Counted from the first letter of the stretch, positions 1 to 64,000 are shown. The stretch: 64,000 nt of DNA from an uncultured Candidatus Saccharibacteria bacterium (GCA_964470995.1 CAYYEP010000004.1:2846-66845), one strand, 5' to 3'. Notes: generated by a model from the sequence alone, not told the origin. Numbers and translations: made by a program.

Positions 1-998
1 AATCTGAACAGCAAAATAATTTTGAAATACTATTAACATCCGATAAAATTTCTGAGGGCTTCAATCTTAACCGCGCAGGAATGGAGATTAATTACGATAT
101 TCCTTGGAACCCGGTGCGAGTTATTCAGAGATTGGGACGCATTAATCGCATAAGCAAGAAAGTTTTTGCAGACCTTTACATCGTAAATTTTTTCCCAACC
201 GAAAGAGGCGCAGAGTTAGTGAAGTCTCGCGAGATTGCAGCAAATAAAATGTTTCTTATACATACCGCTCTTGGCGAAGATTCAAAGATTTTTGATATTG
301 ACGAAGAACCAACGCCCGCAGGATTATTTAACCGTTTCAAGCAAAATCCAGATGAACAGGAAGGGGAGAGTTTTTACACTAAAGCGCTTAAAGAATTCTT
401 GAAGATAAAAAGAGAGCATCCTGAGATAATTGATAGTCTGAAAAACTATCCTCCAAGGATCAAGGTAGCCAAAAAATACAGAGAAGGCGAGCTATTGGTA
501 TTTTTCAAGAAAGGTCGTCTATACGTAAGCGCCGCCAAAGTTACCAACGATAAGATCGAGCCATATCAAACTACTTTTGAAGATACTTTCGATAAAATTG
601 TTTGTCTTCCAAACGAAGAATCTCTGGATTGGAACAATGAACAATTTTGGCAAGCTTATAGGGCAATCCAAGATTTCAAGGAGTACCGCTTGGGTCCAAT
701 CAGCGAACAAAGTCTTGAGCAGAAAGCGTTAAACAACCTCGATTCCCTTATAAAGAGTCCGCGGGAGGAGCTAATGCCGTTTAAGAGTTTTTTGCGCACA
801 CTTCGCGAAGATATTTTAGACTATGGAACATTAGTAGATTACACCTTGCGCCGTATTGCGGATTTTAGCGAGAATAGCATTAACGATATTCAAAATTTAT
901 TGAATGAACTGGGCGAAAATTATTTGATTACAGAAAAAAAATTACAGAAAGATCAGGAGAGGGAAATTATAATCGCGATTGAAAATCAAAAAATATGA
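1..998 (+). CDS. SNF2-family helicase, C-terminal part (5' end outside window)
   Basis: The frame is open from nt 3. The translation ...ILLTSDKISEGFNLNRAGMEINYDIPWNPVRVIQRLGRINRI shows helicase motifs V-VI with the SNF2-type D-x-P-W-N-P ... Q-R-x-G-R-x-x-R signature. The stop overlaps the next start (ATGA at 995-998). Confidence 0.8.
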   Translation, partial: SEQQNNFEILLTSDKISEGFNLNRAGMEINYDIPWNPVRVIQRLGRINRISKKVFADLYIVNFFPTERGAELVKSREIAANKMFLIHTALGEDSKIFDIDEEPTPAGLFNRFKQNPDEQEGESFYTKALKEFLKIKREHPEIIDSLKNYPPRIKVAKKYREGELLVFFKKGRLYVSAAKVTNDKIEPYQTTFEDTFDKIVCLPNEESLDWNNEQFWQAYRAIQDFKEYRLGPISEQSLEQKALNNLDSLIKSPREELMPFKSFLRTLREDILDYGTLVDYTLRRIADFSENSINDIQNLLNELGENYLITEKKLQKDQEREIIIAIENQKI

Positions 999-3900
999 GC
1001 CAAGCCCGCGAAATTTTGGAGGATATAATAAGAAATTTTTCACCCGAAAAATTTGGACGGTTCTTTCGCGAAAAAAGCCGTCATTTTGTTATCTTAAACG
1101 AAGAATATTCCTTTTGCGATGATATTGATTTTGAAAGCGGAATAAAATTAGGTGAAATTAATTTTCCCGATAGTGATAGTTTAATTATATGTAATTTTGA
1201 GATAAAGAAAGGACTTTCCGAGCGGGCTGGTAAAAAAGTGCAATATGAAAAAGCCAGGAATATTTTAAAACTTGTAGAAAACCAAAAATATGCTGGCGGG
1301 ATTTTCATTTTTCACGACAAAAATGGTAATTTCCGTTTTTCATTGGTATATCGCGAATCGGCGGGAACTCACCGGCAATGGAATAATTTTCGTCGCTTCA
1401 CCTATTTTGTAAGCAAAGACCTCACAAACAAAACTTTCCTACAAAGGATCGGAGAAGGTGATTTGGATTCATTGGATGATATTAAAGACTCTTTTTCGGT
1501 AGATAAAGTTACCAACAAATTTTTTGACGAATTTCGGCAAATATTTGATAAAACAAAACAAGAATTTGAGAAAACAAACAAAAATACCGTTTGCCTATGG
1601 TTAAAAGATAGATATTCGGATGATGATTATAGAGAGCAAATAAACAAATTTACTTTTACATTCTTGGGGCGCATAATTTTTCTTTACTTTTTGCTGCGTA
1701 AGGGCTGGATTGAGAACAAAAAAGATTACATTAGGAAGATAGTAGAAGATAAGAATCAGATAAATTTATATTTTAATATCTTCGAGCCGTTATTTTTTGA
1801 AGTATTCGCCAGGAAAGAGGATGAAAGAAGTCGGGAAATAAGGAGCAGCTATAAAGATACTCCATATCTCAATGGCGGGCTTTTTGAGCGAAGTGAAATA
1901 GAGGGCGCAATGCACAGAGCAGGAATTTCGGTTCTTTTCGAAGATAAATTTATTAGAGAAATAGTCCTCGAATTTTTTGAAGCATATAATTTTACTGTTG
2001 ATGAAAATTCGCCGGATGACCAAGAAGTGTCAATCGATCCGGAGATGCTTGGGAAGGTTTTCGAAAACACACTGGCAGAAGAAGAAAGAGGCAAAAAGGG
2101 TACTTTTTATACGCCAAGAGAGATAGTTCACTTTATGGTGAAAGACTCTTTATGGCAATATTTGAAAAACGAAACTGATATTAAACCAGAGCTATTGCAC
2201 GAGCTTATTTATCATGAAGATTTTGATTTAGATATTTTACCGAAAGATAAAATTCGCCAGATAGATACAATATTAGAAGGTATCAAAATTCTTGATCCAG
2301 CCGTAGGTTCGGCTGCTTTTCCGGTGGAAATGATGCAAGTCTTAGTGAAGATTCGCAAACGTCTTAATGTAAAGGTTGGAAACAATATTAATGAAGTTAC
2401 TCTTAAAAAGAGCTTCATTAAGAACAATTTATACGGCGTAGATATTGATCCTTCAGCAATAGAGATCGCCAAATTACGTTTATGGTTATCCTTGATTGTT
2501 GATTATGAAAAATCCGAGGCTGAACCGTTGCCTAATCTTGATTTTCAATTTCGGGTAGGAAATTCTTTGCAGGAAAAAATTGATGATGTAGATATCTTTG
2601 GGGAAAATAACTCAGGAATACAAGAATTATTCAAGAAAGAGTCTGATTATGAAAGAGTAAAGATTCGAATGATAGATATTAAAGATCAATTTTATACCGA
2701 AGACGAAGCTAAAAAAAGAAAACTTAAGAAAGAATTTGATAATCTTGAAAGGCAGTTAATAGAAAAGGCATTAACAAAGCACCGTCAAAGCTTAGACGCA
2801 CAATTAAAGAATTCGCATTTCGCAAAGATAGCAAAGGAAGTAGAAAAAACTATTGCCAAGATAAATCAATTAGAGCAAAAAATTAAGGACGGTACTTATA
2901 AGTTATTTAAACCCGACTTTCACTTCTCTGAAGTTTTTGATCGTAAAGACCAAAATAATAAGAAAATTGACGGCTTTGATATTGTTATTGGCAATCCTCC
3001 ATACGGAGTAAAGATCGAAGAAGATATTAAAGAATGGCATAGGCTTGGGAGCAAAGATAGTTACGGTGTATTTATTTCCACTGCCTTAAAAAGATTTTTA
3101 AGGCCCGGAGGTGTTTTGTCGTATATCGTTTCAGACACTTGGCTAACAATAAAAACGCACAAGCCTTTAAGAGAGCAAGTTTTGTCGAAACAACTACATA
3201 AAGTAATTCGTGTGCATCAAGATTGTTTTGAAGCAACGGTAAATGCTTGCATAGTTAGCTTAACAAATAAGCTTAATGATAATGGAAAATTATTAGGGGC
3301 AGACTTAACAAATATTTCAACCCGAAAGGAAGTTGAAGAAATGAGGAGTAAATTATATCATCTATCTGATTTTATTAATCAATCAACTCCCAAATTTGCG
3401 GTATATGAGTATGACCAAGATTTAATCAAAATAAATTCTAATATTCCTATCTTTATAGGAAGTCCGAAATTATTTTTGTTAATGAATGATACAACCTGTA
3501 AAATAAAAGAAAGGGAGGTTTGTGGTAAAAAAATAAAGGTAAGATGTATCAATTTCAATAATAAAATTATCGAGCTGGTTAGATTCGGCGACATATCAGA
3601 TGTAAGAGTGGGGTTGCAAACAGGGAAAAATAAGGCTTATCTCTTTCAAAATCAAAATACACGCGGTAGTTACCGCGACATTAATCATTTTAAAGAATTT
3701 CTTATAACAAGTGCCGATCTAAATAAAATCGTAAACAATGATGGATTGCGTTTAAAAATTATCTCGAAGGGATTTCATAAATCGATAAATGATAAAAGTT
3801 TCGATAGCGATCTATGGTTCAGTGGAAAATACATTATACCTTACGATAAGGGCGGAGAAAGCGACACTGAAACTGGCTGGCTACCAAATTATTATGTACC

Positions 3901-4426
3901 AACGGACTTTTTCATTGATTGGAGTTGTGAAGCAGTAAAAAATCTTTCAACAAACGAAAATGCTAGATTTCAAAATACTGATTATTATTTTAAAGATGGG
4001 CTTACCCTATCCTATACAGGTCAATATGCTCCAAACTTAAGATTAAATTCAACGAGTGTTTTTGATGTCGGTGGTTCCTGTATCTTCCCTGATATTGTCG
4101 ACAAGTACCAAATCCTCGGGAATTTTGTTTGTAAAATAACAAAATATTTTGGCAAAAATTGGATAGATCATTCGGTTAACTTTCAGATAGATGAAAATAA
4201 AGAGTTACCGATGTTAATTAGTGAGAATAAGGAAATTATCAATATTGTTCTTAAGATTATTAATGCTCAAAGGAAAAACTGCCGTTATGACTACATGTCC
4301 AACGAACAAAAAGAGATTGATAAATTAGTTTACAAAATGTACGGGCTGAATGCCGATGATATTAAGGAAGTCGAAACTTGGTATGCAAGACGTTATCCAA
4401 AGTTAGCAAGATTCTGCAATATTTAA
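995..4426 (+). CDS. Fused restriction-modification-type enzyme: N-terminal PD-(D/E)xK-like motif + gamma-class N6-adenine DNA methyltransferase (Eco57I/MmeI/PglX-like) + large C-terminal target-recognition region
   Basis: 1143 aa. It carries P58-D59-x9-E69-I-K71 (INFPDSDSLIICNFEIKK, nt 1166-1207), SAM motif I ILDPAVGSAAFP, FQFRVGNSL and catalytic motif IV DIVIGNPPYG. A C-terminal region of about 450 aa follows, as in type IIG/IIL enzymes. Confidence 0.8.
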   Translation: MSQAREILEDIIRNFSPEKFGRFFREKSRHFVILNEEYSFCDDIDFESGIKLGEINFPDSDSLIICNFEIKKGLSERAGKKVQYEKARNILKLVENQKYAGGIFIFHDKNGNFRFSLVYRESAGTHRQWNNFRRFTYFVSKDLTNKTFLQRIGEGDLDSLDDIKDSFSVDKVTNKFFDEFRQIFDKTKQEFEKTNKNTVCLWLKDRYSDDDYREQINKFTFTFLGRIIFLYFLLRKGWIENKKDYIRKIVEDKNQINLYFNIFEPLFFEVFARKEDERSREIRSSYKDTPYLNGGLFERSEIEGAMHRAGISVLFEDKFIREIVLEFFEAYNFTVDENSPDDQEVSIDPEMLGKVFENTLAEEERGKKGTFYTPREIVHFMVKDSLWQYLKNETDIKPELLHELIYHEDFDLDILPKDKIRQIDTILEGIKILDPAVGSAAFPVEMMQVLVKIRKRLNVKVGNNINEVTLKKSFIKNNLYGVDIDPSAIEIAKLRLWLSLIVDYEKSEAEPLPNLDFQFRVGNSLQEKIDDVDIFGENNSGIQELFKKESDYERVKIRMIDIKDQFYTEDEAKKRKLKKEFDNLERQLIEKALTKHRQSLDAQLKNSHFAKIAKEVEKTIAKINQLEQKIKDGTYKLFKPDFHFSEVFDRKDQNNKKIDGFDIVIGNPPYGVKIEEDIKEWHRLGSKDSYGVFISTALKRFLRPGGVLSYIVSDTWLTIKTHKPLREQVLSKQLHKVIRVHQDCFEATVNACIVSLTNKLNDNGKLLGADLTNISTRKEVEEMRSKLYHLSDFINQSTPKFAVYEYDQDLIKINSNIPIFIGSPKLFLLMNDTTCKIKEREVCGKKIKVRCINFNNKIIELVRFGDISDVRVGLQTGKNKAYLFQNQNTRGSYRDINHFKEFLITSADLNKIVNNDGLRLKIISKGFHKSINDKSFDSDLWFSGKYIIPYDKGGESDTETGWLPNYYVPTDFFIDWSCEAVKNLSTNENARFQNTDYYFKDGLTLSYTGQYAPNLRLNSTSVFDVGGSCIFPDIVDKYQILGNFVCKITKYFGKNWIDHSVNFQIDENKELPMLISENKEIINIVLKIINAQRKNCRYDYMSNEQKEIDKLVYKMYGLNADDIKEVETWYARRYPKLARFCNI

Positions 4427-4473
4427 ACGCGTTCTTATCCGAAGGATAAAAGATAACAAGAACAATTACGGAT

Positions 4474-6300
4474 ATGTATATAAAGGAGCTTTATATTAAG
4501 AATTTTCGTGGTGTAGAGGAATTGAATTTTGAATTTAAACCAGGAGTGAATGTATTGATCGGCAAGAATAATTCTTCAAAAACTGCACTCATTGATGCTA
4601 TTCGTCTTTGCCTTTCAGGAAAGAATCCAGACGGAAAGCGAGATATATGGTTTGATAAGGATAAGGATTTGAGAATTAATTTATTAAGCAAACCACCAAA
4701 AAGGGAAGAAGAATCTTTTTTTAAATTTATTTTAGGCTTTAATGCTTCCGAATTAAATGTCGCGGATAAGGAAGCATTAAGGGAGGCATCAAAAAAAGGC
4801 GAAGGCCAAAATCTTTTTGACGATTTAAAGATTAAATATACTGCTCCATATTTTCACCTAGCAAGTTTGAAAGACGGAGAAATAATATTTACAATTAATG
4901 TTCGTTATTACATCGAAAAAAGCACAGTTGATGGGCAAGAAAGAATAAAGAGTGAATTTTGGGTAGGCGATGATAAGCAACGATTGATTCCCCAGGAGAT
5001 GTGGGAATATTTTTATGTGGTCTATTTGCAGCCGTTAAGAGATGCTGTTGCTGCTTTGCAACCTCCTTATAGTAAATTAGGAGAACATTTTGAGTTTATT
5101 TCAGGAACAAAAAGTGAAAGGGATGAATTGGCCGAAAAAATTCATAAAAAAATGGATGAAGCTGATGGATGGAAAGCACTTAGACTAAAAGGGATGAAGA
5201 ATATAAACGAAGTTCATTTCCAGAACCTATTGGATGCTGACAACCAAGATCAAATAGACATCGGCTTTTTGCCATTTGATTTTCGTAGGATCGCGAATCA
5301 ACTTAGGATTAGATTGCCGTATGGCGAAAGCGCGACCAGGAAAGATAATGATTTCTTTGAATTAGATCAAAATGGACTGGGATACAATAATCTAATATTC
5401 GCTTCAACCGTACTGGCAAATATTGAAGAAAAGAAAAATGATAATATAAGTTCATTTCTACTCATCGAAGAACCCGAAGCTCATCTACATCCACAACTTC
5501 AAAATCAATTTTTCCAATACCTTAATGATTTAAGTAGCAGGGGTTATCAAATTTTTTTGACATCTCATTCTCCAACGATAACAGCAAAGGCCAATATAAA
5601 TAGAATTATAGTGTTGCAAGGCTTAAACCGTCAGGTATCCGTATGTCATATATCAAAGCTTAAACTTGAGGAAAGTGCAAAATTTTTGCATAAGTTTCTT
5701 GATGTTACTAAGTCTCAACTATTTTTTGCGAATGGCGTTATCTTCGTTGAAGGATATTCTGAAGCAATCTGCCTAGAGATATTTGCGAAGAGGCTAGGTT
5801 TTGATTTAGTTAGAGCAGGAATTGAGATCGTTAATATTCGCGGTGTTTCGTTTAGACATTTTCTTAAACTTTTTAACTGCGACAATGGATTGAAAAATCG
5901 TTTCGCAGTCATTACCGATAGAGATACAGACAAAGGAAAAAGTAAAGATCGGATTGAAAAATTGGAACGGATGATAAAGGATAATTCAAATGGAATAATA
6001 GCCGTATCTGGTCAAACTAATTTTGAAGCAGAGCTTTATACCTCGGAAAATAGAACTGCTATCGATGGGATTTGGCAAAATATAAGGCCAGAAGCTGGAG
6101 GCAAAGACATTGAATATTTTAAAGATGATCCCCAAAAGTTTGCAGAGAAAGTTAACGACCTCGATTTGAAAACTGAATTGGCGTTTAATTTATCAGAAAC
6201 ACTTCAAGATCATAGAAATAGTTTCGTAACTCCGAAATACATCGAAGAAGCAATACGTTTTGTGATAACAGGAAATAAAGATGAGCCTAAGACGGCCTAG
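4474..6300 (+). CDS. gajA: OLD-family ABC-type ATPase + Toprim nuclease (Gabija GajA-like, class 2 OLD)
   Basis: 608 aa. Walker A is GKNNSSKT. Walker B and H-loop are LLIEEPEAHLHPQLQ ... FLTSHSP. The Toprim glutamate context is GVIFVEGYSEAI and the DxD is AVITDRDTD. A UvrD-type helicase gene follows immediately. Confidence 0.8.
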   Translation: MYIKELYIKNFRGVEELNFEFKPGVNVLIGKNNSSKTALIDAIRLCLSGKNPDGKRDIWFDKDKDLRINLLSKPPKREEESFFKFILGFNASELNVADKEALREASKKGEGQNLFDDLKIKYTAPYFHLASLKDGEIIFTINVRYYIEKSTVDGQERIKSEFWVGDDKQRLIPQEMWEYFYVVYLQPLRDAVAALQPPYSKLGEHFEFISGTKSERDELAEKIHKKMDEADGWKALRLKGMKNINEVHFQNLLDADNQDQIDIGFLPFDFRRIANQLRIRLPYGESATRKDNDFFELDQNGLGYNNLIFASTVLANIEEKKNDNISSFLLIEEPEAHLHPQLQNQFFQYLNDLSSRGYQIFLTSHSPTITAKANINRIIVLQGLNRQVSVCHISKLKLEESAKFLHKFLDVTKSQLFFANGVIFVEGYSEAICLEIFAKRLGFDLVRAGIEIVNIRGVSFRHFLKLFNCDNGLKNRFAVITDRDTDKGKSKDRIEKLERMIKDNSNGIIAVSGQTNFEAELYTSENRTAIDGIWQNIRPEAGGKDIEYFKDDPQKFAEKVNDLDLKTELAFNLSETLQDHRNSFVTPKYIEEAIRFVITGNKDEPKTA

Positions 6301-8044
6301 CGAAAAACAACAACATATAATTGATAGTATTCGCTCTAATAAAGGGAAATTTATTATTAGAGCTTGTCCTGGAAGCGGAAAAACATTTACCGTTGCCAGC
6401 CTTTTTTGTGGTGAACTTAGAGAATGGAATAACCGCGGCGAGGGGATTGCAGTGGTCTCTTTTACGAATGTTGCACATCAAGAGATTCATCAAAAAATTG
6501 AAGAAATAATGGGGAGCCGTCTTTCTTTAGGGTATCCTCATTTCATAGGGACAATTGATTCTTTTTTAAATCAAAATATTTTTTTACCATTTGGTTGCGA
6601 ATCAATGGAGTATACTTCCAGACCAAAACTCGTTGGAAGACCACATGGCGAATGGCATTATCTACCAGGGATTAAATGGTCAAGTTATTTTGAATATATT
6701 AACTATAAAATTGATGGATCGTTTGAGAGTATAGATTGCAGAATGGCCGGTATCGATAGTGCCGTTGAAAAGAAGAATAGAGCAGATATCATTAATGCGA
6801 AAAAATTAGTAAATAAATCTGGATTTGCCACCCAGAGCGATGCGAACTATTTTTCCTATAGAACATTAGCTAATAATCCAAAACTCTCTAAGTTAATCGC
6901 GACGAGATATCCTTACCTTTTAATTGATGAAGCCCAAGATTCGACCGAAATACAAATGGCTATAATCGATATATTAATAGCGAATGGATTGAAAAAAATA
7001 GTGCTTGTTGGCGATCCGGATCAAGCAATATTTGAATGGAATAATGCAAAACCAAAGTTGTTTGAGGATAAATTTAAAAATGACGGGTGGAAAAACTTTA
7101 AGTTAGATGAAAGCTACAGAAGCTCGGCTAATATTTGCAAATTTGCTTCAAAATTTAGAGGTGGTGAAGGATTCAGTCCTTCGGATTTGTGTGATTCTAA
7201 AGATTGTTCATTTATGCCTTGCTTTAAATCTTATGAGGATAGCAAAGATATCCAAAGCATAAAGAATGAATTTAAAGATATTTGTTTGAGAGAAAAGATT
7301 GATTTTGCATCGAAAGCGACGGCAATTTTATATAAAGCTTCAACTGATTTACCGGTATTAAATAACTGCGAAGATAAAGATAGCGGAAAGGTGAATAAGA
7401 AAAAAAAGTACATTGACTGGGGAAAATGTAAATTGCCTTATACACAAGATTTATGTAAAGCGAAATATTTATTTGATTACGGCAATTTTGAACAATCTGG
7501 AAAATTATTTATTGATGTTGTCTCCAAAAAGAAGTACAAAAAGGCAACTTTAAATGCGGAACAAATAAATCAAATCATTTTAGGCTATGGGGGTAAAATG
7601 AATCTCTTTATAAAAGGCATTAACGTATTAAATGAATTATCTCCAATTAGCAATAAGAAAATTTCAGACTGGATCAAAGAAAACGGTAGTTATTTCCCAG
7701 GAGAAGACTTAAATTTGTTTGGAGATAACGTTTTTGATGACATTTTTTCTTATGGCAAACCTCAAACAATAGACGAAAAATTACCTTTGTATTCAACGAT
7801 ACACGGAGTGAAGGGAAGAACTTTTGATGCGGTTTTAGTATATTTAAAAAGTAAAGTAAAAGACGGAAAAAATTTCATTACTTATTTGAAAGATGGCTAT
7901 TTGTTATCCGACGAGAAAATGGAAGCCATGCGGATTGTTTACGTTGCAATTACCAGGCCTCGTAAAATACTAATGCTTGCTGTTCCCAAAAAAGATATAG
8001 ATTTCTGGAAAAATTATTTTAAAAGCACAATACCGTCAGAATGA
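6281..8044 (+). CDS. gajB: UvrD/PcrA/Rep-type superfamily 1 helicase (Gabija GajB-like)
   Basis: 587 aa. Motifs seen: ACPGSGKTFT (Walker A), LLIDEAQDS (motif II), VGDPDQAIFEW (III), SYRS (IV), TIHGVKGRTFDAV (V), VYVAITRPRKIL (VI). It overlaps gajA-like by 20 nt. Confidence 0.8.
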   Translation: MSLRRPSEKQQHIIDSIRSNKGKFIIRACPGSGKTFTVASLFCGELREWNNRGEGIAVVSFTNVAHQEIHQKIEEIMGSRLSLGYPHFIGTIDSFLNQNIFLPFGCESMEYTSRPKLVGRPHGEWHYLPGIKWSSYFEYINYKIDGSFESIDCRMAGIDSAVEKKNRADIINAKKLVNKSGFATQSDANYFSYRTLANNPKLSKLIATRYPYLLIDEAQDSTEIQMAIIDILIANGLKKIVLVGDPDQAIFEWNNAKPKLFEDKFKNDGWKNFKLDESYRSSANICKFASKFRGGEGFSPSDLCDSKDCSFMPCFKSYEDSKDIQSIKNEFKDICLREKIDFASKATAILYKASTDLPVLNNCEDKDSGKVNKKKKYIDWGKCKLPYTQDLCKAKYLFDYGNFEQSGKLFIDVVSKKKYKKATLNAEQINQIILGYGGKMNLFIKGINVLNELSPISNKKISDWIKENGSYFPGEDLNLFGDNVFDDIFSYGKPQTIDEKLPLYSTIHGVKGRTFDAVLVYLKSKVKDGKNFITYLKDGYLLSDEKMEAMRIVYVAITRPRKILMLAVPKKDIDFWKNYFKSTIPSE

Positions 8045-8322
8045 ATTACTTAGTTTCCAATTTATTAAGAATTCATACACCGCACCATTCACAGGTTCAA
8101 TGGCTCATCAGGAATTATTTTTTACAGATTGGATATGATTCGCGGACAGAAAAACAGGTTTGGCCGGGGCGTAAATCGCGGATAGACGTGTGGGCTCAAA
8201 GGGGTAGTTATTCTATAGGGGTGGAAGTTGATGACTGCACGATTCGCATTAATTCAATTGAAAAGTTAAACGCACTCAAACCGTCTCTGGCGGTTTTTGG
8301 TTGTGTCTATTCTCTTTGTTGA
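8041..8322 (+). CDS. Small hypothetical protein coupled to GajB-like gene; weak restriction-endonuclease-fold-like core
   Basis: 93 aa. Its ATG overlaps the helicase stop (ATGA at 8041-8044). The segment RIDVWAQRGSYSIGVEVDD resembles the D...(D/E)xK strand pair of PD-(D/E)xK or YraN-like proteins, but the Lys position is Asp. Confidence 0.45.
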   Translation: MNYLVSNLLRIHTPHHSQVQWLIRNYFLQIGYDSRTEKQVWPGRKSRIDVWAQRGSYSIGVEVDDCTIRINSIEKLNALKPSLAVFGCVYSLC

Positions 8323-8362
8323 CAAAATATCGTTTATGGCTTAATAGAACTATGGTGGTTAT

Positions 8363-8560
8363 ATGAAAACTGTTACGCCGACAAAGCAGTCATTATATGA
8401 GATGTTAATGAGATCAGCGGTCTTTATTGGAGACCTGCAAACCGCTCTTGTTGTGGCTGGCGAACTCGAAAGAGACATCAGTGAAAAAGAATTAGAAACA
8501 CTCATAACGGGATATAACGCGAAGCATAGCATCCCAAATCGAATACAAAATAATTTATGA
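8363..8560 (+). CDS. Hypothetical protein
   Basis: A 65-aa ORF with no recognisable motif, followed by a terminator hairpin. Confidence 0.3.
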   Translation: MKTVTPTKQSLYEMLMRSAVFIGDLQTALVVAGELERDISEKELETLITGYNAKHSIPNRIQNNL

Positions 8561-8593
8561 GCGTTATATCCTTTCCCTTTTTTAGATTCAATT

Positions 8594-8620
8594 CCGCATT
8601 AAAATGCGGTTTTTATTTTT
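8594..8620 (+). terminator. Rho-independent terminator
   Basis: Stem ccgcatt/aatgcgg with an aaa loop, followed by the run tttttattttt. Confidence 0.6.
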
Positions 8621-8822
8621 TGACAATTGGAGATAATAAATAAAAATGGTGTCAATTCTGGTTTTTGAAGGTTCCGCGAGGAATGGTTGTGCTAAAATCG
8701 AAGAAAATTTGGCGGTTCGTTAAAGGCGGGAGGAGTTGGGGGGGTTGTTTGCCGCGCGAAACGGGGGTAAGGCGGTAATTTTTATTATTTTTTGCAAAGC
8801 CGGCGAGCTTCGTTTTTTTAAT

Positions 8823-8850
8823 TTGACAAACATTTTAAACGGGATAAAAT
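8823..8850 (+). promoter_or_regulatory. Sigma-70-type promoter of the ArsR operon
   Basis: TTGACA (8823-8828), a 16-nt spacer, then TAAAAT (8845-8850), 19 nt upstream of the arsR-family ATG. Confidence 0.5.
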
Positions 8851-8868
8851 ATCAATGGGGATTGATAT
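8849..8868. promoter_or_regulatory. Candidate ArsR/SmtB operator (perfect 8-4-8 inverted repeat)
   Basis: atatcaat-gggg-attgatat lies between the -10 element and the start codon at 8869. Confidence 0.45.
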
Positions 8869-9171
8869 ATGAAACCGGAATATAGCAAAAAAAACTATCG
8901 TGAGGAAGAATTCGCGCAAACCGCGGCGATTTTGAAACTATTGGCCCAAGAAAACCGGCTTAAAATACTTTGCATTTTGCAAGGCGGCGAACATTGCGCC
9001 TGCCGGATCATCAAACATCTTGGATTGCCGCAAAATTTGGTTTCGCACCATTTGAACAAATTGAGGAAGGCGGGAATGATCGCGGGCCGCAAGGACGGGG
9101 TTTGGATCCATTATTCGCTAACCGAAAAAGGGAAAAAAATAACGGAAAATATTTTTAAAATAATCAAATGA
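8869..9171 (+). CDS. ArsR/SmtB-family metalloregulatory transcriptional repressor
   Basis: 100 aa. Winged-HTH signature LKILCILQGGEHCACRIIKHLGLPQNLVSHHLNKLRKAGMI, including a C-x-C in the metal-site position. Confidence 0.85.
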   Translation: MKPEYSKKNYREEEFAQTAAILKLLAQENRLKILCILQGGEHCACRIIKHLGLPQNLVSHHLNKLRKAGMIAGRKDGVWIHYSLTEKGKKITENIFKIIK

Positions 9172-9228
9172 AATATTCCAGCATTCTTGAGAATGTTGGA
9201 ATGTTGTTAATTGCTAATAATCAAAAAA

Positions 9229-9534
9229 ATGGAGAACAAAATTATTTCAATTGAGGTTATCGGATCGGGATGCGCCAATTGCAAGAAACTGTACGAATTG
9301 GCGGTTTTGGCGGTTAAAGAGTTAAATATCGGGGTTGAGGTTGTATATTCTAATGAAGTTCAAAAGGCTTTGGCAATGGGCGTCCTGCAATTGCCGGTAC
9401 TGGCGGTGAACGGCAAGGCCGTGCTGACCGGGACGGCAGATGCTGATAAGGTTAAAAAAGCGTTGAGCCAGCGTAAGAGCGGCGATAATCAATCGGAATG
9501 CTGTCCTTGCGGCGGGGATTGCGGCTGTTTATAA
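9229..9534 (+). CDS. Thioredoxin-fold 'redox-active disulfide protein 2'-like protein with Cys-rich C-terminal tail
   Basis: MENKIISIEVIGSGCANCKKLYE contains a CxxC. The tail is SECCPCGGDCGCL. ATG at 9229 is preferred over the TTG at 9211 used by the ORF track. Confidence 0.7.
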   Translation: MENKIISIEVIGSGCANCKKLYELAVLAVKELNIGVEVVYSNEVQKALAMGVLQLPVLAVNGKAVLTGTADADKVKKALSQRKSGDNQSECCPCGGDCGCL

Positions 9535-9656
9535 TTTTCTTGAATCGCGCGCTTAGATTCAAATGCTATTGGGGGTGAGTCCTGTGATTATCCCTCGGAT
9601 TAGCTTGAAAAGAGATATATCCGAAAATATAAAGTCAAAATGATTTATAATGTCTT

Positions 9657-10637
9657 ATGGATTTTTTTTCACCCATCCAATCGTTTGCTGATCTGGCGGT
9701 TAATAATTGGTTTGGCATAACCAATGAATATTGGGCCAATGCGCTGATTTTTTTCATTTACGACACGATCAAGATCGGCCTGCTTTTGGTGGTTATCAAC
9801 TATTTGATGGCGATTGTGCGCTATTATCTGCCGGTGCAGAAAGTACGTGCTATTTTAGCTGGCCGCAAATGGTACGGGCTTGATTATTTTTTGGCGGCGA
9901 TGCTTGGAACAATAACTCCGTTTTGTTCTTGTTCGTCGATTCCGCTTTTTGTCGGATTTGTGGGTGCGGGCATACCGTTAGGCGTGACTTTTACGTTTCT
10001 TGTCGCATCGCCTTTGGTAAACGAAGCCTCTCTTTTCATCTTCCCTTCGATTTTTGGCTTGAAGATGGCATTTTTATATAACGGCTTGGGAATTTTAATC
10101 AGCGTTTTGGCGGGTCTGGCGATTCAAAAATTGAAATTGGAGAAGAGCGTTAATCCGGCTTTTTTGCAATATAAAACCCGGCAGGACGCGATTAAGGAAA
10201 ACGGCGGCCGCAAAGTACCATTGGCTAAAAAAACCTTGATTTGGCGGCAGGATGCTTGGCATATCACCAAAGAGATTTTTCCTTACGTGGTTTTTGGAGT
10301 GGGTATCGGCGCTTTAATTCATGGTTTTGTTCCCAAGGAATTTGTGCAAAACAATTTGTCGGCGGCCGATTGGTGGGGGGTGCCGCTGGCAACGATTTTA
10401 GGTTTACCTCTTTACGCCAATTCAGTGAGCGTGCTCCCGATAGTGGAGGTGCTGACCGGCAAAGGCGTGCCGCTGGGAACCGCGCTGGCTTTTATGACCG
10501 CCACGGTGACGTTATCGATTCCCGGATTGCTGATATTGAAGAAGGCGATGGATTGGAAACTGCTTTCGGCGTTTGTCGCGGTTACGAGTATTGGAATCGT
10601 ATTAATGGGCTATTTTTTTAATTTGGTAAAAATTTAA
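9657..10637 (+). CDS. Multi-TM permease of the DUF318/ArsP-like family
   Basis: 326 aa and strongly hydrophobic. It has the hallmark TPFCSCSSIPLF vicinal-cysteine motif. The genomic context (ArsR plus small thioredoxin-like protein) is typical of this family. Confidence 0.7.
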   Translation: MDFFSPIQSFADLAVNNWFGITNEYWANALIFFIYDTIKIGLLLVVINYLMAIVRYYLPVQKVRAILAGRKWYGLDYFLAAMLGTITPFCSCSSIPLFVGFVGAGIPLGVTFTFLVASPLVNEASLFIFPSIFGLKMAFLYNGLGILISVLAGLAIQKLKLEKSVNPAFLQYKTRQDAIKENGGRKVPLAKKTLIWRQDAWHITKEIFPYVVFGVGIGALIHGFVPKEFVQNNLSAADWWGVPLATILGLPLYANSVSVLPIVEVLTGKGVPLGTALAFMTATVTLSIPGLLILKKAMDWKLLSAFVAVTSIGIVLMGYFFNLVKI

Positions 10638-10648
10638 ATTCAATAGAA

Positions 10649-11149
10649 ATGAAAAAATTAGCTTTAATTCTAATAATTTTGTTAATCGCCGGAATTTTAG
10701 GGATATTGTCGGCAATTCCAAAAAATGATGCGGAAAACAGCCAAAATGCGGGATTAAATAATGCGGCCAGCCGACAAAAAAACACCGGCAATATGTCAAT
10801 CGCGGTCGCGCCCGCCCAAAAAGTGGAAGTTTTTCTGTTCCACCGCACGCAAAGATGCGTTACTTGCATAACTATCGGCAAACTATGCGGCCAAACTATC
10901 GAAGAAAGATTTGCTTCGGAGGTTTTGAACGGTAAAGTGATGTTCCGGGAGGTGAATATCGATGAACCGCAAAACAAGGAATTGGCGGAAAAATTTAAAG
11001 CCGGCGGTTCGGCTCTGTTTATCAATGCCGTTAGAGAGGGAAGTGATAATATTCAAGAAGATATTGAGGTGTGGCGTTTGACCAATGATCCGCAAGCCTT
11101 TAAAAATTACCTGGCGGGAAAGATAAACGGCTTGCTGGGCAAACAGTGA
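10649..11149 (+). CDS. Membrane-anchored thioredoxin-like CxxC protein (ArsF-family-like)
   Basis: 166 aa. N-terminal TM/signal segment LALILIILLIAGILGIL, followed by HRTQRCVTCITIG (CxxC). Confidence 0.55.
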   Translation: MKKLALILIILLIAGILGILSAIPKNDAENSQNAGLNNAASRQKNTGNMSIAVAPAQKVEVFLFHRTQRCVTCITIGKLCGQTIEERFASEVLNGKVMFREVNIDEPQNKELAEKFKAGGSALFINAVREGSDNIQEDIEVWRLTNDPQAFKNYLAGKINGLLGKQ

Positions 11150-11853
11150 TGGATATTTTAAATGTTTTAATAAGTAACAATGCCTTCCCCGCGCTTACAG
11201 CCTTTTTGTTGGGCATTTTAACTTCGATCAGTCCTTGCCCGCTAGCTACCAATATCGCGGCTGTTGCTTATCTTTCCAAGAGCCTGAAAACCGTAAAAAA
11301 TACTTTGGCCAATGGCGCGTATTATGCCTTGGGCCGCACGGCCAGCTATACCTTTCTGGCAATCTTGATCTATTACGGATTATCCGCTTTCCAAATTTCA
11401 AAATCAGTCCAAGGCTGGGGCGAAAAATTGCTAGGCCCGTTGTTGGTATTTATGGGATTGGCGATGCTTAATGTTATTAAGATCAAATTACCTTCCGGCG
11501 GGGGCAAATCGGAAAAAATCAAATTTTGGCTGGCTAATAAGGGAGGCTTGGGAGCGTTTCTGTTGGGCGCGCTGTTTGCTTTGGCTTTTTGTCCGTACAG
11601 CGCGGTGTTGTTCTTCGGCGCGCTCATTCCATTGGTGCTGAAATCGTCCGGTGGCCTGCTTTTACCGTTTTTGTTTGCCTTGGGTACCGGCTTGCCGGTT
11701 ATTGTTTTTTCTTTCTTGATCGCGTTTGGGGCGCAAAAGATCGGCGCAGCTTTTCAAATTATGCGGAAAATAGAAAAAGCAATGCGCCATATTGTTGCTT
11801 TAATTTTTCTTGCGATTGGATTATATTATTTGCGTTTTTTAGTAGGTTTATAA
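11146..11853 (+). CDS. CcdA/DsbD-type transmembrane thiol-disulfide transporter (ArsG-family-like)
   Basis: 235 aa with about 6 TM segments. The two family-typical membrane cysteines are present (SISPCPLA and LAFCPYSA). Its start overlaps the upstream stop (GTGATG). Confidence 0.65.
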   Translation: MMDILNVLISNNAFPALTAFLLGILTSISPCPLATNIAAVAYLSKSLKTVKNTLANGAYYALGRTASYTFLAILIYYGLSAFQISKSVQGWGEKLLGPLLVFMGLAMLNVIKIKLPSGGGKSEKIKFWLANKGGLGAFLLGALFALAFCPYSAVLFFGALIPLVLKSSGGLLLPFLFALGTGLPVIVFSFLIAFGAQKIGAAFQIMRKIEKAMRHIVALIFLAIGLYYLRFLVGL

Positions 11854-12396
11854 TCCGGGAAACTTATTGTTTCAAAATGGCGGCTTTTTGATAAGCCAAT
11901 GATAATTTTTGACTTGTGTATTATGATTATTTTGGGGCAAAAATGACCGGCTAGGATTGGCTCGGCAAATTTTTTGAATGGATAAGAATTAATGTGATGG
12001 AAGAGGGAAAAAATATCGCAGTCGTTAAAGATAGGCCGCGTTAAGCGGAGGCCGCGTTAATTTTAATGTATATACTTAGATATGTATTGCGGAACGCGCG
12101 ATATTTGATCTTGCTCATTATTTGTAATAAATTTGCAGTAAACAACCGAAAGAAGCTGGAGCCAATTGCGTATAGGGATACCAATCATTATCAGATAACC
12201 AAGGGTTTTTTGGATAATCCCGACCGGTATTTGAAATATCTGTTCGCGGAATAAATGTCTTTCTTTGTTGGGGGGGTGACTTCTGCGGAGTTTTGGAAAT
12301 TAGGAGAAAAACGAGTTTTGGTATATAGTCAAGGGGTAGTTAAAAACGCGAAAAAATAGTCGGCTTTCCGTTGTTCATAAAAGCAAAAACAAAAAA

Positions 12397-12594
12397 ATGC
12401 AAGGTACAATCAAAACTCTTACGGAAAGAGGATTTGGATTCATCTCCCGCGAGGGGGAGGCCAAGGATCTTTTTTTCCATTCCAAGGAATTGAAGGGCGT
12501 CACTTATGACGAGCTGAAGGTTGGCGATACAGTAACCTTTGAGATCGTTAATGGCGAAAAGGGCTTGGCGGCGGTGAACGTTTCCCGCTTGTAA
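12397..12594 (+). CDS. Cold-shock domain protein (CspA family)
   Basis: 65 aa. MQGTIKTLTERGFGFISREGEAKDLFFH carries the RNP1-like GFGFI and RNP2-like FFH motifs. Confidence 0.9.
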   Translation: MQGTIKTLTERGFGFISREGEAKDLFFHSKELKGVTYDELKVGDTVTFEIVNGEKGLAAVNVSRL

Positions 12595-12606
12595 GCAAAA
12601 ACAGGA

Positions 12607-12635
12607 GCCGTCCCGAGTTGTCGGGGCGGTTTTTG
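12607..12635 (+). terminator. Rho-independent terminator
   Basis: Stem gccgtcccga/tcggggcgg (one G-U pair), loop gttg, then ttttt. Confidence 0.6.
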
Positions 12636-12794
12636 GTATATTCCCCATGTGGGTAATGTATTGCTTTTTTTTGGTTTTTGATCTATAATTAAGTTACGCG
12701 AGTTTTGACTACAAATTGGAGTCCGTTTAAAAGCGGGCTGGCGACCATATTTGCGACTCATGTGTTAATAAGTCGTTTTTTTGTATAAAAATAT

Positions 12795-13061
12795 ATGGCT
12801 AAAACATTGGAAGAATTTATGGCGGAGCATAATCGGCTTTCTCCGGCCAATTTACAAGTGACCAAAGAAGTGCTTTTGCGTTTTCGGGAAGAAAAAAGCT
12901 CGCTTTTTCGGGAAGGAGATTGGTCGATTGAGAAGATAAGGCGGCCTTTTATAGAGTGGCTATGCGCCGCTTCGCTTGATAAGAAAATAAAGGACCGTTC
13001 CAAGGACAATGGCTGGATAACATTTCCCCGTCCGGCAGAAGAAAATAAGGGCTTATATTAA
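12795..13061 (+). CDS. Hypothetical protein
   Basis: An 88-aa ORF with balanced composition and no recognised motif. Confidence 0.4.
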   Translation: MAKTLEEFMAEHNRLSPANLQVTKEVLLRFREEKSSLFREGDWSIEKIRRPFIEWLCAASLDKKIKDRSKDNGWITFPRPAEENKGLY

Positions 13062-13335
13062 AATAAAGAAACAAAAGCGAAATGAAAAATTCAAGAAATC
13101 CCAACCAGATCAAAAATAAATCGGCGCATAAGCGCTTGACTATTAAGCACAGGCCAAGAAAAAAGAATCGGCGCAAGTAAACTACCCCGGGTAAAGCTTC
13201 GAGGCATTGCGCCAGTTAAATAACTTTTTAAAGGCGGAGAGCATTTTTTGGTTTCCGCCTTTTTTTGCAAGAAAAACTATTACTAATCGAGGTTTTTCAA
13301 GAGCTTGAACGCGTTATTTAATTTTAGCGGAAAAA

Positions 13336-14604
13336 TTACGGCAGAATTATGGAGGCTAGGCCCAAGAATGCCAAAAAACCAAGTACGTCGGTAGCGGTGG
13401 TGATAAAAATAGTCGCCGAAGAGGCCGGGTCTTTACCGAGCCGGTGCATTACCAGGGGGATCAGCGTTCCGGCTGCGGCCGCGACAACAAGGTTTACCAC
13501 CATGGCGGCGAAGAGGATTGCGGAAATTAAAGGGTCGCGGTTGGCGATAAAAGAGATCGCGGCGACTATAAATCCGTTTATGACTCCATTGACGAATCCG
13601 GAAATTATCTCATTTTTTAATATTTCGGGTACCGATCCATTCTCGATTTGTTTTAGGGTTATGCCTCTGACCATGACTGCCATTGCCTGGGTTCCGGCAT
13701 TTCCGCCCATTCCCGCGATGATGGGCATATATATGGCTAAAATAACGTATTTGGAGATTTTTTCATTAAATATGCCTACCGTAAAGGATGCCAGAAATGA
13801 AGTTGCCAAATTGATGATCAGCCATTTGTAGCGGAATTTTATTTTACTGGTGGCGCTATCAAAGACGCTTTCTTCTTCCGAGACTCCGGCAAAGTCATAT
13901 AAAGACATTGATTCGCGCTCTTTCAGCAGGCGCAGAACATCGTCGGAGTAGATTATCCCCATAACTTGCCCTTTGCTTCCGAGTACCGCGACTTTTGTAT
14001 TTGGGCGGTTGTGGAATAGGGCGATAACGTCTTCGTGGGTTGCTTGGGATGAAACCGCGGAAATTTTTCGGATGTATTTTTTAACTTTGTCCCGAGGCCG
14101 CGCAAAGCCCAGGTCGTGGCCGGGCAGATATCCGGATATTATTTTTTTATCCCTGTTTGGTTTCATCGCGATAATTGCCGGAGGCCGGCCGGTGCGTTTT
14201 TCGTGGGATCTAAACCGTTTTGATACTTCGGCGATACTGTTAATTTCATCAACTAGGATGAAGTCGGGGTTCATCAATCCGGCCGCCGATTCGGGATCGA
14301 AATCAAGCAATGTTTTAAGAGCATCCCGGGTTTCTTGGCCAACTAGATTTAAAATTTTTTTTTGTTTCTCCTTTGCGAAAAGCTGAAGGATGTCGGTAGC
14401 TTCATCGGGTTCGGCGAATTCGATCAAGGCAGATAATTCTTCTTCGGTCAGGTTCGAAAGCAGGCCGTAAATAATATATTTGTTCAGGGTCAAGCAGGCT
14501 TGGACCTGATCGGCAGGGTCCATTTTCTTGAAAATCTCAATTCGTTTTTCGGGATTGAGGATGATCTCTGAAAACGGCTCAATTTTCTTTTTATTGGATT
14601 TCAC
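13336..14604 (-). CDS. mgtE: Magnesium transporter MgtE
   Basis: 422 aa. It has an N-terminal MgtE-N-like region, a CBS pair and a C-terminal TM domain with MPIIAGMGGNAGTQ. Confidence 0.85.
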   Translation of the reverse strand: MKSNKKKIEPFSEIILNPEKRIEIFKKMDPADQVQACLTLNKYIIYGLLSNLTEEELSALIEFAEPDEATDILQLFAKEKQKKILNLVGQETRDALKTLLDFDPESAAGLMNPDFILVDEINSIAEVSKRFRSHEKRTGRPPAIIAMKPNRDKKIISGYLPGHDLGFARPRDKVKKYIRKISAVSSQATHEDVIALFHNRPNTKVAVLGSKGQVMGIIYSDDVLRLLKERESMSLYDFAGVSEEESVFDSATSKIKFRYKWLIINLATSFLASFTVGIFNEKISKYVILAIYMPIIAGMGGNAGTQAMAVMVRGITLKQIENGSVPEILKNEIISGFVNGVINGFIVAAISFIANRDPLISAILFAAMVVNLVVAAAAGTLIPLVMHRLGKDPASSATIFITTATDVLGFLAFLGLASIILP

Positions 14605-14751
14605 GCCTTTGGAAAATTATTTGTATCGTACATTTTAACTATATCCTTGATCGCTGTTTAGGCAAAATTATTTTTTTGCGTCGTAATGTTGCAAAAATTA
14701 GGGACGTAAACTATTTCCATATAGCGGGTAAGGTAGTAAAATGGCGGTATT

Positions 14752-15330
14752 ATGGATAAAATCGCTTTGATAAACGAGGAAAAAAAATTTGATGGAACCG
14801 GTTTCGCGACGGATCATGTCAGTGGCAAGGAGTTTTTGCATTGCGAATTCATAAGATGCGATTTTTCGGATTGCAAACTGGCGGGAGCGGTATTTTGCGG
14901 ATGCAAATTCTTGAATTGTAATTTTTCCAACGCGCGCGTCGAAAACTGCAGTTTTAGGGGTGCGGTATTCGAAGGATGCAAGTTGATGGGGATATTGTTC
15001 AATGAAATAAACCAATTTATGCTGGATTGGGAATTTAGGAATTGTTTGATTGAATTTTGCAATTTTGACGGACTTAAAATCAAGGGCGGAAAATTCGCAG
15101 GTTGTACGATACGCGAATCGGATTTCACCAATACCAACTTGCAGAAATGCGATTTTAGCTGCGCGGATTTGCAAGGAAGCATATTCCGGAGCGCCAACCT
15201 GACAGGGGCGAATTTTACCGGCGGCAGGAATTATTATATCGATCCGACGCAGAATAAAATGAAAGGAGCGAGATTTTCCCAGCCGGAGGTGTTGGTGTTG
15301 TTGGCGGCGTTTGAAATAAAAATTGAATAA
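14752..15330 (+). CDS. Pentapeptide-repeat protein (Qnr/MfpA-like size and layout)
   Basis: 192 aa. It contains continuous A(D/N)LxX-type repeats, e.g. CEFIRCDFSDCKLAGAVFCGCKFLNCNFSNARVENCSF. Confidence 0.8.
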   Translation: MDKIALINEEKKFDGTGFATDHVSGKEFLHCEFIRCDFSDCKLAGAVFCGCKFLNCNFSNARVENCSFRGAVFEGCKLMGILFNEINQFMLDWEFRNCLIEFCNFDGLKIKGGKFAGCTIRESDFTNTNLQKCDFSCADLQGSIFRSANLTGANFTGGRNYYIDPTQNKMKGARFSQPEVLVLLAAFEIKIE

Positions 15331-15335
15331 GCCAT

Positions 15336-15770
15336 ATGGACAAAATGGAACAAGAGAAAAAAACGAAGGTGGGTGTGGGGGTAATGATTGTTAAAAACGG
15401 CAAGGTGCTTATGGGCAAGAGAAAGGGTTCGCATGGCGCGGGCGAGTTTGCTTTTCCGGGCGGGCACTTGGAGTACATGGAGTCGTTCGAGGCGTGCGCC
15501 AAAAGGGAGGCGGCCGAAGAAACCGGGATAGAAATAGAAAACGTTCGTTTTTTGATGCTGGCCAACGTGGCCAAATACGCGCCCAAGCATTACGCGCACG
15601 TTACGTTGATGGCGGATTGGAAATCGGGTGAACCACGAGTTTTGGAGCCGGAAGTATGCGAGTTGTGGGGGTGGCATAGTTTGAGCAATCTGCCCGAACC
15701 ATTGTTTGAGACGTGCAAGTTGTCGATCGACAGTTACAAAACCGGCAGGAATTATTATGATAAATATTAA
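15336..15770 (+). CDS. NUDIX hydrolase
   Basis: Nudix box GGHLEYMESFEACAKREAAEETGIE. Confidence 0.85.
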   Translation: MDKMEQEKKTKVGVGVMIVKNGKVLMGKRKGSHGAGEFAFPGGHLEYMESFEACAKREAAEETGIEIENVRFLMLANVAKYAPKHYAHVTLMADWKSGEPRVLEPEVCELWGWHSLSNLPEPLFETCKLSIDSYKTGRNYYDKY

Positions 15771-15781
15771 AAAGGTTTTTT

Positions 15782-16231
15782 ATGGAGAAGTTAATTCGAA
15801 ATAATTTAGTGGTTGAGCTGCACGTGCCAGATTTGAGGCTGGCAAGGGATTTTTACGGCAAGCTTGGCTTTGAGCTGGCGTTGGATGATTCACCCAATGA
15901 AGCGCAGCCGGGATATATGACGATGGCGCGCAAGGACGGTGCCGGCGTTACGATGCTTAACTTTTATGGCGGCGATGAGAGGGTTTATAATCAGGCATAC
16001 TTTAAACAATTCCCAAAAGGCACAAAAAGGGGTTACGCGGTGAGCGTGACGATACCGGTGGCGGATATTGATGAAGTTTACGGCCAGGCGCAAAATTTTT
16101 TAGCCAAAAGCATCGTACGCGAATTAAAAGGGGTCGAAGACCATAGCAAGATGTGGAAAGATTTTCGAATGATCGATCCGTTCGGATTTTACCTGCGGTT
16201 TACCGAATTGTTGGATTGGGGCCAGCAATAG
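15782..16231 (+). CDS. VOC (glyoxalase/bleomycin-resistance-type) family protein
   Basis: 149 aa. The N-terminal VELHVPDLRLARDFYGKLGFE is typical of the VOC beta-alpha-beta-beta-beta module. Confidence 0.6.
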   Translation: MEKLIRNNLVVELHVPDLRLARDFYGKLGFELALDDSPNEAQPGYMTMARKDGAGVTMLNFYGGDERVYNQAYFKQFPKGTKRGYAVSVTIPVADIDEVYGQAQNFLAKSIVRELKGVEDHSKMWKDFRMIDPFGFYLRFTELLDWGQQ

Positions 16232-16269
16232 TGTTATGCTAGGGTTATCATTATTTAAGCGCAAAAACC

Positions 16270-17235
16270 ATGAATAAAAAACTAGTCGGGATCGCGGTTG
16301 CAGTGGTTCTTATAGCGGGATTTTTTTGGTATTTGTCGAATGAGAACAAAAAAGTTCAGGTTGATAATTCGCTTGAGTCGGCAACCGAACAGGAAGAAGC
16401 GCAAGCGACGCTTCCCGCGGTAGAAGAAGGAACGGAAGAACCGCAGACGGAGGCGGCGACGGAAGAAGATCAGGTTAAAGAAGCGGAAAACAAGCCCGAA
16501 GAGACAATTGGCACATCTGCCGGAGGACGTAAAATTATGGCTTACCATTACGGCACCGGTTCCAAGGAAGTTTTGCTGGTGGGAGGAATCCATGGCGGAT
16601 ATTCTTGGAATACGGCGCTGTTGGCTTATCAAATGATGGATTATTTTGATGCCAATCCCAAGGCGGTTCCGGATGGAGTCAAGGTGACGATTGTTCCGGT
16701 GCTGAATTCCGACGGGTTGAGCCGAGTCGTAGATTCGGCCGGACGTTTTAAACCCACCGATGTTTCGACTTCACAGGAGGACAGGATCGCCGGACGTTTT
16801 AATGCCAATAACGTGGATTTAAACCGCAATTTTGACTGTAATTGGCAGGCAACGGCGGTGTGGCAGAATAAGACGGTGAGCGGCGGAACCAGCGTCTTTT
16901 CTGAGCCGGAGGCGCGGGCAATCCGCGATTACGTCCAGAAGCCGGAGATCACCGCGGTGGTGGCGTGGTATAGTTCGGCGGGAGGAGTATTTTCTTCAAG
17001 TTGCAATGGCGAGGTGGCGGCGGCGACAAAGGAAATGACTGATATTTACGCCAAAGCTTCGGGTTATCCGGCGCACAAGGATTTTGATTATTACGAAATT
17101 TCGGGTGATATGACGAATTGGTTTGCCAAGAATAATGTGCCGGCGGTGGGCGTGGTATTGACCACGGCCGACGATGTGGAGTGGGATAAAAACTTGGCTG
17201 GGGTGAAGGCGGTGTTGAATCATTTCGCCAAATAG
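16270..17235 (+). CDS. Membrane-anchored M14-like carboxypeptidase paralogue with substituted putative zinc ligands
   Basis: 321 aa with an N-terminal TM segment and an E/T-rich linker. Family motifs VDLNRNFDCNW and SEPEARAIRDY are present. It has HGGYSWN and AWYSSAG where the downstream paralogue has HGGYEWN and FWHSKSG. Confidence 0.7.
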   Translation: MNKKLVGIAVAVVLIAGFFWYLSNENKKVQVDNSLESATEQEEAQATLPAVEEGTEEPQTEAATEEDQVKEAENKPEETIGTSAGGRKIMAYHYGTGSKEVLLVGGIHGGYSWNTALLAYQMMDYFDANPKAVPDGVKVTIVPVLNSDGLSRVVDSAGRFKPTDVSTSQEDRIAGRFNANNVDLNRNFDCNWQATAVWQNKTVSGGTSVFSEPEARAIRDYVQKPEITAVVAWYSSAGGVFSSSCNGEVAAATKEMTDIYAKASGYPAHKDFDYYEISGDMTNWFAKNNVPAVGVVLTTADDVEWDKNLAGVKAVLNHFAK

Positions 17236-17237
17236 CG

Positions 17238-18161
17238 ATGGCCGCAAAAAACCGTAAATTTTTTTTGATCGCAGCGATCGGAGTTGCCGCGCTTGGCGCG
17301 GCAACGCTGTTGATGCTGGATAAGTTTATAAAAGAAACGAAAATTGAAATTGAAACGCCTAAAATTGAGGAACCGGTGCCAGAATCTCCGGCGCCGGTAA
17401 CAATGGAAACCCCCGGGCCGCGGCAGGCAATAATCGGATTCTCGGTGCAAGGAAGACAGATTGAAGCGTATACATTCGGCGGCGGGGTAAAAGAGCTGCT
17501 TTTTGTGGGCGGTATGCATGGCGGTTATGAATGGAATAGTATTCTGCTGGCTTACGAATTCATTGATTATTTACAGCAGAATCCGGATGCTGTTTCGGAG
17601 AATTTAACAGTAACAGTGATTCCTGACGCGAATCCCGACGGTGTTTATAAGATTGTGGGCAAAGAAGGGCGGTTTATTGCGGCGGAAGTGCCGGCAGGTA
17701 CAAGCGGCGACGGCCGATTTAATGCCCGCGGAGTTGATCTTAACCGGAATTTTGACTGCAATTGGCGGCCTGACGGCGTTTGGCAGAATAAAACCGTGAG
17801 CGGCGGGAGCAGTGCATTCTCCGAGCCGGAGGCGGCGGCGATTCGCGATTATGCGCTTGCCTACAGGCCGGCGGCAGTGATATTTTGGCATAGCAAGTCG
17901 GGGACGGTTTATGGCTCGGGATGCAATGCGGATATGCTGGATGAGACTGGTGATATTATGAACGCTTACGCAAAGGCGGCGGGTTATAAGACCGCACCGA
18001 CGTTCGACAGCTACGTAGTCAACGGTGATGCCTCGGATTGGCTGGCGTCAATCGGTATTCCGGCGATAACAGCTGAATTGGCAACCCACAGCTCGATAGA
18101 ATGGGACAATAATCTGGCCGGTATAAAGGCGGTACTGAAATACTACGAGAGCAAGGATTAA
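17238..18161 (+). CDS. Membrane-anchored M14-family zinc carboxypeptidase
   Basis: 307 aa. Motifs MHGGYEWNS, VDLNRNFDCNW, SEPEAAAIRDY and FWHSKSG. It starts 3 nt after the stop of the upstream paralogue. Confidence 0.75.
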   Translation: MAAKNRKFFLIAAIGVAALGAATLLMLDKFIKETKIEIETPKIEEPVPESPAPVTMETPGPRQAIIGFSVQGRQIEAYTFGGGVKELLFVGGMHGGYEWNSILLAYEFIDYLQQNPDAVSENLTVTVIPDANPDGVYKIVGKEGRFIAAEVPAGTSGDGRFNARGVDLNRNFDCNWRPDGVWQNKTVSGGSSAFSEPEAAAIRDYALAYRPAAVIFWHSKSGTVYGSGCNADMLDETGDIMNAYAKAAGYKTAPTFDSYVVNGDASDWLASIGIPAITAELATHSSIEWDNNLAGIKAVLKYYESKD

Positions 18162-18339
18162 GCCAGGGTATTTAAAATGTAAATTTACGCAAGGTTTTAG
18201 CTTGTACTTTGCAAACTTTAAGGTGAAACCTTGGAGCGCGCCGATGGTTGCCACCTGGGAAAAATTGGTATAGAATAATGTGAATGTTGAAAAGCATTCT
18301 TTATTTTGTTTAAAAGCTATTTTAGGTAGCAGAAATCAA

Positions 18340-20457
18340 ATGTTTGAAAAATTTTTAAAACCGTACAATCCGAGCGAAAATGAGGGGCCCATTTATAAAA
18401 TATGGGAGGAAAGCGGTTATTTTAATCCCGATAATCTGCCAGCAAGGTATGAAGGGTATTACAGCATTATTATGCCGCCGCCGAACGCCAACGGCAGGTT
18501 GCACGCTGGCCACGGGCTGGATATGACGCTTAAAGATATTGCGGCGCGTTTTAACAGGATGCGCGGCAAGCGAGTGTTATTTTTGCCGGGAGCCGACCAC
18601 GCGGGATTTGAGACCCAGATGGTGTTTGAAAAAAAAATGGCCAAGGAGGGCCGCTCGCGTTTTGGTATGTTGCCGGACCAGCTATATAAGGAGATTTGGG
18701 AATTTACGATGACCAACCGCGATACCATGGAGGACGATATCCGCCGCCTGGGAACGTCGTGCGATTGGTCGCGCAAAAAATTTACACTGGACAATGATAT
18801 TGTCAGGCGCGTTCAGGATACCTTTTTAAAGATGTATGAAGACGGCCTGATTTATCGCGGCGAGCGGATTGTGAACTGGAATTCCAAATTCCAGACTTCG
18901 TTATCGGATATCGAGGTACAGTTTGTGGAGCAGAAGGATCCTTTCTATTATTTTCAATACGGGCCGTTCGTGATCGGGACGGTGCGGCCGGAAACCAAAT
19001 TCGGCGATAAATATGTAGTGATGCATCCAGATGACCGAAGATATGCCGGATACAAACACGGCCAGAAGATCGACTTGGAATGGATTAACGGGCCGATAAC
19101 CGCGACGATCATCAAAGACTCGTGTATTGATATGGAGTTTGGCACCGGGGTAATGACAATCACGCCGTGGCATTCGGCGGTTGATTTCGAGATCGCCGAA
19201 AGGCATAACCTGGACAAGGAACAGATTATTGATTTTAACGGCCGACTTTTGCCGGCGGCGGGAGAATTCGCGGGAATGAAAATTGCTGAGGCCAGGCCAA
19301 AGATTGTGGAGAAATTGAAGAGCAAGGGGTTGTTGGTGAAGGTGGATCCAAATTACGTCCATTCGGTGCCGGTTTGCGAACGTACCAAGGCGGCGATTGA
19401 GCCGCAGGTCAAAAAACAGTGGTTCGTGAGAATGAAGCCGCTGGCGGAAATGGTGATCGATTCGGTTGAAAAGAGAAACGAGATCAATATTTTGCCGGAG
19501 TATCAGAAGACCATTTTGCTGCATTGGATGCATAATACGATTGACTGGAATATTTCGCGCCAAATCGTGTGGGGAATTCCGATTCCGGCATGGTTTAGGG
19601 GGGATGAGGCTAAGGTTGGTTGCGATTGCCCGGGCGAAGGCTGGGAAAAAGACCCGGACACTTTTGATACGTGGTTTTCTTCGGGCCAGTGGCCGCTGTT
19701 GACTTTAGGCTATCCGAAAGGGGACGATTATAGAAATTATTATCCGACCGACCTGATGGAAACGGGTTCGGATTTGGTGTTTAAATGGGTGCCAAGAATG
19801 ATCATTTTTGGTTTGTATCTGGGAAAGCAAATTCCGTTCAAGAATGTTTATTTCCATGGGATGGTCAATGACGAGAAGAACCAGAAAATGTCCAAATCAA
19901 AGGGGAACGTGGTTAGCCCGATCGATATGAGCGATAAATTTGGAACTGATGCATTGCGGATGGCACTGGTGGTGGGCAATACGCCGGGAGGAAGCGTGCC
20001 ATTGTCGGAAAACAAAATCAAGGGTTACAAGCATTTTTCCAATAAGGTTTGGAATATTGCGCGTTTCGTGCTGACCAATACCCAGGATTACGATACCAAT
20101 AGCCAGCCCGAATTATTGGAGAAAGATAAATCCCGGCTGGAAGAATTGGATCAGGTTTCGAGGGAGATGACGCAGGAATTGGAAGCATTGCGATTTGATT
20201 TGGCGGCGGATAAAATTTATCACTATGTTTGGCATACTTTTGCGGACGTAATATTGGAGGACAGCAAGAAATATCTTGCCGAAGGTAGCGAAGCCGAAAA
20301 AAGATCGACACAGAGAATGCTTTACGAAATATTTTGCCGGTTGTTAAAACTTTTACATCCGTTTATACCGTTTGTGACGGAAACAATTTGGCAGGAGATA
20401 CCACAATCCAAGTTTAAAGAGTCCGAATTGCTGATGCTGGCCGAATGGCCGGCGTAA
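18340..20457 (+). CDS. valS: Valine--tRNA ligase (short form)
   Basis: Motifs PPPNANGRLHAGH (HIGH), editing-domain TVRPETKFGDKYVVMHPDD and GTGVMTITPWH, DTFDTWFSSGQWP, and KMSKSKGN. ATG at 18340 is preferred over the upstream GTG. It ends soon after the anticodon-binding region. Confidence 0.85.
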   Translation: MFEKFLKPYNPSENEGPIYKIWEESGYFNPDNLPARYEGYYSIIMPPPNANGRLHAGHGLDMTLKDIAARFNRMRGKRVLFLPGADHAGFETQMVFEKKMAKEGRSRFGMLPDQLYKEIWEFTMTNRDTMEDDIRRLGTSCDWSRKKFTLDNDIVRRVQDTFLKMYEDGLIYRGERIVNWNSKFQTSLSDIEVQFVEQKDPFYYFQYGPFVIGTVRPETKFGDKYVVMHPDDRRYAGYKHGQKIDLEWINGPITATIIKDSCIDMEFGTGVMTITPWHSAVDFEIAERHNLDKEQIIDFNGRLLPAAGEFAGMKIAEARPKIVEKLKSKGLLVKVDPNYVHSVPVCERTKAAIEPQVKKQWFVRMKPLAEMVIDSVEKRNEINILPEYQKTILLHWMHNTIDWNISRQIVWGIPIPAWFRGDEAKVGCDCPGEGWEKDPDTFDTWFSSGQWPLLTLGYPKGDDYRNYYPTDLMETGSDLVFKWVPRMIIFGLYLGKQIPFKNVYFHGMVNDEKNQKMSKSKGNVVSPIDMSDKFGTDALRMALVVGNTPGGSVPLSENKIKGYKHFSNKVWNIARFVLTNTQDYDTNSQPELLEKDKSRLEELDQVSREMTQELEALRFDLAADKIYHYVWHTFADVILEDSKKYLAEGSEAEKRSTQRMLYEIFCRLLKLLHPFIPFVTETIWQEIPQSKFKESELLMLAEWPA

Positions 20458-20529
20458 AGCAAGCAGAACGCTTTTTATCGAGCGGCTTTTGCAGGGTTGG
20501 ATATTTGGGCGCAATTTGGATAAGTTGCC

Positions 20530-21213
20530 ATGGATATAATTTACGAAGATAACCATTTGATTGCGGTTAATAAGAAAGCGGGTGAAATTGTGCAGGGCGA
20601 TAAGACCGGAGATGAGCCGCTGTCCGATAAGGTTAAGGCTTACCTTAAGAAAAAATATAACAAGCCGGGGAATGTGTTTTTAGGCGTGGCGCACCGTATT
20701 GACCGGCCGGTGAGCGGCGCGGTTCTGTTTGCGCGAACGAGTAAGGCATTGGAAAGGATTAATGAGGTGATAAAAAAGCGCGAGATTAAAAAAATTTACT
20801 GGGCGGTAGTGAAAAACCGGCCGGCGGCCGATGCAGGAATGCTGACGCATTATTTGGTGCGTGATACCGAGAAGAATATTTCGGTGGTATATGACCGGGA
20901 GGTGCCTGGTTCACAAAAGGCGGTGTTGTCGTATAGTGTCGCGGGAAGCAATAGCGGATATTATTATCTCAAGATCGATCTGGAAACAGGGAGGCACCAC
21001 CAGATAAGGGCGCAATTGGCTAAAATCGGCTGTCCGATCGTGGGAGACGTGAAATACGGTTATGAACGGCCAAACACAGGTGGGGGGATCAAACTGCATT
21101 CTTGGCGCATGGAGTTTGTCCATCCGGTGACCAAGGTGCCAATGATGATTACGGCAGCGGTTCCAAGCGATCCGGTTTGGAGTGGAGTTGTTTTGAAAGT
21201 CAAACCGATTTAA
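20530..21213 (+). CDS. RluA-family pseudouridine synthase
   Basis: 227 aa. Motifs HRIDRPVSG (catalytic Asp) and GRHHQIRAQL. No S4 domain. Confidence 0.85.
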   Translation: MDIIYEDNHLIAVNKKAGEIVQGDKTGDEPLSDKVKAYLKKKYNKPGNVFLGVAHRIDRPVSGAVLFARTSKALERINEVIKKREIKKIYWAVVKNRPAADAGMLTHYLVRDTEKNISVVYDREVPGSQKAVLSYSVAGSNSGYYYLKIDLETGRHHQIRAQLAKIGCPIVGDVKYGYERPNTGGGIKLHSWRMEFVHPVTKVPMMITAAVPSDPVWSGVVLKVKPI

Positions 21214-21245
21214 GTATATACTTGGTATATACTTAGTATATACTT
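21213..21245. repeat. 3 x 11-bp tandem repeat, each unit containing the palindrome gtatatac
   Basis: The units agtatatactt, ggtatatactt and agtatatactt begin at the rluA-family stop codon. Confidence 0.9.
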
Positions 21246-21520
21246 GATGCTTGGAAAAACATAACTAAGTCGGCAATATTGCCGAATTCGGAAAGGCGAT
21301 CAAGGGATTTCTTACAGGCGAGAGGCTGGGCTTTATATTAATACGAAAGGCGAAAGCGGAGCGGCTTACAATACTATCAACAAGGCGGGACTGGAGTTGC
21401 TGGCAAGCTTGAGGTATAGGCCACCAAAAGATACGAATTTTGATGGTTTTTTTGGTATTTGATCGTTAAAACGAGTCCAAAAAGTTAATAATGACCCGGA
21501 ACCATCATCCAAAGTTTTTT

Positions 21521-21696
21521 TATCTGCCAGAATGCTTCGCCGGCTTTACCGCGGGGATGAATGGTTGCCAGTAGCGTAGCGGAGGCTATAAACAAACTCT
21601 TTTCCTAGCGCGTAGCGTAAGCGGAGCGGGAGGAAAACCTCGGGGCTTTGCCCGAGGCAGTTTATTTACAAGCTAAATCCCCGGCTTTAGCAGGGG
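21521..21696 (+). repeat. Copy A of a ~176-bp dispersed element (possible IS200/IS605-type end or MITE/REP-like element)
   Basis: It aligns by eye with the reverse complement of 36568-36747. Exact shared blocks are tatctgccagaat, cgcggggatgaat, gtagcgtagcg and ctataaacaaact. It contains the hairpin cctcggg-gctttg-cccgagg and ends 10 nt before the tnpA fragment. Confidence 0.75.
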
Positions 21697-21706
21697 TGTA
21701 TGTTTG

Positions 21707-21886
21707 ATGGCAACGCCGTATACTAAAGCCATCCGGCTGGGTGGCTTTGGTGACAATTATGTCTGCAAATTACCGCCTTTTTACGAATTAAAATACCATA
21801 TAGTTCGGACGCCAAAGTACCGCGGAAAAGTATTGGCCCACACCAAGGTAAAAGATGAATTGAGAAGAATTTTTGAACTGATTTAA
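21707..21886 (+). pseudogene. tnpA: Truncated IS200/IS605-family TnpA (Y1 transposase) N-terminal fragment
   Basis: YELKYHIVRTPKYRGKVL matches the conserved HxVxxxKYRxxxL start of IS200 TnpA. The ORF stops after 59 codons, far short of the roughly 130-150 aa expected. Confidence 0.6.
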
Positions 21887-21944
21887 TCCGGTTTTGGCGC
21901 AGTTTAATTAAAGCTCCCGGCGGTTTGCGGGAGCATTGATTGTT

Positions 21945-22523
21945 CTAAATATCGATTTGTAAGCTGTTTTTGATAAAATCCAGGCATAACTTCAATAGGA
22001 TCGGGTGAGTATATGAGAAGCACCAAGGCTTGTTTTGCAATGCTTCTAAAAGCCTTTCGGGCGACCACCAAGAGAATCCTTTCACCTCTTTGCGGGTGTT
22101 TAGTTTGGGAACGAACAATGTTGGCGCAACCGCGATAAAAACGGGTGCGAAACGGGGACGCGACCCTTCTAAGGTTTGATAGAAAGTGTAAGGATCGACG
22201 ACCATCATTCGGTCATGTCCGCTAGTGGTGGTTATCAGCGGGACGGCGATTTTACCGCCAGCGCCCAGAATTATAAAACCGTCCGGATTTGCGCTGATTT
22301 CTTCCCATATACCCCTTTCGGCAGTTTTTAGAACACATTCCAGTCTCGGGAATGTTTTTCCGGGCAATATAGCACTTCTTTCGCCGATGCATTCTTGGGT
22401 GTTGTTGTATATCGCGTCTTCTGGTTTTTCGCGGCAGTTGCGTGTTTGCGTTAGGATTTTGAATCCACCATTCTTTTTTTGGATAATAATTACAAACGCT
22501 CCTGTGAGCAGTTCGGTCTCCAT
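21945..22523 (-). CDS. Hypothetical protein with weak Nudix-box-like segment
   Basis: 192 aa. GKTFPRLECVLKTAERGIWEEI loosely resembles GX5EX7REUXEEXGU, but the spacing is off. A hairpin at 21912-21933 lies downstream of the gene. Confidence 0.4.
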   Translation of the reverse strand: METELLTGAFVIIIQKKNGGFKILTQTRNCREKPEDAIYNNTQECIGERSAILPGKTFPRLECVLKTAERGIWEEISANPDGFIILGAGGKIAVPLITTTSGHDRMMVVDPYTFYQTLEGSRPRFAPVFIAVAPTLFVPKLNTRKEVKGFSWWSPERLLEALQNKPWCFSYTHPILLKLCLDFIKNSLQIDI

Positions 22524-23007
22524 AACAATCCTCCGGGTTTACTTTAATTAATCGGATAGAGCTTGTCAATCACCTGTACGTTTTTGTTCTTGACACGGTA
22601 AATTAATTTGTTGGCGTTTGTGGTAGGAGGTTATAATTTTGGAATCTGATGTATTTGTTAGGCGGGCAGTGGAAGGCTTTCCGACTGGAGCCGGCACAAA
22701 AGATTTTGAGAAGGATGTATTTAACCTTATCGATAAGGTGATTGATGTTTGTTGCGAAATGGACGAAGCAATAGTGTATCCGGGAAGCCATGAGGCAAAG
22801 ATCGTTTTGGGAGGTTTTAGTGGTTGACGGTGTCCCCGAATTGCTTGAGAAAATCGATGAACCGAGAGAAGCTAATTACTATTTGAATATGTCGCTAAAC
22901 TTTTTTATTTCATTGGACAAGAGATGCCATAAATTTCTCTTGGCCTTTTTTTATACAAATGGCATTATATTTGATATGATTTAGACATTAATTTTTACAC
23001 TACGGTT

Positions 23008-23640
23008 ATGGATTGTATTTTTTGCGATCGAGCTTTGGATAACGGCCAGCGTCTTTACGAGTCGGAAAATTTTTTTGTTAACGCGGGCGTCGGGATGGCG
23101 GCGCCGGGCCATGTGATGCTTATTCCGAAAATGCATTGCGATTGTTACGCCGAAATGCCCGCAGAATTACGGGCGGAGTTTTTGGAATTGAAGGAGTTTG
23201 TTTATCGCAAGATTAAGGGCGCTTTTAGCGCTCCTTTCATGGTTGAATACGGCATAATGCAGCAAAGCGTGCGCCATGCCCATTTGCATTTTATTCCCAA
23301 GGAACGGCAGGCGACGAAATATTTTTGCGGTTACAAGATTGATGATTTGTTCGAAGCGATGGGAATATCCCGGGTTTTGGCAGGCCAAGACGCAACCTGG
23401 GATAACGCGGCCAGGATGAATAAAATTAACGGCGGTTATATTTATTTGGAGGACGGAGTGTCCCGATTGTTTTCAGAATTCCCGGAAGGATTTAATCCCA
23501 AAAATTTGTCGTATAGAGATCTTTTCAGCCGGAGGATGAAAATCGGCGATATTCCGGCGGCTTGGAAGGGAATGCCGGAAAAATACCGGCAGGCAGATAC
23601 GGCCAAAAGAAGAATAACCGAAACACGGTTAAAGTTTTGA
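23008..23640 (+). CDS. HIT-family (histidine triad) nucleotide hydrolase/transferase with C-terminal extension
   Basis: Motifs GHVMLIPKMH and the histidine triad HAHLHFIP. Confidence 0.75.
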   Translation: MDCIFCDRALDNGQRLYESENFFVNAGVGMAAPGHVMLIPKMHCDCYAEMPAELRAEFLELKEFVYRKIKGAFSAPFMVEYGIMQQSVRHAHLHFIPKERQATKYFCGYKIDDLFEAMGISRVLAGQDATWDNAARMNKINGGYIYLEDGVSRLFSEFPEGFNPKNLSYRDLFSRRMKIGDIPAAWKGMPEKYRQADTAKRRITETRLKF

Positions 23641-23712
23641 GGCCGTAGTGTTTTGTGTTTCGGGGGATTGCGGCTTTCGTTTTTTAATTTCTTAAAAAAT
23701 CAGATTGGATAA

Positions 23713-24213
23713 TTACTCCGGCGAAATAGCTTTTGCGCGTTCAAGCATAGCCGCGGCGACGGTATCGTTTAACAATTCTAGAAGCGCGGCGCGGTCGCCT
23801 GCCAGAGCGGCGGCGCGGGCTTTAGTGGATGAGATATTATTAAATTTTTTTTCACAAAGAACGTAATGATAATGGCGGATGCCGAATTCTTGGCAGTTAT
23901 AAAGGATGACGTCGTTTTCGTAGATAATGTCGTTGTTGTCGCGGATGCCGCGCACCATTACCGACGGGATGGCGCGGTTCCATTTTTTTAAAAATTCGTC
24001 GAGGGTTACCACTTCGATATCGGGTCCCAGATCGTAGGTTTGCCACATTTGCGCGCATTCGGCGGGCGTGAAAAATACCTTGTCTTTTTTTACCGGATTT
24101 ATAGAGCAAATAACGATAACTTTGCCCAGAAGCCGCGCGGTTTCTTTGGCGATTGCGATATGGCCGTAGTGGGGAGGGCAAAACGTGCCCGGGTAGATAT
24201 AGATTGGATTCAT
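23713..24213 (-). CDS. coaD: Phosphopantetheine adenylyltransferase
   Basis: 166 aa. YPGTFCPPHYGH is a variant of GxFxPxTxGH. VMVRGIRDNNDIIYE and the ISSTKAR region are colinear with CoaD. Confidence 0.7.
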   Translation of the reverse strand: MNPIYIYPGTFCPPHYGHIAIAKETARLLGKVIVICSINPVKKDKVFFTPAECAQMWQTYDLGPDIEVVTLDEFLKKWNRAIPSVMVRGIRDNNDIIYENDVILYNCQEFGIRHYHYVLCEKKFNNISSTKARAAALAGDRAALLELLNDTVAAAMLERAKAISPE

Positions 24214-24347
24214 ATTGATTTTATTTTAGCAAAAAATTTTTTTTGCCATAGGCGTATTGCGGTTTTATGGTTTAAATGTTAATATTGTAATGTTAAATTT
24301 ATTCTTAGTCAAGATCGCTTTTGGGTTTATTTTACCAGAATTAAGCA

Positions 24348-25280
24348 ATGTGGAAATATAAATTTACTGTTTTTACTCCGACTTTTAACCGTGCCGCAAC
24401 ATTAAAGCGATGTTACGAACATTTGCTGGGACAGACGTTTAAGGATTTTGAATGGCTGGTTGTGGATGACGGTTCCACTGATGATACCCAATCGGTCGTG
24501 AATGGTTTTATTTTGGAAAATAAAATCAATATCCGGTATTACCGGCAGCATAATTTTGGCAAACCAACCGCGATCAATTGGGGCGTGTCTTTGGCGGCGG
24601 GGGAATTTTTTGTAATTTTGGATTCCGATGATGCTTTGCGCCATGATTATATGGAAATATTGCTCAAGGAATATGACGCTATAGATGCCGCAAAAATAAA
24701 TAAATTTGCCGGAGTGGAAGGATCGACGTGTTCTTTTGGGGGAAAGCTTATCGGAACCGAATTTCCGGTGGGTTACGGATGTGATTTTTTGGATTCGGAT
24801 TTTATGGAGATTCGTTTAAAGCATAAAGTGCGGGGAGATAAACATGGTTTTATAAAGACCGAGATAATGAAGGAATATCCGATGCCGATATTTCCGGGGG
24901 AAAAATATATTACCGAAGCTGTTATTTGGAATCGGATGGCGCAGAAATATTGCGTTAGATTCATTAACGAAAATATTTATTTGGCCGAGTACCGACGCGA
25001 TGGGCTCACGAAAAATTGGGTAAGGATGAGGATGAATAATCCTAAAGGAGGAATGGTTTATTGCCGCGAATTTTTAGGATTTGGGGTAAAAATTCCGATT
25101 TCGGCCATATTGGTGAAGTATAATAATCTGGTGCGTTTTTCTTTGCATGCCGGTAAATTGCCGGATGTGATTTCCGGCATCAAGGGGCCGCGGTTATTGC
25201 TGGCGCCGGTAGCGATTGCGGTGGGAATTTTATTATATTTTAAGGATATATTATTTGTTAGCCGGGAGCTGAAATCTTAA
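24348..25280 (+). CDS. Family 2 glycosyltransferase
   Basis: Motifs FTPTFNRAATLKRCYEHLLGQTFKDFEWLVVDDGSTDDT and ILDSDD, plus a C-terminal TM segment. Confidence 0.8.
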   Translation: MWKYKFTVFTPTFNRAATLKRCYEHLLGQTFKDFEWLVVDDGSTDDTQSVVNGFILENKINIRYYRQHNFGKPTAINWGVSLAAGEFFVILDSDDALRHDYMEILLKEYDAIDAAKINKFAGVEGSTCSFGGKLIGTEFPVGYGCDFLDSDFMEIRLKHKVRGDKHGFIKTEIMKEYPMPIFPGEKYITEAVIWNRMAQKYCVRFINENIYLAEYRRDGLTKNWVRMRMNNPKGGMVYCREFLGFGVKIPISAILVKYNNLVRFSLHAGKLPDVISGIKGPRLLLAPVAIAVGILLYFKDILFVSRELKS

Positions 25281-25290
25281 ATTGATTGTT

Positions 25291-25938
25291 ATGGCAAAGC
25301 TTTTATTATTCGACATAGATGGAACTTTGTTTATCAACGAGGGAGTCTGCTGGCTGATGGAAAATGAGGTTGCTTTAAGTTTGGGGCTTTCTCCGGCGCC
25401 GCGCGGGGCATACCGGGCCAGTTGGCACCAGCCAACGAAGCGAAGGCGGGCAATTAATTATCCCGTTGCCAATCAAAAAATTTTTTCTGATCGTTTTGAG
25501 GAAATGTTTTGCGAACGTTTTAAAAAAAAGCAGATGGATGCATTGAGCGGTGCGACAATTATGACGCTTGAGATTTTAAAGAAACGGCGGAATAAATTAT
25601 CCGTGCTGACGTCGCGCCATTTCCGGGATATGGTCCATTTAACGGGAAAGGATTCGCAGTTTGGCGCGCTATTTGACGGAATTTACCATTCGAATAATGT
25701 AAAATATGGAAAACCCGATCCGCGGGTTTTCGATGGCCCGCTTAGAGATTTTAATACAGAACCCTATGAGGCGGTGTATGTGGGCGATACGGTTGCCGAT
25801 GGTATTTGCGCAAAACAAGCCGGGCTTGGATTTGTGGCGGTATTAGCGGAGGGAGTGTCGGTGCGTGCCGATTTTGAGGGGGTTGCCGTCGATTTTTTTG
25901 CGGATAAGTTTGAGGATATTCTTGATTACTTAAAATGA
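25291..25938 (+). CDS. HAD-superfamily phosphatase (possible sugar-phosphate phosphatase)
   Basis: HAD motif I is LLLFDIDGTL and motif IV is YVGDTVAD. The stop overlaps the otsA start (ATGA at 25935). Confidence 0.75.
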   Translation: MAKLLLFDIDGTLFINEGVCWLMENEVALSLGLSPAPRGAYRASWHQPTKRRRAINYPVANQKIFSDRFEEMFCERFKKKQMDALSGATIMTLEILKKRRNKLSVLTSRHFRDMVHLTGKDSQFGALFDGIYHSNNVKYGKPDPRVFDGPLRDFNTEPYEAVYVGDTVADGICAKQAGLGFVAVLAEGVSVRADFEGVAVDFFADKFEDILDYLK

Positions 25939-28160
25939 AGCAAACCGTATTATTGATATTGGGGATGATCGCCATTATTAGTGTGATTATTTTTGGGTTT
26001 GCCCTAAACCAGGTGCGCGTCGAGCAGATTTCATTGGCTTCGGATCTTGAGTCGCGAACGCGCTTGCTGGCGGAAAGCCTGAAAGAATCAGTTGAGCCGC
26101 TTTATCTTTCGAATTCCGAGGAAGCCCTGCAAAGCGTTATGGATAGATTCACCGACCGGCAACGGTTGCTTGGATTGGCGGTTTACGACAATAAGGGGAA
26201 TTTGGTGGCGGCTTCCGCGGGCTTGCCTGAGGCCGCGATCCAAGGAGCGGTTCTTGCCGGTAAAGTGATGGATGCCAACAAGGAGGCGGGCTTATTCGTG
26301 GAAACCGTGGGCGGAAAAGTCTATGATCTGGCAGTTCCTCTCTACCAAGAAAATGTGGTGGTTGGCGCGTTATTGGTAGTGCAGCGGGCGGATTATATCG
26401 ATGTGGCGATATCGGAAATATGGACAAGCAATTTTTATCGTTTTTTAGTCCAATCCTTGGTTGTGGCATTGACGATAATGATAATCTTGAGGTTCTTTAT
26501 TTTTCGGCCGGTGGCAATGATGGTGTTGTCCATACGCGCGGCGCTATCCGGGAAGATAGATCAAAGATTGGCTAAAGCGAATTATAACTTTTTTAATCCG
26601 TTGGCGCGAGAAATCTCGAGGATAACCAAAAGTTTACTTCAGGCAAGATCGGCGGCAAGCGAAGAAGCAAGAATGCGGCTAAAAAAAATTGATACGCCTT
26701 GGACGGCGGAAAGACTGCAAGAATTCATTAAGGCTTATATGAAAGATAGGAAGATATTCGCAGTTTCCAATACGGAGCCTTATATGCATAAAAAAATCAA
26801 TGGCAAGATCCAATATATTATTCCCGCCAGTGGAGTAATTACGGCAATGGAGCCTGTAATGAGAGCTTGCGGAGGCTTGTGGCTAACTCGCGGCGTTACC
26901 GAAGAAGACAAAATTGTGGTCGGAGCGGATAACAAAATACAAGTTCCTCCGGAAGAGCCGAGGTATATTCTGAAGCGAATATGGCTGACGGAGCAAGAGA
27001 ATAATGGTTTTAATGTTGGTTTTTGCAGTGAGACTTTATGGCCTTTATGCCATTCGGTGTATGTGAGGCCGGTTTTTCGTAAGGATGATTGGCTGGAATA
27101 CCGCCGGGTTAACGGTAAATTTACCGAAAATATTTTGTCGGAAATAAGAAATGTTCAGAGGCCACTAATTTTGGTTCAGGATTATCATTTCGCACTTTTG
27201 CCGCAAATGGTCAAGAAGGCTCGTCCGGATGCGCAAGTAAGCATTTTTTGGCATATACCTTGGCCGAGCGCCGATATTTTTAATGTTTGTCCTTGGAAAA
27301 AGGAAATTTTAGAGGGCATATTGGGAGCGGATGTGATTGGTTTTCACACGCGGCAGTATTGCAATAATTTCATGGATACGGTTTCGAGAGAGATCGAAGC
27401 GGTGGTAGATATGGAGCAATTTTCAATTACGCGGAGCGGCCATACGTCGTATATTAAGCGTATTCCGATAAGCGTGGCATTTAGTAACGGAAAGCCAGTT
27501 TTAAATAATGAAGAAAATAGAAATGCTGATTACGCCAAGCGTTATGGGATCAAAACAAAATATTTGGGGCTGGGGGTCGACAGGCTTGATTATATTAAGG
27601 GTATCCCAGAGCGCTTTAAGGCAATCGAGTTTTTTTTCGATCGGTATCCGCATTATCGGGAGCAGCTTACATTTTTGCAAATTTCACCTTTGAGCCGGCA
27701 GCAAGTTGTCCAATACCAGATTTTCGGCAAAGAAGTTGTCGCAGAAATGGAAAGAATAAATTTAAAATTCGCAACCGATAAATGGCAGCCGATAAGGCTT
27801 GTCAGGGAAAATTTATCGCATGAAGAATTGCATTTTCTTTATCGGCAGGCAAATTTTTGTCTTATTACTTCTTTGCATGATGGAATGAATATGGTGGCGA
27901 AAGAGTACGCGGCGGCGCGTCACGACGATGCGGGAGTCTTGATATTAAGCCAGTTTACCGGCGCTTCGCGCGATATGAAAGGGGCGGTCATTGTGAATCC
28001 ATATAGTGCCGAACAGACGGCGGCGGCGATGCATACCGCAATAACCATGCCTTTGAGCGAGCAGCGGCGGCGAATGGTGAAAATGAGGGAGGCTGTAAAA
28101 AACTATAATGTTTACCGTTGGTCGGCCGAGTTAATTAAAGCAACTGCCGGTTGCGATTAA
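25935..28160 (+). CDS. otsA: Trehalose-6-phosphate synthase (GT20) fused to an N-terminal two-TM sensor-like domain and HAMP-like linker
   Basis: 741 aa. GT20 motifs: LILVQDYHFALLP, FWHIPWPS, DVIGFHT, LGVDRLDYIKGIPERF, TSLHDGMNMVAKEY. N-terminus: TM aa 5-24, a ~142-aa loop, TM aa 167-190, then RPVAMMVLSIRAALSGKIDQRL...NPLAREISRITKSL. Confidence 0.85.
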   Translation: MKQTVLLILGMIAIISVIIFGFALNQVRVEQISLASDLESRTRLLAESLKESVEPLYLSNSEEALQSVMDRFTDRQRLLGLAVYDNKGNLVAASAGLPEAAIQGAVLAGKVMDANKEAGLFVETVGGKVYDLAVPLYQENVVVGALLVVQRADYIDVAISEIWTSNFYRFLVQSLVVALTIMIILRFFIFRPVAMMVLSIRAALSGKIDQRLAKANYNFFNPLAREISRITKSLLQARSAASEEARMRLKKIDTPWTAERLQEFIKAYMKDRKIFAVSNTEPYMHKKINGKIQYIIPASGVITAMEPVMRACGGLWLTRGVTEEDKIVVGADNKIQVPPEEPRYILKRIWLTEQENNGFNVGFCSETLWPLCHSVYVRPVFRKDDWLEYRRVNGKFTENILSEIRNVQRPLILVQDYHFALLPQMVKKARPDAQVSIFWHIPWPSADIFNVCPWKKEILEGILGADVIGFHTRQYCNNFMDTVSREIEAVVDMEQFSITRSGHTSYIKRIPISVAFSNGKPVLNNEENRNADYAKRYGIKTKYLGLGVDRLDYIKGIPERFKAIEFFFDRYPHYREQLTFLQISPLSRQQVVQYQIFGKEVVAEMERINLKFATDKWQPIRLVRENLSHEELHFLYRQANFCLITSLHDGMNMVAKEYAAARHDDAGVLILSQFTGASRDMKGAVIVNPYSAEQTAAAMHTAITMPLSEQRRRMVKMREAVKNYNVYRWSAELIKATAGCD

Positions 28161-28239
28161 CCGATGGGCGGTATTGCGGCGGCGGCGATAATAATTGCGC
28201 CATTGCTACGATTTAGACTTAATCCTTTATATTGGAATG

Positions 28240-28315
28240 CCTGAAGCGTAAGCGAAGGGAGGTTTAACAATGATTACCGCGGCGTAATCCCGGAAGATTC
28301 ATTTATTATAAGTTC
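28240..28315 (+). repeat. Possible degenerate partial third copy of the 21.5/36.6-kb element
   Basis: It shares agcgtaagcg, gattaccgcgg and atttatta blocks in the same order as copy A and reverse-complemented copy B. The alignment is weak and done by eye only. Confidence 0.3.
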
Positions 28316-28326
28316 GCAAGGGTGTA

Positions 28327-29571
28327 TCAATGGATAATTTGTTTCATTTTTTGGATCCGAACGTGGGCTTGTTCGATGCGATTGCGCGAGATGCGGCCGT
28401 CGCGCACGGCTTTTAGGATTGCATCCTTGGCGCGATAAGGCATAGTTTCGTCGTAAACCGCGCTGTTGTTGGAGAATACAAGTATGTCGCAGCCGGCATT
28501 AATAGCACTAACAATGGCGTCTTCGAACCCATAGTTGTCAACAATGGCGCCCATTTGCATATCGTCGGAAAAAACTACGCCGTCAAAACCAAGTTTCTGG
28601 CGCAGGATTCCCTGTATGATTTTTTCGGAAAGTGTGGCGGGACAATCAGGGTCGATTTTTTTGTTGATGATGTGGGCGGTCATTACCGAATCGGCGGCGC
28701 CGCCGTCAATAAGTTTTTCGTAGGGGGTAAGTTCGGTTTCGTTCCAGGTAAGCGTGACGTCGGCCAATCCCAGGTGGCTGTCGCGGTCTGAACTTCCGTG
28801 GCCGGGAAAATGCTTTAGCGAAGTTATAATCCCAAAACTTTTATGTGCCGCGATCATGGAGCGAGCAAGTGTGGCGACGGTTTGAGGGTCAGCCGAGTAT
28901 GACCGTTCCAGGCCGCCGATTACCGGGTTGTCGGGATTTGTGTCCAGATCAATTACGGGCGCAAAATTAACGTTAAATCCAAGATCATCGAGTTCTCTAG
29001 CCAATTCCCAGTATGAATTTATGGCGGTGGCGGGATCTTGTCCTAAAGTTTTCGCGCTGGGTATATTTATAAAACCAAGAGAAGGTTTCAAGCGGTTGAT
29101 AAGGCCGCCTTCGGCATCAACCGCGACCAGGAGCGGCAGCTCCTTTGAATAAGTTTTCAATTGGAAAACGAGATCTTTGGTTTGTTCGTAATTGGCAATA
29201 TTGCGGCCGCCGGTACTGGTTGGGACATCGCGGTCAAAAAGGATTACGCCGCCCAGGTTAAGTTCGGAAATTGTATTGGCGATATATGACTCCGGTTGAG
29301 CCTGGGTGCCGCGAAAGCCGATCATAAGCATTTGGCCTACCTTGGCGGAAATATCATCGGCTGGGGCGGCAGGACGCGACTCGAAATATTCCAAAATGAG
29401 CGCGGTTACAAATAAGGCGATAATTGCGGATTTGAATACAGGCCAGTGGTTGCGGGGCACGATTATTTTTTTGAGTAAAGGTTTAAACGGGGCGGATATT
29501 TTTTTTAATGATTTGGCGCAAAAAATATTAACGCTCCGGATCGTGCGTTTGGTTTTTTTTCCGATATTCAT
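28327..29571 (-). CDS. Membrane-anchored GH3 beta-N-acetylhexosaminidase (NagZ-like)
   Basis: 414 aa. Motifs KHFPGHGSSDRDSH, VMTAHI and GVVFSDDMQMGA, with an N-terminal TM segment. Confidence 0.8.
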   Translation of the reverse strand: MNIGKKTKRTIRSVNIFCAKSLKKISAPFKPLLKKIIVPRNHWPVFKSAIIALFVTALILEYFESRPAAPADDISAKVGQMLMIGFRGTQAQPESYIANTISELNLGGVILFDRDVPTSTGGRNIANYEQTKDLVFQLKTYSKELPLLVAVDAEGGLINRLKPSLGFINIPSAKTLGQDPATAINSYWELARELDDLGFNVNFAPVIDLDTNPDNPVIGGLERSYSADPQTVATLARSMIAAHKSFGIITSLKHFPGHGSSDRDSHLGLADVTLTWNETELTPYEKLIDGGAADSVMTAHIINKKIDPDCPATLSEKIIQGILRQKLGFDGVVFSDDMQMGAIVDNYGFEDAIVSAINAGCDILVFSNNSAVYDETMPYRAKDAILKAVRDGRISRNRIEQAHVRIQKMKQIIH

Positions 29572-29635
29572 AGGTTGGCAAGTAAGATTGTTGTTTCTTT
29601 ATATATAGCAGGAATGGTGCTGATGCAAAGAGGCA

Positions 29636-29677
29636 AACAAAAAACCCGCCGTTTCGCGTCGGCGGGTTTTTTGTTTT
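29636..29677. terminator. Bidirectional rho-independent terminator
   Basis: Stem acccgccg/cggcgggt, flanked by an A-run on the left and a T-run on the right. It lies 6 nt downstream of the minus-strand stop at 29683. Confidence 0.7.
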
Positions 29678-29682
29678 TGAGA

Positions 29683-32600
29683 TTATTGAACCGATGTTTC
29701 GGTGATTGCCTGGCTCATAGGCAACACGGTTATCCCTGATGATTTAAGAGCTTCTATTTGTTTGGCAAAGTCGGCGGTTGTGGTGTCGTAGGGTTCGAGG
29801 TCGTCGTTGGTGACGCGATGGTAAACAATAACAAGCCAGGAGTTATCCCTTTTGGCTTGGTCGATCCAGCTTTGGTATTCGGCCAGAGTGGTTGTGGTTT
29901 TTATGTTTTGCACCTTGATGCGGTCGATGTCGTAATTGTTTTGCAGGTTATATCCTTCGTCGGTCGGCCGGTGGGAAGTATAGTATTTTTTAATCGCAGT
30001 CAAAACGGTTTCGTTATAATCGCCGTACGGGGTGGCAAAGCTTTTTATGTTGCCGCTGCCAACAATATTTTCAAGGTAAGTTTTGGATTCGGATAGTTCT
30101 TGATCAAGTTGGGCGGAATCAATTTGTGTTAAAAAAGGATGGGTGATGGAGTGCGATCCGATTTCGTGGCCTTGCTCGTAGATTGATTTGACTGCGGCGG
30201 GGCCGTTCTGGCCAAGATTGTCAATGTTGGCGTTATCCTGCAAATAAGTGGTGGCGAAATAGTAGGTGGATTTGTAGCCATAGTTTGCCAGGGCGGGAAT
30301 AGCAGTCGACGTGTTGGTTTCCCAACTGTCGTCAAAAGTGAGGCTTACTATTGGGCGGGTAAAGCCTTCCGGAACGATTTTGACGTAGGAATAGTCATCG
30401 GTGATCAAGGTGCCGGTGTGCTTGAGCGAATGCAGGATAGTCATTGTATTGGCACCGTAGGGCACGGTGACTATTCCTGAATATCTGGCCCAGCTGTTGT
30501 TGGTTGCGGGCGCGGTTCCCAGTTCAAGATAGCGCGGAATGCCGGATAAATAATTGAAGGCAACGATGAAGTGGGTGGGATCAGTGGCTTTATACCAGTC
30601 GGAGACCATATAAGTTTCGCCAGGTGTAACCTCAATCGGGTCGAAATACCATTTCGCGTCACCATCGGCGCCGTATTTGGTAACTGTTGTTTGCACAGAT
30701 CGATCGCCGCTGTGGCCGCTATCTAGATAAGTGAAATCGGCTTTAATGTCGTCTTTTAGCGTGCTCCAGGCGCTAGTGTGCCAGAGATCGGGGGTGTTGC
30801 CGGCGGGAGAGATTTCGAGTGATGCGTTAGCCGGATTGCCGACGGGGACGGGGGCGACGGTAATCGAATAGTCGTCGGTTGTCAGCGAACAGTTCCCGCG
30901 TTCAATAAGATGCAGGACGGTTATAGTTTTGGCATTGGCGGGAGCGGTGACTACTCCGGCAAACCGGGTCCAATCAGCGCTTTGTGATGCGTTGCCAATT
31001 TCCGGATAAGAGGAGTCTGTGCCATTGTCGTATGTGATCATTGCCGCAACGCGGGTGTCGCAATCAGATTTGTACCAGTCAGTGATTAGATAGCGCAGAC
31101 CGGGGGTTACAGCTACCGGATCAGGATACCATTTCGCGTCCCCGTCGATATAGGAAGTTATCTCAACTCTAGCGCTTTTAGAGCCGTTGTGGGCGTCGTC
31201 ACTATAGTTATAATTTGCCGTATTGTTGCCCCAACCGCCTTGGTTCCAATTGATTGGCAGGGTACTGGAAGCTGCGGTTTCTTCAAGTGATGGATTAAGT
31301 AAAAGATTATCGGTAGGATAATTCCGCCGCACCAAGGCAATTAAGCAGGTTTTGCTATCATTACTAGCTAGGTTTATGCCACCATCGGCGGCACAATCGC
31401 CGCCAAAGGTTATTTTGTATTCAGCCGGGTTAGTGTTTCCGCGGCCGATCACACTGACCGCGTAATTTCCGGCGGCTAGGGTGAGGTGCGAGGTGCTGTT
31501 GCCAAGGTTTTCCATTTCAGCGGCGCCGTTGATCAGCAGGTCGAATTTGCCGTTGTCGCTGACATCAAGACTAATGTTGAGTTTGGCTGGCCCCGGGTTG
31601 TAAGTGTTTGTGAAAGTGCAGGTGACGGTCATACCGTCGGCGATAATAATATTATTTGGAGTTTGACTGTTGTCGCATTTGCCGCCGTCAGAATTCCAGT
31701 TATCGGCCGGCATTTCGGTGATCGAGTAGGTTCCGGCGGCCAGAGTTTGGCGGTTTTCCTGGCCGTTGGAAAGGGCGAATCCTTGATAGCCGCTTCCGGT
31801 GGCAGTGAACATAAAGGCGTTATCTCCGCCCGAAGTTATTTTTTTAACGACAATTGTTCCGGTTGGCGTTTGTTCGGTAAAGGATAGGTCATCCAAAGTG
31901 AGGTTGCCGATTTTGCTTATTGTGTGCAGGACCGAGTATTTGACGGTTTCGGCGGGCAAACAGATACTGGCCGAATATTGCTTCCATGCGGTTGAAGCCG
32001 GAGCATCGGCTAATTTAATGGTAGAGGCGACATTGGATGAGTTGTAGGCGACGACCGATACCTGCGATACAATGTTTGATTTGTACCAGTCGCTAAAAAC
32101 ATAGCATTTGCCGCCGGTTATTGCTTGCGGCGCAAAATACCAGCGAGCAAAGCCGTTGGTATATCTGGTAATTGTGGTTTTAACACTCATTGATCCGGTG
32201 TGGCCGGTGCCGGACGCGTAAGTGAACGCGGCTGAGTTGGTGCCGTTTTTTTCTTTAATCCATCCCAGGGGAAGATTGGTGCGGGGGTCGGTTTCTTCAA
32301 GCGAGGAGTTGGGGACATTCCCGTTGACGGTTGGGTCGGGAATTTGGATTAGCGAGTAATTATCGGTTTGTAGGGTGCCTTTCGCGGCGAGCAATTGGAA
32401 GACGGTTGCTTTTACCGCGCCCGCGGGGGCGGTAAACGAGTAGGCGGATTTGGTCCAAATAATTTTTGCTGCATTATTTCCCAAAAGCGCGTAGGTTTTA
32501 ATTCCCGCTGAATTTTGGAATTCGGCGTAGGTTTTGGTGGGGGCGGTGGCTTTATAGTAATTCGTAAAATAATAAGTTTTTCCCGCGGTTACCTCCACCG

Positions 32601-32877
32601 GATCAAAAAACCATCGGGTGTCGCCGTTTGTATAGGCCGAAACGGTGATTTTGACCGATTTGGAACCGTTTTGCGCGCTGCCGGTGACGTAATAAAATGA
32701 TGAGGTATTTGTTCCGGATTTGGCCGCGGTCCAACCGGAAGGAGTCTTGCGCGTTGAAGCGGCGGTTTCCAGTGATGGGTTGGAAATCAAGTTGGTGGCG
32801 GCGGTAACGTGTCCCGCATAGAACGCGATTGGGACAATAAGCGACAGAATGAAGCCGGTTATTTTTGTTTTTTGCAT
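29683..32877 (-). CDS. Secreted multi-domain protein: four CBM4_9-like modules, a prealbumin/SpaA-like fold domain and a C-terminal NodB-type polysaccharide deacetylase
   Basis: 1064 aa with a signal peptide. Repeated NxSLE...GW...W(Y/F)FxP...Y modules are present. The segment TGTIVVKKIT...TCTFTN is prealbumin/SpaA-like. Deacetylase motifs are VSLTFDDSW and GHEIGSHSITHP. Confidence 0.75.
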   Translation of the reverse strand: MQKTKITGFILSLIVPIAFYAGHVTAATNLISNPSLETAASTRKTPSGWTAAKSGTNTSSFYYVTGSAQNGSKSVKITVSAYTNGDTRWFFDPVEVTAGKTYYFTNYYKATAPTKTYAEFQNSAGIKTYALLGNNAAKIIWTKSAYSFTAPAGAVKATVFQLLAAKGTLQTDNYSLIQIPDPTVNGNVPNSSLEETDPRTNLPLGWIKEKNGTNSAAFTYASGTGHTGSMSVKTTITRYTNGFARWYFAPQAITGGKCYVFSDWYKSNIVSQVSVVAYNSSNVASTIKLADAPASTAWKQYSASICLPAETVKYSVLHTISKIGNLTLDDLSFTEQTPTGTIVVKKITSGGDNAFMFTATGSGYQGFALSNGQENRQTLAAGTYSITEMPADNWNSDGGKCDNSQTPNNIIIADGMTVTCTFTNTYNPGPAKLNISLDVSDNGKFDLLINGAAEMENLGNSTSHLTLAAGNYAVSVIGRGNTNPAEYKITFGGDCAADGGINLASNDSKTCLIALVRRNYPTDNLLLNPSLEETAASSTLPINWNQGGWGNNTANYNYSDDAHNGSKSARVEITSYIDGDAKWYPDPVAVTPGLRYLITDWYKSDCDTRVAAMITYDNGTDSSYPEIGNASQSADWTRFAGVVTAPANAKTITVLHLIERGNCSLTTDDYSITVAPVPVGNPANASLEISPAGNTPDLWHTSAWSTLKDDIKADFTYLDSGHSGDRSVQTTVTKYGADGDAKWYFDPIEVTPGETYMVSDWYKATDPTHFIVAFNYLSGIPRYLELGTAPATNNSWARYSGIVTVPYGANTMTILHSLKHTGTLITDDYSYVKIVPEGFTRPIVSLTFDDSWETNTSTAIPALANYGYKSTYYFATTYLQDNANIDNLGQNGPAAVKSIYEQGHEIGSHSITHPFLTQIDSAQLDQELSESKTYLENIVGSGNIKSFATPYGDYNETVLTAIKKYYTSHRPTDEGYNLQNNYDIDRIKVQNIKTTTTLAEYQSWIDQAKRDNSWLVIVYHRVTNDDLEPYDTTTADFAKQIEALKSSGITVLPMSQAITETSVQ

Positions 32878-33121
32878 ATTATTTTGATTTTATGAAGCCG
32901 ATGGTTCATTTCCCGGGTATGGCCGGGCGAATAACTAATGAATAAGAATTAATGGATTAATAATAGCCGATAATCGTTAATTAGCAATTAAAGATGTTAA
33001 TAATGTCCGCCATTAGTTGTCCTATGCAGATATTGTACTATAATATTTATCTTTTTAAAAAGAGTTGTCTTTCTAATTTGGATAACAGCGGTATTTTGTT
33101 AAATCGGTTATGGGATTTTTG

Positions 33122-33150
33122 TTGACAAATGATTGGTTGGTTTCTAGAAT
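33122..33150 (+). promoter_or_regulatory. Sigma-70-type promoter upstream of the sensor kinase gene
   Basis: TTGACA (33122-33127), a 17-nt spacer, then TAGAAT (33145-33150). Confidence 0.45.
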
Positions 33151-33216
33151 GAGATACCAGTCAGATCTCTTTAATCGCCAGAATATTTGTCCGCATAAGG
33201 GGGGTTCATCATCCAT

Positions 33217-36200
33217 ATGAGCGGAGCGCGGAAAAAAATTACCGAAGCTGGCATTGAGCAAGCAGCCGAACAAGTTGCTGGTTTTGAGTTGAGTCGCGCT
33301 AACAAGGCCAAATCCGGGGACATAGGTAATCCGATGATTGTCGAATACGAAGCATCGGGTAAGATAACCTTGTTTAATAAACGAGCCAGCGAATTTTTTG
33401 GGTATGCCGCCAAAGAGGTGTTGGGTAAGGATATTTCAATTCTGGCGTACGGGCGGAGCCGTACGGATGATGCCAAAAGGGGGATCACCGGTATCCATCA
33501 AAACATTTTTAACGATCCGGCGGATGGGGGATCTCATATTAACGCAAACAGGCGGCGCGATGGCCGGCGGGTATGGGTATCCTGGCAAAGCCGTCCAATT
33601 GTTTTTAAGAACGGGAAGCCGGCGATAATAGCGGCCGCGGGACGCGATGTCACATACCAAATTGAAAATGATGATTCCTTAAGGGATCTAAAAAAAATTG
33701 TCGGATCGATTAACGACGGGGTGGGGATAGCCGATAGAGACGGCGTATTGGTTTTTGCCAACGAACAAGCGGCAAAGATGATTGGTTACCGTTCCAAAGA
33801 GATGGTCGGAAAACGGATTATGGATTTTGTTGTGGATGAGGACAAAAAAATTATTGAGGAAGCTTTCGTAAGGAGGCGGGAAGGGTTTGCCGGGAGTTAC
33901 GAATTACGAATGAAACATCGGAGCGGCGGTGTTGTGGAAACGTCGATTTTTGGGGCGCCCCGTTATGGTCGGAAGGGTTCTTATATTGGATCTTATGCAA
34001 TAATCAGCGATATAACAGAGCGTAATCGCAACGAGCGGAATTTGCGCCGGATGAATCGGACATTACGAGCTTTGGGGAGGGCCAATAAGGCGCTTTTGCG
34101 CGCCGGCGACGAAAAAAATCTTTTACAGGACGTGTGCAAAATAATTGCTGAAGAATGCGGTAATTCGATGGTTTGGATTGGTTTTGCGCGCGAAGATGAA
34201 GAAAAAGGCGTTGATGTGGCGGCGCAAATCGGCATGGCTCGGGATTATTTGCAAACAATAAATATATCTTGGGGGGACAATGATCGAGGGCGCAGCCCGA
34301 TGGGGACTTGTATCAGAACAGGTAAGATGCGAATTTGCCGAAATATTAAAAAAGATCCGAATTTTAATCTTTGGCGTCCGATAGCGGAACGTTACGGTTA
34401 CGCGTCTGCGGCCGCTTTTCCGTTGCGAAGCAACGGAAATACTTTTGGCGCGATTGGGATATATTCGCGCAACGTGGATGGTTTTTCGGATGATGAGACT
34501 GTTCTTTTGGGTGATTTGGCAGATAATCTAGCGTATGGCATTGTTTCGTTGCGATTACGCAACGAACGCCAGCAAAATGAGGATATGCTTCGCAAGGCAA
34601 CGCGCTATCTGGACAGTCTTTTGAGCTTTGCCAATTCGCCAATCATTGTTTGGGGCCCGGATTTCAGGGTTACGCGCTTTAATACCGCGGCTGAACGTTT
34701 AACCGGAATAAAGGCGGCGCAGGCTTTGGGCAAGGATGCGGATTTTTTCTTTTCATGCACAGGGATTGGCCGTAGGCGTGGCAGTTTTAAATCGGTGTCT
34801 TTGGATCAGCGATGGAAAACCATGGAGGCAGATTTTTGCCGGGCCGACGGATCAAGGCGCGCCGTGGTGTGGAATTTGGCCAATATTTATGGTTACGGCA
34901 CTGAGATAGACAAGGTAGTGGCAACGATTGCGCTGGGCCAGGATATTACCGATCGCAAGATTGCCCAGGAACAAATCGAGAAATATTTGGCGGAACTTTC
35001 CCGCGAGAAGAAAAGGATCGAAAATTTGATGTTGCGAATCGCTGATGAGAAGAAAATATTGGACGGTATCATTGAAAATACCGAGGCTCTGATTGCCTAT
35101 TTGGATAACCGTTTTAATTTTGTGAAAGTTAATACGGGTTATTGCCGAGAGTATAATCTTGCGCCGAAGGACATGATCGGCAAGAATTTTTTTTCTTTTT
35201 TTGCCGATTCGGAAGAAGAAGTGAAAGCGATGTTGAAGAAGCTGCGCCGGGAAGGCGTAGCGATAAAGCAGTTGGCGATACCGTATTATAATGAGCGGCA
35301 TCCGGAGAGGGGGATAGTCTATCGGGATCTTATGGCGTCGCCGATAAAAGATGCCGCCGGAAACGTATCCGGGATAGTGCTGCTTTATCTTGACGCGACA
35401 CAGCGCGTGCGCAATGAGAAGACCCTGGCGCTGCATTCCAGGCGGTTGCAGCAAATGGTCAGCGATCTTCGAAAGCTTCAAATGGCGGTCGAAAATGCTT
35501 CAGATATTATTTTTACCGCCGATCCGCATGGAATGATTACTTCGATCAATAACGCGGTATTGTCGATACTGGGCTGGTGCCCCCAGGATCTTATCGGGAA
35601 ATCAGTAACGGTGCTGGGCGGTACGGAAAGACGGCAGGAGCACGGTGCGGTTTGGGATTCAATACGAAAGCAAAAAAAACCGTTTTCCGGTGAAATAGCG
35701 AACACTAGGATCGATGGCCGGACAGCTGATTTTGAATTGCATGTGTCTCCGATTATCGATTTGCGGGGCGAAGTTATTTCATATATTGGAATCGAACGTG
35801 ATTTGACCGAAGCCAAGGCGGTGAGCCGAGCCAAAGAGGAATTTATTTCCATGGCGTCGCACCAGTTGCGTACGCCGTTGGCCACAATCAGTTTAAGCGC
35901 TCAAATGCTGGCTAACGGGGCGATTGGCAATATTGACAATGAAGCCCGAGGACAAATTGAGGAGATATTCAAGATTACGCACCAAATGGCATCGCTTATC
36001 GATCTTTTTCTGAATGCTTCCCGCATCGAGATGGGCCGTTTGGAAATAGATCCTCATCCGCTTGAAGTCGCTCCGTTTCTTCATGAAATTATTAAGTCGA
36101 TTGGTTCTTTGGCCGCGGTTAAAAAGATTGAGTTGAAGGATGAGATCGCGCCTGATGTTCCGGTTTTAAGCATTGACCGCAAAGTTATGAATATGGTTTT

Positions 36201-36537
36201 GGAAAATTTACTGACGAATGCTCTAAAATATACGCCGTCGGGCGGTATTGTAACCCTGTCGGCCAAAAAGCAAGGGCAGGAGGTAGTTTTTGGCGTGGCG
36301 GATACGGGCAGGGGCATACCCAAGAAGCAATTTCATTTGTTGTTTAGCAAGATGTTCCGTGCCAGTAATGTTGGTGATGCCACTGGTTACGGATTGGGTC
36401 TTTCGATGGCTAAAAGCGTAGTAGAACAGAGCGGCGGGAGAATTTGGGCGCAGACGAAGTTGAACCGGGGATCTACGTTTTTTGTAGCGATTCCGGTTTC
36501 CGGCATGAAGCGCAGGCAAATTACCTTCGAGTCTTAA
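33217..36537 (+). CDS. Soluble multi-PAS/GAF sensor histidine kinase
   Basis: 1106 aa with no TM segment. It contains several PAS-like repeats and a GAF-like region. The H-box is FISMASHQLRTPL and the HATPase motifs are LLTNALKYTP, DTGRGIP and GYGLGLSMAK. Confidence 0.85.
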   Translation: MSGARKKITEAGIEQAAEQVAGFELSRANKAKSGDIGNPMIVEYEASGKITLFNKRASEFFGYAAKEVLGKDISILAYGRSRTDDAKRGITGIHQNIFNDPADGGSHINANRRRDGRRVWVSWQSRPIVFKNGKPAIIAAAGRDVTYQIENDDSLRDLKKIVGSINDGVGIADRDGVLVFANEQAAKMIGYRSKEMVGKRIMDFVVDEDKKIIEEAFVRRREGFAGSYELRMKHRSGGVVETSIFGAPRYGRKGSYIGSYAIISDITERNRNERNLRRMNRTLRALGRANKALLRAGDEKNLLQDVCKIIAEECGNSMVWIGFAREDEEKGVDVAAQIGMARDYLQTINISWGDNDRGRSPMGTCIRTGKMRICRNIKKDPNFNLWRPIAERYGYASAAAFPLRSNGNTFGAIGIYSRNVDGFSDDETVLLGDLADNLAYGIVSLRLRNERQQNEDMLRKATRYLDSLLSFANSPIIVWGPDFRVTRFNTAAERLTGIKAAQALGKDADFFFSCTGIGRRRGSFKSVSLDQRWKTMEADFCRADGSRRAVVWNLANIYGYGTEIDKVVATIALGQDITDRKIAQEQIEKYLAELSREKKRIENLMLRIADEKKILDGIIENTEALIAYLDNRFNFVKVNTGYCREYNLAPKDMIGKNFFSFFADSEEEVKAMLKKLRREGVAIKQLAIPYYNERHPERGIVYRDLMASPIKDAAGNVSGIVLLYLDATQRVRNEKTLALHSRRLQQMVSDLRKLQMAVENASDIIFTADPHGMITSINNAVLSILGWCPQDLIGKSVTVLGGTERRQEHGAVWDSIRKQKKPFSGEIANTRIDGRTADFELHVSPIIDLRGEVISYIGIERDLTEAKAVSRAKEEFISMASHQLRTPLATISLSAQMLANGAIGNIDNEARGQIEEIFKITHQMASLIDLFLNASRIEMGRLEIDPHPLEVAPFLHEIIKSIGSLAAVKKIELKDEIAPDVPVLSIDRKVMNMVLENLLTNALKYTPSGGIVTLSAKKQGQEVVFGVADTGRGIPKKQFHLLFSKMFRASNVGDATGYGLGLSMAKSVVEQSGGRIWAQTKLNRGSTFFVAIPVSGMKRRQITFES

Positions 36538-36567
36538 GAAACGTCTGAGTTGGTAAAAAATTCATCG

Positions 36568-36747
36568 CCCTGCTAAATGCAAGGGGTATTAAAGTTTGTT
36601 TTAATAAATTACCCCGGGGCAGAGCCCCGCGGTAATCTTTATGTTTCGCTTATGCTACGCGTTAGGAAAAGTTTGTTTATAGTTTTCGCTACGCTACGGG
36701 CAGTTATTCATCCCCGCGTCAAAGCAGGCAGGGTATTCTGGCAGATA
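36568..36747 (-). repeat. Copy B (inverted) of the ~176-bp dispersed element
   Basis: Its reverse complement aligns with 21521-21696. It has the hairpin cggggc-aga-gccccg at the position equivalent to the hairpin in copy A. It sits between the convergent kinase and regulator genes. Confidence 0.75.
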
Positions 36748-36904
36748 AATAAACTATTTTGGGGGTTAAATAAGACCTTTGCAAATTTTTCCGTGTCCGG
36801 GCGCCTTTTTTTTGAAAAACATCTTTGAGGTATTCTTTTAAAATATAGACTCGATCATGCAAAATCAAAAATCAACTTCGCAGAGGTTTTTTGAGTTTAG
36901 AGCA

Positions 36905-37582
36905 TTATTTGGAGCGGAGGCGGTAACCAACTCCGCGGATAGTTTCTAAAAGTTTGCGGGAGCGGTTTTTGTCGATTTTGGAGCGCAAGCGGTTAATATA
37001 GACATCGACAATGTTGGACATTGAATCGAAGTCGAAGTCCCAGATATTTTGCAAGATGTCTTCGCGTTCGAGTACTTGGTCGGGATGGCGCATAAAATAT
37101 TCCATCAGCCTGAATTCTTTGAGGGTGAGTTTAAGCGTTTTACCGCCGCGCGAGGCGCTTTTCATAGATGGCACCAGAATAAGATCGTTGACCTTGAGTT
37201 CTGTAGCGATCACCGGTTTGGGCCGGCGGGTGAGGGCGCGGATACGTGCCAGCAGTTCGTTAAAGTGAAATGGTTTCACCAGATAATCATCGGCGCCGGC
37301 ATCCAGCAGGGTGACTTTGTCTTCAAGCGAATCGCGCGCGGTCAGAACCAGAATGGGGAGGGAGATGTTGAGTTTGCGGACATCGCGGCAGACTTCCAAA
37401 CCGCTTTTTTGGGGCAGGGTGAGGTCGGCAATGACCAGATCGTAATCCTGGTGGTGCATTTCAATGCGCCGCTGGCCGGTTTCTCCATCGAGAACGTAAT
37501 CGACGGCATAGCCTTCGCGAGTGAGGCCGATTTTGACGATCTTGGCCAGGTTTTCCTCGTCCTCGATAATAAGAATTTTCAT
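36905..37582 (-). CDS. OmpR/PhoB-family response regulator
   Basis: 225 aa. The receiver domain shows MKILIIEDE...DLVIADLTLP. The winged-helix C-terminus shows LTLKEFRLMEYF...TIRGVGYRL. Confidence 0.9.
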   Translation of the reverse strand: MKILIIEDEENLAKIVKIGLTREGYAVDYVLDGETGQRRIEMHHQDYDLVIADLTLPQKSGLEVCRDVRKLNISLPILVLTARDSLEDKVTLLDAGADDYLVKPFHFNELLARIRALTRRPKPVIATELKVNDLILVPSMKSASRGGKTLKLTLKEFRLMEYFMRHPDQVLEREDILQNIWDFDFDSMSNIVDVYINRLRSKIDKNRSRKLLETIRGVGYRLRSK

Positions 37583-37879
37583 GGTTTTAAGGATTGATTT
37601 TACTTTAGAGTATATTCGTACAATAATTAATATTTCATTAATTTAAAACTGGCAAGCGAGATGTTGCCGGAGATAGAGTTTAAAAAACAACCCCTTATCG
37701 GGCTGGTTTTTTTGTATTTTGGAGTTGTTTTCTGTGTTCTTTTGACGATTCGGCAGCGCGACCCTTTCAATAACACCGGATACTAAAAACACAGAAAATA
37801 CTACTTTATGGAGACCGCGCTATTGGAAGCGGAGTTTTTTGGGGGTATGATTTAATAATAATTTTAAATTATCGAATAA

Positions 37880-38476
37880 ATGGGTTTTTTAAATGTGGTT
37901 GCTTACTTATTTCCGCCACGGAAGCTGAATAAGAGTTTGCGGATATTGATATCGGTCAATACGATAATGGTATTTATCGTGGCGATGCTGGCTCCTTTTT
38001 ACGCGATTTTCGTAAAAGAGATTGGAGGTGATTTGGCGGTGGCGGGTTTTACTTGGGCGGTTTATCCGATTGTGGCGGGAATGCTGACGTTCTTTTTCAG
38101 CCGGTGGGAAATGAGGGTAAAAGAGCAGGAATTATTAATGGCGGTGGGCTATTTTATTCGCGGACTGGTATTTTTGAGCTATGCTTTTATGGGGGGGGTT
38201 GCGCAATTGATATTCACGCAGATATTATGGGGGATCGGCACGGCATTGAGCACTCCGGCTTTTGACGCGACTTACAGTTCCCATACCAGTCGGGAGGGTT
38301 CAATCGCCGAATGGGGCCAGTGGGAGGGAATGGCTAATGTTGCGAGTGGCATTGCGGCGCTGATTAGCGGTATCGTGATTCAGCAGGTGGGGTATTTTTG
38401 GCTTTTTTTGGGAATGTCGGCGGCATCAATAATTCTGGGTATTTATATTTGGCTGTTGCCGCGCGATTTATTATGA
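37880..38476 (+). CDS. Six-TM membrane protein, half-size MFS-like
   Basis: 198 aa with about 6 hydrophobic helices. There is no definitive motif. Confidence 0.45.
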   Translation: MGFLNVVAYLFPPRKLNKSLRILISVNTIMVFIVAMLAPFYAIFVKEIGGDLAVAGFTWAVYPIVAGMLTFFFSRWEMRVKEQELLMAVGYFIRGLVFLSYAFMGGVAQLIFTQILWGIGTALSTPAFDATYSSHTSREGSIAEWGQWEGMANVASGIAALISGIVIQQVGYFWLFLGMSAASIILGIYIWLLPRDLL

Positions 38477-38519
38477 TGTGAATAGATTTCAAGCGGAGTT
38501 TGAGAAATAAAACCTGGTT

Positions 38520-39320
38520 ATGGTGGAAAATATCATTGAAGTCAAGCGTCTGGTAAAAAAATTCGGAGAATTAAATGCTGTGGACGATATAAGTTTTTCG
38601 GTGGGTACGGGAGAGATATTTGCTTTTTTGGGGCCGAATGGCGCCGGTAAGTCGACAACAATAAAGATGATGACAACGCTGTTGCTGCCGACTTCGGGAA
38701 GCATTGTTATTGATGGCCATGATGCGGTCAAGGACCCGGCGGCGGCGAGGAGGTCGTTTGGTATCGTATTTCAGGATCCCAGCTTAGACGACGAGCTGAC
38801 GGCGCAGGAAAACATGGAGTTTCATGGAATTTTGTACGACATTCCGGCGAAAACGCGGCGGGAACGGGTGGAGCAGCTCTTGAAATTTGTGGAAATGTGG
38901 GATCGGCGCAATAGATTGGTTAAGGAATTTTCCGGCGGGATGAAACGGCGGCTTGAGATAGCGCGAGGTTTGTTGCATCATCCGAAAGTTATTTTTTTGG
39001 ATGAGCCGACAATAGGGCTTGATCCTCAAACGCGCAATCATATGTGGAATTACCTGCGCGGTTTGAATCGAACCGAAGGAACGACGGTTTTTTTAACGAC
39101 GCATTATATGGATGAGGCCGAGCAGATCGCGGGCCGGGTGGCGATAATGGATCATGGGCATATTGTCGCGATAGGTTCGGCGCAAGATCTAAAGGCAAAA
39201 ACCGCTTCCAAGACTCTCGAAGAAGCGTTTTTGTGTTTGACCGGAACCCAATTAAGGGAAGAGAACGCTGATTCAAATAAGGGACGGCGTATGCAGATGT
39301 GGCATGGGGGCCGCCGTTAG
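38520..39320 (+). CDS. ABC transporter ATP-binding protein (ABC-2/DrrA-like)
   Basis: Motifs GPNGAGKST, FSGGMKRRLEIA and VIFLDEPT. Confidence 0.9.
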   Translation: MVENIIEVKRLVKKFGELNAVDDISFSVGTGEIFAFLGPNGAGKSTTIKMMTTLLLPTSGSIVIDGHDAVKDPAAARRSFGIVFQDPSLDDELTAQENMEFHGILYDIPAKTRRERVEQLLKFVEMWDRRNRLVKEFSGGMKRRLEIARGLLHHPKVIFLDEPTIGLDPQTRNHMWNYLRGLNRTEGTTVFLTTHYMDEAEQIAGRVAIMDHGHIVAIGSAQDLKAKTASKTLEEAFLCLTGTQLREENADSNKGRRMQMWHGGRR

Positions 39321-39342
39321 GCTTGGTTTTTTTTAAAACAAT

Positions 39343-40092
39343 ATGTTCGATAAAATCTATATTTTGTGGTTGCGCCAGTTGAAGCGATATTGGCGGTCCA
39401 AACCGAGAATGATCGGTTCTTTGGGACAGCCGTTGCTTTTTTTGTTGGCTTTGGGGTATGGCATGGGCTCGGTTTACCAAAAAGCCGGACAGGGGAATTA
39501 TATCGATTTTCTCGCGCCGGGAATTATCGGGATGAGCATAATTTTTACGGCGATATTCTCGGGAATAGAAATTATCTGGGATCGGCAGTTTGGTTTTTTG
39601 AAGGAGGTGATGGCGGCGCCGATGTCGCGTTTGGAAATAATGATCGGTTGGACGCTGGGCGGAGCGACGGTGGCATTCCTCCAGGGGATGATTGTTTTAG
39701 TAATTTCGATTTTTGCGGGTTTTTGTCCGCAAAGCGCGGGCGGAGTGGCGGCGGTATTGCCGGTAATGTTTTTGGTGGCGGTTCTATTTACGGCGTTAGG
39801 GATTGCAATTGCGTCGCCGTTAAATGATATGCAGGGATTTCAGTTAATTATGAATTTTTTGGTGATGCCATTATTCTTCCTTTCGGGGGCGTTGTTTCCG
39901 TTGCAGGACGCACCACCGGTTCTTTCGATAATTGCCTCGTTTGACCCATTGTCTTATGGCGTAGATGCTTTTCGGGGATTACTGATTGGTACGACCCATT
40001 ACGGTTTGAGTATGGATATTGCGGTATTATGCGTATTTACGGTGCTGTTTGTTTGGATCGGAAGCTACCTTTTTAACCGGATACAGATTTGA
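39343..40092 (+). CDS. ABC-2-type transporter permease
   Basis: 249 aa with 6 TM segments, immediately downstream of the ATPase gene. Confidence 0.75.
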   Translation: MFDKIYILWLRQLKRYWRSKPRMIGSLGQPLLFLLALGYGMGSVYQKAGQGNYIDFLAPGIIGMSIIFTAIFSGIEIIWDRQFGFLKEVMAAPMSRLEIMIGWTLGGATVAFLQGMIVLVISIFAGFCPQSAGGVAAVLPVMFLVAVLFTALGIAIASPLNDMQGFQLIMNFLVMPLFFLSGALFPLQDAPPVLSIIASFDPLSYGVDAFRGLLIGTTHYGLSMDIAVLCVFTVLFVWIGSYLFNRIQI

Positions 40093-40401
40093 TTTGGTTT
40101 TTGGGAACGGATTGCCAATGATAAATTCAAGACAGTCGTTGAGGAGCGACATTAAAATGCAAATAAATTTGGCAATTGGAGATGCGTTTTTTTTGACAAA
40201 TACTTATTATTATGTTTTTTAAAGGTAGTAATTCAATAGGAAGTGATACGAATGGATTTTCAAATGGATTTTCAAATATGGAATGCGTGGGTTAAATCGT
40301 GCCGGCTGGAATTCCGGGAGTTGCTCAAGTAGCGGTGTCCGGAGTTCGGACTCGAATTATATGAATTAGCGGATTTTGAATCGGGTTGCGGCGATCTGTG
40401 C

Positions 40402-40881
40402 TTGCGGGCTTTGATAGGCAGCCCGGCTGGGGCATTTATAGGCGTCGCGTGGGTTCAGACGAGTCTTTGGTCTTTTATGTGTTCTTCGGATTTATACGCG
40501 ATTATCCAGCCGTGGGAAAATTTGGTAGTTCCTATGGGTATCAGCTTGAATCTGAAGCAGGATAACCGCGGCATAGCTGTACTTAATGTGGCGCAAAGCC
40601 GCGGGGTAACAACCCGGTATTTGGAGCAGAGGATCGGCGAGGGGTTCTATGCGCTGACAAAATTGCTGGAAGTCAACGCGCTTAGACCCAGATTCACGGG
40701 TCGGGTCGATTTTTCGCCAATGCTTCCGCCGCTAGACTGCCAGATACGCGACTGGTTGCGCGAAAAGTGGGGATTACGGGCGGATCAATATCTAAAAGCG
40801 ACCGCGGCGCTGAAATTCTCTTCTTTGTTATGGGATGACCAGCGAAAAGAACTTGAAAACGCGGCAGTGGCGGTTCCGTAA
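40402..40881 (+). CDS. Hypothetical protein (start uncertain)
   Basis: A 159-aa ORF beginning at TTG, with a terminator directly downstream and no recognised motif. Confidence 0.35.
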   Translation: MRALIGSPAGAFIGVAWVQTSLWSFMCSSDLYAIIQPWENLVVPMGISLNLKQDNRGIAVLNVAQSRGVTTRYLEQRIGEGFYALTKLLEVNALRPRFTGRVDFSPMLPPLDCQIRDWLREKWGLRADQYLKATAALKFSSLLWDDQRKELENAAVAVP

Positions 40882-40901
40882 TCATAGCGATTGCGACTGT
40901 C

Positions 40902-40925
40902 GGGACTTTTTAAGTCCTTTTTTTG
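40902..40925 (+). terminator. Rho-independent terminator
   Basis: Stem ggactt/aagtcc, loop ttt, then ttttttt. Confidence 0.55.
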
Positions 40926-40966
40926 TAAAAATATGCGCGCATATTATTTTTTGCGGCTGGCTTGGC

Positions 40967-40975
40967 TGTGGATAA
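40967..40975 (-). promoter_or_regulatory. Perfect DnaA-box 9-mer (complement orientation)
   Basis: tgtggataa is the reverse complement of TTATCCACA. Confidence 0.5.
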
Positions 40976-41228
40976 CTTTGCCTATTGTATTTTTTGATAA
41001 TACCGCTAGACTAATGTAATGGTTTCGGTGAATCCGGGGCCAGAATATTGGTTCTGCACCCAATTTGATTGGAATCTCTGGAGTTTGGATTCGTTTAATA
41101 ATTTCTCTTTTTTCCGCGCGGCGGAAAAATCTTTTTTGGCAGAATTTTGCCAGTTGTTTTTTGAGTTTTAAGTATGTATTTTCCGGGTTGGCCGGTTTTT
41201 TAGTTAATTAACGCAGTCAAGAACCCGG

Positions 41229-41237
41229 TTATCCACA
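41229..41237 (+). promoter_or_regulatory. Perfect DnaA-box 9-mer
   Basis: ttatccaca lies 6 nt upstream of the glyA -35 element. Confidence 0.5.
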
Positions 41238-41242
41238 ACGTT

Positions 41243-41272
41243 TTGCAAATGAACCGCGAGACACGCTATAAT
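41243..41272 (+). promoter_or_regulatory. Sigma-70-type promoter of glyA
   Basis: TTGCAA (41243-41248), an 18-nt spacer, then TATAAT (41267-41272). Confidence 0.5.
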
Positions 41273-41330
41273 CAAAAGACACTAACGGCAACGGGCTCGC
41301 GAAAAACGGGCGGTTGCGGGCAAAAACGTT

Positions 41331-42560
41331 ATGGAAAAAATGATGTCGCTGATAGAGCAGCATAACAAGTGGCGGAGCAGTTGTATTAACCTTATCGCGT
41401 CGGAAAACGTGATGTCGCCGATCTGCGAAAAGATGTATGTGTCGGATTTAATGCACCGCTACGCGGAAGGCGTGCCTTTTAAACGTTTTTACCGCGGTTT
41501 GACATTTGTTGATCAAATTGAAGATATTACCCAGCAGGAATTTAAGAAACACTTCGGCGCGAATTTTTGCGACGTAAGGCCTTTATCGGGCACGATCGCT
41601 AATTACGCGGCATTCGCGGCGATTTCGCAACGGGGCGACAAAATTTTATCTCTAGGGATAGAGCACGGTTCGCACGTGTCGCATGAAAAACCGGGCGCGG
41701 CGGGTACTTTGGGGTTGGAAGTCGGCGGTTTGATTTTTAACGATGACTGCACTATGAACGCCGAAGTTTCGTGCCGGAAAATCCTTGACGAGAAACCGAA
41801 ATTTATTGTGATTGGCGGGTCGGTCATCTTGTTTCCACAGCCGATAAGGGAATTGCGCCAGGCGTGCGATCAGGTAGGCGCCAAGATTATTTACGATGCG
41901 GCTCATGTTCTGGGTTTGATTGCCGCGGGTATTTTTCAGGATCCGCTGGCTGAAGGGGCGGATTTGATTACGACTTCGACCCATAAAACGTTTCCCGGGC
42001 CGCAGGGCGGCATTATCATGGGCAATGTCGATGAGGCGACCCAAAAAAAGATCCAGCTGGCGGTATTTCCGCAATTTTCGTCGAATCATCATTTGCACCG
42101 GATGCCGGCTTTGTACGCCGCGTTGCGTGAAATGCAAATGTACGGAAGAGATTACGCGGCGCAGATTGTAAAAAATGCCCAGGCGCTGGCCGGTGCGCTT
42201 TACGAGATTGGTTTTAATGTATTGGCCAAGGATCGCGGTTTTACCCAATCGCATCAGGTATTGGTTGATTGCGGGCAGCCGGGGGCGGGCCATGAAGCGG
42301 CGGTGGCGCTGGAGGCGGCCAATATAATTTTGAATAAAAATATTATTCCGGGCGAAGGGCAGAGCGTAAAAAATCCCCGCGGTATTCGCATCGGGGTGCA
42401 GGAAATGACTCGGTTTGGGATGAAAGAAAGTGAAATGAAGGATATTGCCAGGTTTATCAAGCGCGTGGTATTGGATAAAGAAAATACGGAGGCAGTCAAA
42501 AAAGACGTGATTGCATTCCGCCAAAATTTCCAGGTTATCAAATATTCCCATAACCAATGA
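41331..42560 (+). CDS. glyA: Serine hydroxymethyltransferase
   Basis: Motifs INLIASENVMSP and TTSTHKTFPGPQGG (PLP lysine). Confidence 0.9.
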   Translation: MEKMMSLIEQHNKWRSSCINLIASENVMSPICEKMYVSDLMHRYAEGVPFKRFYRGLTFVDQIEDITQQEFKKHFGANFCDVRPLSGTIANYAAFAAISQRGDKILSLGIEHGSHVSHEKPGAAGTLGLEVGGLIFNDDCTMNAEVSCRKILDEKPKFIVIGGSVILFPQPIRELRQACDQVGAKIIYDAAHVLGLIAAGIFQDPLAEGADLITTSTHKTFPGPQGGIIMGNVDEATQKKIQLAVFPQFSSNHHLHRMPALYAALREMQMYGRDYAAQIVKNAQALAGALYEIGFNVLAKDRGFTQSHQVLVDCGQPGAGHEAAVALEAANIILNKNIIPGEGQSVKNPRGIRIGVQEMTRFGMKESEMKDIARFIKRVVLDKENTEAVKKDVIAFRQNFQVIKYSHNQ

Positions 42561-42823
42561 ATATGCTCAACGAAGCCAATCCGGAACAAATATATCCTGC
42601 AGAAACCACGGAGTTTGAGTTAAAGCTATCAGAGAAGAAAGAAGTTACTATTGATTTTGCGCCGCTTACATTGAAGATTGGACAGGAGGGAAAAATAGTT
42701 GCGAAAATGCTTGGCGGCCAAAAAATTAAAGCAATAATTTATCAAATTGCGGCGGTTGCATTGGAAATTAATAAAGATTGCGATCCGCGCGAAGTCGTTA
42801 GCCGATATATGGAAAATAGATAA
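42557..42823 (+). CDS. Hypothetical protein, coupled to glyA
   Basis: 88 aa. Its start overlaps the glyA stop (ATGA). No recognised motif. Confidence 0.4.
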   Translation: MNMLNEANPEQIYPAETTEFELKLSEKKEVTIDFAPLTLKIGQEGKIVAKMLGGQKIKAIIYQIAAVALEINKDCDPREVVSRYMENR

Positions 42824-43142
42824 ACGATGATTCGAGAGGAACTGAAAGCGGCGATCAAATCCGGTTTCATTAAAATTTGACTGCTGTATCGGTCGCGCAA
42901 ATTGGTCTTTGGATTTAAATTCTGGAAGGGCAGTTGCCTGCGTTTTGGGAGAGGCTGGCCTCAAAAATAGAAAATACAATCCTTTGGCGACGGTAACTAT
43001 GGGCTGTATTGCAATCTTGACCATAAATGCTATACTACGGGTGCAAGCGCAGCGCTTGCGTAGGTGTACTCATAGGTTTCTTCAACTGCAAAGTTAAGTT
43101 CAGCCGGCGAGTGGTCGGACCTACCAAAAATATTTCAATTCA

Positions 43143-43445
43143 ATGAACAAGAAATTATACGTAGGTGGTTTGCCTTACAGCACCACTCAGGACGGCTTGA
43201 GAGAAGGATTCGCGGCCGCCGGCAACGTCGTTTCGGCGATTATTATCACCGATAAGATGTCCGGTCGCTCGAAAGGTTTCGGATTCGTAGAGTTCGATAC
43301 CGAAGAGGAGGCTACGAAAGCTATCGAGATGTTCAACGGCAAGGATTTCGAAGGTCGCCGCATCACGGTAAGTGAGGCGCGCCCGATGGAGCCCCGCCCG
43401 AGACGCGACTTCAATCGGAATGACGATTTCGGCAACGAACAATAG
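43143..43445 (+). CDS. RRM-type RNA-binding protein
   Basis: RNP2 is KLYVGGLPY and RNP1 is KGFGFVEF. Confidence 0.9.
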   Translation: MNKKLYVGGLPYSTTQDGLREGFAAAGNVVSAIIITDKMSGRSKGFGFVEFDTEEEATKAIEMFNGKDFEGRRITVSEARPMEPRPRRDFNRNDDFGNEQ

Positions 43446-43456
43446 TTTTTGCCAAC

Positions 43457-43487
43457 AAAGCTCTCCCGCTTAGCGGGAGAGCTTTTG
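43457..43487 (+). terminator. Rho-independent terminator
   Basis: Stem gctctcccgc/gcgggagagc, loop tta, then tttt. Confidence 0.7.
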
Positions 43488-43549
43488 ATTGCAGTTTGGG
43501 ATTCTTTTTTGTGGTCGGTAAGAGTTTATAAGCGGATAATCCAAATTAT

Positions 43550-44284
43550 ATGGATAAAAAAAGTTTGATTACTGTGGGTGCGGCGGTGCTTGCTGCGATT
43601 GCGGTGTTGGTTTTGGCCAATGGTGGTTTGCCTGCCGGAACGGCAAAAGGTGGCAATTCAGCCGGGTTAATGCCGTTGGATCCGGCGGCTAAGAAAAATT
43701 TGCCCGATTCGGAGCCGGCAGGGGAAGCGGTTTTACCCGGTAAGGAGGCAACAGAGACGGAGACGGAAACCGTTGCTGTTTCGGCGGAAGACAATAATTA
43801 CAAAAAAGTCATGAACGCAACCATTAAAACCAGTTTGGGACAGATTAAGGTGGAATTGTATGGCGACAAAATGCCGGTTACGGCGGGGAATTTTGCCAAG
43901 CTGGCTGATTCCGGATTTTATAACGGGATAAAATTTCATCGCGTGATTAAGGATTTCATGATCCAGGGCGGTGATCCGTTAAGCAAGGACGATTCGCTAA
44001 AAACACGCTGGGGAACCGGCGGCCCGGGATACCAATTTGACGATGAAAAATTTGATGGGGATTACACGCGCGGTACACTAGCGATGGCCAATGCCGGGCC
44101 AAATACCAATGGCAGCCAGTTTTTTATAATGCATAATGATATGCCGTTACCCAAAGCTTATGTGATTTTCGGCAAGGTTGTCGAAGGGATTGAGGTGGTG
44201 GACAAAATTGCCAGTTTGGCGACGGATTCGCGAGATTGTCCTCTTGTCCCGCCGGTCATTGAAAGCATTACCGTCGAGAAGTAA
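43550..44284 (+). CDS. Membrane-anchored cyclophilin-type peptidyl-prolyl isomerase
   Basis: Motifs FHRVIKDFMIQGGDP and GTLAMANAGPNTNGSQFFI, with an N-terminal TM segment. Confidence 0.9.
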   Translation: MDKKSLITVGAAVLAAIAVLVLANGGLPAGTAKGGNSAGLMPLDPAAKKNLPDSEPAGEAVLPGKEATETETETVAVSAEDNNYKKVMNATIKTSLGQIKVELYGDKMPVTAGNFAKLADSGFYNGIKFHRVIKDFMIQGGDPLSKDDSLKTRWGTGGPGYQFDDEKFDGDYTRGTLAMANAGPNTNGSQFFIMHNDMPLPKAYVIFGKVVEGIEVVDKIASLATDSRDCPLVPPVIESITVEK

Positions 44285-44522
44285 AACTTACGCGTTTGGC
44301 GGTGAGCGAAAATTAAAAATATGACGAATAACGCGGGGCCGAAATCGTGCAGGTTTTGGAAAAATATTTTCGCGGGTTTTTAGAAATACGAATACAAAGT
44401 TTGTAACCGCGTAGGTTTGGGGGGGCAAAAATCACAGGCAAGACTTGTGATTTTTGATTTTGAGATCCATTTTGTTTATTTTGGGATTAAGAGTATTATA
44501 AAAATGAATTTTCGAGGAATTC

Positions 44523-45593
44523 ATGGACGATAACAAAAAAATCAGGGTGACGTGCGCAATGTCGGGCGGCGTGGACAGTGCGGTCAGCGCGGCTTTGCTT
44601 AAAAAAGCCGGTTTTGGGGTAACCGGGGTGTTTATGAAGTTCTGGACTGAACCGGCCGCTACCGGGGTGTATTTGCCCGAAAACCGATGCTGTTCGGGCG
44701 AAGCTGAATTGCGGGCGCGCAAAACCGCATTCCAACTGCGGATTCCGTTTTATGTTTTGGATGTAAAAGACGAGTTTAAGAAAATGGTCGTTGACCGGTT
44801 TGTCGCGGATGCCAAAACCGGCCTGACCGCCAATCCCTGCGTTGTTTGCAACCAAGAAATCAAATTCGGGTTGTTAATTGACAAAGCCCTGCAAATGGGC
44901 GCGGATTATGTGGCCACCGGCCATTATGTCCGAATGAAAAAGGCCCGGAACGGGATTTATCATTTGTTGAAAGGAAAGGACAAAGAAAAAGACCAGTCGT
45001 ATTTTTTGTGGCGGTTAAACCAGGATCAGTTGGCGCGGGTGATATTCCCGGTGGGTTGTTTTGAAAAAAACGAAGTGCGAAAATTGGCCAAGAAATGGAA
45101 ATTGCCTTCCGCGGCCACGCCCGAATCGCAGGAAGTTTGTTTTGCACCGGCTGGCATGGATGTTTTTCTGGAAAAACATTGCGGCAAAAAACCGGGAAAT
45201 ATCATTGATGCGGAGGGGTGTATCATTGGACGGCATAATGGATTATGGTTCTATACCATAGGACAGCGCAAAGGGATTAAATTGTCCGGCGGGCCGTTCT
45301 ATGTTAGGGCCAGAGATATTGCAAAAAACGAGTTGATAGTTGCGCGAAGCGCAAAAGAGCTGGGGCGCGGACAGGCAATTTTGTCGGATATAAATTGGGT
45401 TGCGGGAATGATGCCGGATTTACCGCTGACAGCCCAAGTAAGAATCCGTTACCGGGCAAAGGAGGTTTTTTCGGTTTTGGGTAAAGACAGTTTATTAAGA
45501 TTTGATAAGCCGCAATTTGCGGTTACGCCGGGCCAGTCGGCGGTGTTTTATAAGAGGGGCGAAGTCATCGGGGGCGGTGTTATCCGGGGTTAA
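44523..45593 (+). CDS. mnmA: tRNA 2-thiouridine(34) synthase
   Basis: The PP-loop is CAMSGGVDSAV. The protein is colinear with MnmA (DQSYFLW, GQRKG). Confidence 0.85.
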   Translation: MDDNKKIRVTCAMSGGVDSAVSAALLKKAGFGVTGVFMKFWTEPAATGVYLPENRCCSGEAELRARKTAFQLRIPFYVLDVKDEFKKMVVDRFVADAKTGLTANPCVVCNQEIKFGLLIDKALQMGADYVATGHYVRMKKARNGIYHLLKGKDKEKDQSYFLWRLNQDQLARVIFPVGCFEKNEVRKLAKKWKLPSAATPESQEVCFAPAGMDVFLEKHCGKKPGNIIDAEGCIIGRHNGLWFYTIGQRKGIKLSGGPFYVRARDIAKNELIVARSAKELGRGQAILSDINWVAGMMPDLPLTAQVRIRYRAKEVFSVLGKDSLLRFDKPQFAVTPGQSAVFYKRGEVIGGGVIRG

Positions 45594-45687
45594 TAAAAAA
45601 GAGATTAAATTTGATAAAAAACGGTGATAATGTGTTTTTTTTGTGGGGGGCGGGAGAAATTGCTTGGTTTGAGGCAGGGGTTGATTT

Positions 45688-47367
45688 ATGTTATTGTTAA
45701 TGAATCTAGATAATCCAGAATCCATGAAGAAATCAGCTTCAAAAAGGAAAAGCGAAAAAAAGATCAACAAAGAAAGCAGGAACGCAAGATTTGCGCAAGA
45801 TACGGTGGCCAAGCCGCTGGTTAAGATCGCATCCGGTATTAGGCCGCGGATAGTCAATGCGGCGGCGTTGGAAGCCAAGTTTATTCCGGCGCCCAAGATC
45901 GTGCCCAAACCGGTAGTAAAGAAAGGAGTGTCCGAAATTCAGAAACCCAAAGCCGAGGAAGCCGAGTCGGAATTTGAATTAAAGAAGACTAGAATCAGGA
46001 TTATCGGAATCGGCGGAGGCGGCGGGAATATTGTTTCGGAAATCGCCGAAAAAGTAAAAAAATCTTCTTTTTGCATTGCCAATACCGATTTTGCGGCTTT
46101 GCGCAACGCTCCCAAGAATGTAACGGTTTTTCAATTCGGTGAAAATGTGACCCATGGTTTGGGTACCGGTATGGATGCGCGGATTGCCGAGGAGGCCGCG
46201 ACTGCCGAGAGAGAAGCGATCAAAAAGCTGGTGGAGGATCAGGATTTAGTAATTATTGTGGCGTCGCTGGGCGGCGGCGCGGGTTCGGGTGCGGCGCCGG
46301 TGTTTGCGCAAATATCGAAAAGCTTGGGGAATCTGACGTACGGTATTTTTACAATGCCTTTTGTTTTTGAAGGATCAAAAAAAAGCGATATTGCCAAGGC
46401 CGCGTTGGAGCGGTTGAAGCCATATTTGAATGCGCTTACGGTTTTACCGAATGAGCGCGTGTTTGAGGTGGTTCCCAAAACGACGCCATTTTCCAAAACT
46501 TTGTCTTATGTTAATTCGATGTTATCGGACAGCTTGGAGGGGTTAATTGAGACAATTTATGATACTGGACTGATAAATATTGATTTTGCCGATTTGCGAA
46601 CGATCTTGGCTGGCAACGGCAAGATAGCTTTTTTAAATACCGTGTCTTTCAAAAAGGGGGAAGAAACAGATTTAGAAGCGTTTGAAAAAGTTTTCGGGTC
46701 GCCGCTTTATCCATATACAATCGATAAAGCGCGGGGTATGTTATTGAATATCGTGGCGCAAAAGGATTTAAAACTTCTCGAGGTAAATAAAATACTGACT
46801 AGTGTTGCCGGGCGCATACACAAAGACGCGAGGATAATTTTTGGCATAGGACATGAAGGTGCTAAAGACGGTTCCGTGCGGGTGACGGTATTGGCAACGG
46901 GTTGTATATACGGGGATATCCAGGATAATGGCGCGGCCAAAGAGGTGATGCCGGTTCCAGTTCCCAATCCCAGGCCAAACAAAATTTTGGAGCCGCCAAA
47001 ACCGATAAACGCGGCAAAAAAATCAAAACCGGCGGGAAAGACAAAAAAAATCGTGGCCAAGGCGCTAAAGGTGCGGGTGGATAAAAAAAAGATCGAGGTA
47101 AAAAAAGAGATTCCGGCGAAAAAAGAGGTTCCCGCCAAGATTGAAAAAATAGTGCCTGCAGTTAAACCGAAGGTGGGGGCGCCGGTCGAGTTTTTTGGTG
47201 AGGCGGAGCCGGGTGCTTATCAGGATCAGCAAAGTATTGTTGAACAGTTTGCGCCGGTGAGGCGAAATGCGCTTCAGGTTAAGAAAGAGATCGAGATGGA
47301 AGAAAAGCAGATGATGGAGAAAGAGAAAGAGTGGGATGTTCCCGCTTTTCTCCGCAAGAAGAAATAA
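45688..47367 (+). CDS. ftsZ: Cell division GTPase FtsZ with N-terminal extension and long basic linker
   Basis: Motifs IGIGGGGGN, GLGTGMD and SLGGGAGSGAAPV. The linker is K-rich and the C-terminal peptide is WDVPAFLRKK. Confidence 0.85.
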   Translation: MLLLMNLDNPESMKKSASKRKSEKKINKESRNARFAQDTVAKPLVKIASGIRPRIVNAAALEAKFIPAPKIVPKPVVKKGVSEIQKPKAEEAESEFELKKTRIRIIGIGGGGGNIVSEIAEKVKKSSFCIANTDFAALRNAPKNVTVFQFGENVTHGLGTGMDARIAEEAATAEREAIKKLVEDQDLVIIVASLGGGAGSGAAPVFAQISKSLGNLTYGIFTMPFVFEGSKKSDIAKAALERLKPYLNALTVLPNERVFEVVPKTTPFSKTLSYVNSMLSDSLEGLIETIYDTGLINIDFADLRTILAGNGKIAFLNTVSFKKGEETDLEAFEKVFGSPLYPYTIDKARGMLLNIVAQKDLKLLEVNKILTSVAGRIHKDARIIFGIGHEGAKDGSVRVTVLATGCIYGDIQDNGAAKEVMPVPVPNPRPNKILEPPKPINAAKKSKPAGKTKKIVAKALKVRVDKKKIEVKKEIPAKKEVPAKIEKIVPAVKPKVGAPVEFFGEAEPGAYQDQQSIVEQFAPVRRNALQVKKEIEMEEKQMMEKEKEWDVPAFLRKKK

Positions 47368-47531
47368 AATTTTGTTGTTCGGCCATATAAAAAATGCAGA
47401 TTGGCCGAACCCTTCAGTTTCGGTTTTGTTTTGTATCTACGGCAACCACGGAAATTTCAGCAAAGCATTTTTGAGATGCTTTTCGGGATTCGTGGTTGTG
47501 GGAAGTGAGCAGTACTACTAAACAAAAAAAT

Positions 47532-48416
47532 ATGGCGACGGTAACCATATCCAAGGAGATATTGGATAAAATATACGTTAAGCGTCCGGAAGACAGCAAA
47601 AAATACGATTTTGGCTACGTTTTGATTATCGGGGGTTCGGAATATTATTCGGGTGCGCCGGCAATGGCGGCAATGGCGGCGTTTAACGCGGGAGCGGATA
47701 TGGTGCGTATCGTGGCGCCGCGGCGCGCCAGCGATATTATTGCTTCGTTTTCGCCAGTGATGGCAACGACTTCTCTGGATGGCCCAAGGCTGTGTTTGGA
47801 TAACGTAAGCGTGTTACTGGAAGCGATGGAATCGATAAAATTGTTTTCGGAGGGAAAATGCGCCGCAGTAATTGGCGGCGGCATCGGGCGGTCGCCGGAG
47901 ACAATGGAGGCAGTGCGCGAATTCATTAAAGGAATTGATGGAATACCGGTGGTGGTTGACGCGGATGCCATCCGATCGCTGGCGGATAAAATTGAATTAG
48001 CCAGAGGTAAGAATTTGGTTTTTACGCCGCATGCGCGAGAATTTAATACGATGACAGGAAATAAATGCGATGGATTATCCGATGAGCAATTGGCCGAAAT
48101 TGTGCGAAACCAGGCGGCAAATTTGGGCGCGGGGATTATTTTGAAGGGTAAGACCGATTTTATTTCTAATGGTGTTGACGTGGCTTACAATATTACCGGA
48201 AATGCGTTAATGACCAAGGGCGGGACGGGTGATACGCTGGCGGGATTATTGGGCGCGATGTTGGCGCGCGGCGTTAATATGTTTGATGCCGCGTGCGCGG
48301 CGGCGTATATTAACGGTGCGGCGGGCGATTTGGCGGGAGTGCGGCGCGGCGAAGCGGTGACGGCAATGGACTTGATCGATGAGATTCCCAATGTTTTGCC
48401 TAAATATCAATATTAA
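47532..48416 (+). CDS. ADP-dependent NAD(P)H-hydrate dehydratase (YjeF C-terminal type)
   Basis: Motifs YSGAPAMAA and KGGTGDTLAGLLGA. ATG at 47532 is preferred over the upstream alternative start. Confidence 0.8.
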   Translation: MATVTISKEILDKIYVKRPEDSKKYDFGYVLIIGGSEYYSGAPAMAAMAAFNAGADMVRIVAPRRASDIIASFSPVMATTSLDGPRLCLDNVSVLLEAMESIKLFSEGKCAAVIGGGIGRSPETMEAVREFIKGIDGIPVVVDADAIRSLADKIELARGKNLVFTPHAREFNTMTGNKCDGLSDEQLAEIVRNQAANLGAGIILKGKTDFISNGVDVAYNITGNALMTKGGTGDTLAGLLGAMLARGVNMFDAACAAAYINGAAGDLAGVRRGEAVTAMDLIDEIPNVLPKYQY

Positions 48417-48540
48417 ACAACAAAATGCCAAATTTCAAATTACAAACAAATATAAATTAGGATAAAAAATGTAAATGGGAACATTTTACATTTGATTATC
48501 GGTAATCGTTTGTGATTTATGAGTTGGGATTCAGCAATTT

Positions 48541-49464
48541 ATGCATGACCTTATTATAATTGGTGGCGGACCGGCTGGGATGAGCGCGGCGATTTACGCG
48601 GCGCGCCAGAAACTTGATTTTATGTTGCTAACCAAGGAATTTGGCGGCCAAATGGCGAAAAAGGAGGTGGCGATTGAAAATTATCCCGGCTTAGGCAGTA
48701 TTTCGGCGTTGGATTTGATCGCTAAGTTTCGGGATCATCTTAAATTATTGAATGTTGAAGTTGTTTTTGGCGAGGCGGTGAGGTTGGCAAAGATGGCGGG
48801 CGGATTTTCGATTAAGACCGAAAAAGAATTTTTTGAGAGCCGGGCGGTGATTTTGGCAACCGGAGCGTCGCCGAGAATGTTGAATATTCCCGGAGAAAAG
48901 GAATTTATCGGTCGGGGAGTCGGTTATTGCGCCACTTGCGACGGTCCGTTATTTGCACGGAGGCGCACGGCGGTAATCGGGGGGGGAAATTCGGCGTTTG
49001 AGGCGGCAATTTTTTTGGCAAAATTCGCGGCAGAGGTTTTTTTGATCGAACGCGGGCCGAAGATTTTTGCCGATCATACCAACCAGGAGTTGGCACAGGC
49101 GACCGGAAAGGTAAAAATCATTACCAATGCGAAGATCGCGCGGATTGAGGGAGCAAATTTTGTGAGCGGGCTGGTTTACACCGATGCGGAAAATAACGAA
49201 GCGAAATTGCCGGTAGAAGGGATATTTATCAAGGCCGGGTCGGAACCGGCATCGGTGTTTGCGGGAGAATTGGCCGAATTAAACGAGCGGGGCGAGATAA
49301 AATTCGATTATGCGACTCAGACGACCAAGACTCCGGGATTATTTGCGGCGGGCGATGTGTCGGCTATTAAATTCAAGCAAATCGTGGTTGCGGCGGGCGA
49401 AGGCGCCAAGGCGGCGATGGCGGCAAATGACTATTTGATCAATCTCGGCCAAAAAAATAATTAA
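48541..49464 (+). CDS. trxB: Thioredoxin-disulfide reductase
   Basis: Motifs IIIGGGPAGMSAA, the redox-active CATCDG, and GGGNSAFEAA. Confidence 0.9.
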   Translation: MHDLIIIGGGPAGMSAAIYAARQKLDFMLLTKEFGGQMAKKEVAIENYPGLGSISALDLIAKFRDHLKLLNVEVVFGEAVRLAKMAGGFSIKTEKEFFESRAVILATGASPRMLNIPGEKEFIGRGVGYCATCDGPLFARRRTAVIGGGNSAFEAAIFLAKFAAEVFLIERGPKIFADHTNQELAQATGKVKIITNAKIARIEGANFVSGLVYTDAENNEAKLPVEGIFIKAGSEPASVFAGELAELNERGEIKFDYATQTTKTPGLFAAGDVSAIKFKQIVVAAGEGAKAAMAANDYLINLGQKNN

Positions 49465-49498
49465 CAAACCGGCGTATAAAAAATCGGCGGTCATCCAA

Positions 49499-50734
49499 AT
49501 GTTTTCGGGGTCAAAGACAAAAATCAAATCCGTGCGCGCGCGCGAGATTCTTGATTCGCGCGGGAATCCAACCGTTGAGACAGAGATTGTTACCGGCGGC
49601 GGGAGGTTTGTTTCGGCAGTAGCTTCGGGGGCGTCGACGGGCGCGCATGAGGCTTGTGAGTTGCGCGACGGCGATCCAAAACGTTACGGCGGCAAAGGTG
49701 TTTTGAGGGCGGCTGGCAACGTTAATAATATGATCGCGCCAAAAATTGTCGGATTGGACGCGCGTGAACAGCAAAAGATCGATGCGTTGATGATCGGTTT
49801 GGACGGTACCGAAAATAAATCCAAATTAGGCGCTAACGCGATCTGCAGCGTTTCAATGGCGGCAGCCAAGGCCGGGGCGGGAGAGAGAGATGTTTGGCGG
49901 CACATAGCTGAACTGGCACAAAACGAAAAACCGGCATTATCTAACCCGTGTTTTAACATCATTAATGGCGGCGCGCACGCGGGCAACCAGCTGGATGTGC
50001 AGGAATTTATGATTGTGCCGCAGGGGCAGAAATTTTCCGCCAATTTACGCGTGGCGGTGGAAGTTTACCATTGCCTGAAGGAAATCCTGGAAAGGGCGTA
50101 CGGCAAGTCGGCGACCAATTTGGGAGATGAGGGCGGATTCGCGCCAGACCTAAAAACTCCCGAGGAGGCATTGGCGCTGATAATGCAGGCGGCGGAGGCG
50201 GCGCAAGCCAAAGAGAACATCAAGATAATCATGGATGTGGCTTCGACACAATTTTTTGAGGGCGGCAAATATAAAATGCATATCGGGGAATTTGCGGCGG
50301 CACAGTTGGGGGAATTATATAAAAAGCTGGCCAACGACTTCCCTATTATCGGTTTTGAGGATCCGTTTGGCGAGGATGACTGGGCGGCCTGGGCGGCGTT
50401 TAAACCGATGAACGCGATAGTTATCGGTGATGATTTGTTGGTAACCAATCCAAAACGCATTAAGGAAGCCAACGAGAAAAATGCCTGTAATGCCATGATC
50501 CTGAAGCTTAACCAGATCGGGACAGTTTCCGAAGGGCTTGAGGCGGCCAGATTGGCCGACCTTAACGGCTGGAAAGTCATTGTATCGCATCGTTCCGGGG
50601 AAACTAACGATGATTTTATCGCTGATTTTGCCGTGGGTATTGGTGCGGATTTCATCAAATCCGGGGCGCCGGCGCGCGGTGAACGCTTAGCTAAATACAA
50701 TCGCTTAAGCAAGATCGAGGAAGAATTGCATTGA
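49499..50734 (+). CDS. eno: Enolase
   Basis: Motifs REILDSRGNPTVE, ILKLNQIGT and SHRSGETND. Confidence 0.95.
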   Translation: MFSGSKTKIKSVRAREILDSRGNPTVETEIVTGGGRFVSAVASGASTGAHEACELRDGDPKRYGGKGVLRAAGNVNNMIAPKIVGLDAREQQKIDALMIGLDGTENKSKLGANAICSVSMAAAKAGAGERDVWRHIAELAQNEKPALSNPCFNIINGGAHAGNQLDVQEFMIVPQGQKFSANLRVAVEVYHCLKEILERAYGKSATNLGDEGGFAPDLKTPEEALALIMQAAEAAQAKENIKIIMDVASTQFFEGGKYKMHIGEFAAAQLGELYKKLANDFPIIGFEDPFGEDDWAAWAAFKPMNAIVIGDDLLVTNPKRIKEANEKNACNAMILKLNQIGTVSEGLEAARLADLNGWKVIVSHRSGETNDDFIADFAVGIGADFIKSGAPARGERLAKYNRLSKIEEELH

Positions 50735-50758
50735 TTTATGAATCGCGATTTATGATTT

Positions 50759-51520
50759 ATGAATGAATCAAAAAAATTCAAAATTGTTTTATTGCGTCAT
50801 GGGGAGAGTGCTTGGAACCGCGAGAACCGGTTTACCGGGTGGACGGATGTGGAGCTGTCGGATTTGGGCGTAAGCGAAGCTAAAGATGCCGGGCAAATCC
50901 TTAAAAAAGAGGGCTGGGTTTTTGATTTGGTTTTTACTTCGGTATTGAAACGGGCGGTTTTGACTACGGATATTGTTTTGGAACAGATGGATCGGGCCGA
51001 TATTAAAATAAAATGCGCATGGCAGTTGAATGAGAGGCATTACGGCGCTTTGCAAGGATTGGATAAAGCGGAAATGGCAAAAAAATACGGCGAAGAACAG
51101 GTGTTGTCCTGGCGTCGGAGCTATGCGGTGCGGCCGCCCGAATTGAGCGACGCGCAGTATGTTGAGCAAAACCGGCAAACGATATTTAAAACCGTGCCGG
51201 CAGATAAAATGCCGCGGACCGAATCGCTGGCCGATACTTATGAACGCGCGGTGGGTTATTGGAATTCCGATATTGCGCCAGCGATCAGGGACGGCAAAAA
51301 GATACTGATCTCGGCGCACGGCAACAGCTTGCGCGCGATTATTAAGTTTTTGGATGGAATTTCGGACGAAAAAATTTCGGAATTGAATATACCGACGGGG
51401 GTGCCTCTGGTTTACGAGCTGGATGAGAGGCTAGAGCCAATAAATCATTATTATTTGGGCGACCAAAGCGAGATCGAAGTTAAGATCGATAAGGTAAAAA
51501 ATCAGGCAAAGCCGATATGA
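50759..51520 (+). CDS. gpmA: 2,3-bisphosphoglycerate-dependent phosphoglycerate mutase
   Basis: Motifs LLRHGESAWNRENRFTGW, ERHYG and SAHGNSLR. Confidence 0.9.
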   Translation: MNESKKFKIVLLRHGESAWNRENRFTGWTDVELSDLGVSEAKDAGQILKKEGWVFDLVFTSVLKRAVLTTDIVLEQMDRADIKIKCAWQLNERHYGALQGLDKAEMAKKYGEEQVLSWRRSYAVRPPELSDAQYVEQNRQTIFKTVPADKMPRTESLADTYERAVGYWNSDIAPAIRDGKKILISAHGNSLRAIIKFLDGISDEKISELNIPTGVPLVYELDERLEPINHYYLGDQSEIEVKIDKVKNQAKPI

Positions 51521-51626
51521 ACGATTTTTTTAGGCATTATTTTTGTGATTATTGCGGTGTGTTTTTTTGTTTATAATTATGAATATATATGCATTTGTTT
51601 TTGGCTGATTGAGAATTAGTTTTGGA

Positions 51627-51654
51627 TTGACAGGCGGATTGTATGTTCTATAAT
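51627..51654 (+). promoter_or_regulatory. Consensus sigma-70-type promoter
   Basis: TTGACA (51627-51632), a 16-nt spacer, then TATAAT (51649-51654), about 280 nt upstream of the ferredoxin ATG. Confidence 0.5.
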
Positions 51655-51934
51655 TAAAACAATTTTAAAAATCCATGTTCGTGGCGAAAAACCGTATTTG
51701 TGCTTCGCAATGGCGGTCAGAATCGGTTTTGAAGAAATGGATGTGTGTTTTGTTAAATTGGATAAAGCGGGCGTTGATATCGAGGCGTTTGGGCAAGGGT
51801 GGGAACAGATTGAAATGAGCGGTAAATAGTTGTTTATCAGTTGGAGTTGGACGCGGGTTTGAATCGGGTTGAGGTTTTGGAGAATTAAGTAAAATCATTA
51901 CTTAAAAGAAATTAAATTAATTAAATAAAAAAAT

Positions 51935-52117
51935 ATGGCTAAATACCAGGTCAACAAAGATAAATGCTTGGGATGTTTTATTTGCACTGTTAATTGTCCC
52001 AGCGGTATGCAGCAGGATGGCGACGGCAAGGCTAAGGTGGCGGATTCCGACGCGGTGGAGGCGTGCGGCGGTGAGAGCGTGTGCCCGCACGGCGTGATCG
52101 AAAAAACCGAAGAATAG
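51935..52117 (+). CDS. Small 4Fe-4S ferredoxin
   Basis: 60 aa. CLGCFICTVNCP plus a distal CP. Confidence 0.8.
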   Translation: MAKYQVNKDKCLGCFICTVNCPSGMQQDGDGKAKVADSDAVEACGGESVCPHGVIEKTEE

Positions 52118-52126
52118 TTTTTGGAG

Positions 52127-52150
52127 AAAACGCCCGTCCGGGCGTTTTTG
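52127..52150 (+). terminator. Rho-independent terminator
   Basis: Stem acgcccg/cgggcgt, loop tc, then tttt. Confidence 0.7.
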
Positions 52151-52407
52151 AGTTTGACTTAGTCCGTAATTTAAAATATTCTAAATTATCAGATGCACAG
52201 AGGCGTGCAATGATTGATTTTCTTGAATTACGAATCCTTAAACTTAAATGCCATTGGAGCGGCCTAATTGTCCGCGTTTCTCTCGGGTTATTTTGGGATT
52301 AACCTAGGATAAGGGCGAAGGATAGGCTTCCAAAAAACAAAGCGTTTCGCAATTCAAAGCAATCAATAACGATGATGTTACCCGTGAGCGGGTTTTTTAG
52401 TTTGCGT

Positions 52408-52435
52408 TTGACAACCATTGCGGGTTAGCTATAAT
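52408..52435 (+). promoter_or_regulatory. Consensus sigma-70-type promoter
   Basis: TTGACA (52408-52413), a 16-nt spacer, then TATAAT (52430-52435), upstream of the GltB-like gene. Confidence 0.5.
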
Positions 52436-52497
52436 TCTATTGTTTTGGGTCCTAATTATGAATATATAGTCATTATAATAATTAAAAATTAATAATT

Positions 52498-53688
52498 ATG
52501 GTTAATTGGACGAAAAAAGTGCAGGATCGAATTGTCAAGGTGCCGGTGCGGGGCGGGCGGTCGGTAAAAGAAATTAAAAACAGTCTGGAGGATTTGGTAT
52601 TTTTGCCGGCGCAAATTGCTAAGCGCCCGGTAGACTATTTCCGGGAGCCGATATCGGCAAAAACTGTTTTGGGTAAGAATTCAAAAAAACCGGTTGAAAT
52701 CGAAACGCCAATACTGATTGCGGCGATGTCGTTTGGGGCATTGTCAAAGAACGCCAAGGTGGCGCTGGCAAAAGGTTCGGCATTGGCCGGTACGGTGGCG
52801 AATACCGGCGAAGGCGGAATGCTGGCGGAGGAACGGCAATATGCCAAAAGGCTGGCAATTCAGTATAGTACGGGGAGATTTGGCATTGATGAAGAAATTT
52901 TAAAGAAGGCCGATATTGTCGAGATAAAGATCGGCCAGGGGGCTAAGGGCGGCCAAGGCGGATTATTACAGAAAGAAAAAGTGACGTCCGAAATCGCGGC
53001 GGTGCGCCGGGTCAAGCTTGGAGTCGATGTGCACTCGCCTGCTTACCATCCGGATATCAAATCAGCCAGGGATTTGAAGTCTAAAGTTGATTGGTTGCGA
53101 AAATTAACCGGAGGCGTACCGATTATTATTAAGCTGGCGGCGGGCGATGTGGCAAATGACGTTAAGCTGGCGATCGCGGCCGATCCGGATATAATTGCCA
53201 TTGACGGTGGTTGGGGCGGTACGGGCGCGGCGCCCGAAGTGATGCTGGACGAAATGGGAATACCTGTTTTACCGGCATTGATTGCGGCGCGACGGGTTTT
53301 GAATGAGGCCGGCGCAAAACAGGAATTGCTGATCGCGGGCGGTTTTTATACCGGTGGCGACGTGGCTAAAGCGTTGGCGCTTGGAGCGGACGCGGTTTTT
53401 ATGGGTTCGGCGATGCTTGGGGCTTTGGGATGCGTGGGCTGTAATTTATGCTATTTGGGGAAATGCCCGAAGGGCGTGGCGACACAGGACCCGGAGTTGG
53501 CTAAAAATATGGATGTGGAGGCGGCCGCCAATAATGTGGCCAACTACATTAAACATTGTACCGAGGAGGTGAAAATGGTGGCGGGAGCAACGGGAAATGA
53601 TAATATTCATAGTTTGGGCAGCGATGATCTTCGCGCGGTAACGCTGGAAATGGCCAAGACAGCCAGAGTGAAATTTGCCGGGGAATAG
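52498..53688 (+). CDS. FMN-binding glutamate-synthase-related protein (GltB domain 2 family)
   Basis: 396 aa. Motifs MSFGALS, IEIKIGQGAKGGQGG and IAIDGGWGGTGAAP, plus a C-terminal Cys cluster CVGCNLCYLGKCP. Confidence 0.8.
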   Translation: MVNWTKKVQDRIVKVPVRGGRSVKEIKNSLEDLVFLPAQIAKRPVDYFREPISAKTVLGKNSKKPVEIETPILIAAMSFGALSKNAKVALAKGSALAGTVANTGEGGMLAEERQYAKRLAIQYSTGRFGIDEEILKKADIVEIKIGQGAKGGQGGLLQKEKVTSEIAAVRRVKLGVDVHSPAYHPDIKSARDLKSKVDWLRKLTGGVPIIIKLAAGDVANDVKLAIAADPDIIAIDGGWGGTGAAPEVMLDEMGIPVLPALIAARRVLNEAGAKQELLIAGGFYTGGDVAKALALGADAVFMGSAMLGALGCVGCNLCYLGKCPKGVATQDPELAKNMDVEAAANNVANYIKHCTEEVKMVAGATGNDNIHSLGSDDLRAVTLEMAKTARVKFAGE

Positions 53689-53781
53689 CGATTAATTTTT
53701 GAGGGATTCTTAATTTGCTGAGGTAATCTCCACAAAAGGCAAGAAAGGTCGCGCATAATCAATAGTTGCGCGATCCAAGTA

Positions 53782-53819
53782 ATTACTTGTGTCATTACAT
53801 ATGTAATGACACAAGTAAT
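53782..53819. repeat. 38-bp perfect palindrome with no spacer
   Basis: attacttgtgtcattacat|atgtaatgacacaagtaat. A second hairpin, tcgcgca/tgcgcga, lies at 53749-53773. Confidence 0.95.
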
Positions 53820-53950
53820 CTTTAATGGAAGAGGGGTTTGCAAGCAATGGCACGGTTAATGTGCGGGTACGGGCGCAAAAAAACGGCTTAGTTTTTAACC
53901 TGGGTTATTTTGCGATATTATGGTAATAACTAACAAGGAATGGATTTGAG

Positions 53951-54196
53951 GTGACGGTATTGTCGGCAAAGAAAATAGTTCTTTTGGTCTTTGTTTTGTT
54001 ATTAACCGCGGGTTGTTTGCAAAAAAATGACGGTGATGCAGCGGGCGGCATTGATGGCGTTGTTGATGACCGCCGCGACGATGATGGTAATGGTTCGAAA
54101 TTAGGAGTTTCGCCGATTCTGGAGGCCAGGCTGTATGGCCGGAGCGGCAAGCAGTGGGATCCGGGAGGCGCGGCGGATTGTCCGGCGTATATTTAG
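53951..54196 (+). CDS. Small putative lipoprotein
   Basis: 81 aa with a GTG start. The signal peptide carries a lipobox: LLVFVLLLTAGC. Confidence 0.45.
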   Translation: MTVLSAKKIVLLVFVLLLTAGCLQKNDGDAAGGIDGVVDDRRDDDGNGSKLGVSPILEARLYGRSGKQWDPGGAADCPAYI

Positions 54197-54264
54197 AACC
54201 GGGCGGGCCGGAAATTGATTCCGGTTTTTTTGTAGCGCGGCATTTTTTTTGATAAAATAAATCA

Positions 54265-54657
54265 ATGCGCGAGTCTGATTTGGAATATGCCCGGGAGAAG
54301 ATACTTTCGGGCAAACTGCCATTGGTGATAACGCCGTTGGTAATTAAAAAATACCGCCGCAAGCGGGTATTTTGGTTGATCTTGGGGGTTTTTCTTTTGG
54401 TGTTGTCGGGGTTGAACGCGAATGGTTATCTTTTGCCGGCGTTTTGGGGTGCGATATTGTTTTTTTTACCGGGACTGGGGTTGTTGATTGGTTTGCGCGC
54501 CGCCATTGTGAAGTCGGCGGCCGCCGATATGGCAGTAATCGCTTTTAGTATTATTTTTTATGGTTTCGCAGCCGCTTACGGGATGCTGGCAGTGCATTCG
54601 CCGGCGGCAGATTATTTGCCGTCGGTTTTGGTGAGGGCGGCCGAAGTCCTACCTTAA
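54265..54657 (+). CDS. Small membrane protein
   Basis: 130 aa with about 3 TM helices. No recognised motif. Confidence 0.5.
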   Translation: MRESDLEYAREKILSGKLPLVITPLVIKKYRRKRVFWLILGVFLLVLSGLNANGYLLPAFWGAILFFLPGLGLLIGLRAAIVKSAAADMAVIAFSIIFYGFAAAYGMLAVHSPAADYLPSVLVRAAEVLP

Positions 54658-54678
54658 CGATGATGCTTTTGAAACACT

Positions 54679-55056
54679 ATGATTGCTCAATTCGCGATAT
54701 GGTATTTTGGGGAGGTACCCAAAAAGATTAAAAAGATATGGGTTAATTATCTTTGGTTTTTTGCACAGTATTTTGAAATCGGCCAGCTTTGCCGAGAATT
54801 TTTAGCACCTTGGAAAGGACTGACATTCCATCGCCAGAAGCGCGGGTTTGAATTGAGCGACGCCTTTTCGGCGTGGTTTGGTAATTTTTTTGTAACACGG
54901 CCGATCGGGGCGGTTATGAGATTGTTTTTCATATTGATCGGGGCGGTAGTGGAAATTATGGTGCTGACAGCGGGTATTTTAGCTTTTCTGGGGTGGATAG
55001 TTTATATTCCGGCGATATTTTATCTATTGGCCGCGGGGTTATCTTTTTTAGGGTGA
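54679..55056 (+). CDS. Small membrane protein
   Basis: 125 aa. The N-terminal W/F-rich segment ends in LAPWKG, followed by 2 TM helices. The ORF ends 12 nt before the Clp-like gene. Confidence 0.5.
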   Translation: MIAQFAIWYFGEVPKKIKKIWVNYLWFFAQYFEIGQLCREFLAPWKGLTFHRQKRGFELSDAFSAWFGNFFVTRPIGAVMRLFFILIGAVVEIMVLTAGILAFLGWIVYIPAIFYLLAAGLSFLG

Positions 55057-55068
55057 TTTTATTAAGCA

Positions 55069-58000
55069 ATGCCTTACGATCCAAAAAAAAGTTTGATATT
55101 CCGTGGGGTTGATTATGTGCGGTTTATCCCGGCGGGGGCAATAGGTTTGGTTAAAAAAATAAACCAGGCGGTTTTGGCGGCAGTTTTTGTTTTTTGGGGA
55201 GCATTGGCGGCAATATTAAATTTTATGCCGGGATTGGGGGTGAGTTTGGGGCTTGACGCGCGCGCGGCGGCCGAATTGGGAGATTTTTTTTGGGGAGCAG
55301 GATTGGTATCGTTGGCGATGGTTATGGGGGCAAATCTGGTGCTTGGTTTTACGCGCCAGCGGTTAATGAGTTTTGGCAGGATAATCGAAGACGGGGTTTT
55401 ATTAGATGATAATTATCTTGAATATTTGGATTTTGAGGCGGCGCGCGTGTTTAAAATAACAATGGAGCGGGCCGGTGCGCCTTTTGCAACCGGCCTTTTG
55501 GAAAACATCATTAAGGGTCGCAAACTGGATTTTTCGATGCGCCGGCTTTGTATTGACGGGGCGTTTTTTGAAAAGATGGCGCGGGATTCGCTTAAAGAAC
55601 AGATGAAAGATGATTCGCCGCAAGCAAAAGCGGGTTTAAGCAACGATAACGCCAATAAAATTGAAGCGGTTCTAATCAGTGCGATTGACTTGGCGCGCCG
55701 CAACCAAGAGAAGAAGATCTCGATTTTTATACTTTTTTTGAGTTTAATGGAGATTGAACCCGCGTTTAAGGCGATATTGGATAAATATGAATTGTTGGAA
55801 GAGGATGTGGAATCGACGGTTGTGTGGCAAATGCGCATGGAAGCGTACCGCCGATGGCGCCAGCGGTATTGGGAGCGGGATAATTTGCGTTTGGCGCTGG
55901 CGTTTAAGCCGGTAGCGAGCTTGATCGGGGGCTATACGGTAACGTTGGATCAATATAGCCGCAATTTATCGGCGCATAATCCGTTGCGCCAGGGAGGGGT
56001 GGTATTGCATCAAAAGGAAATCGAAGAGCTGGAAGGAATGCTTTGCAAAGAGAATGGCAACGGGATATTGCTGGTGGGTGAAATGGGTTGCGGTCGTAAA
56101 AGCATTGTTCACAATTTTGCCAATCGGGTTGCCAGAGAGAACAGTTCGGGCGATTTGAAGATGTTGCGGATATTAGAATTGGATATGGTGGCGCTGATCG
56201 GTGCTTATAGCAATCGGGCTCATTTGGCGGCGGTGCTTGAAACAATATTTATGGAAGCGGTTAAGGCTAAGAATGTGGTGCTGGTGATCCCCCAGATAAA
56301 TAACTATTTTGGCGGTAAATACGGAACCGAAAAAATGGTGGCCGCGGATATCAGCGGCGTAATCAGCCAGTTTCTGAAAATAAAGGGGTTTCGTTTGATT
56401 GGCATTACCACCTACGAAGGATTGCACGGGTCGATTGAGCCCGCGGCCGATGCGGCGGCGCTTTTTACAAAGATTGAGGTAGCACCAGCGGGATCGGCCG
56501 ATGCGATACGCGTTTTAAAAGAGCTAAGCTTGCGGCTGGAAAAGAAAAATAGGTTGTTTATTCCGATAACCACTTTAAAAGAGATAGTTAAACTTTGTGA
56601 TTACTTTTTGGGTGACCGGGCGTTTCCGTTAAAGGCGGTTAATCTTTTGGATGAGGTGATTGCCAACAAAATGAGCCATCCGGGCATTTTACGGGCGATT
56701 ATGCCTGGAGATATAGATATGTTTTTCTCGCGTAAATATGAGGTGCCGGCCGGGATAGCGGGTGTTAAAGAAAAGGAAATTTTGCTTAATCTTGAAGATC
56801 ACATTCATGAAGGATTGATCAACCAAAAAGAAGCTGTGGAGGAATTGGCTAACGCATTGCGACGGGCGCGGGCTGAGATCAAGAAGCGCAAACGAACAAT
56901 TGGTAATTTTCTGTTCTTGGGGCCGACGGGAAGCGGTAAAACCGAGACGGCTAAACAGCTGGCGCGGGTTTATTTTGGGTCGGAGAAAAATATGATCAAG
57001 CTTAATATGGCCGAATATCAGACGGCGGAATCAATCAATAAGCTGTTGGGAAGCGCGGGGACGGCGGGGTTGCTGACTACGGCGGTGCGGGAAAATCCGT
57101 TTTCGCTTATTTTAGTTGATGAAATTGAAAAGGCTGATAAGGGGGTACTTGATCTTTTTTTGAACATTTTTGACGAAGGCGAACTGGCCGACGGTATGGG
57201 TAAGATTGTCGATTTTCGGCATACGATAATCATTGCGACATCGAATGCGGGTGCCGAGTACATCAAGGAAGCGGTGGAGCGCGGCAGTACGATGCGGAAT
57301 CTTAAGGATACAATGCTGGATAACCTGATGCGGCGCAATGTTTTTAAGCCGGAATTTTTGAATCGTTTCGATGCGATTGTGCTTTACAGGCCGTTGAACC
57401 GCGAAGAAATGAAACAGGTGGCCGGATTAATGGTCAAGGATATTAAGGACAGATTGCGCGATAAGCGGATCGAGCTGGTGGTGACCGATGAATTGTTGGC
57501 GGGTCTTGGCAAGATCGGATTTGATCCGGTATTCGGCGGCCGGGCAATGCGCCGCGCGGTACAGGATAAGATTGAAAACGCAGTGGCGCGGGCGTTGTTG
57601 CTGGAGAGGATAAAATCGGGAGATATTTGCGAGTTTGATCCAAAAAGCTGGGAATTGCTGGTAGGGGAGGAACGACGCAAACATTATGACAATAATGTTA
57701 ATGTCGTTGAAGGAGATGATCCGATTGCAAAGATATTGTTGCGGCTGGAGGACCGTATCCATGAGGGGTTGATCGACCAAGAAGAAGCGGTTAAGGAATT
57801 GGCTAATGCATTGCGACGGGCGCATGCTAATTTGAAAGAGCGAAAACGTACAATTGGCTGTTTCCTTTTTTTGGGGCCGACGGGGTGCGGAAAAACCGAG
57901 ACGGCTAAACAGCTGGCGCGGGTGTATTACGGTTCGGAGAGTAATATGGTTCGTTTGGATATGGCCGAATACCAGACACCCGATTCAATCGAGAAGTTGA

Positions 58001-58647
58001 TTGGCAACATTCAGACACCGGGATTGCTGACGACCCGGATAATAGAGAATCCGGATTCTTTAATCCTGATTGATGAGATTGAGAAATCAATTCCACAGGT
58101 ATTGAATATTTTTTTAAGCGTGTTCGATGACGGCCAATTATCCGACGGTATGGGACAGGCAGTAGATTTTACGAATACGATTATTGTTGCCACTTCTAAT
58201 GCGGGTGCCGAGTACATTAAGGAGGCGGTTCAAAAGGGAATATATCTGGACGGCAAGTTTAAGCGGAATTTTTTAGATTATCTTCTTGGGCGGGGAGTAT
58301 TTACGCCGGAATTTTTGAATCGTTTCGATGCCGTATCGCTTTACCGGCCGTTGAATGCCAAGCAAATGAGACAGGTGGCCAGTTTGATGTTGGGCGATAT
58401 CAAAAAAGGGTTGGCGCTCAAGGGTATCCGGCTTGAGACGGGAAACGAATTGTTGGATAAATTGGTACAAATCGGATTTGATCCGGTATTCGGCGGCCGG
58501 GAAATGCGGCGGACGGTGCAGGATAATGTTGAAAACGCGATTGCCACCGCTTTATTGTCGCGTTCGATCCGCGGGGGGGATGTTGTGGAAATCGACCCTT
58601 ATACGTGGCAGGCGGTAGTGGTAGGCAAGACCGCTGAAGGAAAATAA
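55069..58647 (+). CDS. Membrane-anchored Clp/Hsp100-like AAA+ protein with degenerate D1 and two tandem D2 modules
   Basis: 1192 aa. N-terminal TM helices are followed by Clp_N-like repeats. D1 has GEMGCGRKS in place of GxxGxGKT and VLVIPQINN in place of hhhhDE. D2a (from aa 571) has GPTGSGKT, LILVDEIEKA, ATSNAG and FGGRAMRR. D2b (from aa 889) has GPTGCGKT, LILIDEIEKS, ATSNAG and FGGREMRR. Confidence 0.8.
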   Translation: MPYDPKKSLIFRGVDYVRFIPAGAIGLVKKINQAVLAAVFVFWGALAAILNFMPGLGVSLGLDARAAAELGDFFWGAGLVSLAMVMGANLVLGFTRQRLMSFGRIIEDGVLLDDNYLEYLDFEAARVFKITMERAGAPFATGLLENIIKGRKLDFSMRRLCIDGAFFEKMARDSLKEQMKDDSPQAKAGLSNDNANKIEAVLISAIDLARRNQEKKISIFILFLSLMEIEPAFKAILDKYELLEEDVESTVVWQMRMEAYRRWRQRYWERDNLRLALAFKPVASLIGGYTVTLDQYSRNLSAHNPLRQGGVVLHQKEIEELEGMLCKENGNGILLVGEMGCGRKSIVHNFANRVARENSSGDLKMLRILELDMVALIGAYSNRAHLAAVLETIFMEAVKAKNVVLVIPQINNYFGGKYGTEKMVAADISGVISQFLKIKGFRLIGITTYEGLHGSIEPAADAAALFTKIEVAPAGSADAIRVLKELSLRLEKKNRLFIPITTLKEIVKLCDYFLGDRAFPLKAVNLLDEVIANKMSHPGILRAIMPGDIDMFFSRKYEVPAGIAGVKEKEILLNLEDHIHEGLINQKEAVEELANALRRARAEIKKRKRTIGNFLFLGPTGSGKTETAKQLARVYFGSEKNMIKLNMAEYQTAESINKLLGSAGTAGLLTTAVRENPFSLILVDEIEKADKGVLDLFLNIFDEGELADGMGKIVDFRHTIIIATSNAGAEYIKEAVERGSTMRNLKDTMLDNLMRRNVFKPEFLNRFDAIVLYRPLNREEMKQVAGLMVKDIKDRLRDKRIELVVTDELLAGLGKIGFDPVFGGRAMRRAVQDKIENAVARALLLERIKSGDICEFDPKSWELLVGEERRKHYDNNVNVVEGDDPIAKILLRLEDRIHEGLIDQEEAVKELANALRRAHANLKERKRTIGCFLFLGPTGCGKTETAKQLARVYYGSESNMVRLDMAEYQTPDSIEKLIGNIQTPGLLTTRIIENPDSLILIDEIEKSIPQVLNIFLSVFDDGQLSDGMGQAVDFTNTIIVATSNAGAEYIKEAVQKGIYLDGKFKRNFLDYLLGRGVFTPEFLNRFDAVSLYRPLNAKQMRQVASLMLGDIKKGLALKGIRLETGNELLDKLVQIGFDPVFGGREMRRTVQDNVENAIATALLSRSIRGGDVVEIDPYTWQAVVVGKTAEGK

Positions 58648-58721
58648 ACCGGATTGCTGGCGACCGTTTGCGTTAAGGAACGCGGTTATATGCCAGCAAT
58701 CAGTTTGCCAAAAGACATAAT

Positions 58722-60359
58722 ATGGGAAATTTACCAAACAAAATTAAAACTACGCAATTCATCTTCCTGGCAATTACGGCGGTTTTAGGTTTGGCGGCGG
58801 TTTTCGGCCGCGCGGCGGCAGAGTCATGTTCCGCTGATGATCCTTGCGGTTTTGGGAAAATTTGCTTTAACGGCAAATGCGCAGACAGCGGCAGTGTTGA
58901 TTGTACTAACCACAGCCAAATGGAATGTTATGATAATGATGTGTATTGGTACGATTCGTGCGGTACGCGCGAGGAAAAGTCCAAAGACTGCGGAGAGGAT
59001 TCTTATCTGACGGAATATCAGTGCAGTTCAACTATGGCACAACAGGGAGTGATTGCGCGAGGTTGCGATAAGGGTGAATGCCAGGAAGTGAGGGGCTGGA
59101 TTGATCTTCAAAATTGCGATGACACGGGGTTGGTTTGCCGTGACGGCGCCTGCCGGGCCGGAGATGCAACACCGCCGTTATTGTATTCTCTTTTGCCTTC
59201 GGGAGAAGTGAATTCTTCCCGGGTGGTGTTGTCGCTGGCCACTGATGAGAAGGCGGAGTGCCGGTATAGTTATTATGACGTAGGTTATGACCAAATGGGG
59301 ATGAAATTCGCCACAGGCGACGGCATACGTCATTCGGTGGCGACAAATTTGGCCGCCCCGGGAAATTATATTTTTTATGTGCGTTGCCGGAACGGGGCGG
59401 GAAACGTTAATCTGGTATCAAATAAAATATCATTTTCCTATGTTTTGGATTTAAAAAAAACAAATTCCGCGGAAATGACGGCTGTAGGCCAGGATTTAAC
59501 ACCGCCCGCAATATCGGCGTCAAGCCTAAAACCGTCCGGAAAAGTTTATACCGCAGTCGTGGAACTTTCATTGGTGACCGGCGAGAAGGCAAATTGCCGT
59601 TACGATACCCGGGATTTAATTTACGCGTCGATGACGAGCAATTTTAATCGCGACACGGGCGGGACCGTCCATTATAAAGCAGTAACCTTGCCTGGATCGG
59701 GGAGTTACGCGTATTATGCAAGGTGCCGGGACACCGCCGGAAATGAAAGTAATTCGTCGGCGGTTATTGAGTTTGAATATGCCGGAGATTCAACTAGCGG
59801 TTTATTAATTTCGGATACAAAGCCAGCTGGCGCTATTTATCAAAAGACGGTGGCATTGGAAGCGGTTACAGACAGCACGGCGATATGCCGTTATTCGGCA
59901 ACTGAAACTGATTTTGAATCGATGGTTGATGAATTTTCTTCAATTAACGGCGTGCAGCATCTGGCAGTGGTTACTTTGGATGATTTTGGCGATTATAATT
60001 TCAGTGTTGCGTGTGTCGGCGATGGCGCGCGGGATAAAAACGGAACGGCGCATATAGTTTTCCAGTATAAGGATTCGAATGGGATGGGAGCCGCGGTGCC
60101 GGAACCGGTCAAATGCGATAATGCGGTTTTGGGTAAAAGCGACGGGATTTGCGAAGCCATTGCCGATTGCGTATGCGATCCTGATTGCGGCGGCCAGGAT
60201 TCTGATTGCGCCAAAATTCAAGATAATAAGAAGATCGGCGTTCCGGTTTTGGGTTTGGCGGCGGCGGTTATTGCGGGGTTGGCGGGCGTTTATATGGTGA
60301 GAAAAAGGGCCGGAGGAAGATCGGAAGATTCCGGCGAGGACGATTCTTTGGGATTGTAA
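58722..60359 (+). CDS. Cys-rich surface protein with three ~95-aa repeat modules and C-terminal TM anchor
   Basis: 545 aa. It has a signal peptide and a Cys-rich N-terminal region. The repeats carry the paired motifs AECRYS...YVRCRNGAGN, ANCRYD...YARCRDTAGN and AICRYS...SVACVGDGAR. The C-terminus is VLGLAAAVIAGLAGVYMVRKR. Confidence 0.65.
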   Translation: MGNLPNKIKTTQFIFLAITAVLGLAAVFGRAAAESCSADDPCGFGKICFNGKCADSGSVDCTNHSQMECYDNDVYWYDSCGTREEKSKDCGEDSYLTEYQCSSTMAQQGVIARGCDKGECQEVRGWIDLQNCDDTGLVCRDGACRAGDATPPLLYSLLPSGEVNSSRVVLSLATDEKAECRYSYYDVGYDQMGMKFATGDGIRHSVATNLAAPGNYIFYVRCRNGAGNVNLVSNKISFSYVLDLKKTNSAEMTAVGQDLTPPAISASSLKPSGKVYTAVVELSLVTGEKANCRYDTRDLIYASMTSNFNRDTGGTVHYKAVTLPGSGSYAYYARCRDTAGNESNSSAVIEFEYAGDSTSGLLISDTKPAGAIYQKTVALEAVTDSTAICRYSATETDFESMVDEFSSINGVQHLAVVTLDDFGDYNFSVACVGDGARDKNGTAHIVFQYKDSNGMGAAVPEPVKCDNAVLGKSDGICEAIADCVCDPDCGGQDSDCAKIQDNKKIGVPVLGLAAAVIAGLAGVYMVRKRAGGRSEDSGEDDSLGL

Positions 60360-60431
60360 TCGCAGATAGTATCGCTATTTCCGTATGTCGGGTGCCATGC
60401 TAAAATTATTATATTTGTAATTCAAATTAAA

Positions 60432-61403
60432 ATGGATATCATCGATGAATTAAAGAAGGCGAATTTAAAAGGAAGAGGCGGCGCGGGGTTTCCTGCGTGG
60501 CAAAAGTGGCAGATGGTAAAAGATGCGCCGGGCGAAACCAAATATGTTGTTTGCAATGTGTCCGAAGGCGAGCCGGCGGTGGCCAAGGACGGCCACATTC
60601 TGGAAAAATGGCCCGATATTGTGGTTGAGGGGATTGAATTGGCGATGAATGAAGCGGGAGCAAAAAAGGGTTATTTATATTTGCGCCGGGATTATTTTGA
60701 TAAGTTTAAAAATGCGCTGGCCGAAATTATCGGCGCACGGGCGATAAAAATCATCCGCGAACCGGGCGGGTATCTGGGCGGCGAAGAAACCGCGCTGTTG
60801 GATTCCATTGAAGGAAAAGCCGTGGAGCCGCGGATCAAGCCGCCGTTTCCGCCTCAAGCGGGTCTTTGGGGCTGTCCCACTTTGATCAATAATTTGGAGA
60901 CCTTGTATTTTGCGGCAAGGATTGTCTGCGGCGAATATAAAAATACGCGCTTTTACACCATTGCCGGCGATTGCGCTTGCCCGGGAGTGTTTGAGCGGAG
61001 CGAAAGCTTGACAATCAAGGAAATTTTGGAAAAGACCGGCAATCTGCCGCAATTCAAATTTTTTGTGCAGGCCGGGGGCGGTGCCAGCGGCACCATTATG
61101 TTATCGGATGAATTGGAGGTTCCTTTGTCCGGCGCGGGATCAATCGTGATCTATGACAAAGCCAAAACCGATCCGCGGCAGTTGGGGTTGAAATGGATAA
61201 ATTTTTTCATCAACGAGAATTGCGGCAAGTGCGTTCCCTGCCGCGAAGGCGTTTATCGCCTGCGCGAGATTTTTTCAAAAGAGCCGCTTGACATTGCCCG
61301 GGCGCAAAGCATCGTCAAGCTGCTGGCGGTGGCCAGCTTCTGCCCCTTTGGCAAAGGCGTCGCGAATTCTTTTGGCAGTTTGTTGGAAAAAATAATCAAA
61401 TGA
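60432..61403 (+). CDS. NuoF/HydB-like flavoprotein subunit (FMN + 4Fe-4S), short form
   Basis: Motifs GRGGAGFPAWQKW, VCNVSEGEP, GEETALLDSIEG, PPFPPQAGLWGCPTLINNLET and NCGKCVPCREG. Confidence 0.8.
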   Translation: MDIIDELKKANLKGRGGAGFPAWQKWQMVKDAPGETKYVVCNVSEGEPAVAKDGHILEKWPDIVVEGIELAMNEAGAKKGYLYLRRDYFDKFKNALAEIIGARAIKIIREPGGYLGGEETALLDSIEGKAVEPRIKPPFPPQAGLWGCPTLINNLETLYFAARIVCGEYKNTRFYTIAGDCACPGVFERSESLTIKEILEKTGNLPQFKFFVQAGGGASGTIMLSDELEVPLSGAGSIVIYDKAKTDPRQLGLKWINFFINENCGKCVPCREGVYRLREIFSKEPLDIARAQSIVKLLAVASFCPFGKGVANSFGSLLEKIIK

Positions 61404-61786
61404 ATTATAAAGGCGTAATAATAGAAGAAAGCCTTGAAAATAAGGATATTTTAGATAAAATATCGATCTTAGCGACAAAAAAGGAAATTGTTACGGAAAA
61501 GCACAAAACTCCTTGGATAAGACAGTGGACGCTCCATACAGTGGAAATTGATTTGGATTCAGCGGAAGAAATTGCGCGCGAAATAAGCAAGTCGTTGGAT
61601 TCAATCCATGATTGGTATGCGGATTTCAAAAATGACAAATCCCATTATGTTGTTTTCAGGAATAAAGTTTTTAAAATCGATTTGGCAAAGCCAAAGTATC
61701 GGGACGCGATCGAATACGGGGTAAAACATGGAATTCCTTGGTATCAGCTTGATTTTTCGCCGGAAATAGAAGAATGGAAACGGTAA
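61400..61786 (+). CDS. Hypothetical protein (AT-rich insert)
   Basis: 128 aa. Its start overlaps the upstream stop (ATGA). No recognised motif. Confidence 0.45.
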   Translation: MNYKGVIIEESLENKDILDKISILATKKEIVTEKHKTPWIRQWTLHTVEIDLDSAEEIAREISKSLDSIHDWYADFKNDKSHYVVFRNKVFKIDLAKPKYRDAIEYGVKHGIPWYQLDFSPEIEEWKR

Positions 61787-61794
61787 TTTATTTT

Positions 61795-62297
61795 ATGAAA
61801 TCCAAAGAAAATAATTATGCGTTTATTGACAGCCAGAATTTGAATCTTGGGGTGAGAAGTCAGGGGTGGTTTTTGGATTTTTTAAAATTTCGCGTTTATT
61901 TGGCGGAAAAATATGGCGTGAAGGTTGCTTATTTGTTTATTGGCTATATTCAAAAAAATCAAGATTTGTATTCCAGTTTGCAAAAATGCGGTTATGTTTT
62001 AATCTTTAAACCGACATTGCCTGAGGGGATGGCAACATTAAGGGCAATGTTGATGCTGATTTGGTACTGCAAACGATGATTGAATTTCAAAATTACGATA
62101 AGGCCGTGATTATTTCCAGCGATGGCGATTTTTATTCGTTGGTTAAATATCTTTATGAGCATAATAAATTACGCGTGGTTATTAGTCCGTATCATAAAAC
62201 TTGTTCGTTATTGTTGAGGCAGTCGGCGAGAGAAAAAATGGTATTTATTGATAATTTGCGCCAGAAATTGGAATATACAAAAAACACCGCCAAATGA
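61795..62297 (+). pseudogene. NYN/LabA-like (PIN-fold) nuclease-domain gene interrupted by a frameshift at a G4 run
   Basis: Frame 1 gives NYAFIDSQNLNLG...VLIFKPTLPEG. The -1 frame continues from nt 62028 as DGNIKGNVDADLVLQTM...VIISSDGDF. The junction is at gagggga (62023-62029), and one extra G would restore a single ORF. Confidence 0.6.
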
Positions 62298-62387
62298 CGG
62301 AACATTTAGAGGTGTTTTTTATGTGAATTCTATTATAATTGTAGCAGTTTAATTTTTTTTGTCAAGCATAAATTTGGGACATGATAA

Positions 62388-62467
62388 TTAACGAAAAAAT
62401 ATGAAAATAACAATTGATAATCGGGAGGTGGAAGCAAGGGAGGGGCAGACAATATTGGAGGCGGCGC
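62388..62467 (+). repeat. 80-bp direct repeat, upstream copy
   Basis: It matches 63325-63404 at 78 of 80 positions (mismatches at 62411 and 62412). It covers 13 nt of leader plus the first 22 codons of the NuoG-like gene. Confidence 0.95.
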
Positions 62468-62484
62468 CGAAACTTTGCCGGTGA
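62401..62484 (+). pseudogene. Vestigial 5' fragment of the NuoG/hydrogenase-like gene
   Basis: The fragment MKITIDNREVEAREGQTILEAAPKLCR* compares with MKIIIDNREVEAREGQTILEAARENG... at 63338. Confidence 0.7.
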
Positions 62485-62688
62485 ATTTCAGCATTGTCAG
62501 AGCCCTTTCCTTAAAAGACCGGTTGCTGGTTTCTTCGCTTGCCCGCCTGCTCGCGGTCGGAATCGGAAGTTTGTGTTGGATAAAACTGAACAGCTACCGG
62601 AAATTCGCTTTTTATATTCCCTTGGATGTTGTATGATTGCAGTAATAATAATATTTTTCCGAATAGATAAGGAAAAATAATAAAGATT

Positions 62689-63138
62689 ATGTTAGGACCT
62701 GAAAATTGCATGGGAAGCGCCCCGTTGGAAGACATGGAAGAGGAATCGTTGAAAGAGGCGAAGGATAAGATGAGAGACGAAATAGTTTCCGAAGGTTTTG
62801 AAAAAGTCGAAATTTTCGGAAGCGAGGAGCCGATAGATCTATATGTTATCAGATTAAAATCACCCTACAAATGTACGGGGATAGACGGTAAGGAAGAAGT
62901 GAGATATATGGCTGATGCGATGATAGGTTTTAATGAGGAGCAAGCACGCAGATATGCGAGCCATACGGCGTTAACCAGGGAGGCTAATCACTGTGGCATT
63001 CTGGACGACGGCACGATCAAGCCATTCATGAGTCTAAGAAGTCTTCGGGAAGAACAAGAGAACTTTGAGAGGGAAAAAGCGAAACAAGACGAAATTGATC
63101 GGAAACAAAGCAATGCCGCGGAAAGGTTTGTCAAGTAA
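62689..63138 (+). CDS. Hypothetical acidic protein carried between the 80-bp repeats
   Basis: 149 aa with no recognised motif, followed by a 14-bp-stem hairpin. Confidence 0.5.
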   Translation: MLGPENCMGSAPLEDMEEESLKEAKDKMRDEIVSEGFEKVEIFGSEEPIDLYVIRLKSPYKCTGIDGKEEVRYMADAMIGFNEEQARRYASHTALTREANHCGILDDGTIKPFMSLRSLREEQENFEREKAKQDEIDRKQSNAAERFVK

Positions 63139-63208
63139 ATTTTTTGCCAAAAAATATTTCTGTCGCGCAAGGGCGCAATAACGGATGAAAGAAAGGGGTA
63201 TATTTCTC

Positions 63209-63240
63209 AACCAAAATCCGCCGAAAGGCGGATTTTGGTT
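63209..63240 (+). terminator. Strong hairpin / probable terminator
   Basis: aaccaaaatccgcc-gaaa-ggcggattttggtt (perfect 14-bp stem), followed by a T-rich tract. Confidence 0.55.
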
Positions 63241-63324
63241 CGACTTTGTTTATTTTCGGCAATATAGTATAAAGGAATTATGAGCTGGCTTCGGAAGTTT
63301 TGCGCAAAAATATAGATGCGGTTT

Positions 63325-63404
63325 TTAACGAAAAAATATGAAAATAATCATTGATAATCGGGAGGTGGAAGCAAGGGAGGGGCAGACAATATTGGAGGCG
63401 GCGC
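63325..63404 (+). repeat. 80-bp direct repeat, downstream copy
   Basis: See 62388-62467. This copy is continuous with the intact gene. Confidence 0.95.
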
Positions 63405-64000
63405 GGGAGAACGGGATTGAAATTCCGGCATTGTGTTATCATCCGGATCTGTGCGTGAAGGCAAATTGCCGGATGTGCGTGGTGGAGATTGAGGGGGTGG
63501 CGGCTCCACAGGCGGCCTGTGCGACAAAGATAAAAGAGGGAACGAAAGTGGTCACGCAAAGCGAAAATTTGACGGCGTTGCGCAAAAGCAATTTGGAATT
63601 GCTTTTGGGTCAGCATCGGCGCGATTGCGCCAAATGTATTTGGCAGGGCAAGTGCGCGCTGTTGAAATACGCGCTGGAACTGAAAGTTGATTTGAATGCC
63701 TATCCACTGCGCAATCCCGAGCCCGAAATTATCAAATTCGGGCCGATCATTCTTGACCGGTCAAAGTGCATCAATTGCCGCAATTGCGTGGATATGTGTT
63801 CGCGCCAGACCGGTTCCAAACGCGGGAACGAGGCTGAGTGCAAATCTGACGGCTTTTTGGAATTGGAAGGGCGGGGATATGAAAGCCGGATTTCGCCTTC
63901 CGCGGATGAGAAAAAAGATTGCATTTATTGTGCCCAGTGCGTGGTGCACTGCCCGGTGGGCGCGCTGGATGTGGAAAGCGCGGTGGAGGCGGTGGACGCG
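63338..64000 (+). CDS. NuoG/[FeFe]-hydrogenase-type iron-sulfur subunit, N-terminal part (3' end outside window)
   Basis: This ORF is not in the ORF track because it is open to the window edge. The translation MKIIIDNREVEAREGQTILEAARENGIEIPALCYHPDLCVKANCRMCVVEIEG is 2Fe-2S ferredoxin-like. It is followed by CAKCIWQGKC, CINCRNCVDMC and CIYCAQCVVHCP cluster motifs. Confidence 0.8.
   Translation, partial: MKIIIDNREVEAREGQTILEAARENGIEIPALCYHPDLCVKANCRMCVVEIEGVAAPQAACATKIKEGTKVVTQSENLTALRKSNLELLLGQHRRDCAKCIWQGKCALLKYALELKVDLNAYPLRNPEPEIIKFGPIILDRSKCINCRNCVDMCSRQTGSKRGNEAECKSDGFLELEGRGYESRISPSADEKKDCIYCAQCVVHCPVGALDVESAVEAVDA

Follow-up and report, generated by a model that had tools for sequence, protein, structure and literature searches.

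The spacer between nuoF and hydA in an uncultured Candidatus Saccharibacteria bacterium: a variable junction probably remodelled by recombination with related DNA

The window analysed here is a 64-kb (64,000-nucleotide) stretch of DNA from an uncultured Candidatus Saccharibacteria bacterium (GCA_964470995.1 CAYYEP010000004.1:2846-66845), with positions counted from its first letter. The features described below lie on the plus strand, except for two to which no strand is assigned and which are pointed out as such. Two redox genes frame the locus, and their upstream neighbour encodes a 545-aa protein with weak matches to Ig-like domains. The first, nuoF (60432-61403), was recognized from Pfam and NCBIfam matches and from linkage, and encodes a NuoF-family flavoprotein of 323 aa, the HydB-like partner of the hydrogenase; its product matches Complex1_51K (1.3e-33) and NADH_4Fe-4S (7e-12) in Pfam as well as the NCBIfam nuoF family (1.5e-62, short of the equivalog cutoff). 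The second, hydA, was assigned to the group A [FeFe]-hydrogenases from Pfam and its orthologue in L002 (relatives are referred to by locus number); its 5′ part occupies 63338-64000 and continues past the window end. The ORF carries the domains Fer2_4, NADH-G_4Fe-4S_3, and Fer4 (Pfam), and its product is 92% identical to L002 HydA across the first 220 aa, the window covering 220 codons only. The full-length L002 orthologue has 582 aa with Fe_hyd_lg_C (1.5e-87) plus Fe_hyd_SSU, scores 453 bits against the NCBIfam model FeFe_hydrog_A (cutoff 406), and clears the TIGR02512 cutoff, while the best NCBIfam model for HydA is group A6, at 671 bits and under its 765 cutoff. An earlier note on this DNA had called the downstream partner NuoG- or hydrogenase-like. 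As relatives encode a group A [FeFe]-hydrogenase of 582 aa here, the gene is taken to be hydA, and it is the hydrogenase half of that description, not NuoG, that the domain matches of relatives bear out.

The two genes are true partners, as had been presumed, since nuoF and hydA are linked in 24 of the 24 closest loci, either adjacent or parted only by variable cargo. The gap between them measures 0-65 bp in 11 of these 24, and the comparison of synteny that had been proposed thereby yields 11 Patescibacteria loci with nuoF directly beside hydA. As the pair is adjacent or near-adjacent in all 24 loci, the spacer between them in the window is derived DNA.

This spacer spans 61404-63337 (1,934 bp) and splits nuoF from hydA just as the earlier note had described, with every element it had listed found in place. 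The G+C content of the spacer is 38.2%, compared to about 51% in the flanks, and amounts to 34.6% in the part that holds p128 and the NYN gene and 42.1% in the p149 part; counts made previously on short segments were reproduced at 26.7% (61441-61500) and 58.3% (61321-61380). The lowest 1-kb G+C at the locus is 34.3%, whereas 509 1-kb windows off the locus (the first 8.5 kb left out) have a minimum of 38.4%, a mean of 46.5%, and an sd of 2.8. Native genes in the window range from 0.41 to 0.53 in GC and from 0.43 to 0.65 in GC3. The proposal of foreign cassettes holds in part, in that p128 (GC 0.37, GC3 0.38) and the NYN gene (GC 0.32-0.36, GC3 0.37-0.41) are compositional outliers, whereas p149 (GC 0.44, GC3 0.47) lies inside the native range.

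The first gene of the spacer, p128 (61400-61786), was characterized through homologue clusters, an AF2 model, and composition, and encodes a 128-aa member of a large conserved Patescibacteria family with no function assigned. Its start codon and the nuoF stop overlap in an ATGA, and translation of p128 is probably coupled to that of nuoF. Homologues fall into more than 1,867 clusters at 63-80% identity. No Pfam domain was found, and the AF2 model (pLDDT 88) has no significant match in the PDB by fold or sequence, so that this is a very widespread, highly conserved, and unstudied family of 130-aa proteins without a fold match among solved structures. Elsewhere p128 homologues track the G+C of their own host, whereas at the nuoF-hydA locus they lie about 10 points lower. 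Beyond this lineage group the homologues occur in unrelated contexts without hydrogenase, and none was found in viral contigs. Within it, p128 is present in L002 and L097 and absent from L001 and L005. A toxin-antitoxin pairing of p128 with the NYN gene was considered and dropped, as either gene occurs without the other.

The second gene encodes an NYN-domain (PF01936) nuclease, identified by Pfam and by comparison with intact orthologues, and is disrupted (61795-62297). Its reading frame is broken into two ORFs (61774-62079 and 62061-62297), and one base has been lost at about position 62024, where GACGGGGAT has become GAGGGGAT relative to L001, L002, and L005, in all of which the gene is intact. 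No uninterrupted frame spans the NYN domain in the window, the domain being split by this 1-nt deletion. The repaired product (167 aa) scores 50.2 bits on PF01936, over the cutoff of 24.2, which the C-terminal fragment also passes on its own (25.6 bits). This substantiates the frameshifted NYN-domain gene reported earlier, and judging by its reading frame the copy here would be a pseudogene. In other loci the gene is internally deleted (L097) or nearly lost (L096), and without p128 it fills the same junction in L001 and L005. Neither a partner gene nor the architecture of a defence system was seen with it. A terminator-like inverted repeat with 18-nt arms, 89% complementary (62279-62320, no strand assigned; repeat scan and sequence reading), overlaps the NYN stop, and a T-run comes after it.

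Downstream of the NYN gene lies a stretch (62298-62387) that matches the sequence ahead of hydA in L001 at 97.8% identity, compared to 77-79% for the NYN-hydA spacer of L002, and this stretch, referred to here as the type-A leader, is also alignable with L012 and L097. It contains a promoter-like site, TTGTCA-18-GATAAT (62359-62388), called by consensus match and alignment to L001, which is the native hydA leader of genomes without a slot gene. A repeat search identified two copies of an 80-bp sequence in direct orientation, identical at 78 of 80 positions and constituting the only near-identical repeat of such kind in the window. DR1 (62388-62467) is the vestigial one and corresponds to hydA positions -13 to +67, and DR2 (63325-63404) is the functional copy, comprising the hydA ribosome-binding region and first 22 codons. 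The left side of DR1 is continuous with L001-like sequence, and DR1 opens a 27-codon ORF (62401-62484) that terminates in unrelated DNA; a weak gapped protein match past the 80 bp reaches residue 33 only and was taken as chance. The vestigial hydA start noted previously is therefore indeed a copy, although not a decayed gene copy but a precise 80-bp duplication. From these alignments, the repeat is best explained as marking the joint between two spacer haplotypes.

At the two variable sites of the repeat, one reading ACA or ATC and the other A or G, the window carries ACA/A in DR1 and ATC/A in DR2, L002 carries ATC/G in DR1 and ACA/G in DR2, L092 carries ATC/G in both, and L001, with a single repeat copy, carries ACA/A. 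Later gene conversion, and not the original joint, may account for where the repeat begins on its left (-13). A diversity-generating retroelement was rejected, as no reverse transcriptase lies in the region and the differences between the repeats (ACA vs ATC) are not adenine-specific. DR1 is followed by a 187-bp segment (62468-62654, no strand assigned) to which comparison with the fetched loci assigned no origin. It is 100% identical in L002, but searches of the window and every fetched locus by blastn and tblastx returned no homologue besides L002, and none was found in viral contigs. No structured RNA is indicated in 62505-62654 (fold z = +1.1), and an Rfam scan of 60000-64000 gave sub-threshold matches only, on the terminator hairpin described below.

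The remaining gene, p149 (62689-63138), is a lineage-specific, fast-evolving orphan of 149 aa identified by cluster search and synteny. It is preceded by a slot-gene leader with a ribosome-binding region (TTTTCCGAATAGATAAGGAAAAA...ATG; 62655-62688), recognized by its conservation in L003, L004, L006/L093, L094, and L096. At E <= 0.001, p149 has three representatives among 1.84 billion clusters (P0001, 99% identity; P0122, 42%; P0123, 31%), all of them directly upstream of hydA, and a search for further loci in metagenomes returned the L002 strain only. The AF2 model (pLDDT 77) has no match in the PDB. A hairpin resembling an intrinsic terminator (63209-63240; perfect 14-bp stem, GAAA loop) was identified by folding and conservation; the segment that holds it (63195-63260) folds at -26.3 kcal/mol (z = -5.1), in keeping with the strong hairpin ascribed earlier to p149. 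The hairpin occupies the same position in L003, L004, L093, and L096, and L094 has a different hairpin there; neither leader nor hairpin has a second copy within the window. The relatives P0122 and P0123 and the 177-aa gene of L003 have in common with p149 the leader, the first ~20 codons, and the terminator hairpin, but the 177-aa gene and p149 have no BLASTP similarity. With relatives found only between nuoF and hydA, a common leader and terminator, and native composition, p149 is not foreign as had been supposed, but belongs to a tiny unstudied orphan family tied exclusively to hydA.

Promoter and terminator calls throughout are consensus matches, and the weak promoter-like site ahead of hydA, TCGACT-17-TATAGT (63240-63268), was called by consensus match only (9/12). 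In sister lineages this position is taken by TTGCAAT-17-TAGAAT or TAGTAT. On these calls, p149 would form a separate unit with a strong terminator at its end, and hydA would be read from its own promoter. The insert had been suggested to uncouple expression of the two subunits; because hydA has a promoter-like site and a terminator precedes it in sister lineages too, such uncoupling would not be a consequence peculiar to this case.

The same architecture is present in L002, L090, L091, and L095 (independent NCBI, JGI, and ENA assemblies) and in L092, a strain of 98.6% identity that carries SNPs of its own, which indicates that it is not an assembly artefact. About 12 other relatives carry differing cargo at the same nuoF-hydA junction, including NYN, p128 with NYN, p149-family genes, the 177-aa orphan, DUF4186, a 717-aa TPR protein, a UPF0259-like membrane protein, and a Y1 transposase. 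The slot in L003, L004, and L096 has an unrelated body instead of p149, while L001, L012, and most other relatives have no p149; in NJ trees, the lineages with p149 relatives and those with the 177-aa gene are sisters of the window, L001, and L002. The Y1_Tnp gene is limited to L002 and near-identical strains, where it sits in a separate insert, and next to it the 3′ end of nuoF is present in L002 as a second, decayed copy of 113 bp (80%). Remnants of the NYN start and the type-A promoter are found in L096, together with a vestigial 132-bp nuoF 3′ end. Since p128 and NYN hold the same junction in L097, which is ~20% diverged, the intervening genes do not form a recent block.

Comparison with L001 gives clean boundaries, with 61793-62467 matching L001 8964-9639 at 96% and 63325-64000 matching L001 9560-10235 at 92.6%. 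Relative to L001, the window thus has two additions, p128 and an 857-bp block bracketed by the 80-bp repeat. This block has 3 differences only from L002, while the adjoining part of hydA is 77-95% identical to L002. The near-identity to L002 stops roughly at the repeats, and a discrete excisable unit would look alike. The window was found to contain neither a recombinase nor terminal inverted repeats nor a second copy, and p128 and p149 have no match in Pfam, NCBIfam, PADLOC, or PHROG. There are also no inverted repeats at the block boundaries, where 80 bp of the target gene itself make up the flanking repeat. The mobile-element setting envisaged previously thus finds no counterpart in the window, from which mobile-element machinery is absent. 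A cassette of the transposon, IS, or integron type was rejected, as transposase or recombinase, terminal inverted repeats, and multiple contexts are all missing.

The observed anatomy, synteny, identity mosaic, and absence of mobility genes point, with a probability of roughly 0.6, to a nuoF-hydA junction that is an accessory-gene hotspot remodelled by homologous and illegitimate recombination, and not to an autonomous mobile element. Two spacer haplotypes would circulate among close relatives. Type A would consist of nuoF, p128 and NYN (each present or not), a short native hydA leader, and hydA, and type B of nuoF, a slot gene that is self-contained in that it brings a leader and terminator of its own, and hydA, the body of the slot gene being either of the p149 family or the unrelated 177-aa form. 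The window would then hold both haplotypes in tandem, a type-A segment ending 67 nt into hydA being joined to type B, and this joint would leave the 80-bp duplicate of the hydA start. Incoming related DNA would recombine through a homology anchor in nuoF or hydA, with its other side joined illegitimately, a process that would correspond to homology-facilitated illegitimate recombination (HFIR) or, equivalently, to a single crossover of a circular intermediate, after which the two repeats would undergo gene conversion. The event may have brought type A into a genome of type B, or type B into one of type A. HFIR has been defined and described in naturally competent bacteria (PMC3240628) and invoked for orphan gene-end arrays (PMC5361080), and natural competence has been shown in Saccharibacteria, a Patescibacteria group (PMC10633639). 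Conserved anchor genes are found here, as nuoF and hydA flank each spacer variant in relatives, and duplicated gene pieces lie at the junction in the window (80 bp), L002 (113 bp), and L096 (132 bp).

The 99.65% identity of the block between the window and L002, set against flanks of 77-95%, and the end of this tract at or near the repeats could also arise if the 857-bp p149 block and one 80-bp repeat were a discrete excisable cassette, which would spread from strain to strain as a circle, enter the hydA start by Campbell-type single-crossover integration, and exit via the repeats. Between the window and L002, DR1 and DR2 have traded their ACA/ATC alleles, as differing crossover points would have it, and L001 resembles a repeat-by-repeat deletion product. 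Despite this agreement, such a cassette is unlikely. No recombinase is encoded, p149-family genes are found at this position in lineages without the repeat and nowhere else, and independent integrations would need an extra conversion step to account for the A/G repeat site. Furthermore, divergent flanks alone could limit homologous exchange to the conserved 80 bp.

The exclusive tie of the p149 family to hydA in four independent lineages raises the prospect that the spacer has added functional genes to the hydrogenase module, with p149 and perhaps p128 being lineage-specific accessory or regulatory subunits kept by selection. The p128/nuoF stop overlap suggests translational coupling, and the 63-80% identity of p128 across classes indicates strong purifying selection. 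However, p149 evolves far faster than HydA (42-46% to the L006/L093-type relative vs 85% over the first 220 aa of HydA) and is replaced or absent in the relatives listed above, p128 homologues outside the lineage group keep no hydrogenase company, and neither protein has Fe-S or other recognizable cofactor motifs, all of which makes this role doubtful at best. Equally speculative is a slot that is a polymorphic locus under diversifying selection, in which a conserved leader, ~20-residue N-terminus, and terminator frame bodies (p149 or the 177-aa form) swapped between strains by recombination. The repeat-flanked block would then be reversibly excisable, and in episymbiotic Patescibacteria the slot protein might modulate the [FeFe]-hydrogenase in a strain-specific manner or act as a self/non-self factor. 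Lastly, a metagenome assembly chimera, with two co-occurring strain haplotypes fused at the 80-bp sequence, is extremely improbable, for although both haplotypes occur in nature and the repeat approximates a k-mer or read length, at least five independent assemblies from differing samples and pipelines agree with the 98.6%-identical strain, and the window is a further lineage without the Y1 insert.

Read as a junction remodelled by recombination, the locus offers a cleanly resolved case of a small-genome, uncultured member of the Patescibacteria remodelling a conserved two-gene redox module. Intermediates survive in related genomes, and the scars indicate recombination with related DNA and not transposons. 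The understanding of hydrogenases or of mobile elements is unchanged by it. As in bifurcating or NADH-linked [FeFe]-hydrogenase modules (HydABC, group A), a NuoF-like gene lies directly 5′ of hydA, and the HydA N-terminus has a 2Fe-2S/4Fe-4S ferredoxin-like region, but the flavoprotein here is short (323 aa) and no NuoE/HydC-like gene is seen beside the pair. The NYN gene resembles NYN/LabA-like PIN-fold nucleases (PF01936) in that the repaired ORF passes the gathering threshold, and, like them, it encodes a small stand-alone protein that is AT-rich relative to the host in each relative examined; it differs in being frameshifted here, with separate decay in L097 and L096.

Comparison with Campbell-type single crossover is apt insofar as the target's own sequence stands in near-identical form on either side of the insert, the alleles of the two copies have been reshuffled, and loss of the insert via the repeats restores a single copy, as in L001. 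Unlike in that system, the block has no known circular form, replicon, or recombinase, and 80 bp of homology is short. The HFIR scars proposed for orphan immunity and effector-end arrays of Vibrio cholerae T6SS clusters and for Rhs/CDI loci (PMC5361080; mechanism from PMC3240628) differ in that the anchors here are metabolic genes (flavoprotein and [FeFe]-hydrogenase) and not toxin systems, and the cargo consists of orphan and NYN genes without effector-immunity logic. The likeness is drawn from the scars, the donor joint and its microhomology not being seen. In both settings, new DNA sits beside a conserved anchor gene, cut-off or duplicated anchor-gene ends remain, successive events build arrays, and no dedicated recombinase is present. 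The nuoF-hydA locus is best read as a well-documented, if ordinary, variable spot.

The NuoF-family flavoprotein gene nuoF (60432-61403, + strand; 323 aa, with Complex1_51K and NADH_4Fe-4S domain matches) is separated from hydA (+ strand, start at 63338) by a spacer of 1,934 bp with 38.2% G+C. The AT-rich insert of ~1.9 kb that an earlier note had placed between the redox genes is borne out by the sequence, its ORF map and its composition profile. The half of the spacer with p128 and the NYN gene has 34.6% G+C in the composition profile, and the lowest 1-kb value is 34.3% at the locus versus 38.4% in the rest of the window (first 8.5 kb left out). The hydA product begins with a 2Fe-2S/4Fe-4S N-terminus of the kind common to NuoG and HydA. 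Since full-length orthologues of 582 aa carry an H-cluster domain and a small-subunit domain and passed the group A [FeFe]-hydrogenase model, the window pair is predicted to be a flavoprotein with HydA, and not complex I. The proposed partnership stands, with a predicted HydA and not NuoG as the downstream partner.

All spacer ORFs and fragments named beforehand are present. The ATG of p128, a 128-aa gene (61400-61786), overlaps the nuoF stop, and the NYN gene (61795-62297) has lost one base near 62024, which breaks its frame. A terminator-like inverted repeat and a promoter-like site (TTGTCA-18-GATAAT) lie between the NYN gene and an 80-bp copy of hydA from -13 to +67 (DR1, 62388-62467), which is identical to the sequence at hydA itself (DR2, 63325-63404) at 78/80 positions. 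The next 187 bp (62468-62654) have ~50% G+C and an identical copy in the related locus L002; no other homologue was detectable in the relative loci compared, the window or viral contigs, nor ORF support, nor RNA structure by folding. A 34-bp leader directly precedes p149, a 149-aa gene (62689-63138), which is followed by a hairpin with a 14-bp stem (63209-63240; the surrounding segment folds at z = -5.1) and a weak promoter-like site ahead of hydA.

Relatives were sought by scanning GTDB species genomes with the flavoprotein, which gave Patescibacteria MAGs at 40-91% identity; window proteins were mapped and the nuoF-hydA gap was read for each locus. The two genes are linked in every relative locus mapped, and are directly adjacent (0-65 bp) in L007, L010-L013, L015-L017 and L022-L024, the arrangement that the earlier note had taken as normal. 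Elsewhere the gap holds the NYN gene alone (L001, L005), a 177-aa orphan (L003, L004), a p149 relative (L006), several ORFs without known identity (L008), a 717-aa TPR protein (L014), DUF4186 (L019) or a UPF0259-like membrane protein (L020, L021). Because the genes adjoin in some lineages and the same gap carries differing cargo in others, these sequences mark the junction as an insertion hotspot. The whole window structure recurs in L002 and the near-identical strains L090-L092 and L095, and is real, since independent assemblies recovered it. Those loci additionally carry a Y1-transposase-like gene, which in L002 (8966-10096) encodes 252 aa of HUH/Y1 type (PF01797, 27.6 bits) between nuoF and p128. 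The order in L097-L099 is nuoF, p128, an internally deleted NYN gene and hydA.

The p128 family (homologues P0002-P0121) comprises >1,867 clusters of ~130 aa that are 63-80% identical between classes of Patescibacteria; 22 residues are invariant. It has no Pfam model or PDB sequence match, its confident AF2 model (pLDDT 88) has no significant PDB fold match, and p128 was not found in viral contigs. Homologues elsewhere occupy unrelated contexts at the G+C of the host. In the nuoF-hydA lineages p128 lies ~10 points under host G+C, which suggests acquisition from a lower-GC relative and fits the view of p128 as foreign. Its arrival would not be recent, as the window and L097 copies (79.5% identical) are as diverged as their flanks (83%). 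NYN genes are AT-rich relative to the host in 6/6 cases examined and lie no more than a few bases from a conserved stop codon: that of nuoF or, in the case of a paralogue, that of GAPDH. At the nuoF-hydA junction they have decayed repeatedly, by a frameshift in the window, an internal deletion in L097 and reduction to a ~25-nt remnant in L096. The paralogue, at 43-51% identity, was found in L001 (14671-15183), L003 (15216-15728) and L004 (16265-16702). In L001 and L003 it starts 1-2 nt past the stop codon of GAPDH, and L002 lacks it at that position. Conserved genes thus seem to be joined at their 3′ ends, recurrently but variably, by NYN genes.

The foreign-cassette interpretation is supported only in part, and fails for p149. 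A word-indexed search matched p149 to the L002 copy alone. Two further relatives (42% and 31% identity), both directly upstream of hydA, came from exhaustive phmmer against 1.84 billion cluster representatives; L094, the sole contig reaching far enough upstream, has its p149 relative directly downstream of nuoF. The leader TTTTTCCGAAAAAATAAGGAAAAAATA, the first ~20 codons and the terminator hairpin are conserved in the genomes with p149 relatives and in L003, L004 and L096, where the body of the protein in this slot is an unrelated sequence of 174-177 aa. In neighbor-joining trees of NuoF and HydA these slot-gene lineages are sisters of the clade of the window, L001 and L002. With GC/GC3 of 0.44/0.47, inside the native range, p149 reads as a resident of the junction and not an intruder. 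In the N-terminal ~20 residues, p149 (62689-62750) resembles the 177-aa-type protein of L004 (9068-), and the p149-type P0123 (L094, 172-) resembles the 177-aa-type protein of L003 (9212-). Because N-termini pair across body types, recombination inside the slot gene is suggested, right after its conserved cysteine-containing N-terminal segment. The L004 slot gene (9068-9606) is seen as two ORFs of 61 and 89 aa and may be a pseudogene.

Compared with L001, the window consists of nuoF, a ~400-bp p128 insert, a segment from NYN to hydA +67 (96% identical), an extra 857-bp block and hydA. The block differs from L002 at 3 positions, and the neighbouring hydA is 77-95% identical to L002. The window spacer from NYN to hydA is 97.8% identical to L001 versus 77-79% to L002, so that the alignment with L002 is mosaic. 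Repeat alleles were scored at an ACA/ATC and an A/G difference. DR1 and DR2 are ACA/A and ATC/A in the window, ATC/G and ACA/G in L002, and ATC/G in both copies of L092; the single copy of L001 is ACA/A. This shuffling of alleles shows that exchange is ongoing among strains and between both repeat copies. A 137-bp patch of hydA (63588-63724) is ~79% identical to L001 and L002 alike, the 260 bp before it being 98.5% identical to L001, and a similar patch lies within NYN (62158-62252); both suggest that short mosaic tracts were acquired by recombination from a relative outside the sample.

As to expression, the broken NYN gene is presumably inactive, and p128 translation is probably coupled to nuoF. 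The orphaned promoter-like site TTGTCA-18-GATAAT would now precede a 27-codon ORF and possibly p149. Transcription is expected to end at the hairpin, ahead of hydA and of the promoter-like site that belongs to hydA itself. Sister lineages share this order of hairpin and hydA promoter-like site, so the spacer would not newly uncouple nuoF and hydA, contrary to the uncoupled expression once suggested as a possible effect of the insert.

Other features of the window were noted. Positions 1-8044 form a second AT-rich island (33-38% G+C, GC3 0.28-0.39) that looks like a defence island, with four large + strand genes for a 1,143-aa Eco57I/MmeI-type restriction-methylase, a 608-aa OLD-family AAA_15/TOPRIM ATPase, a 587-aa UvrD-like helicase and a 305-aa protein without known identity; the ATPase and helicase resemble a Gabija-like pair. 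A 1,192-aa Clp/AAA+ protein (55069-58647) has an internal tandem duplication (954-bp period, 75-82% identity; 56791-57275, 57745-58229) that adds one AAA_2 and ClpB_D2-small module, a long form shared with L004, L008 and L010.

Three scars bear on the origin of the spacer. One is the hydA-start repeat, shared by the window and L002. The second, in L002, is a 113-bp copy of the nuoF 3′ end, decayed and frameshifted, beside the Y1 insert and adjoining p128. The third, in L096, is a vestigial nuoF 3′ end of 132 bp that follows remnants of an NYN start and of the hydA promoter of loci lacking the slot gene (type A). These L096 sequences, at 1815-2290 and thus located from nuoF to the slot gene, record in fossil form that haplotypes were swapped before. 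The scars are independent and of one form, a conserved gene end partly duplicated at the border of an exchanged segment, and the window has no recombinase, terminal inverted repeat, short target duplication or second copy. Because of both observations, recombination of related DNA resembling homology-facilitated illegitimate recombination (HFIR; PMC3240628) is favoured. Homology in nuoF or hydA would anchor one end of the incoming related DNA, illegitimate joining would close the other, and gene conversion between both repeats would come later; a single-crossover geometry, which is equivalent, would fit too. L001 could be derived from a window-like ancestor through repeat-by-repeat recombination. 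Two uncharacterised protein families are by-products of this analysis. HFIR has been proposed for analogous orphan arrays (PMC5361080), and natural competence has been demonstrated in another Patescibacteria group (PMC10633639). The locus adds a well-documented case to an already known class, the recombination-scarred accessory hotspot.

Follow-up and report, generated by a model that had tools for sequence, protein, structure and literature searches.

A duplicated hydA start in the nuoF-hydA spacer of a Saccharibacteria genome and its possible origin in the joining of two spacer modules

The hydrogenase gene hydA, which stands at the end of a stretch of 64,000 nucleotides from an uncultured Candidatus Saccharibacteria bacterium (the window, which here means the whole stretch that was analysed), is preceded by a second copy of its own start, and a small orphan gene lies between the two copies. 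Is this arrangement the footprint of a mobile element that entered the start of hydA and restored it, or was it left behind when alternative versions of the same spacer were joined by recombination?

The repeat, its neighbours and the assemblies that carry it

The original prediction, which was made from the window sequence, had described an 80-bp repeat matching at 78 of 80 positions, an upstream copy that stops after 27 codons, a downstream copy that opens the intact gene, and a 149-aa ORF and a hairpin with a 14-bp stem between the copies; all of these features were found again at the positions listed in Table 1. The two copies (R1 and R2) form a direct repeat on the plus strand, and each consists of a 13-nt leader followed by the first 67 nt of hydA. 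Their two mismatches are adjacent and both fall in codon 4 (ACA vs ATC). The spacing from R1 to R2 is 937, with 857 nt between the copies. This pair is the sole near-identical repeat of at least 35 nt in the 64-kb window, the remaining repeats having about 75% identity and all lying inside genes.

Table 1. Features of the nuoF-hydA region, numbered from the first nucleotide of the window
Feature	Position	Strand	Basis or remark
nuoF-like (HydB-type) flavoprotein gene	60432..61403	+	Pfam Complex1_51K, NADH_4Fe-4S; NCBIfam nuoF_fam below cut-off
ORF128, slot gene, start overlaps nuoF stop	61400..61786	+	No family match
NYN-domain (LabA-like nuclease) gene	61793..62297	+	Pfam NYN on second half
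Promoter-like site TTGTCA-N18-GATAAT, immediately 5' of R1	62359..62388	+	Consensus scan
R1, orphan copy of leader and hydA start	62388..62467	+	78/80 to R2; 80/80 to the single copy of L018
Truncated 27-codon frame opening in R1	62401..62484	+	ORF list
A_left, 221 nt from R1 to ORF149	62468..62688	+	100% identical to L006
ORF149	62689..63138	+	Tiny family seen only directly upstream of hydA
Terminator-like hairpin, perfect 14-bp stem, 4-nt loop, then T-rich tail	63209..63240		Sequence
Promoter-like site in insert, TCGACT-N17-TATAGT, overlapping TAGTAT at ~63265-63270	63240..63270	+	Consensus scan
R2, copy belonging to the intact gene	63325..63404	+	Sequence
hydA 5' part, running off the window end	63338..64000	+	Pfam and NCBIfam matches

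A patchy resemblance downstream of the two copies had also been pointed out, and it is weak. Just 3' of the repeats, 12 of 15 positions agree in register when the window's own hydA is used, but the same stretch compared with the hydA alleles of other strains gives 10 of 15 (P ~0.06, by shuffling), and over the 221 nt after the repeat the 54 matches are at chance level. A longer, decayed duplicate was considered as the source of this similarity and rejected, as the similarity is at chance level bar two private synonymous changes in the window hydA. Most strains differ little in the hydA start anyway (93-99% identity), so the 97.5% identity of R1 and R2 needs no recent duplication.

The nuoF-like gene and hydA are the conserved left and right borders of a variable slot. 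The hydA part in the window carries Fer2_4, NADH-G_4Fe-4S_3 and Fer4 domains and resembles NADH-dependent [FeFe] hydrogenases, and its full-length relatives (581-582 aa) have Fe_hyd_lg_C and Fe_hyd_SSU. For the exact NuoF-like protein of the window, no match was present in the contig index searched. Between nuoF and R1, the slot holds ORF128, which is missing in L008, L018 and L002 and is present in the L006 type, there preceded by a nuoF 3' stub, and the NYN gene, which a 1-nt frameshift splits into two ORFs in the window (one gap in the alignment to L008 and L018). Unbroken versions of the NYN gene, 171-186 aa long, are found in L008, L018 and L006. Searches against Rfam returned nothing meaningful at the locus (E-value mode) or across the whole window (gathering threshold), and no tRNA genes were found.

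An assembly artefact, in which strain variants of the region upstream of hydA were wrongly concatenated, is barely credible as the source of the two copies. The source is indeed a metagenome in which many strains coexist, and assemblies of short reads are interrupted at the repeat: 8 of the 9 Logan contigs displayed end inside it, as expected for such a repeat at k=31. The two-copy arrangement nevertheless recurs in independent JGI, ENA and NCBI assemblies and in two diverged backgrounds. Carriers with the spacing of 937 include OFEK01000288, two JGI contigs, GCA_034677985.1, the GTDB representative DAOSDI010000003 and an ENA contig, and some 20 short Logan contigs, assembled from different runs, also carry the insert. 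The ENA carrier is the MEGAHIT contig k141_167116, a name that suggests k > 80 nt; with a final k of 141, individual k-mers would cover the whole 80-nt repeat. Thus, the artefact that had been named as a possible refutation of the prediction is excluded.

Single-copy sites and the nearly identical insert

A 24-mer taken from the repeat retrieved eight metagenome loci. Only one copy of the repeat is present in L008, L018, L002, L003, L004, L005, L007 and L009, and six of the single-copy loci have other sequences upstream of it. The remaining two provide the empty site that the original prediction had proposed to look for, as L008 and L018 share the upstream flank of the window, the NYN gene and promoter flank being 96-98% identical to it. 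In L008, the NYN gene (95%) and the promoter flank (97.8%) are followed by the single copy and then by hydA (97.8%). The layout is the same in the GTDB genome UBA6102 (L018), whose lone copy equals R1 at 80 of 80 positions. At both empty sites, the TTGTCA-N18-GATAAT site is kept ahead of the single copy, and this site is the predicted position of the hydA promoter in the NYN-type haplotype. The 937-bp unit, i.e. the insert plus one repeat copy, is thus either present or absent as a discrete whole, and its limits coincide exactly with the repeat. The empty sites could themselves be secondary deletions.

In two genomes with flanks that differ by 11-24%, the insert of 857 nt shows 99.6% identity. 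Between the window and L006, there are zero differences at 62434-63000 and 63034-63347, and the three differences found are all within ORF149. Outside this block, identity falls to 75.6% in the promoter flank and to 88-91% in hydA, so the identity block ends inside R1 on one side and inside R2 on the other. The ancestry of the insert is therefore much more recent than that of its flanks. The joint between R1 and A_left (62467/62468) is the same in the window, L006, L010-L012, L019, L028 and the Logan contigs; being identical in all carriers, it arose once. A pure ORF149-type haplotype of this species (nuoF, A_left, ORF149 and hydA without R1) was not found among the loci examined, and a search with the minus-strand ORF of A_left for contigs having a different left context returned only an already known contig.

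The codon-4 alleles of the two copies (R1|R2) are ACA|ATC in the window, ATC|ACA in the L006 type and ATC|ATC in L012, and both alleles are also present at empty sites. These patterns point to reshuffling but cannot map the crossover points. The idea that ACA was the allele of the element and ATC that of the chromosome, which would have implied variable crossover points, was dropped, as the empty-site genome L018 carries ACA+GAA, identical to R1.

One explanation for these data is a cassette of the Campbell type, in which a 937-bp circle (the insert A plus one R), derived from a fragment or a pop-out, would enter through one RecA-type crossover within the 80-bp start of hydA; it would be re-excisable, would need no recombinase and would move between strains. 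We regard this as a real possibility, though a doubtful one. The order R-A-R, with a single R at the empty sites, is the exact product of such a crossover, single crossovers of circular DNA in E. coli gave duplications of 109-950 bp of homology (PMC3240628), and each R copy contains one end of the identity block. Direct support comes from a single Logan contig, L029 (SRR24057988; 965 nt, from a graph built at k=31), which reads A_right, R, A_left and whose ends overlap at a spacing of 937. L029 could stem from a 937-bp circle or a tandem array, but a false cycle could produce it too: in a low-coverage mix of strains assembled at k=31, the shared A and R k-mers can survive while the strain-specific flanks drop out. 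The contig stops at a variant site, and the other eight Logan contigs displayed break inside R. Moreover, 80 bp is a short substrate for homologous recombination, and the first joint of R with A_left would still require an illegitimate event.

A stronger form of this explanation, in which the 937-bp unit is itself a recombinase-free mobile cassette that cycles via a small circle and re-enters diverged strains at the hydA start, seems unlikely to us. In such a case, the resident hydA promoter would be taken over for ORF149 and a replacement promoter would be given to hydA, and both the near-identity across backgrounds diverged by 11-24% and the contig L029 would be traces of the cycle.

Signs of autonomous mobility were searched for in the unit and around it. 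The ORFs of 62388-63404, ORF149 among them, gave no match of any kind in Pfam, PHROG, PADLOC or NCBIfam, no recombinase was found, and no integrase lies within the unit or beside it, its neighbours being nuoF, ORF128, the NYN gene and hydA. The borders have no inverted repeats and no arm-type repeats, and no second copy of the unit exists in the 64-kb window. The insert had no BLAST match in collections of phages and plasmids, and exact-pattern scans of viral contigs found neither the repeat nor the insert. Insertion sequences and MITEs do not describe the unit, which shows no inverted repeat at its borders, an 80-nt duplication and a single copy.

Direct repeats at both ends and a single copy at the empty sites are what an integrative element would give; a recombinase and an unrelated cargo, which would also be expected of one, were not found. 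A remnant or satellite of a site-specific integrative element, with R as the att core, an integrase elsewhere and a replacement gene start carried along, is very improbable. SXT, which targets the 5' end of prfC, behaves in just this way, and the precise empty sites, the intact gene and the near-identical insert in diverged backgrounds would fit such a model. The sole recombinase-like gene at the locus, however, is an IS200-like Y1 transposase in some relatives, which has a different mode of action and is absent from the window locus. The unit is found at one site only, where its cargo family is native, and the left edge of R is merely the point at which alternative upstream regions converge on a shared leader. 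As for the predicted integration of a small cassette that restored the gene, the discrete insertion/deletion and the intact gene stand, but no recombinase, inverted ends or copies at other sites were found.

The spacer in relatives and the ORF149 family

The comparison of the slot covered about 25 loci. In L017, L020, L024 and L025, nuoF and hydA are adjacent, with a spacer of just 23-79 nt. Elsewhere, the slot holds an NYN gene (L008, L018, L002, L005 and L007), an ORF149-family gene (L022/L026, L027 and L033), a 177-aa gene (L021; split in L023), a 223-aa gene (L003), or genes of 540 aa and 145 aa (L004), and an IS200-like Y1_Tnp gene is present in the slot of L003, L004 and the L006 type. 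In L006/L019, L003 and L004, the IS200-like module is followed by a truncated nuoF 3' end of about 105-115 nt, which is 80-89% identical to the genuine one, and the genes downstream of these stubs differ case by case. The nuoF-hydA spacer is a hypervariable slot, in which the nuoF 3' stubs and the hydA 5' stub would mark the joints.

L033 deserves separate description. Here, an intergenic and promoter fragment of the NYN type (X-type), including 19 nt identical to window 62349-62367, is fused directly to a 135-nt nuoF 3' stub, whose translation reads ...LLAVAGFCPFGKGVANSFGSL..., and the stub precedes an ORF149-family gene and hydA. L033 represents a separate stacking, with both module types ordered as in the window and with a different joint. 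Neither this joint, which has no hydA stub, nor the other nuoF 3' stubs are explained by a circle that enters at the hydA start.

The ORF149 family itself is tiny. Two homologues came out of a full HMMER scan covering 1.84 billion representatives, and a third out of a profile search (P0005, 42% identity; P0006, 31%; P0007, 50%), the sole three in 1.8-5.8 billion proteins. ORF149 had no match in Pfam, PHROGs, PADLOC, NCBIfam or PDB sequences, and its AlphaFold model (pLDDT 77) had no significant fold match in PDB. All three homologues belong to other lineages of Patescibacteria, and each is encoded immediately 5' of a hydA gene. The original prediction had suggested searching for copies of the 149-aa gene beside unrelated gene starts, and what was found is the opposite.

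The surroundings of the homologues look conserved as well. In L026, L027 and L033, a hairpin follows the gene at the equivalent position and a -10-like hexamer (TAGTAT/TAGAAT) stands at the same place, both as judged by eye, and the last ~40 nt of A_left, the conserved ribosome-binding region of the family, are shared. L027 has the order nuoF 3' end, strong promoter-like site, homologue, hairpin, TAGTAT -10-like site and hydA, and no duplicated gene start was found in it; L022/L026 has the same layout. In L027 and L022, the ORF149-family gene thus sits between intact nuoF and hydA, and there is no stub. Because all homologues lie upstream of hydA and share this layout, ORF149, its terminator, the promoter and the hydA start are a native version of the region upstream of hydA. 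The gene start joined to the insert is then a native neighbour and not a targeting device, ORF149 is not arbitrary cargo, and the claim that an integrative element evolved to carry a replacement gene end is not supported. The predicted promoter inside the insert would serve the intact hydA.

The stub in L033 also bears on an explanation by tandem operon duplication, in which an ORF149-type nuoF-hydA copy came to lie behind an NYN-type copy and an internal deletion, from codon 23 of the first hydA to the nuoF 3' end or spacer of the second copy, joined R1 to A_left. If events took this course, a hydA 5' stub should lie next to what is left of a nuoF 3' end, and a clear nuoF 3' stub does lie at the equivalent place in L033. 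In the window, 62520-62590 of A_left weakly resembles the nuoF C-terminus and is possibly a decayed nuoF 3' tail, with weak support (P 0.016-0.10). As a candidate for a nuoF 3' end, A_left was set aside: its likeness is weak at the protein level and not significant at the DNA level, which also speaks against the duplication. In addition, two rare events would be needed, and no intermediate with two full operons occurs among the ~25 loci, so that we consider this explanation improbable.

Stacking of spacer modules as the favoured origin

We lean slightly towards the explanation that the repeat is a scar from the recombinational joining of two alternative spacer modules and not the footprint of a self-mobile element. 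In this Minisyncoccales/Patescibacteria lineage, small-gene modules of the nuoF-hydA slot would be swapped between strains via recombination in the bordering genes. Module 1 would comprise ORF128, the NYN gene and the hydA promoter and would end with R1, the 80 nt of leader and hydA start; module 2 would consist of A_left, ORF149, the terminator, a second hydA promoter and the intact hydA from R2 onward, and the window would be the two of them stacked. The R1|A_left joint may have been formed, once, by a one-sided homologous crossover combined with an illegitimate joint, that is, by homology-facilitated illegitimate recombination (HFIR).

In the most economical version, an incoming NYN-type fragment, anchored in nuoF and ending by chance 67 nt into hydA, would have been joined into the nuoF-proximal part of an ORF149-type recipient, and the donor hydA start would have been left as the orphan R1. 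R1 would be an orphan stub rather than an attachment site because the incoming fragment ended in hydA. Compared with an integrative element that carries a replacement gene end, it is an equally good or better reading to take the upstream NYN module with its truncated start as the newcomer and the ORF149-hydA part as the resident. The same scheme would yield the recipient nuoF 3' stubs in L033 and beside the IS200-like module, and it would account for every scar at the locus. Later homologous recombination, with crossovers in the conserved hydA start, could spread the 937-bp unit to diverged backgrounds, and recombination between R1 and R2 could delete it and restore the single copy. In the stacked state, to judge by consensus matches only, transcription from the upstream promoter would cover R1 and ORF149 and end at the hairpin, and hydA would be transcribed from the promoter in the insert.

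HFIR is rare where it has been measured, and to our knowledge natural transformation has not been demonstrated in this organism; both points count against the stacking of modules, as do the failure to find a pure ORF149-type haplotype, the weakness of the nuoF-like remnant in A_left, the circle-like order of L029 and the chance that the empty sites are secondary deletions. At the locus itself, one junction lies within shared homology, the other is a novel joint common to the carriers, and further stubs are present, as would be expected of HFIR. According to previous studies, HFIR integrates DNA having one homologous end (PMC3240628) and has been proposed for the arrays of orphan modules at T6SS/Rhs loci (PMC5361080).

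The effector-immunity orphan arrays of Rhs, CDI and T6SS loci (PMC5361080) are similar to the present locus in that a conserved gene region serves as the homologous anchor beside which modules are added, displaced truncated gene ends remain as scars, and the locus is a mosaic of the DNA of different strains. Unlike the toxin genes of those arrays, the borders here are hydrogenase subunits, and the modules are small orphan genes without a known competitive role. The present locus further differs in having a 5' gene stub as well as 3' stubs and a Patescibacteria (CPR) host, and its pathway is one that we infer. Campbell integration, in the style of a suicide plasmid, likewise duplicates a homologous segment exactly on both sides of an insert and is reversible (PMC3240628), whereas here there is no replicon or selectable vector, a putative circle is known from L029 only, and the homology is 80 bp. 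It may be added that a single crossover with a circular molecule classically duplicates the homologous segment (PMC3240628), an observation that counts against the stacking of modules.

Two other kinds of element invite comparison. SXT/R391 elements, which are integrated in prfC, insert at gene 5' ends and bring a new start with them. As at the present locus, where the promoter is a predicted one, the insertion is at a gene start, the gene stays functional, its promoter comes from the insert and a truncated duplicate is left at the other junction; SXT/R391 elements, however, have a tyrosine integrase, short att cores, a size of tens of kb and transfer genes, none of which is found here. Phage morons resemble the unit in being a small gene with its own terminator between conserved genes, present or absent among relatives. 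Unlike morons, the unit lies in a chromosomal, non-phage setting, is flanked by 80-nt repeats of a neighbouring gene and carries a family tied to one neighbour.

Recombination products of this kind are already known; the present example comes from a group of bacteria that has been little studied. For annotation, it gives reason for caution, as a duplicated gene start, an empty site and a near-identical insert can together stem from ordinary haplotype recombination and mimic an integrative element. The ORF149 family (ORF149, P0005, P0006 and P0007), which is found solely upstream of hydA, is a candidate hydrogenase-associated factor. Patescibacteria have tiny genomes and no cultures, and little is known of their recombination; in this group, the nuoF-hydA spacer offers a clean, well-sampled case of small orphan genes being gained, stacked and lost between two conserved genes, with truncated gene ends as datable scars of each event.

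The spacer genes, a MITE-like repeat and an internal duplication

In the window, a frameshift of 1 nt divides the NYN-domain (LabA-like nuclease) gene into two ORFs (101 and 78 aa); the gene is unbroken (171-186 aa) in the empty-site loci L008 and L018, as well as in the occupied L006 type. The presence or absence of ORF128, which shares the variable nuoF-hydA spacer with the NYN gene, differs between strains, and only its first 33 nt are left in the related locus L007, where they form an in-frame fusion with the NYN gene. In another relative, L009, the NYN gene is broken up by one copy of a repeat that resembles a MITE. This repeat spans about 155 nt, contains internal GC-rich hairpins, is bounded at both ends by AGTTTATTTA, and gave no match to Rfam. 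The two window copies of this repeat are mutually inverted. Elsewhere in the window, about 950 nt are duplicated, with 75-82% identity, within the gene for a 1192-aa protein.

Positions of features in the window and related contigs
Feature	Sequence	Position
ORF128	window	61400-61786
ORF128 remnant	L007 (oriented)	1075-1107
Broken NYN gene	window	61793-62297
MITE-like repeat	window	21513-21680; 36603-36755
MITE-like repeat	L009	3635-3812
Gene for 1192-aa protein	window	55069-58647
Internal duplication	window	56791-58557
GCATTG in hydA	window	63429-63434
GCATTG after R1	window	62492-62497
Stretches matched by L029, in order	window	62569-63404; 62468-62595
Heptamer tandem repeats	L022	5650-5710
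Heptamer tandem repeats	L026	1-60
19-nt identity with L033-L035	window	62349-62367
ORF149-family loci L033-L035	ENA ERZ27315062/67/59	whole contigs, about 900 nt
IS200-like Y1 transposase module	L006 (oriented)	8526-9771
IS200-like Y1 transposase module	L019	2819-4057
IS200-like Y1 transposase module	L003	340-1578
IS200-like Y1 transposase module	L004	8834-11864

Sequences at the hydA repeat

Just past the 80-nt repeat, hydA of the window reads GCATTG vs GCGCTG in all other strains, which amounts to two synonymous changes; the same GCATTG forms the in-register bases after the upstream repeat copy, R1. This patch may be a short conversion tract extending beyond the repeat, or a coincidence. Contig L029 (Logan SRR24057988_19405, 965 nt) begins in the insert, crosses the repeat and re-enters the insert at its start; the two ends of the contig share 27 nt at a spacing of 937. 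It could represent the junction of a circle or tandem array, or else a false de Bruijn graph cycle.

Related loci and the nuoF end

In L033-L035, a 135-nt nuoF 3' stub precedes the ORF149 homologue P0007 and abuts a fragment of NYN-type hydA promoter region; this arrangement is an independent stacking event, whose joint differs from that of the window. Heptamer tandem repeats (GTGATAA/GCAATAA) lie between the promoter-like site and another homologue, P0005, in L022 and L026. Genomes bearing the locus include some labelled 'Candidatus Pacearchaeota archaeon' by NCBI (L019, DAOSDI010000003.1; protein HOI97080.1), which is probably a taxonomic mislabel, because their nearest relatives are Patescibacteria (Minisyncoccales, Paceibacterota).

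In L006, L019, L003, and L004, the gene after nuoF codes for an IS200-like Y1 transposase of 252 aa and lies between 61-nt direct repeats with 77% identity (74% in L003; none seen in L004). Downstream of this gene, about 105-115 nt of the nuoF 3' end recur as a stub, and the contexts beyond it are three, all different. In the window the module is absent, and nuoF appears to end in a hybrid of true end and stub.
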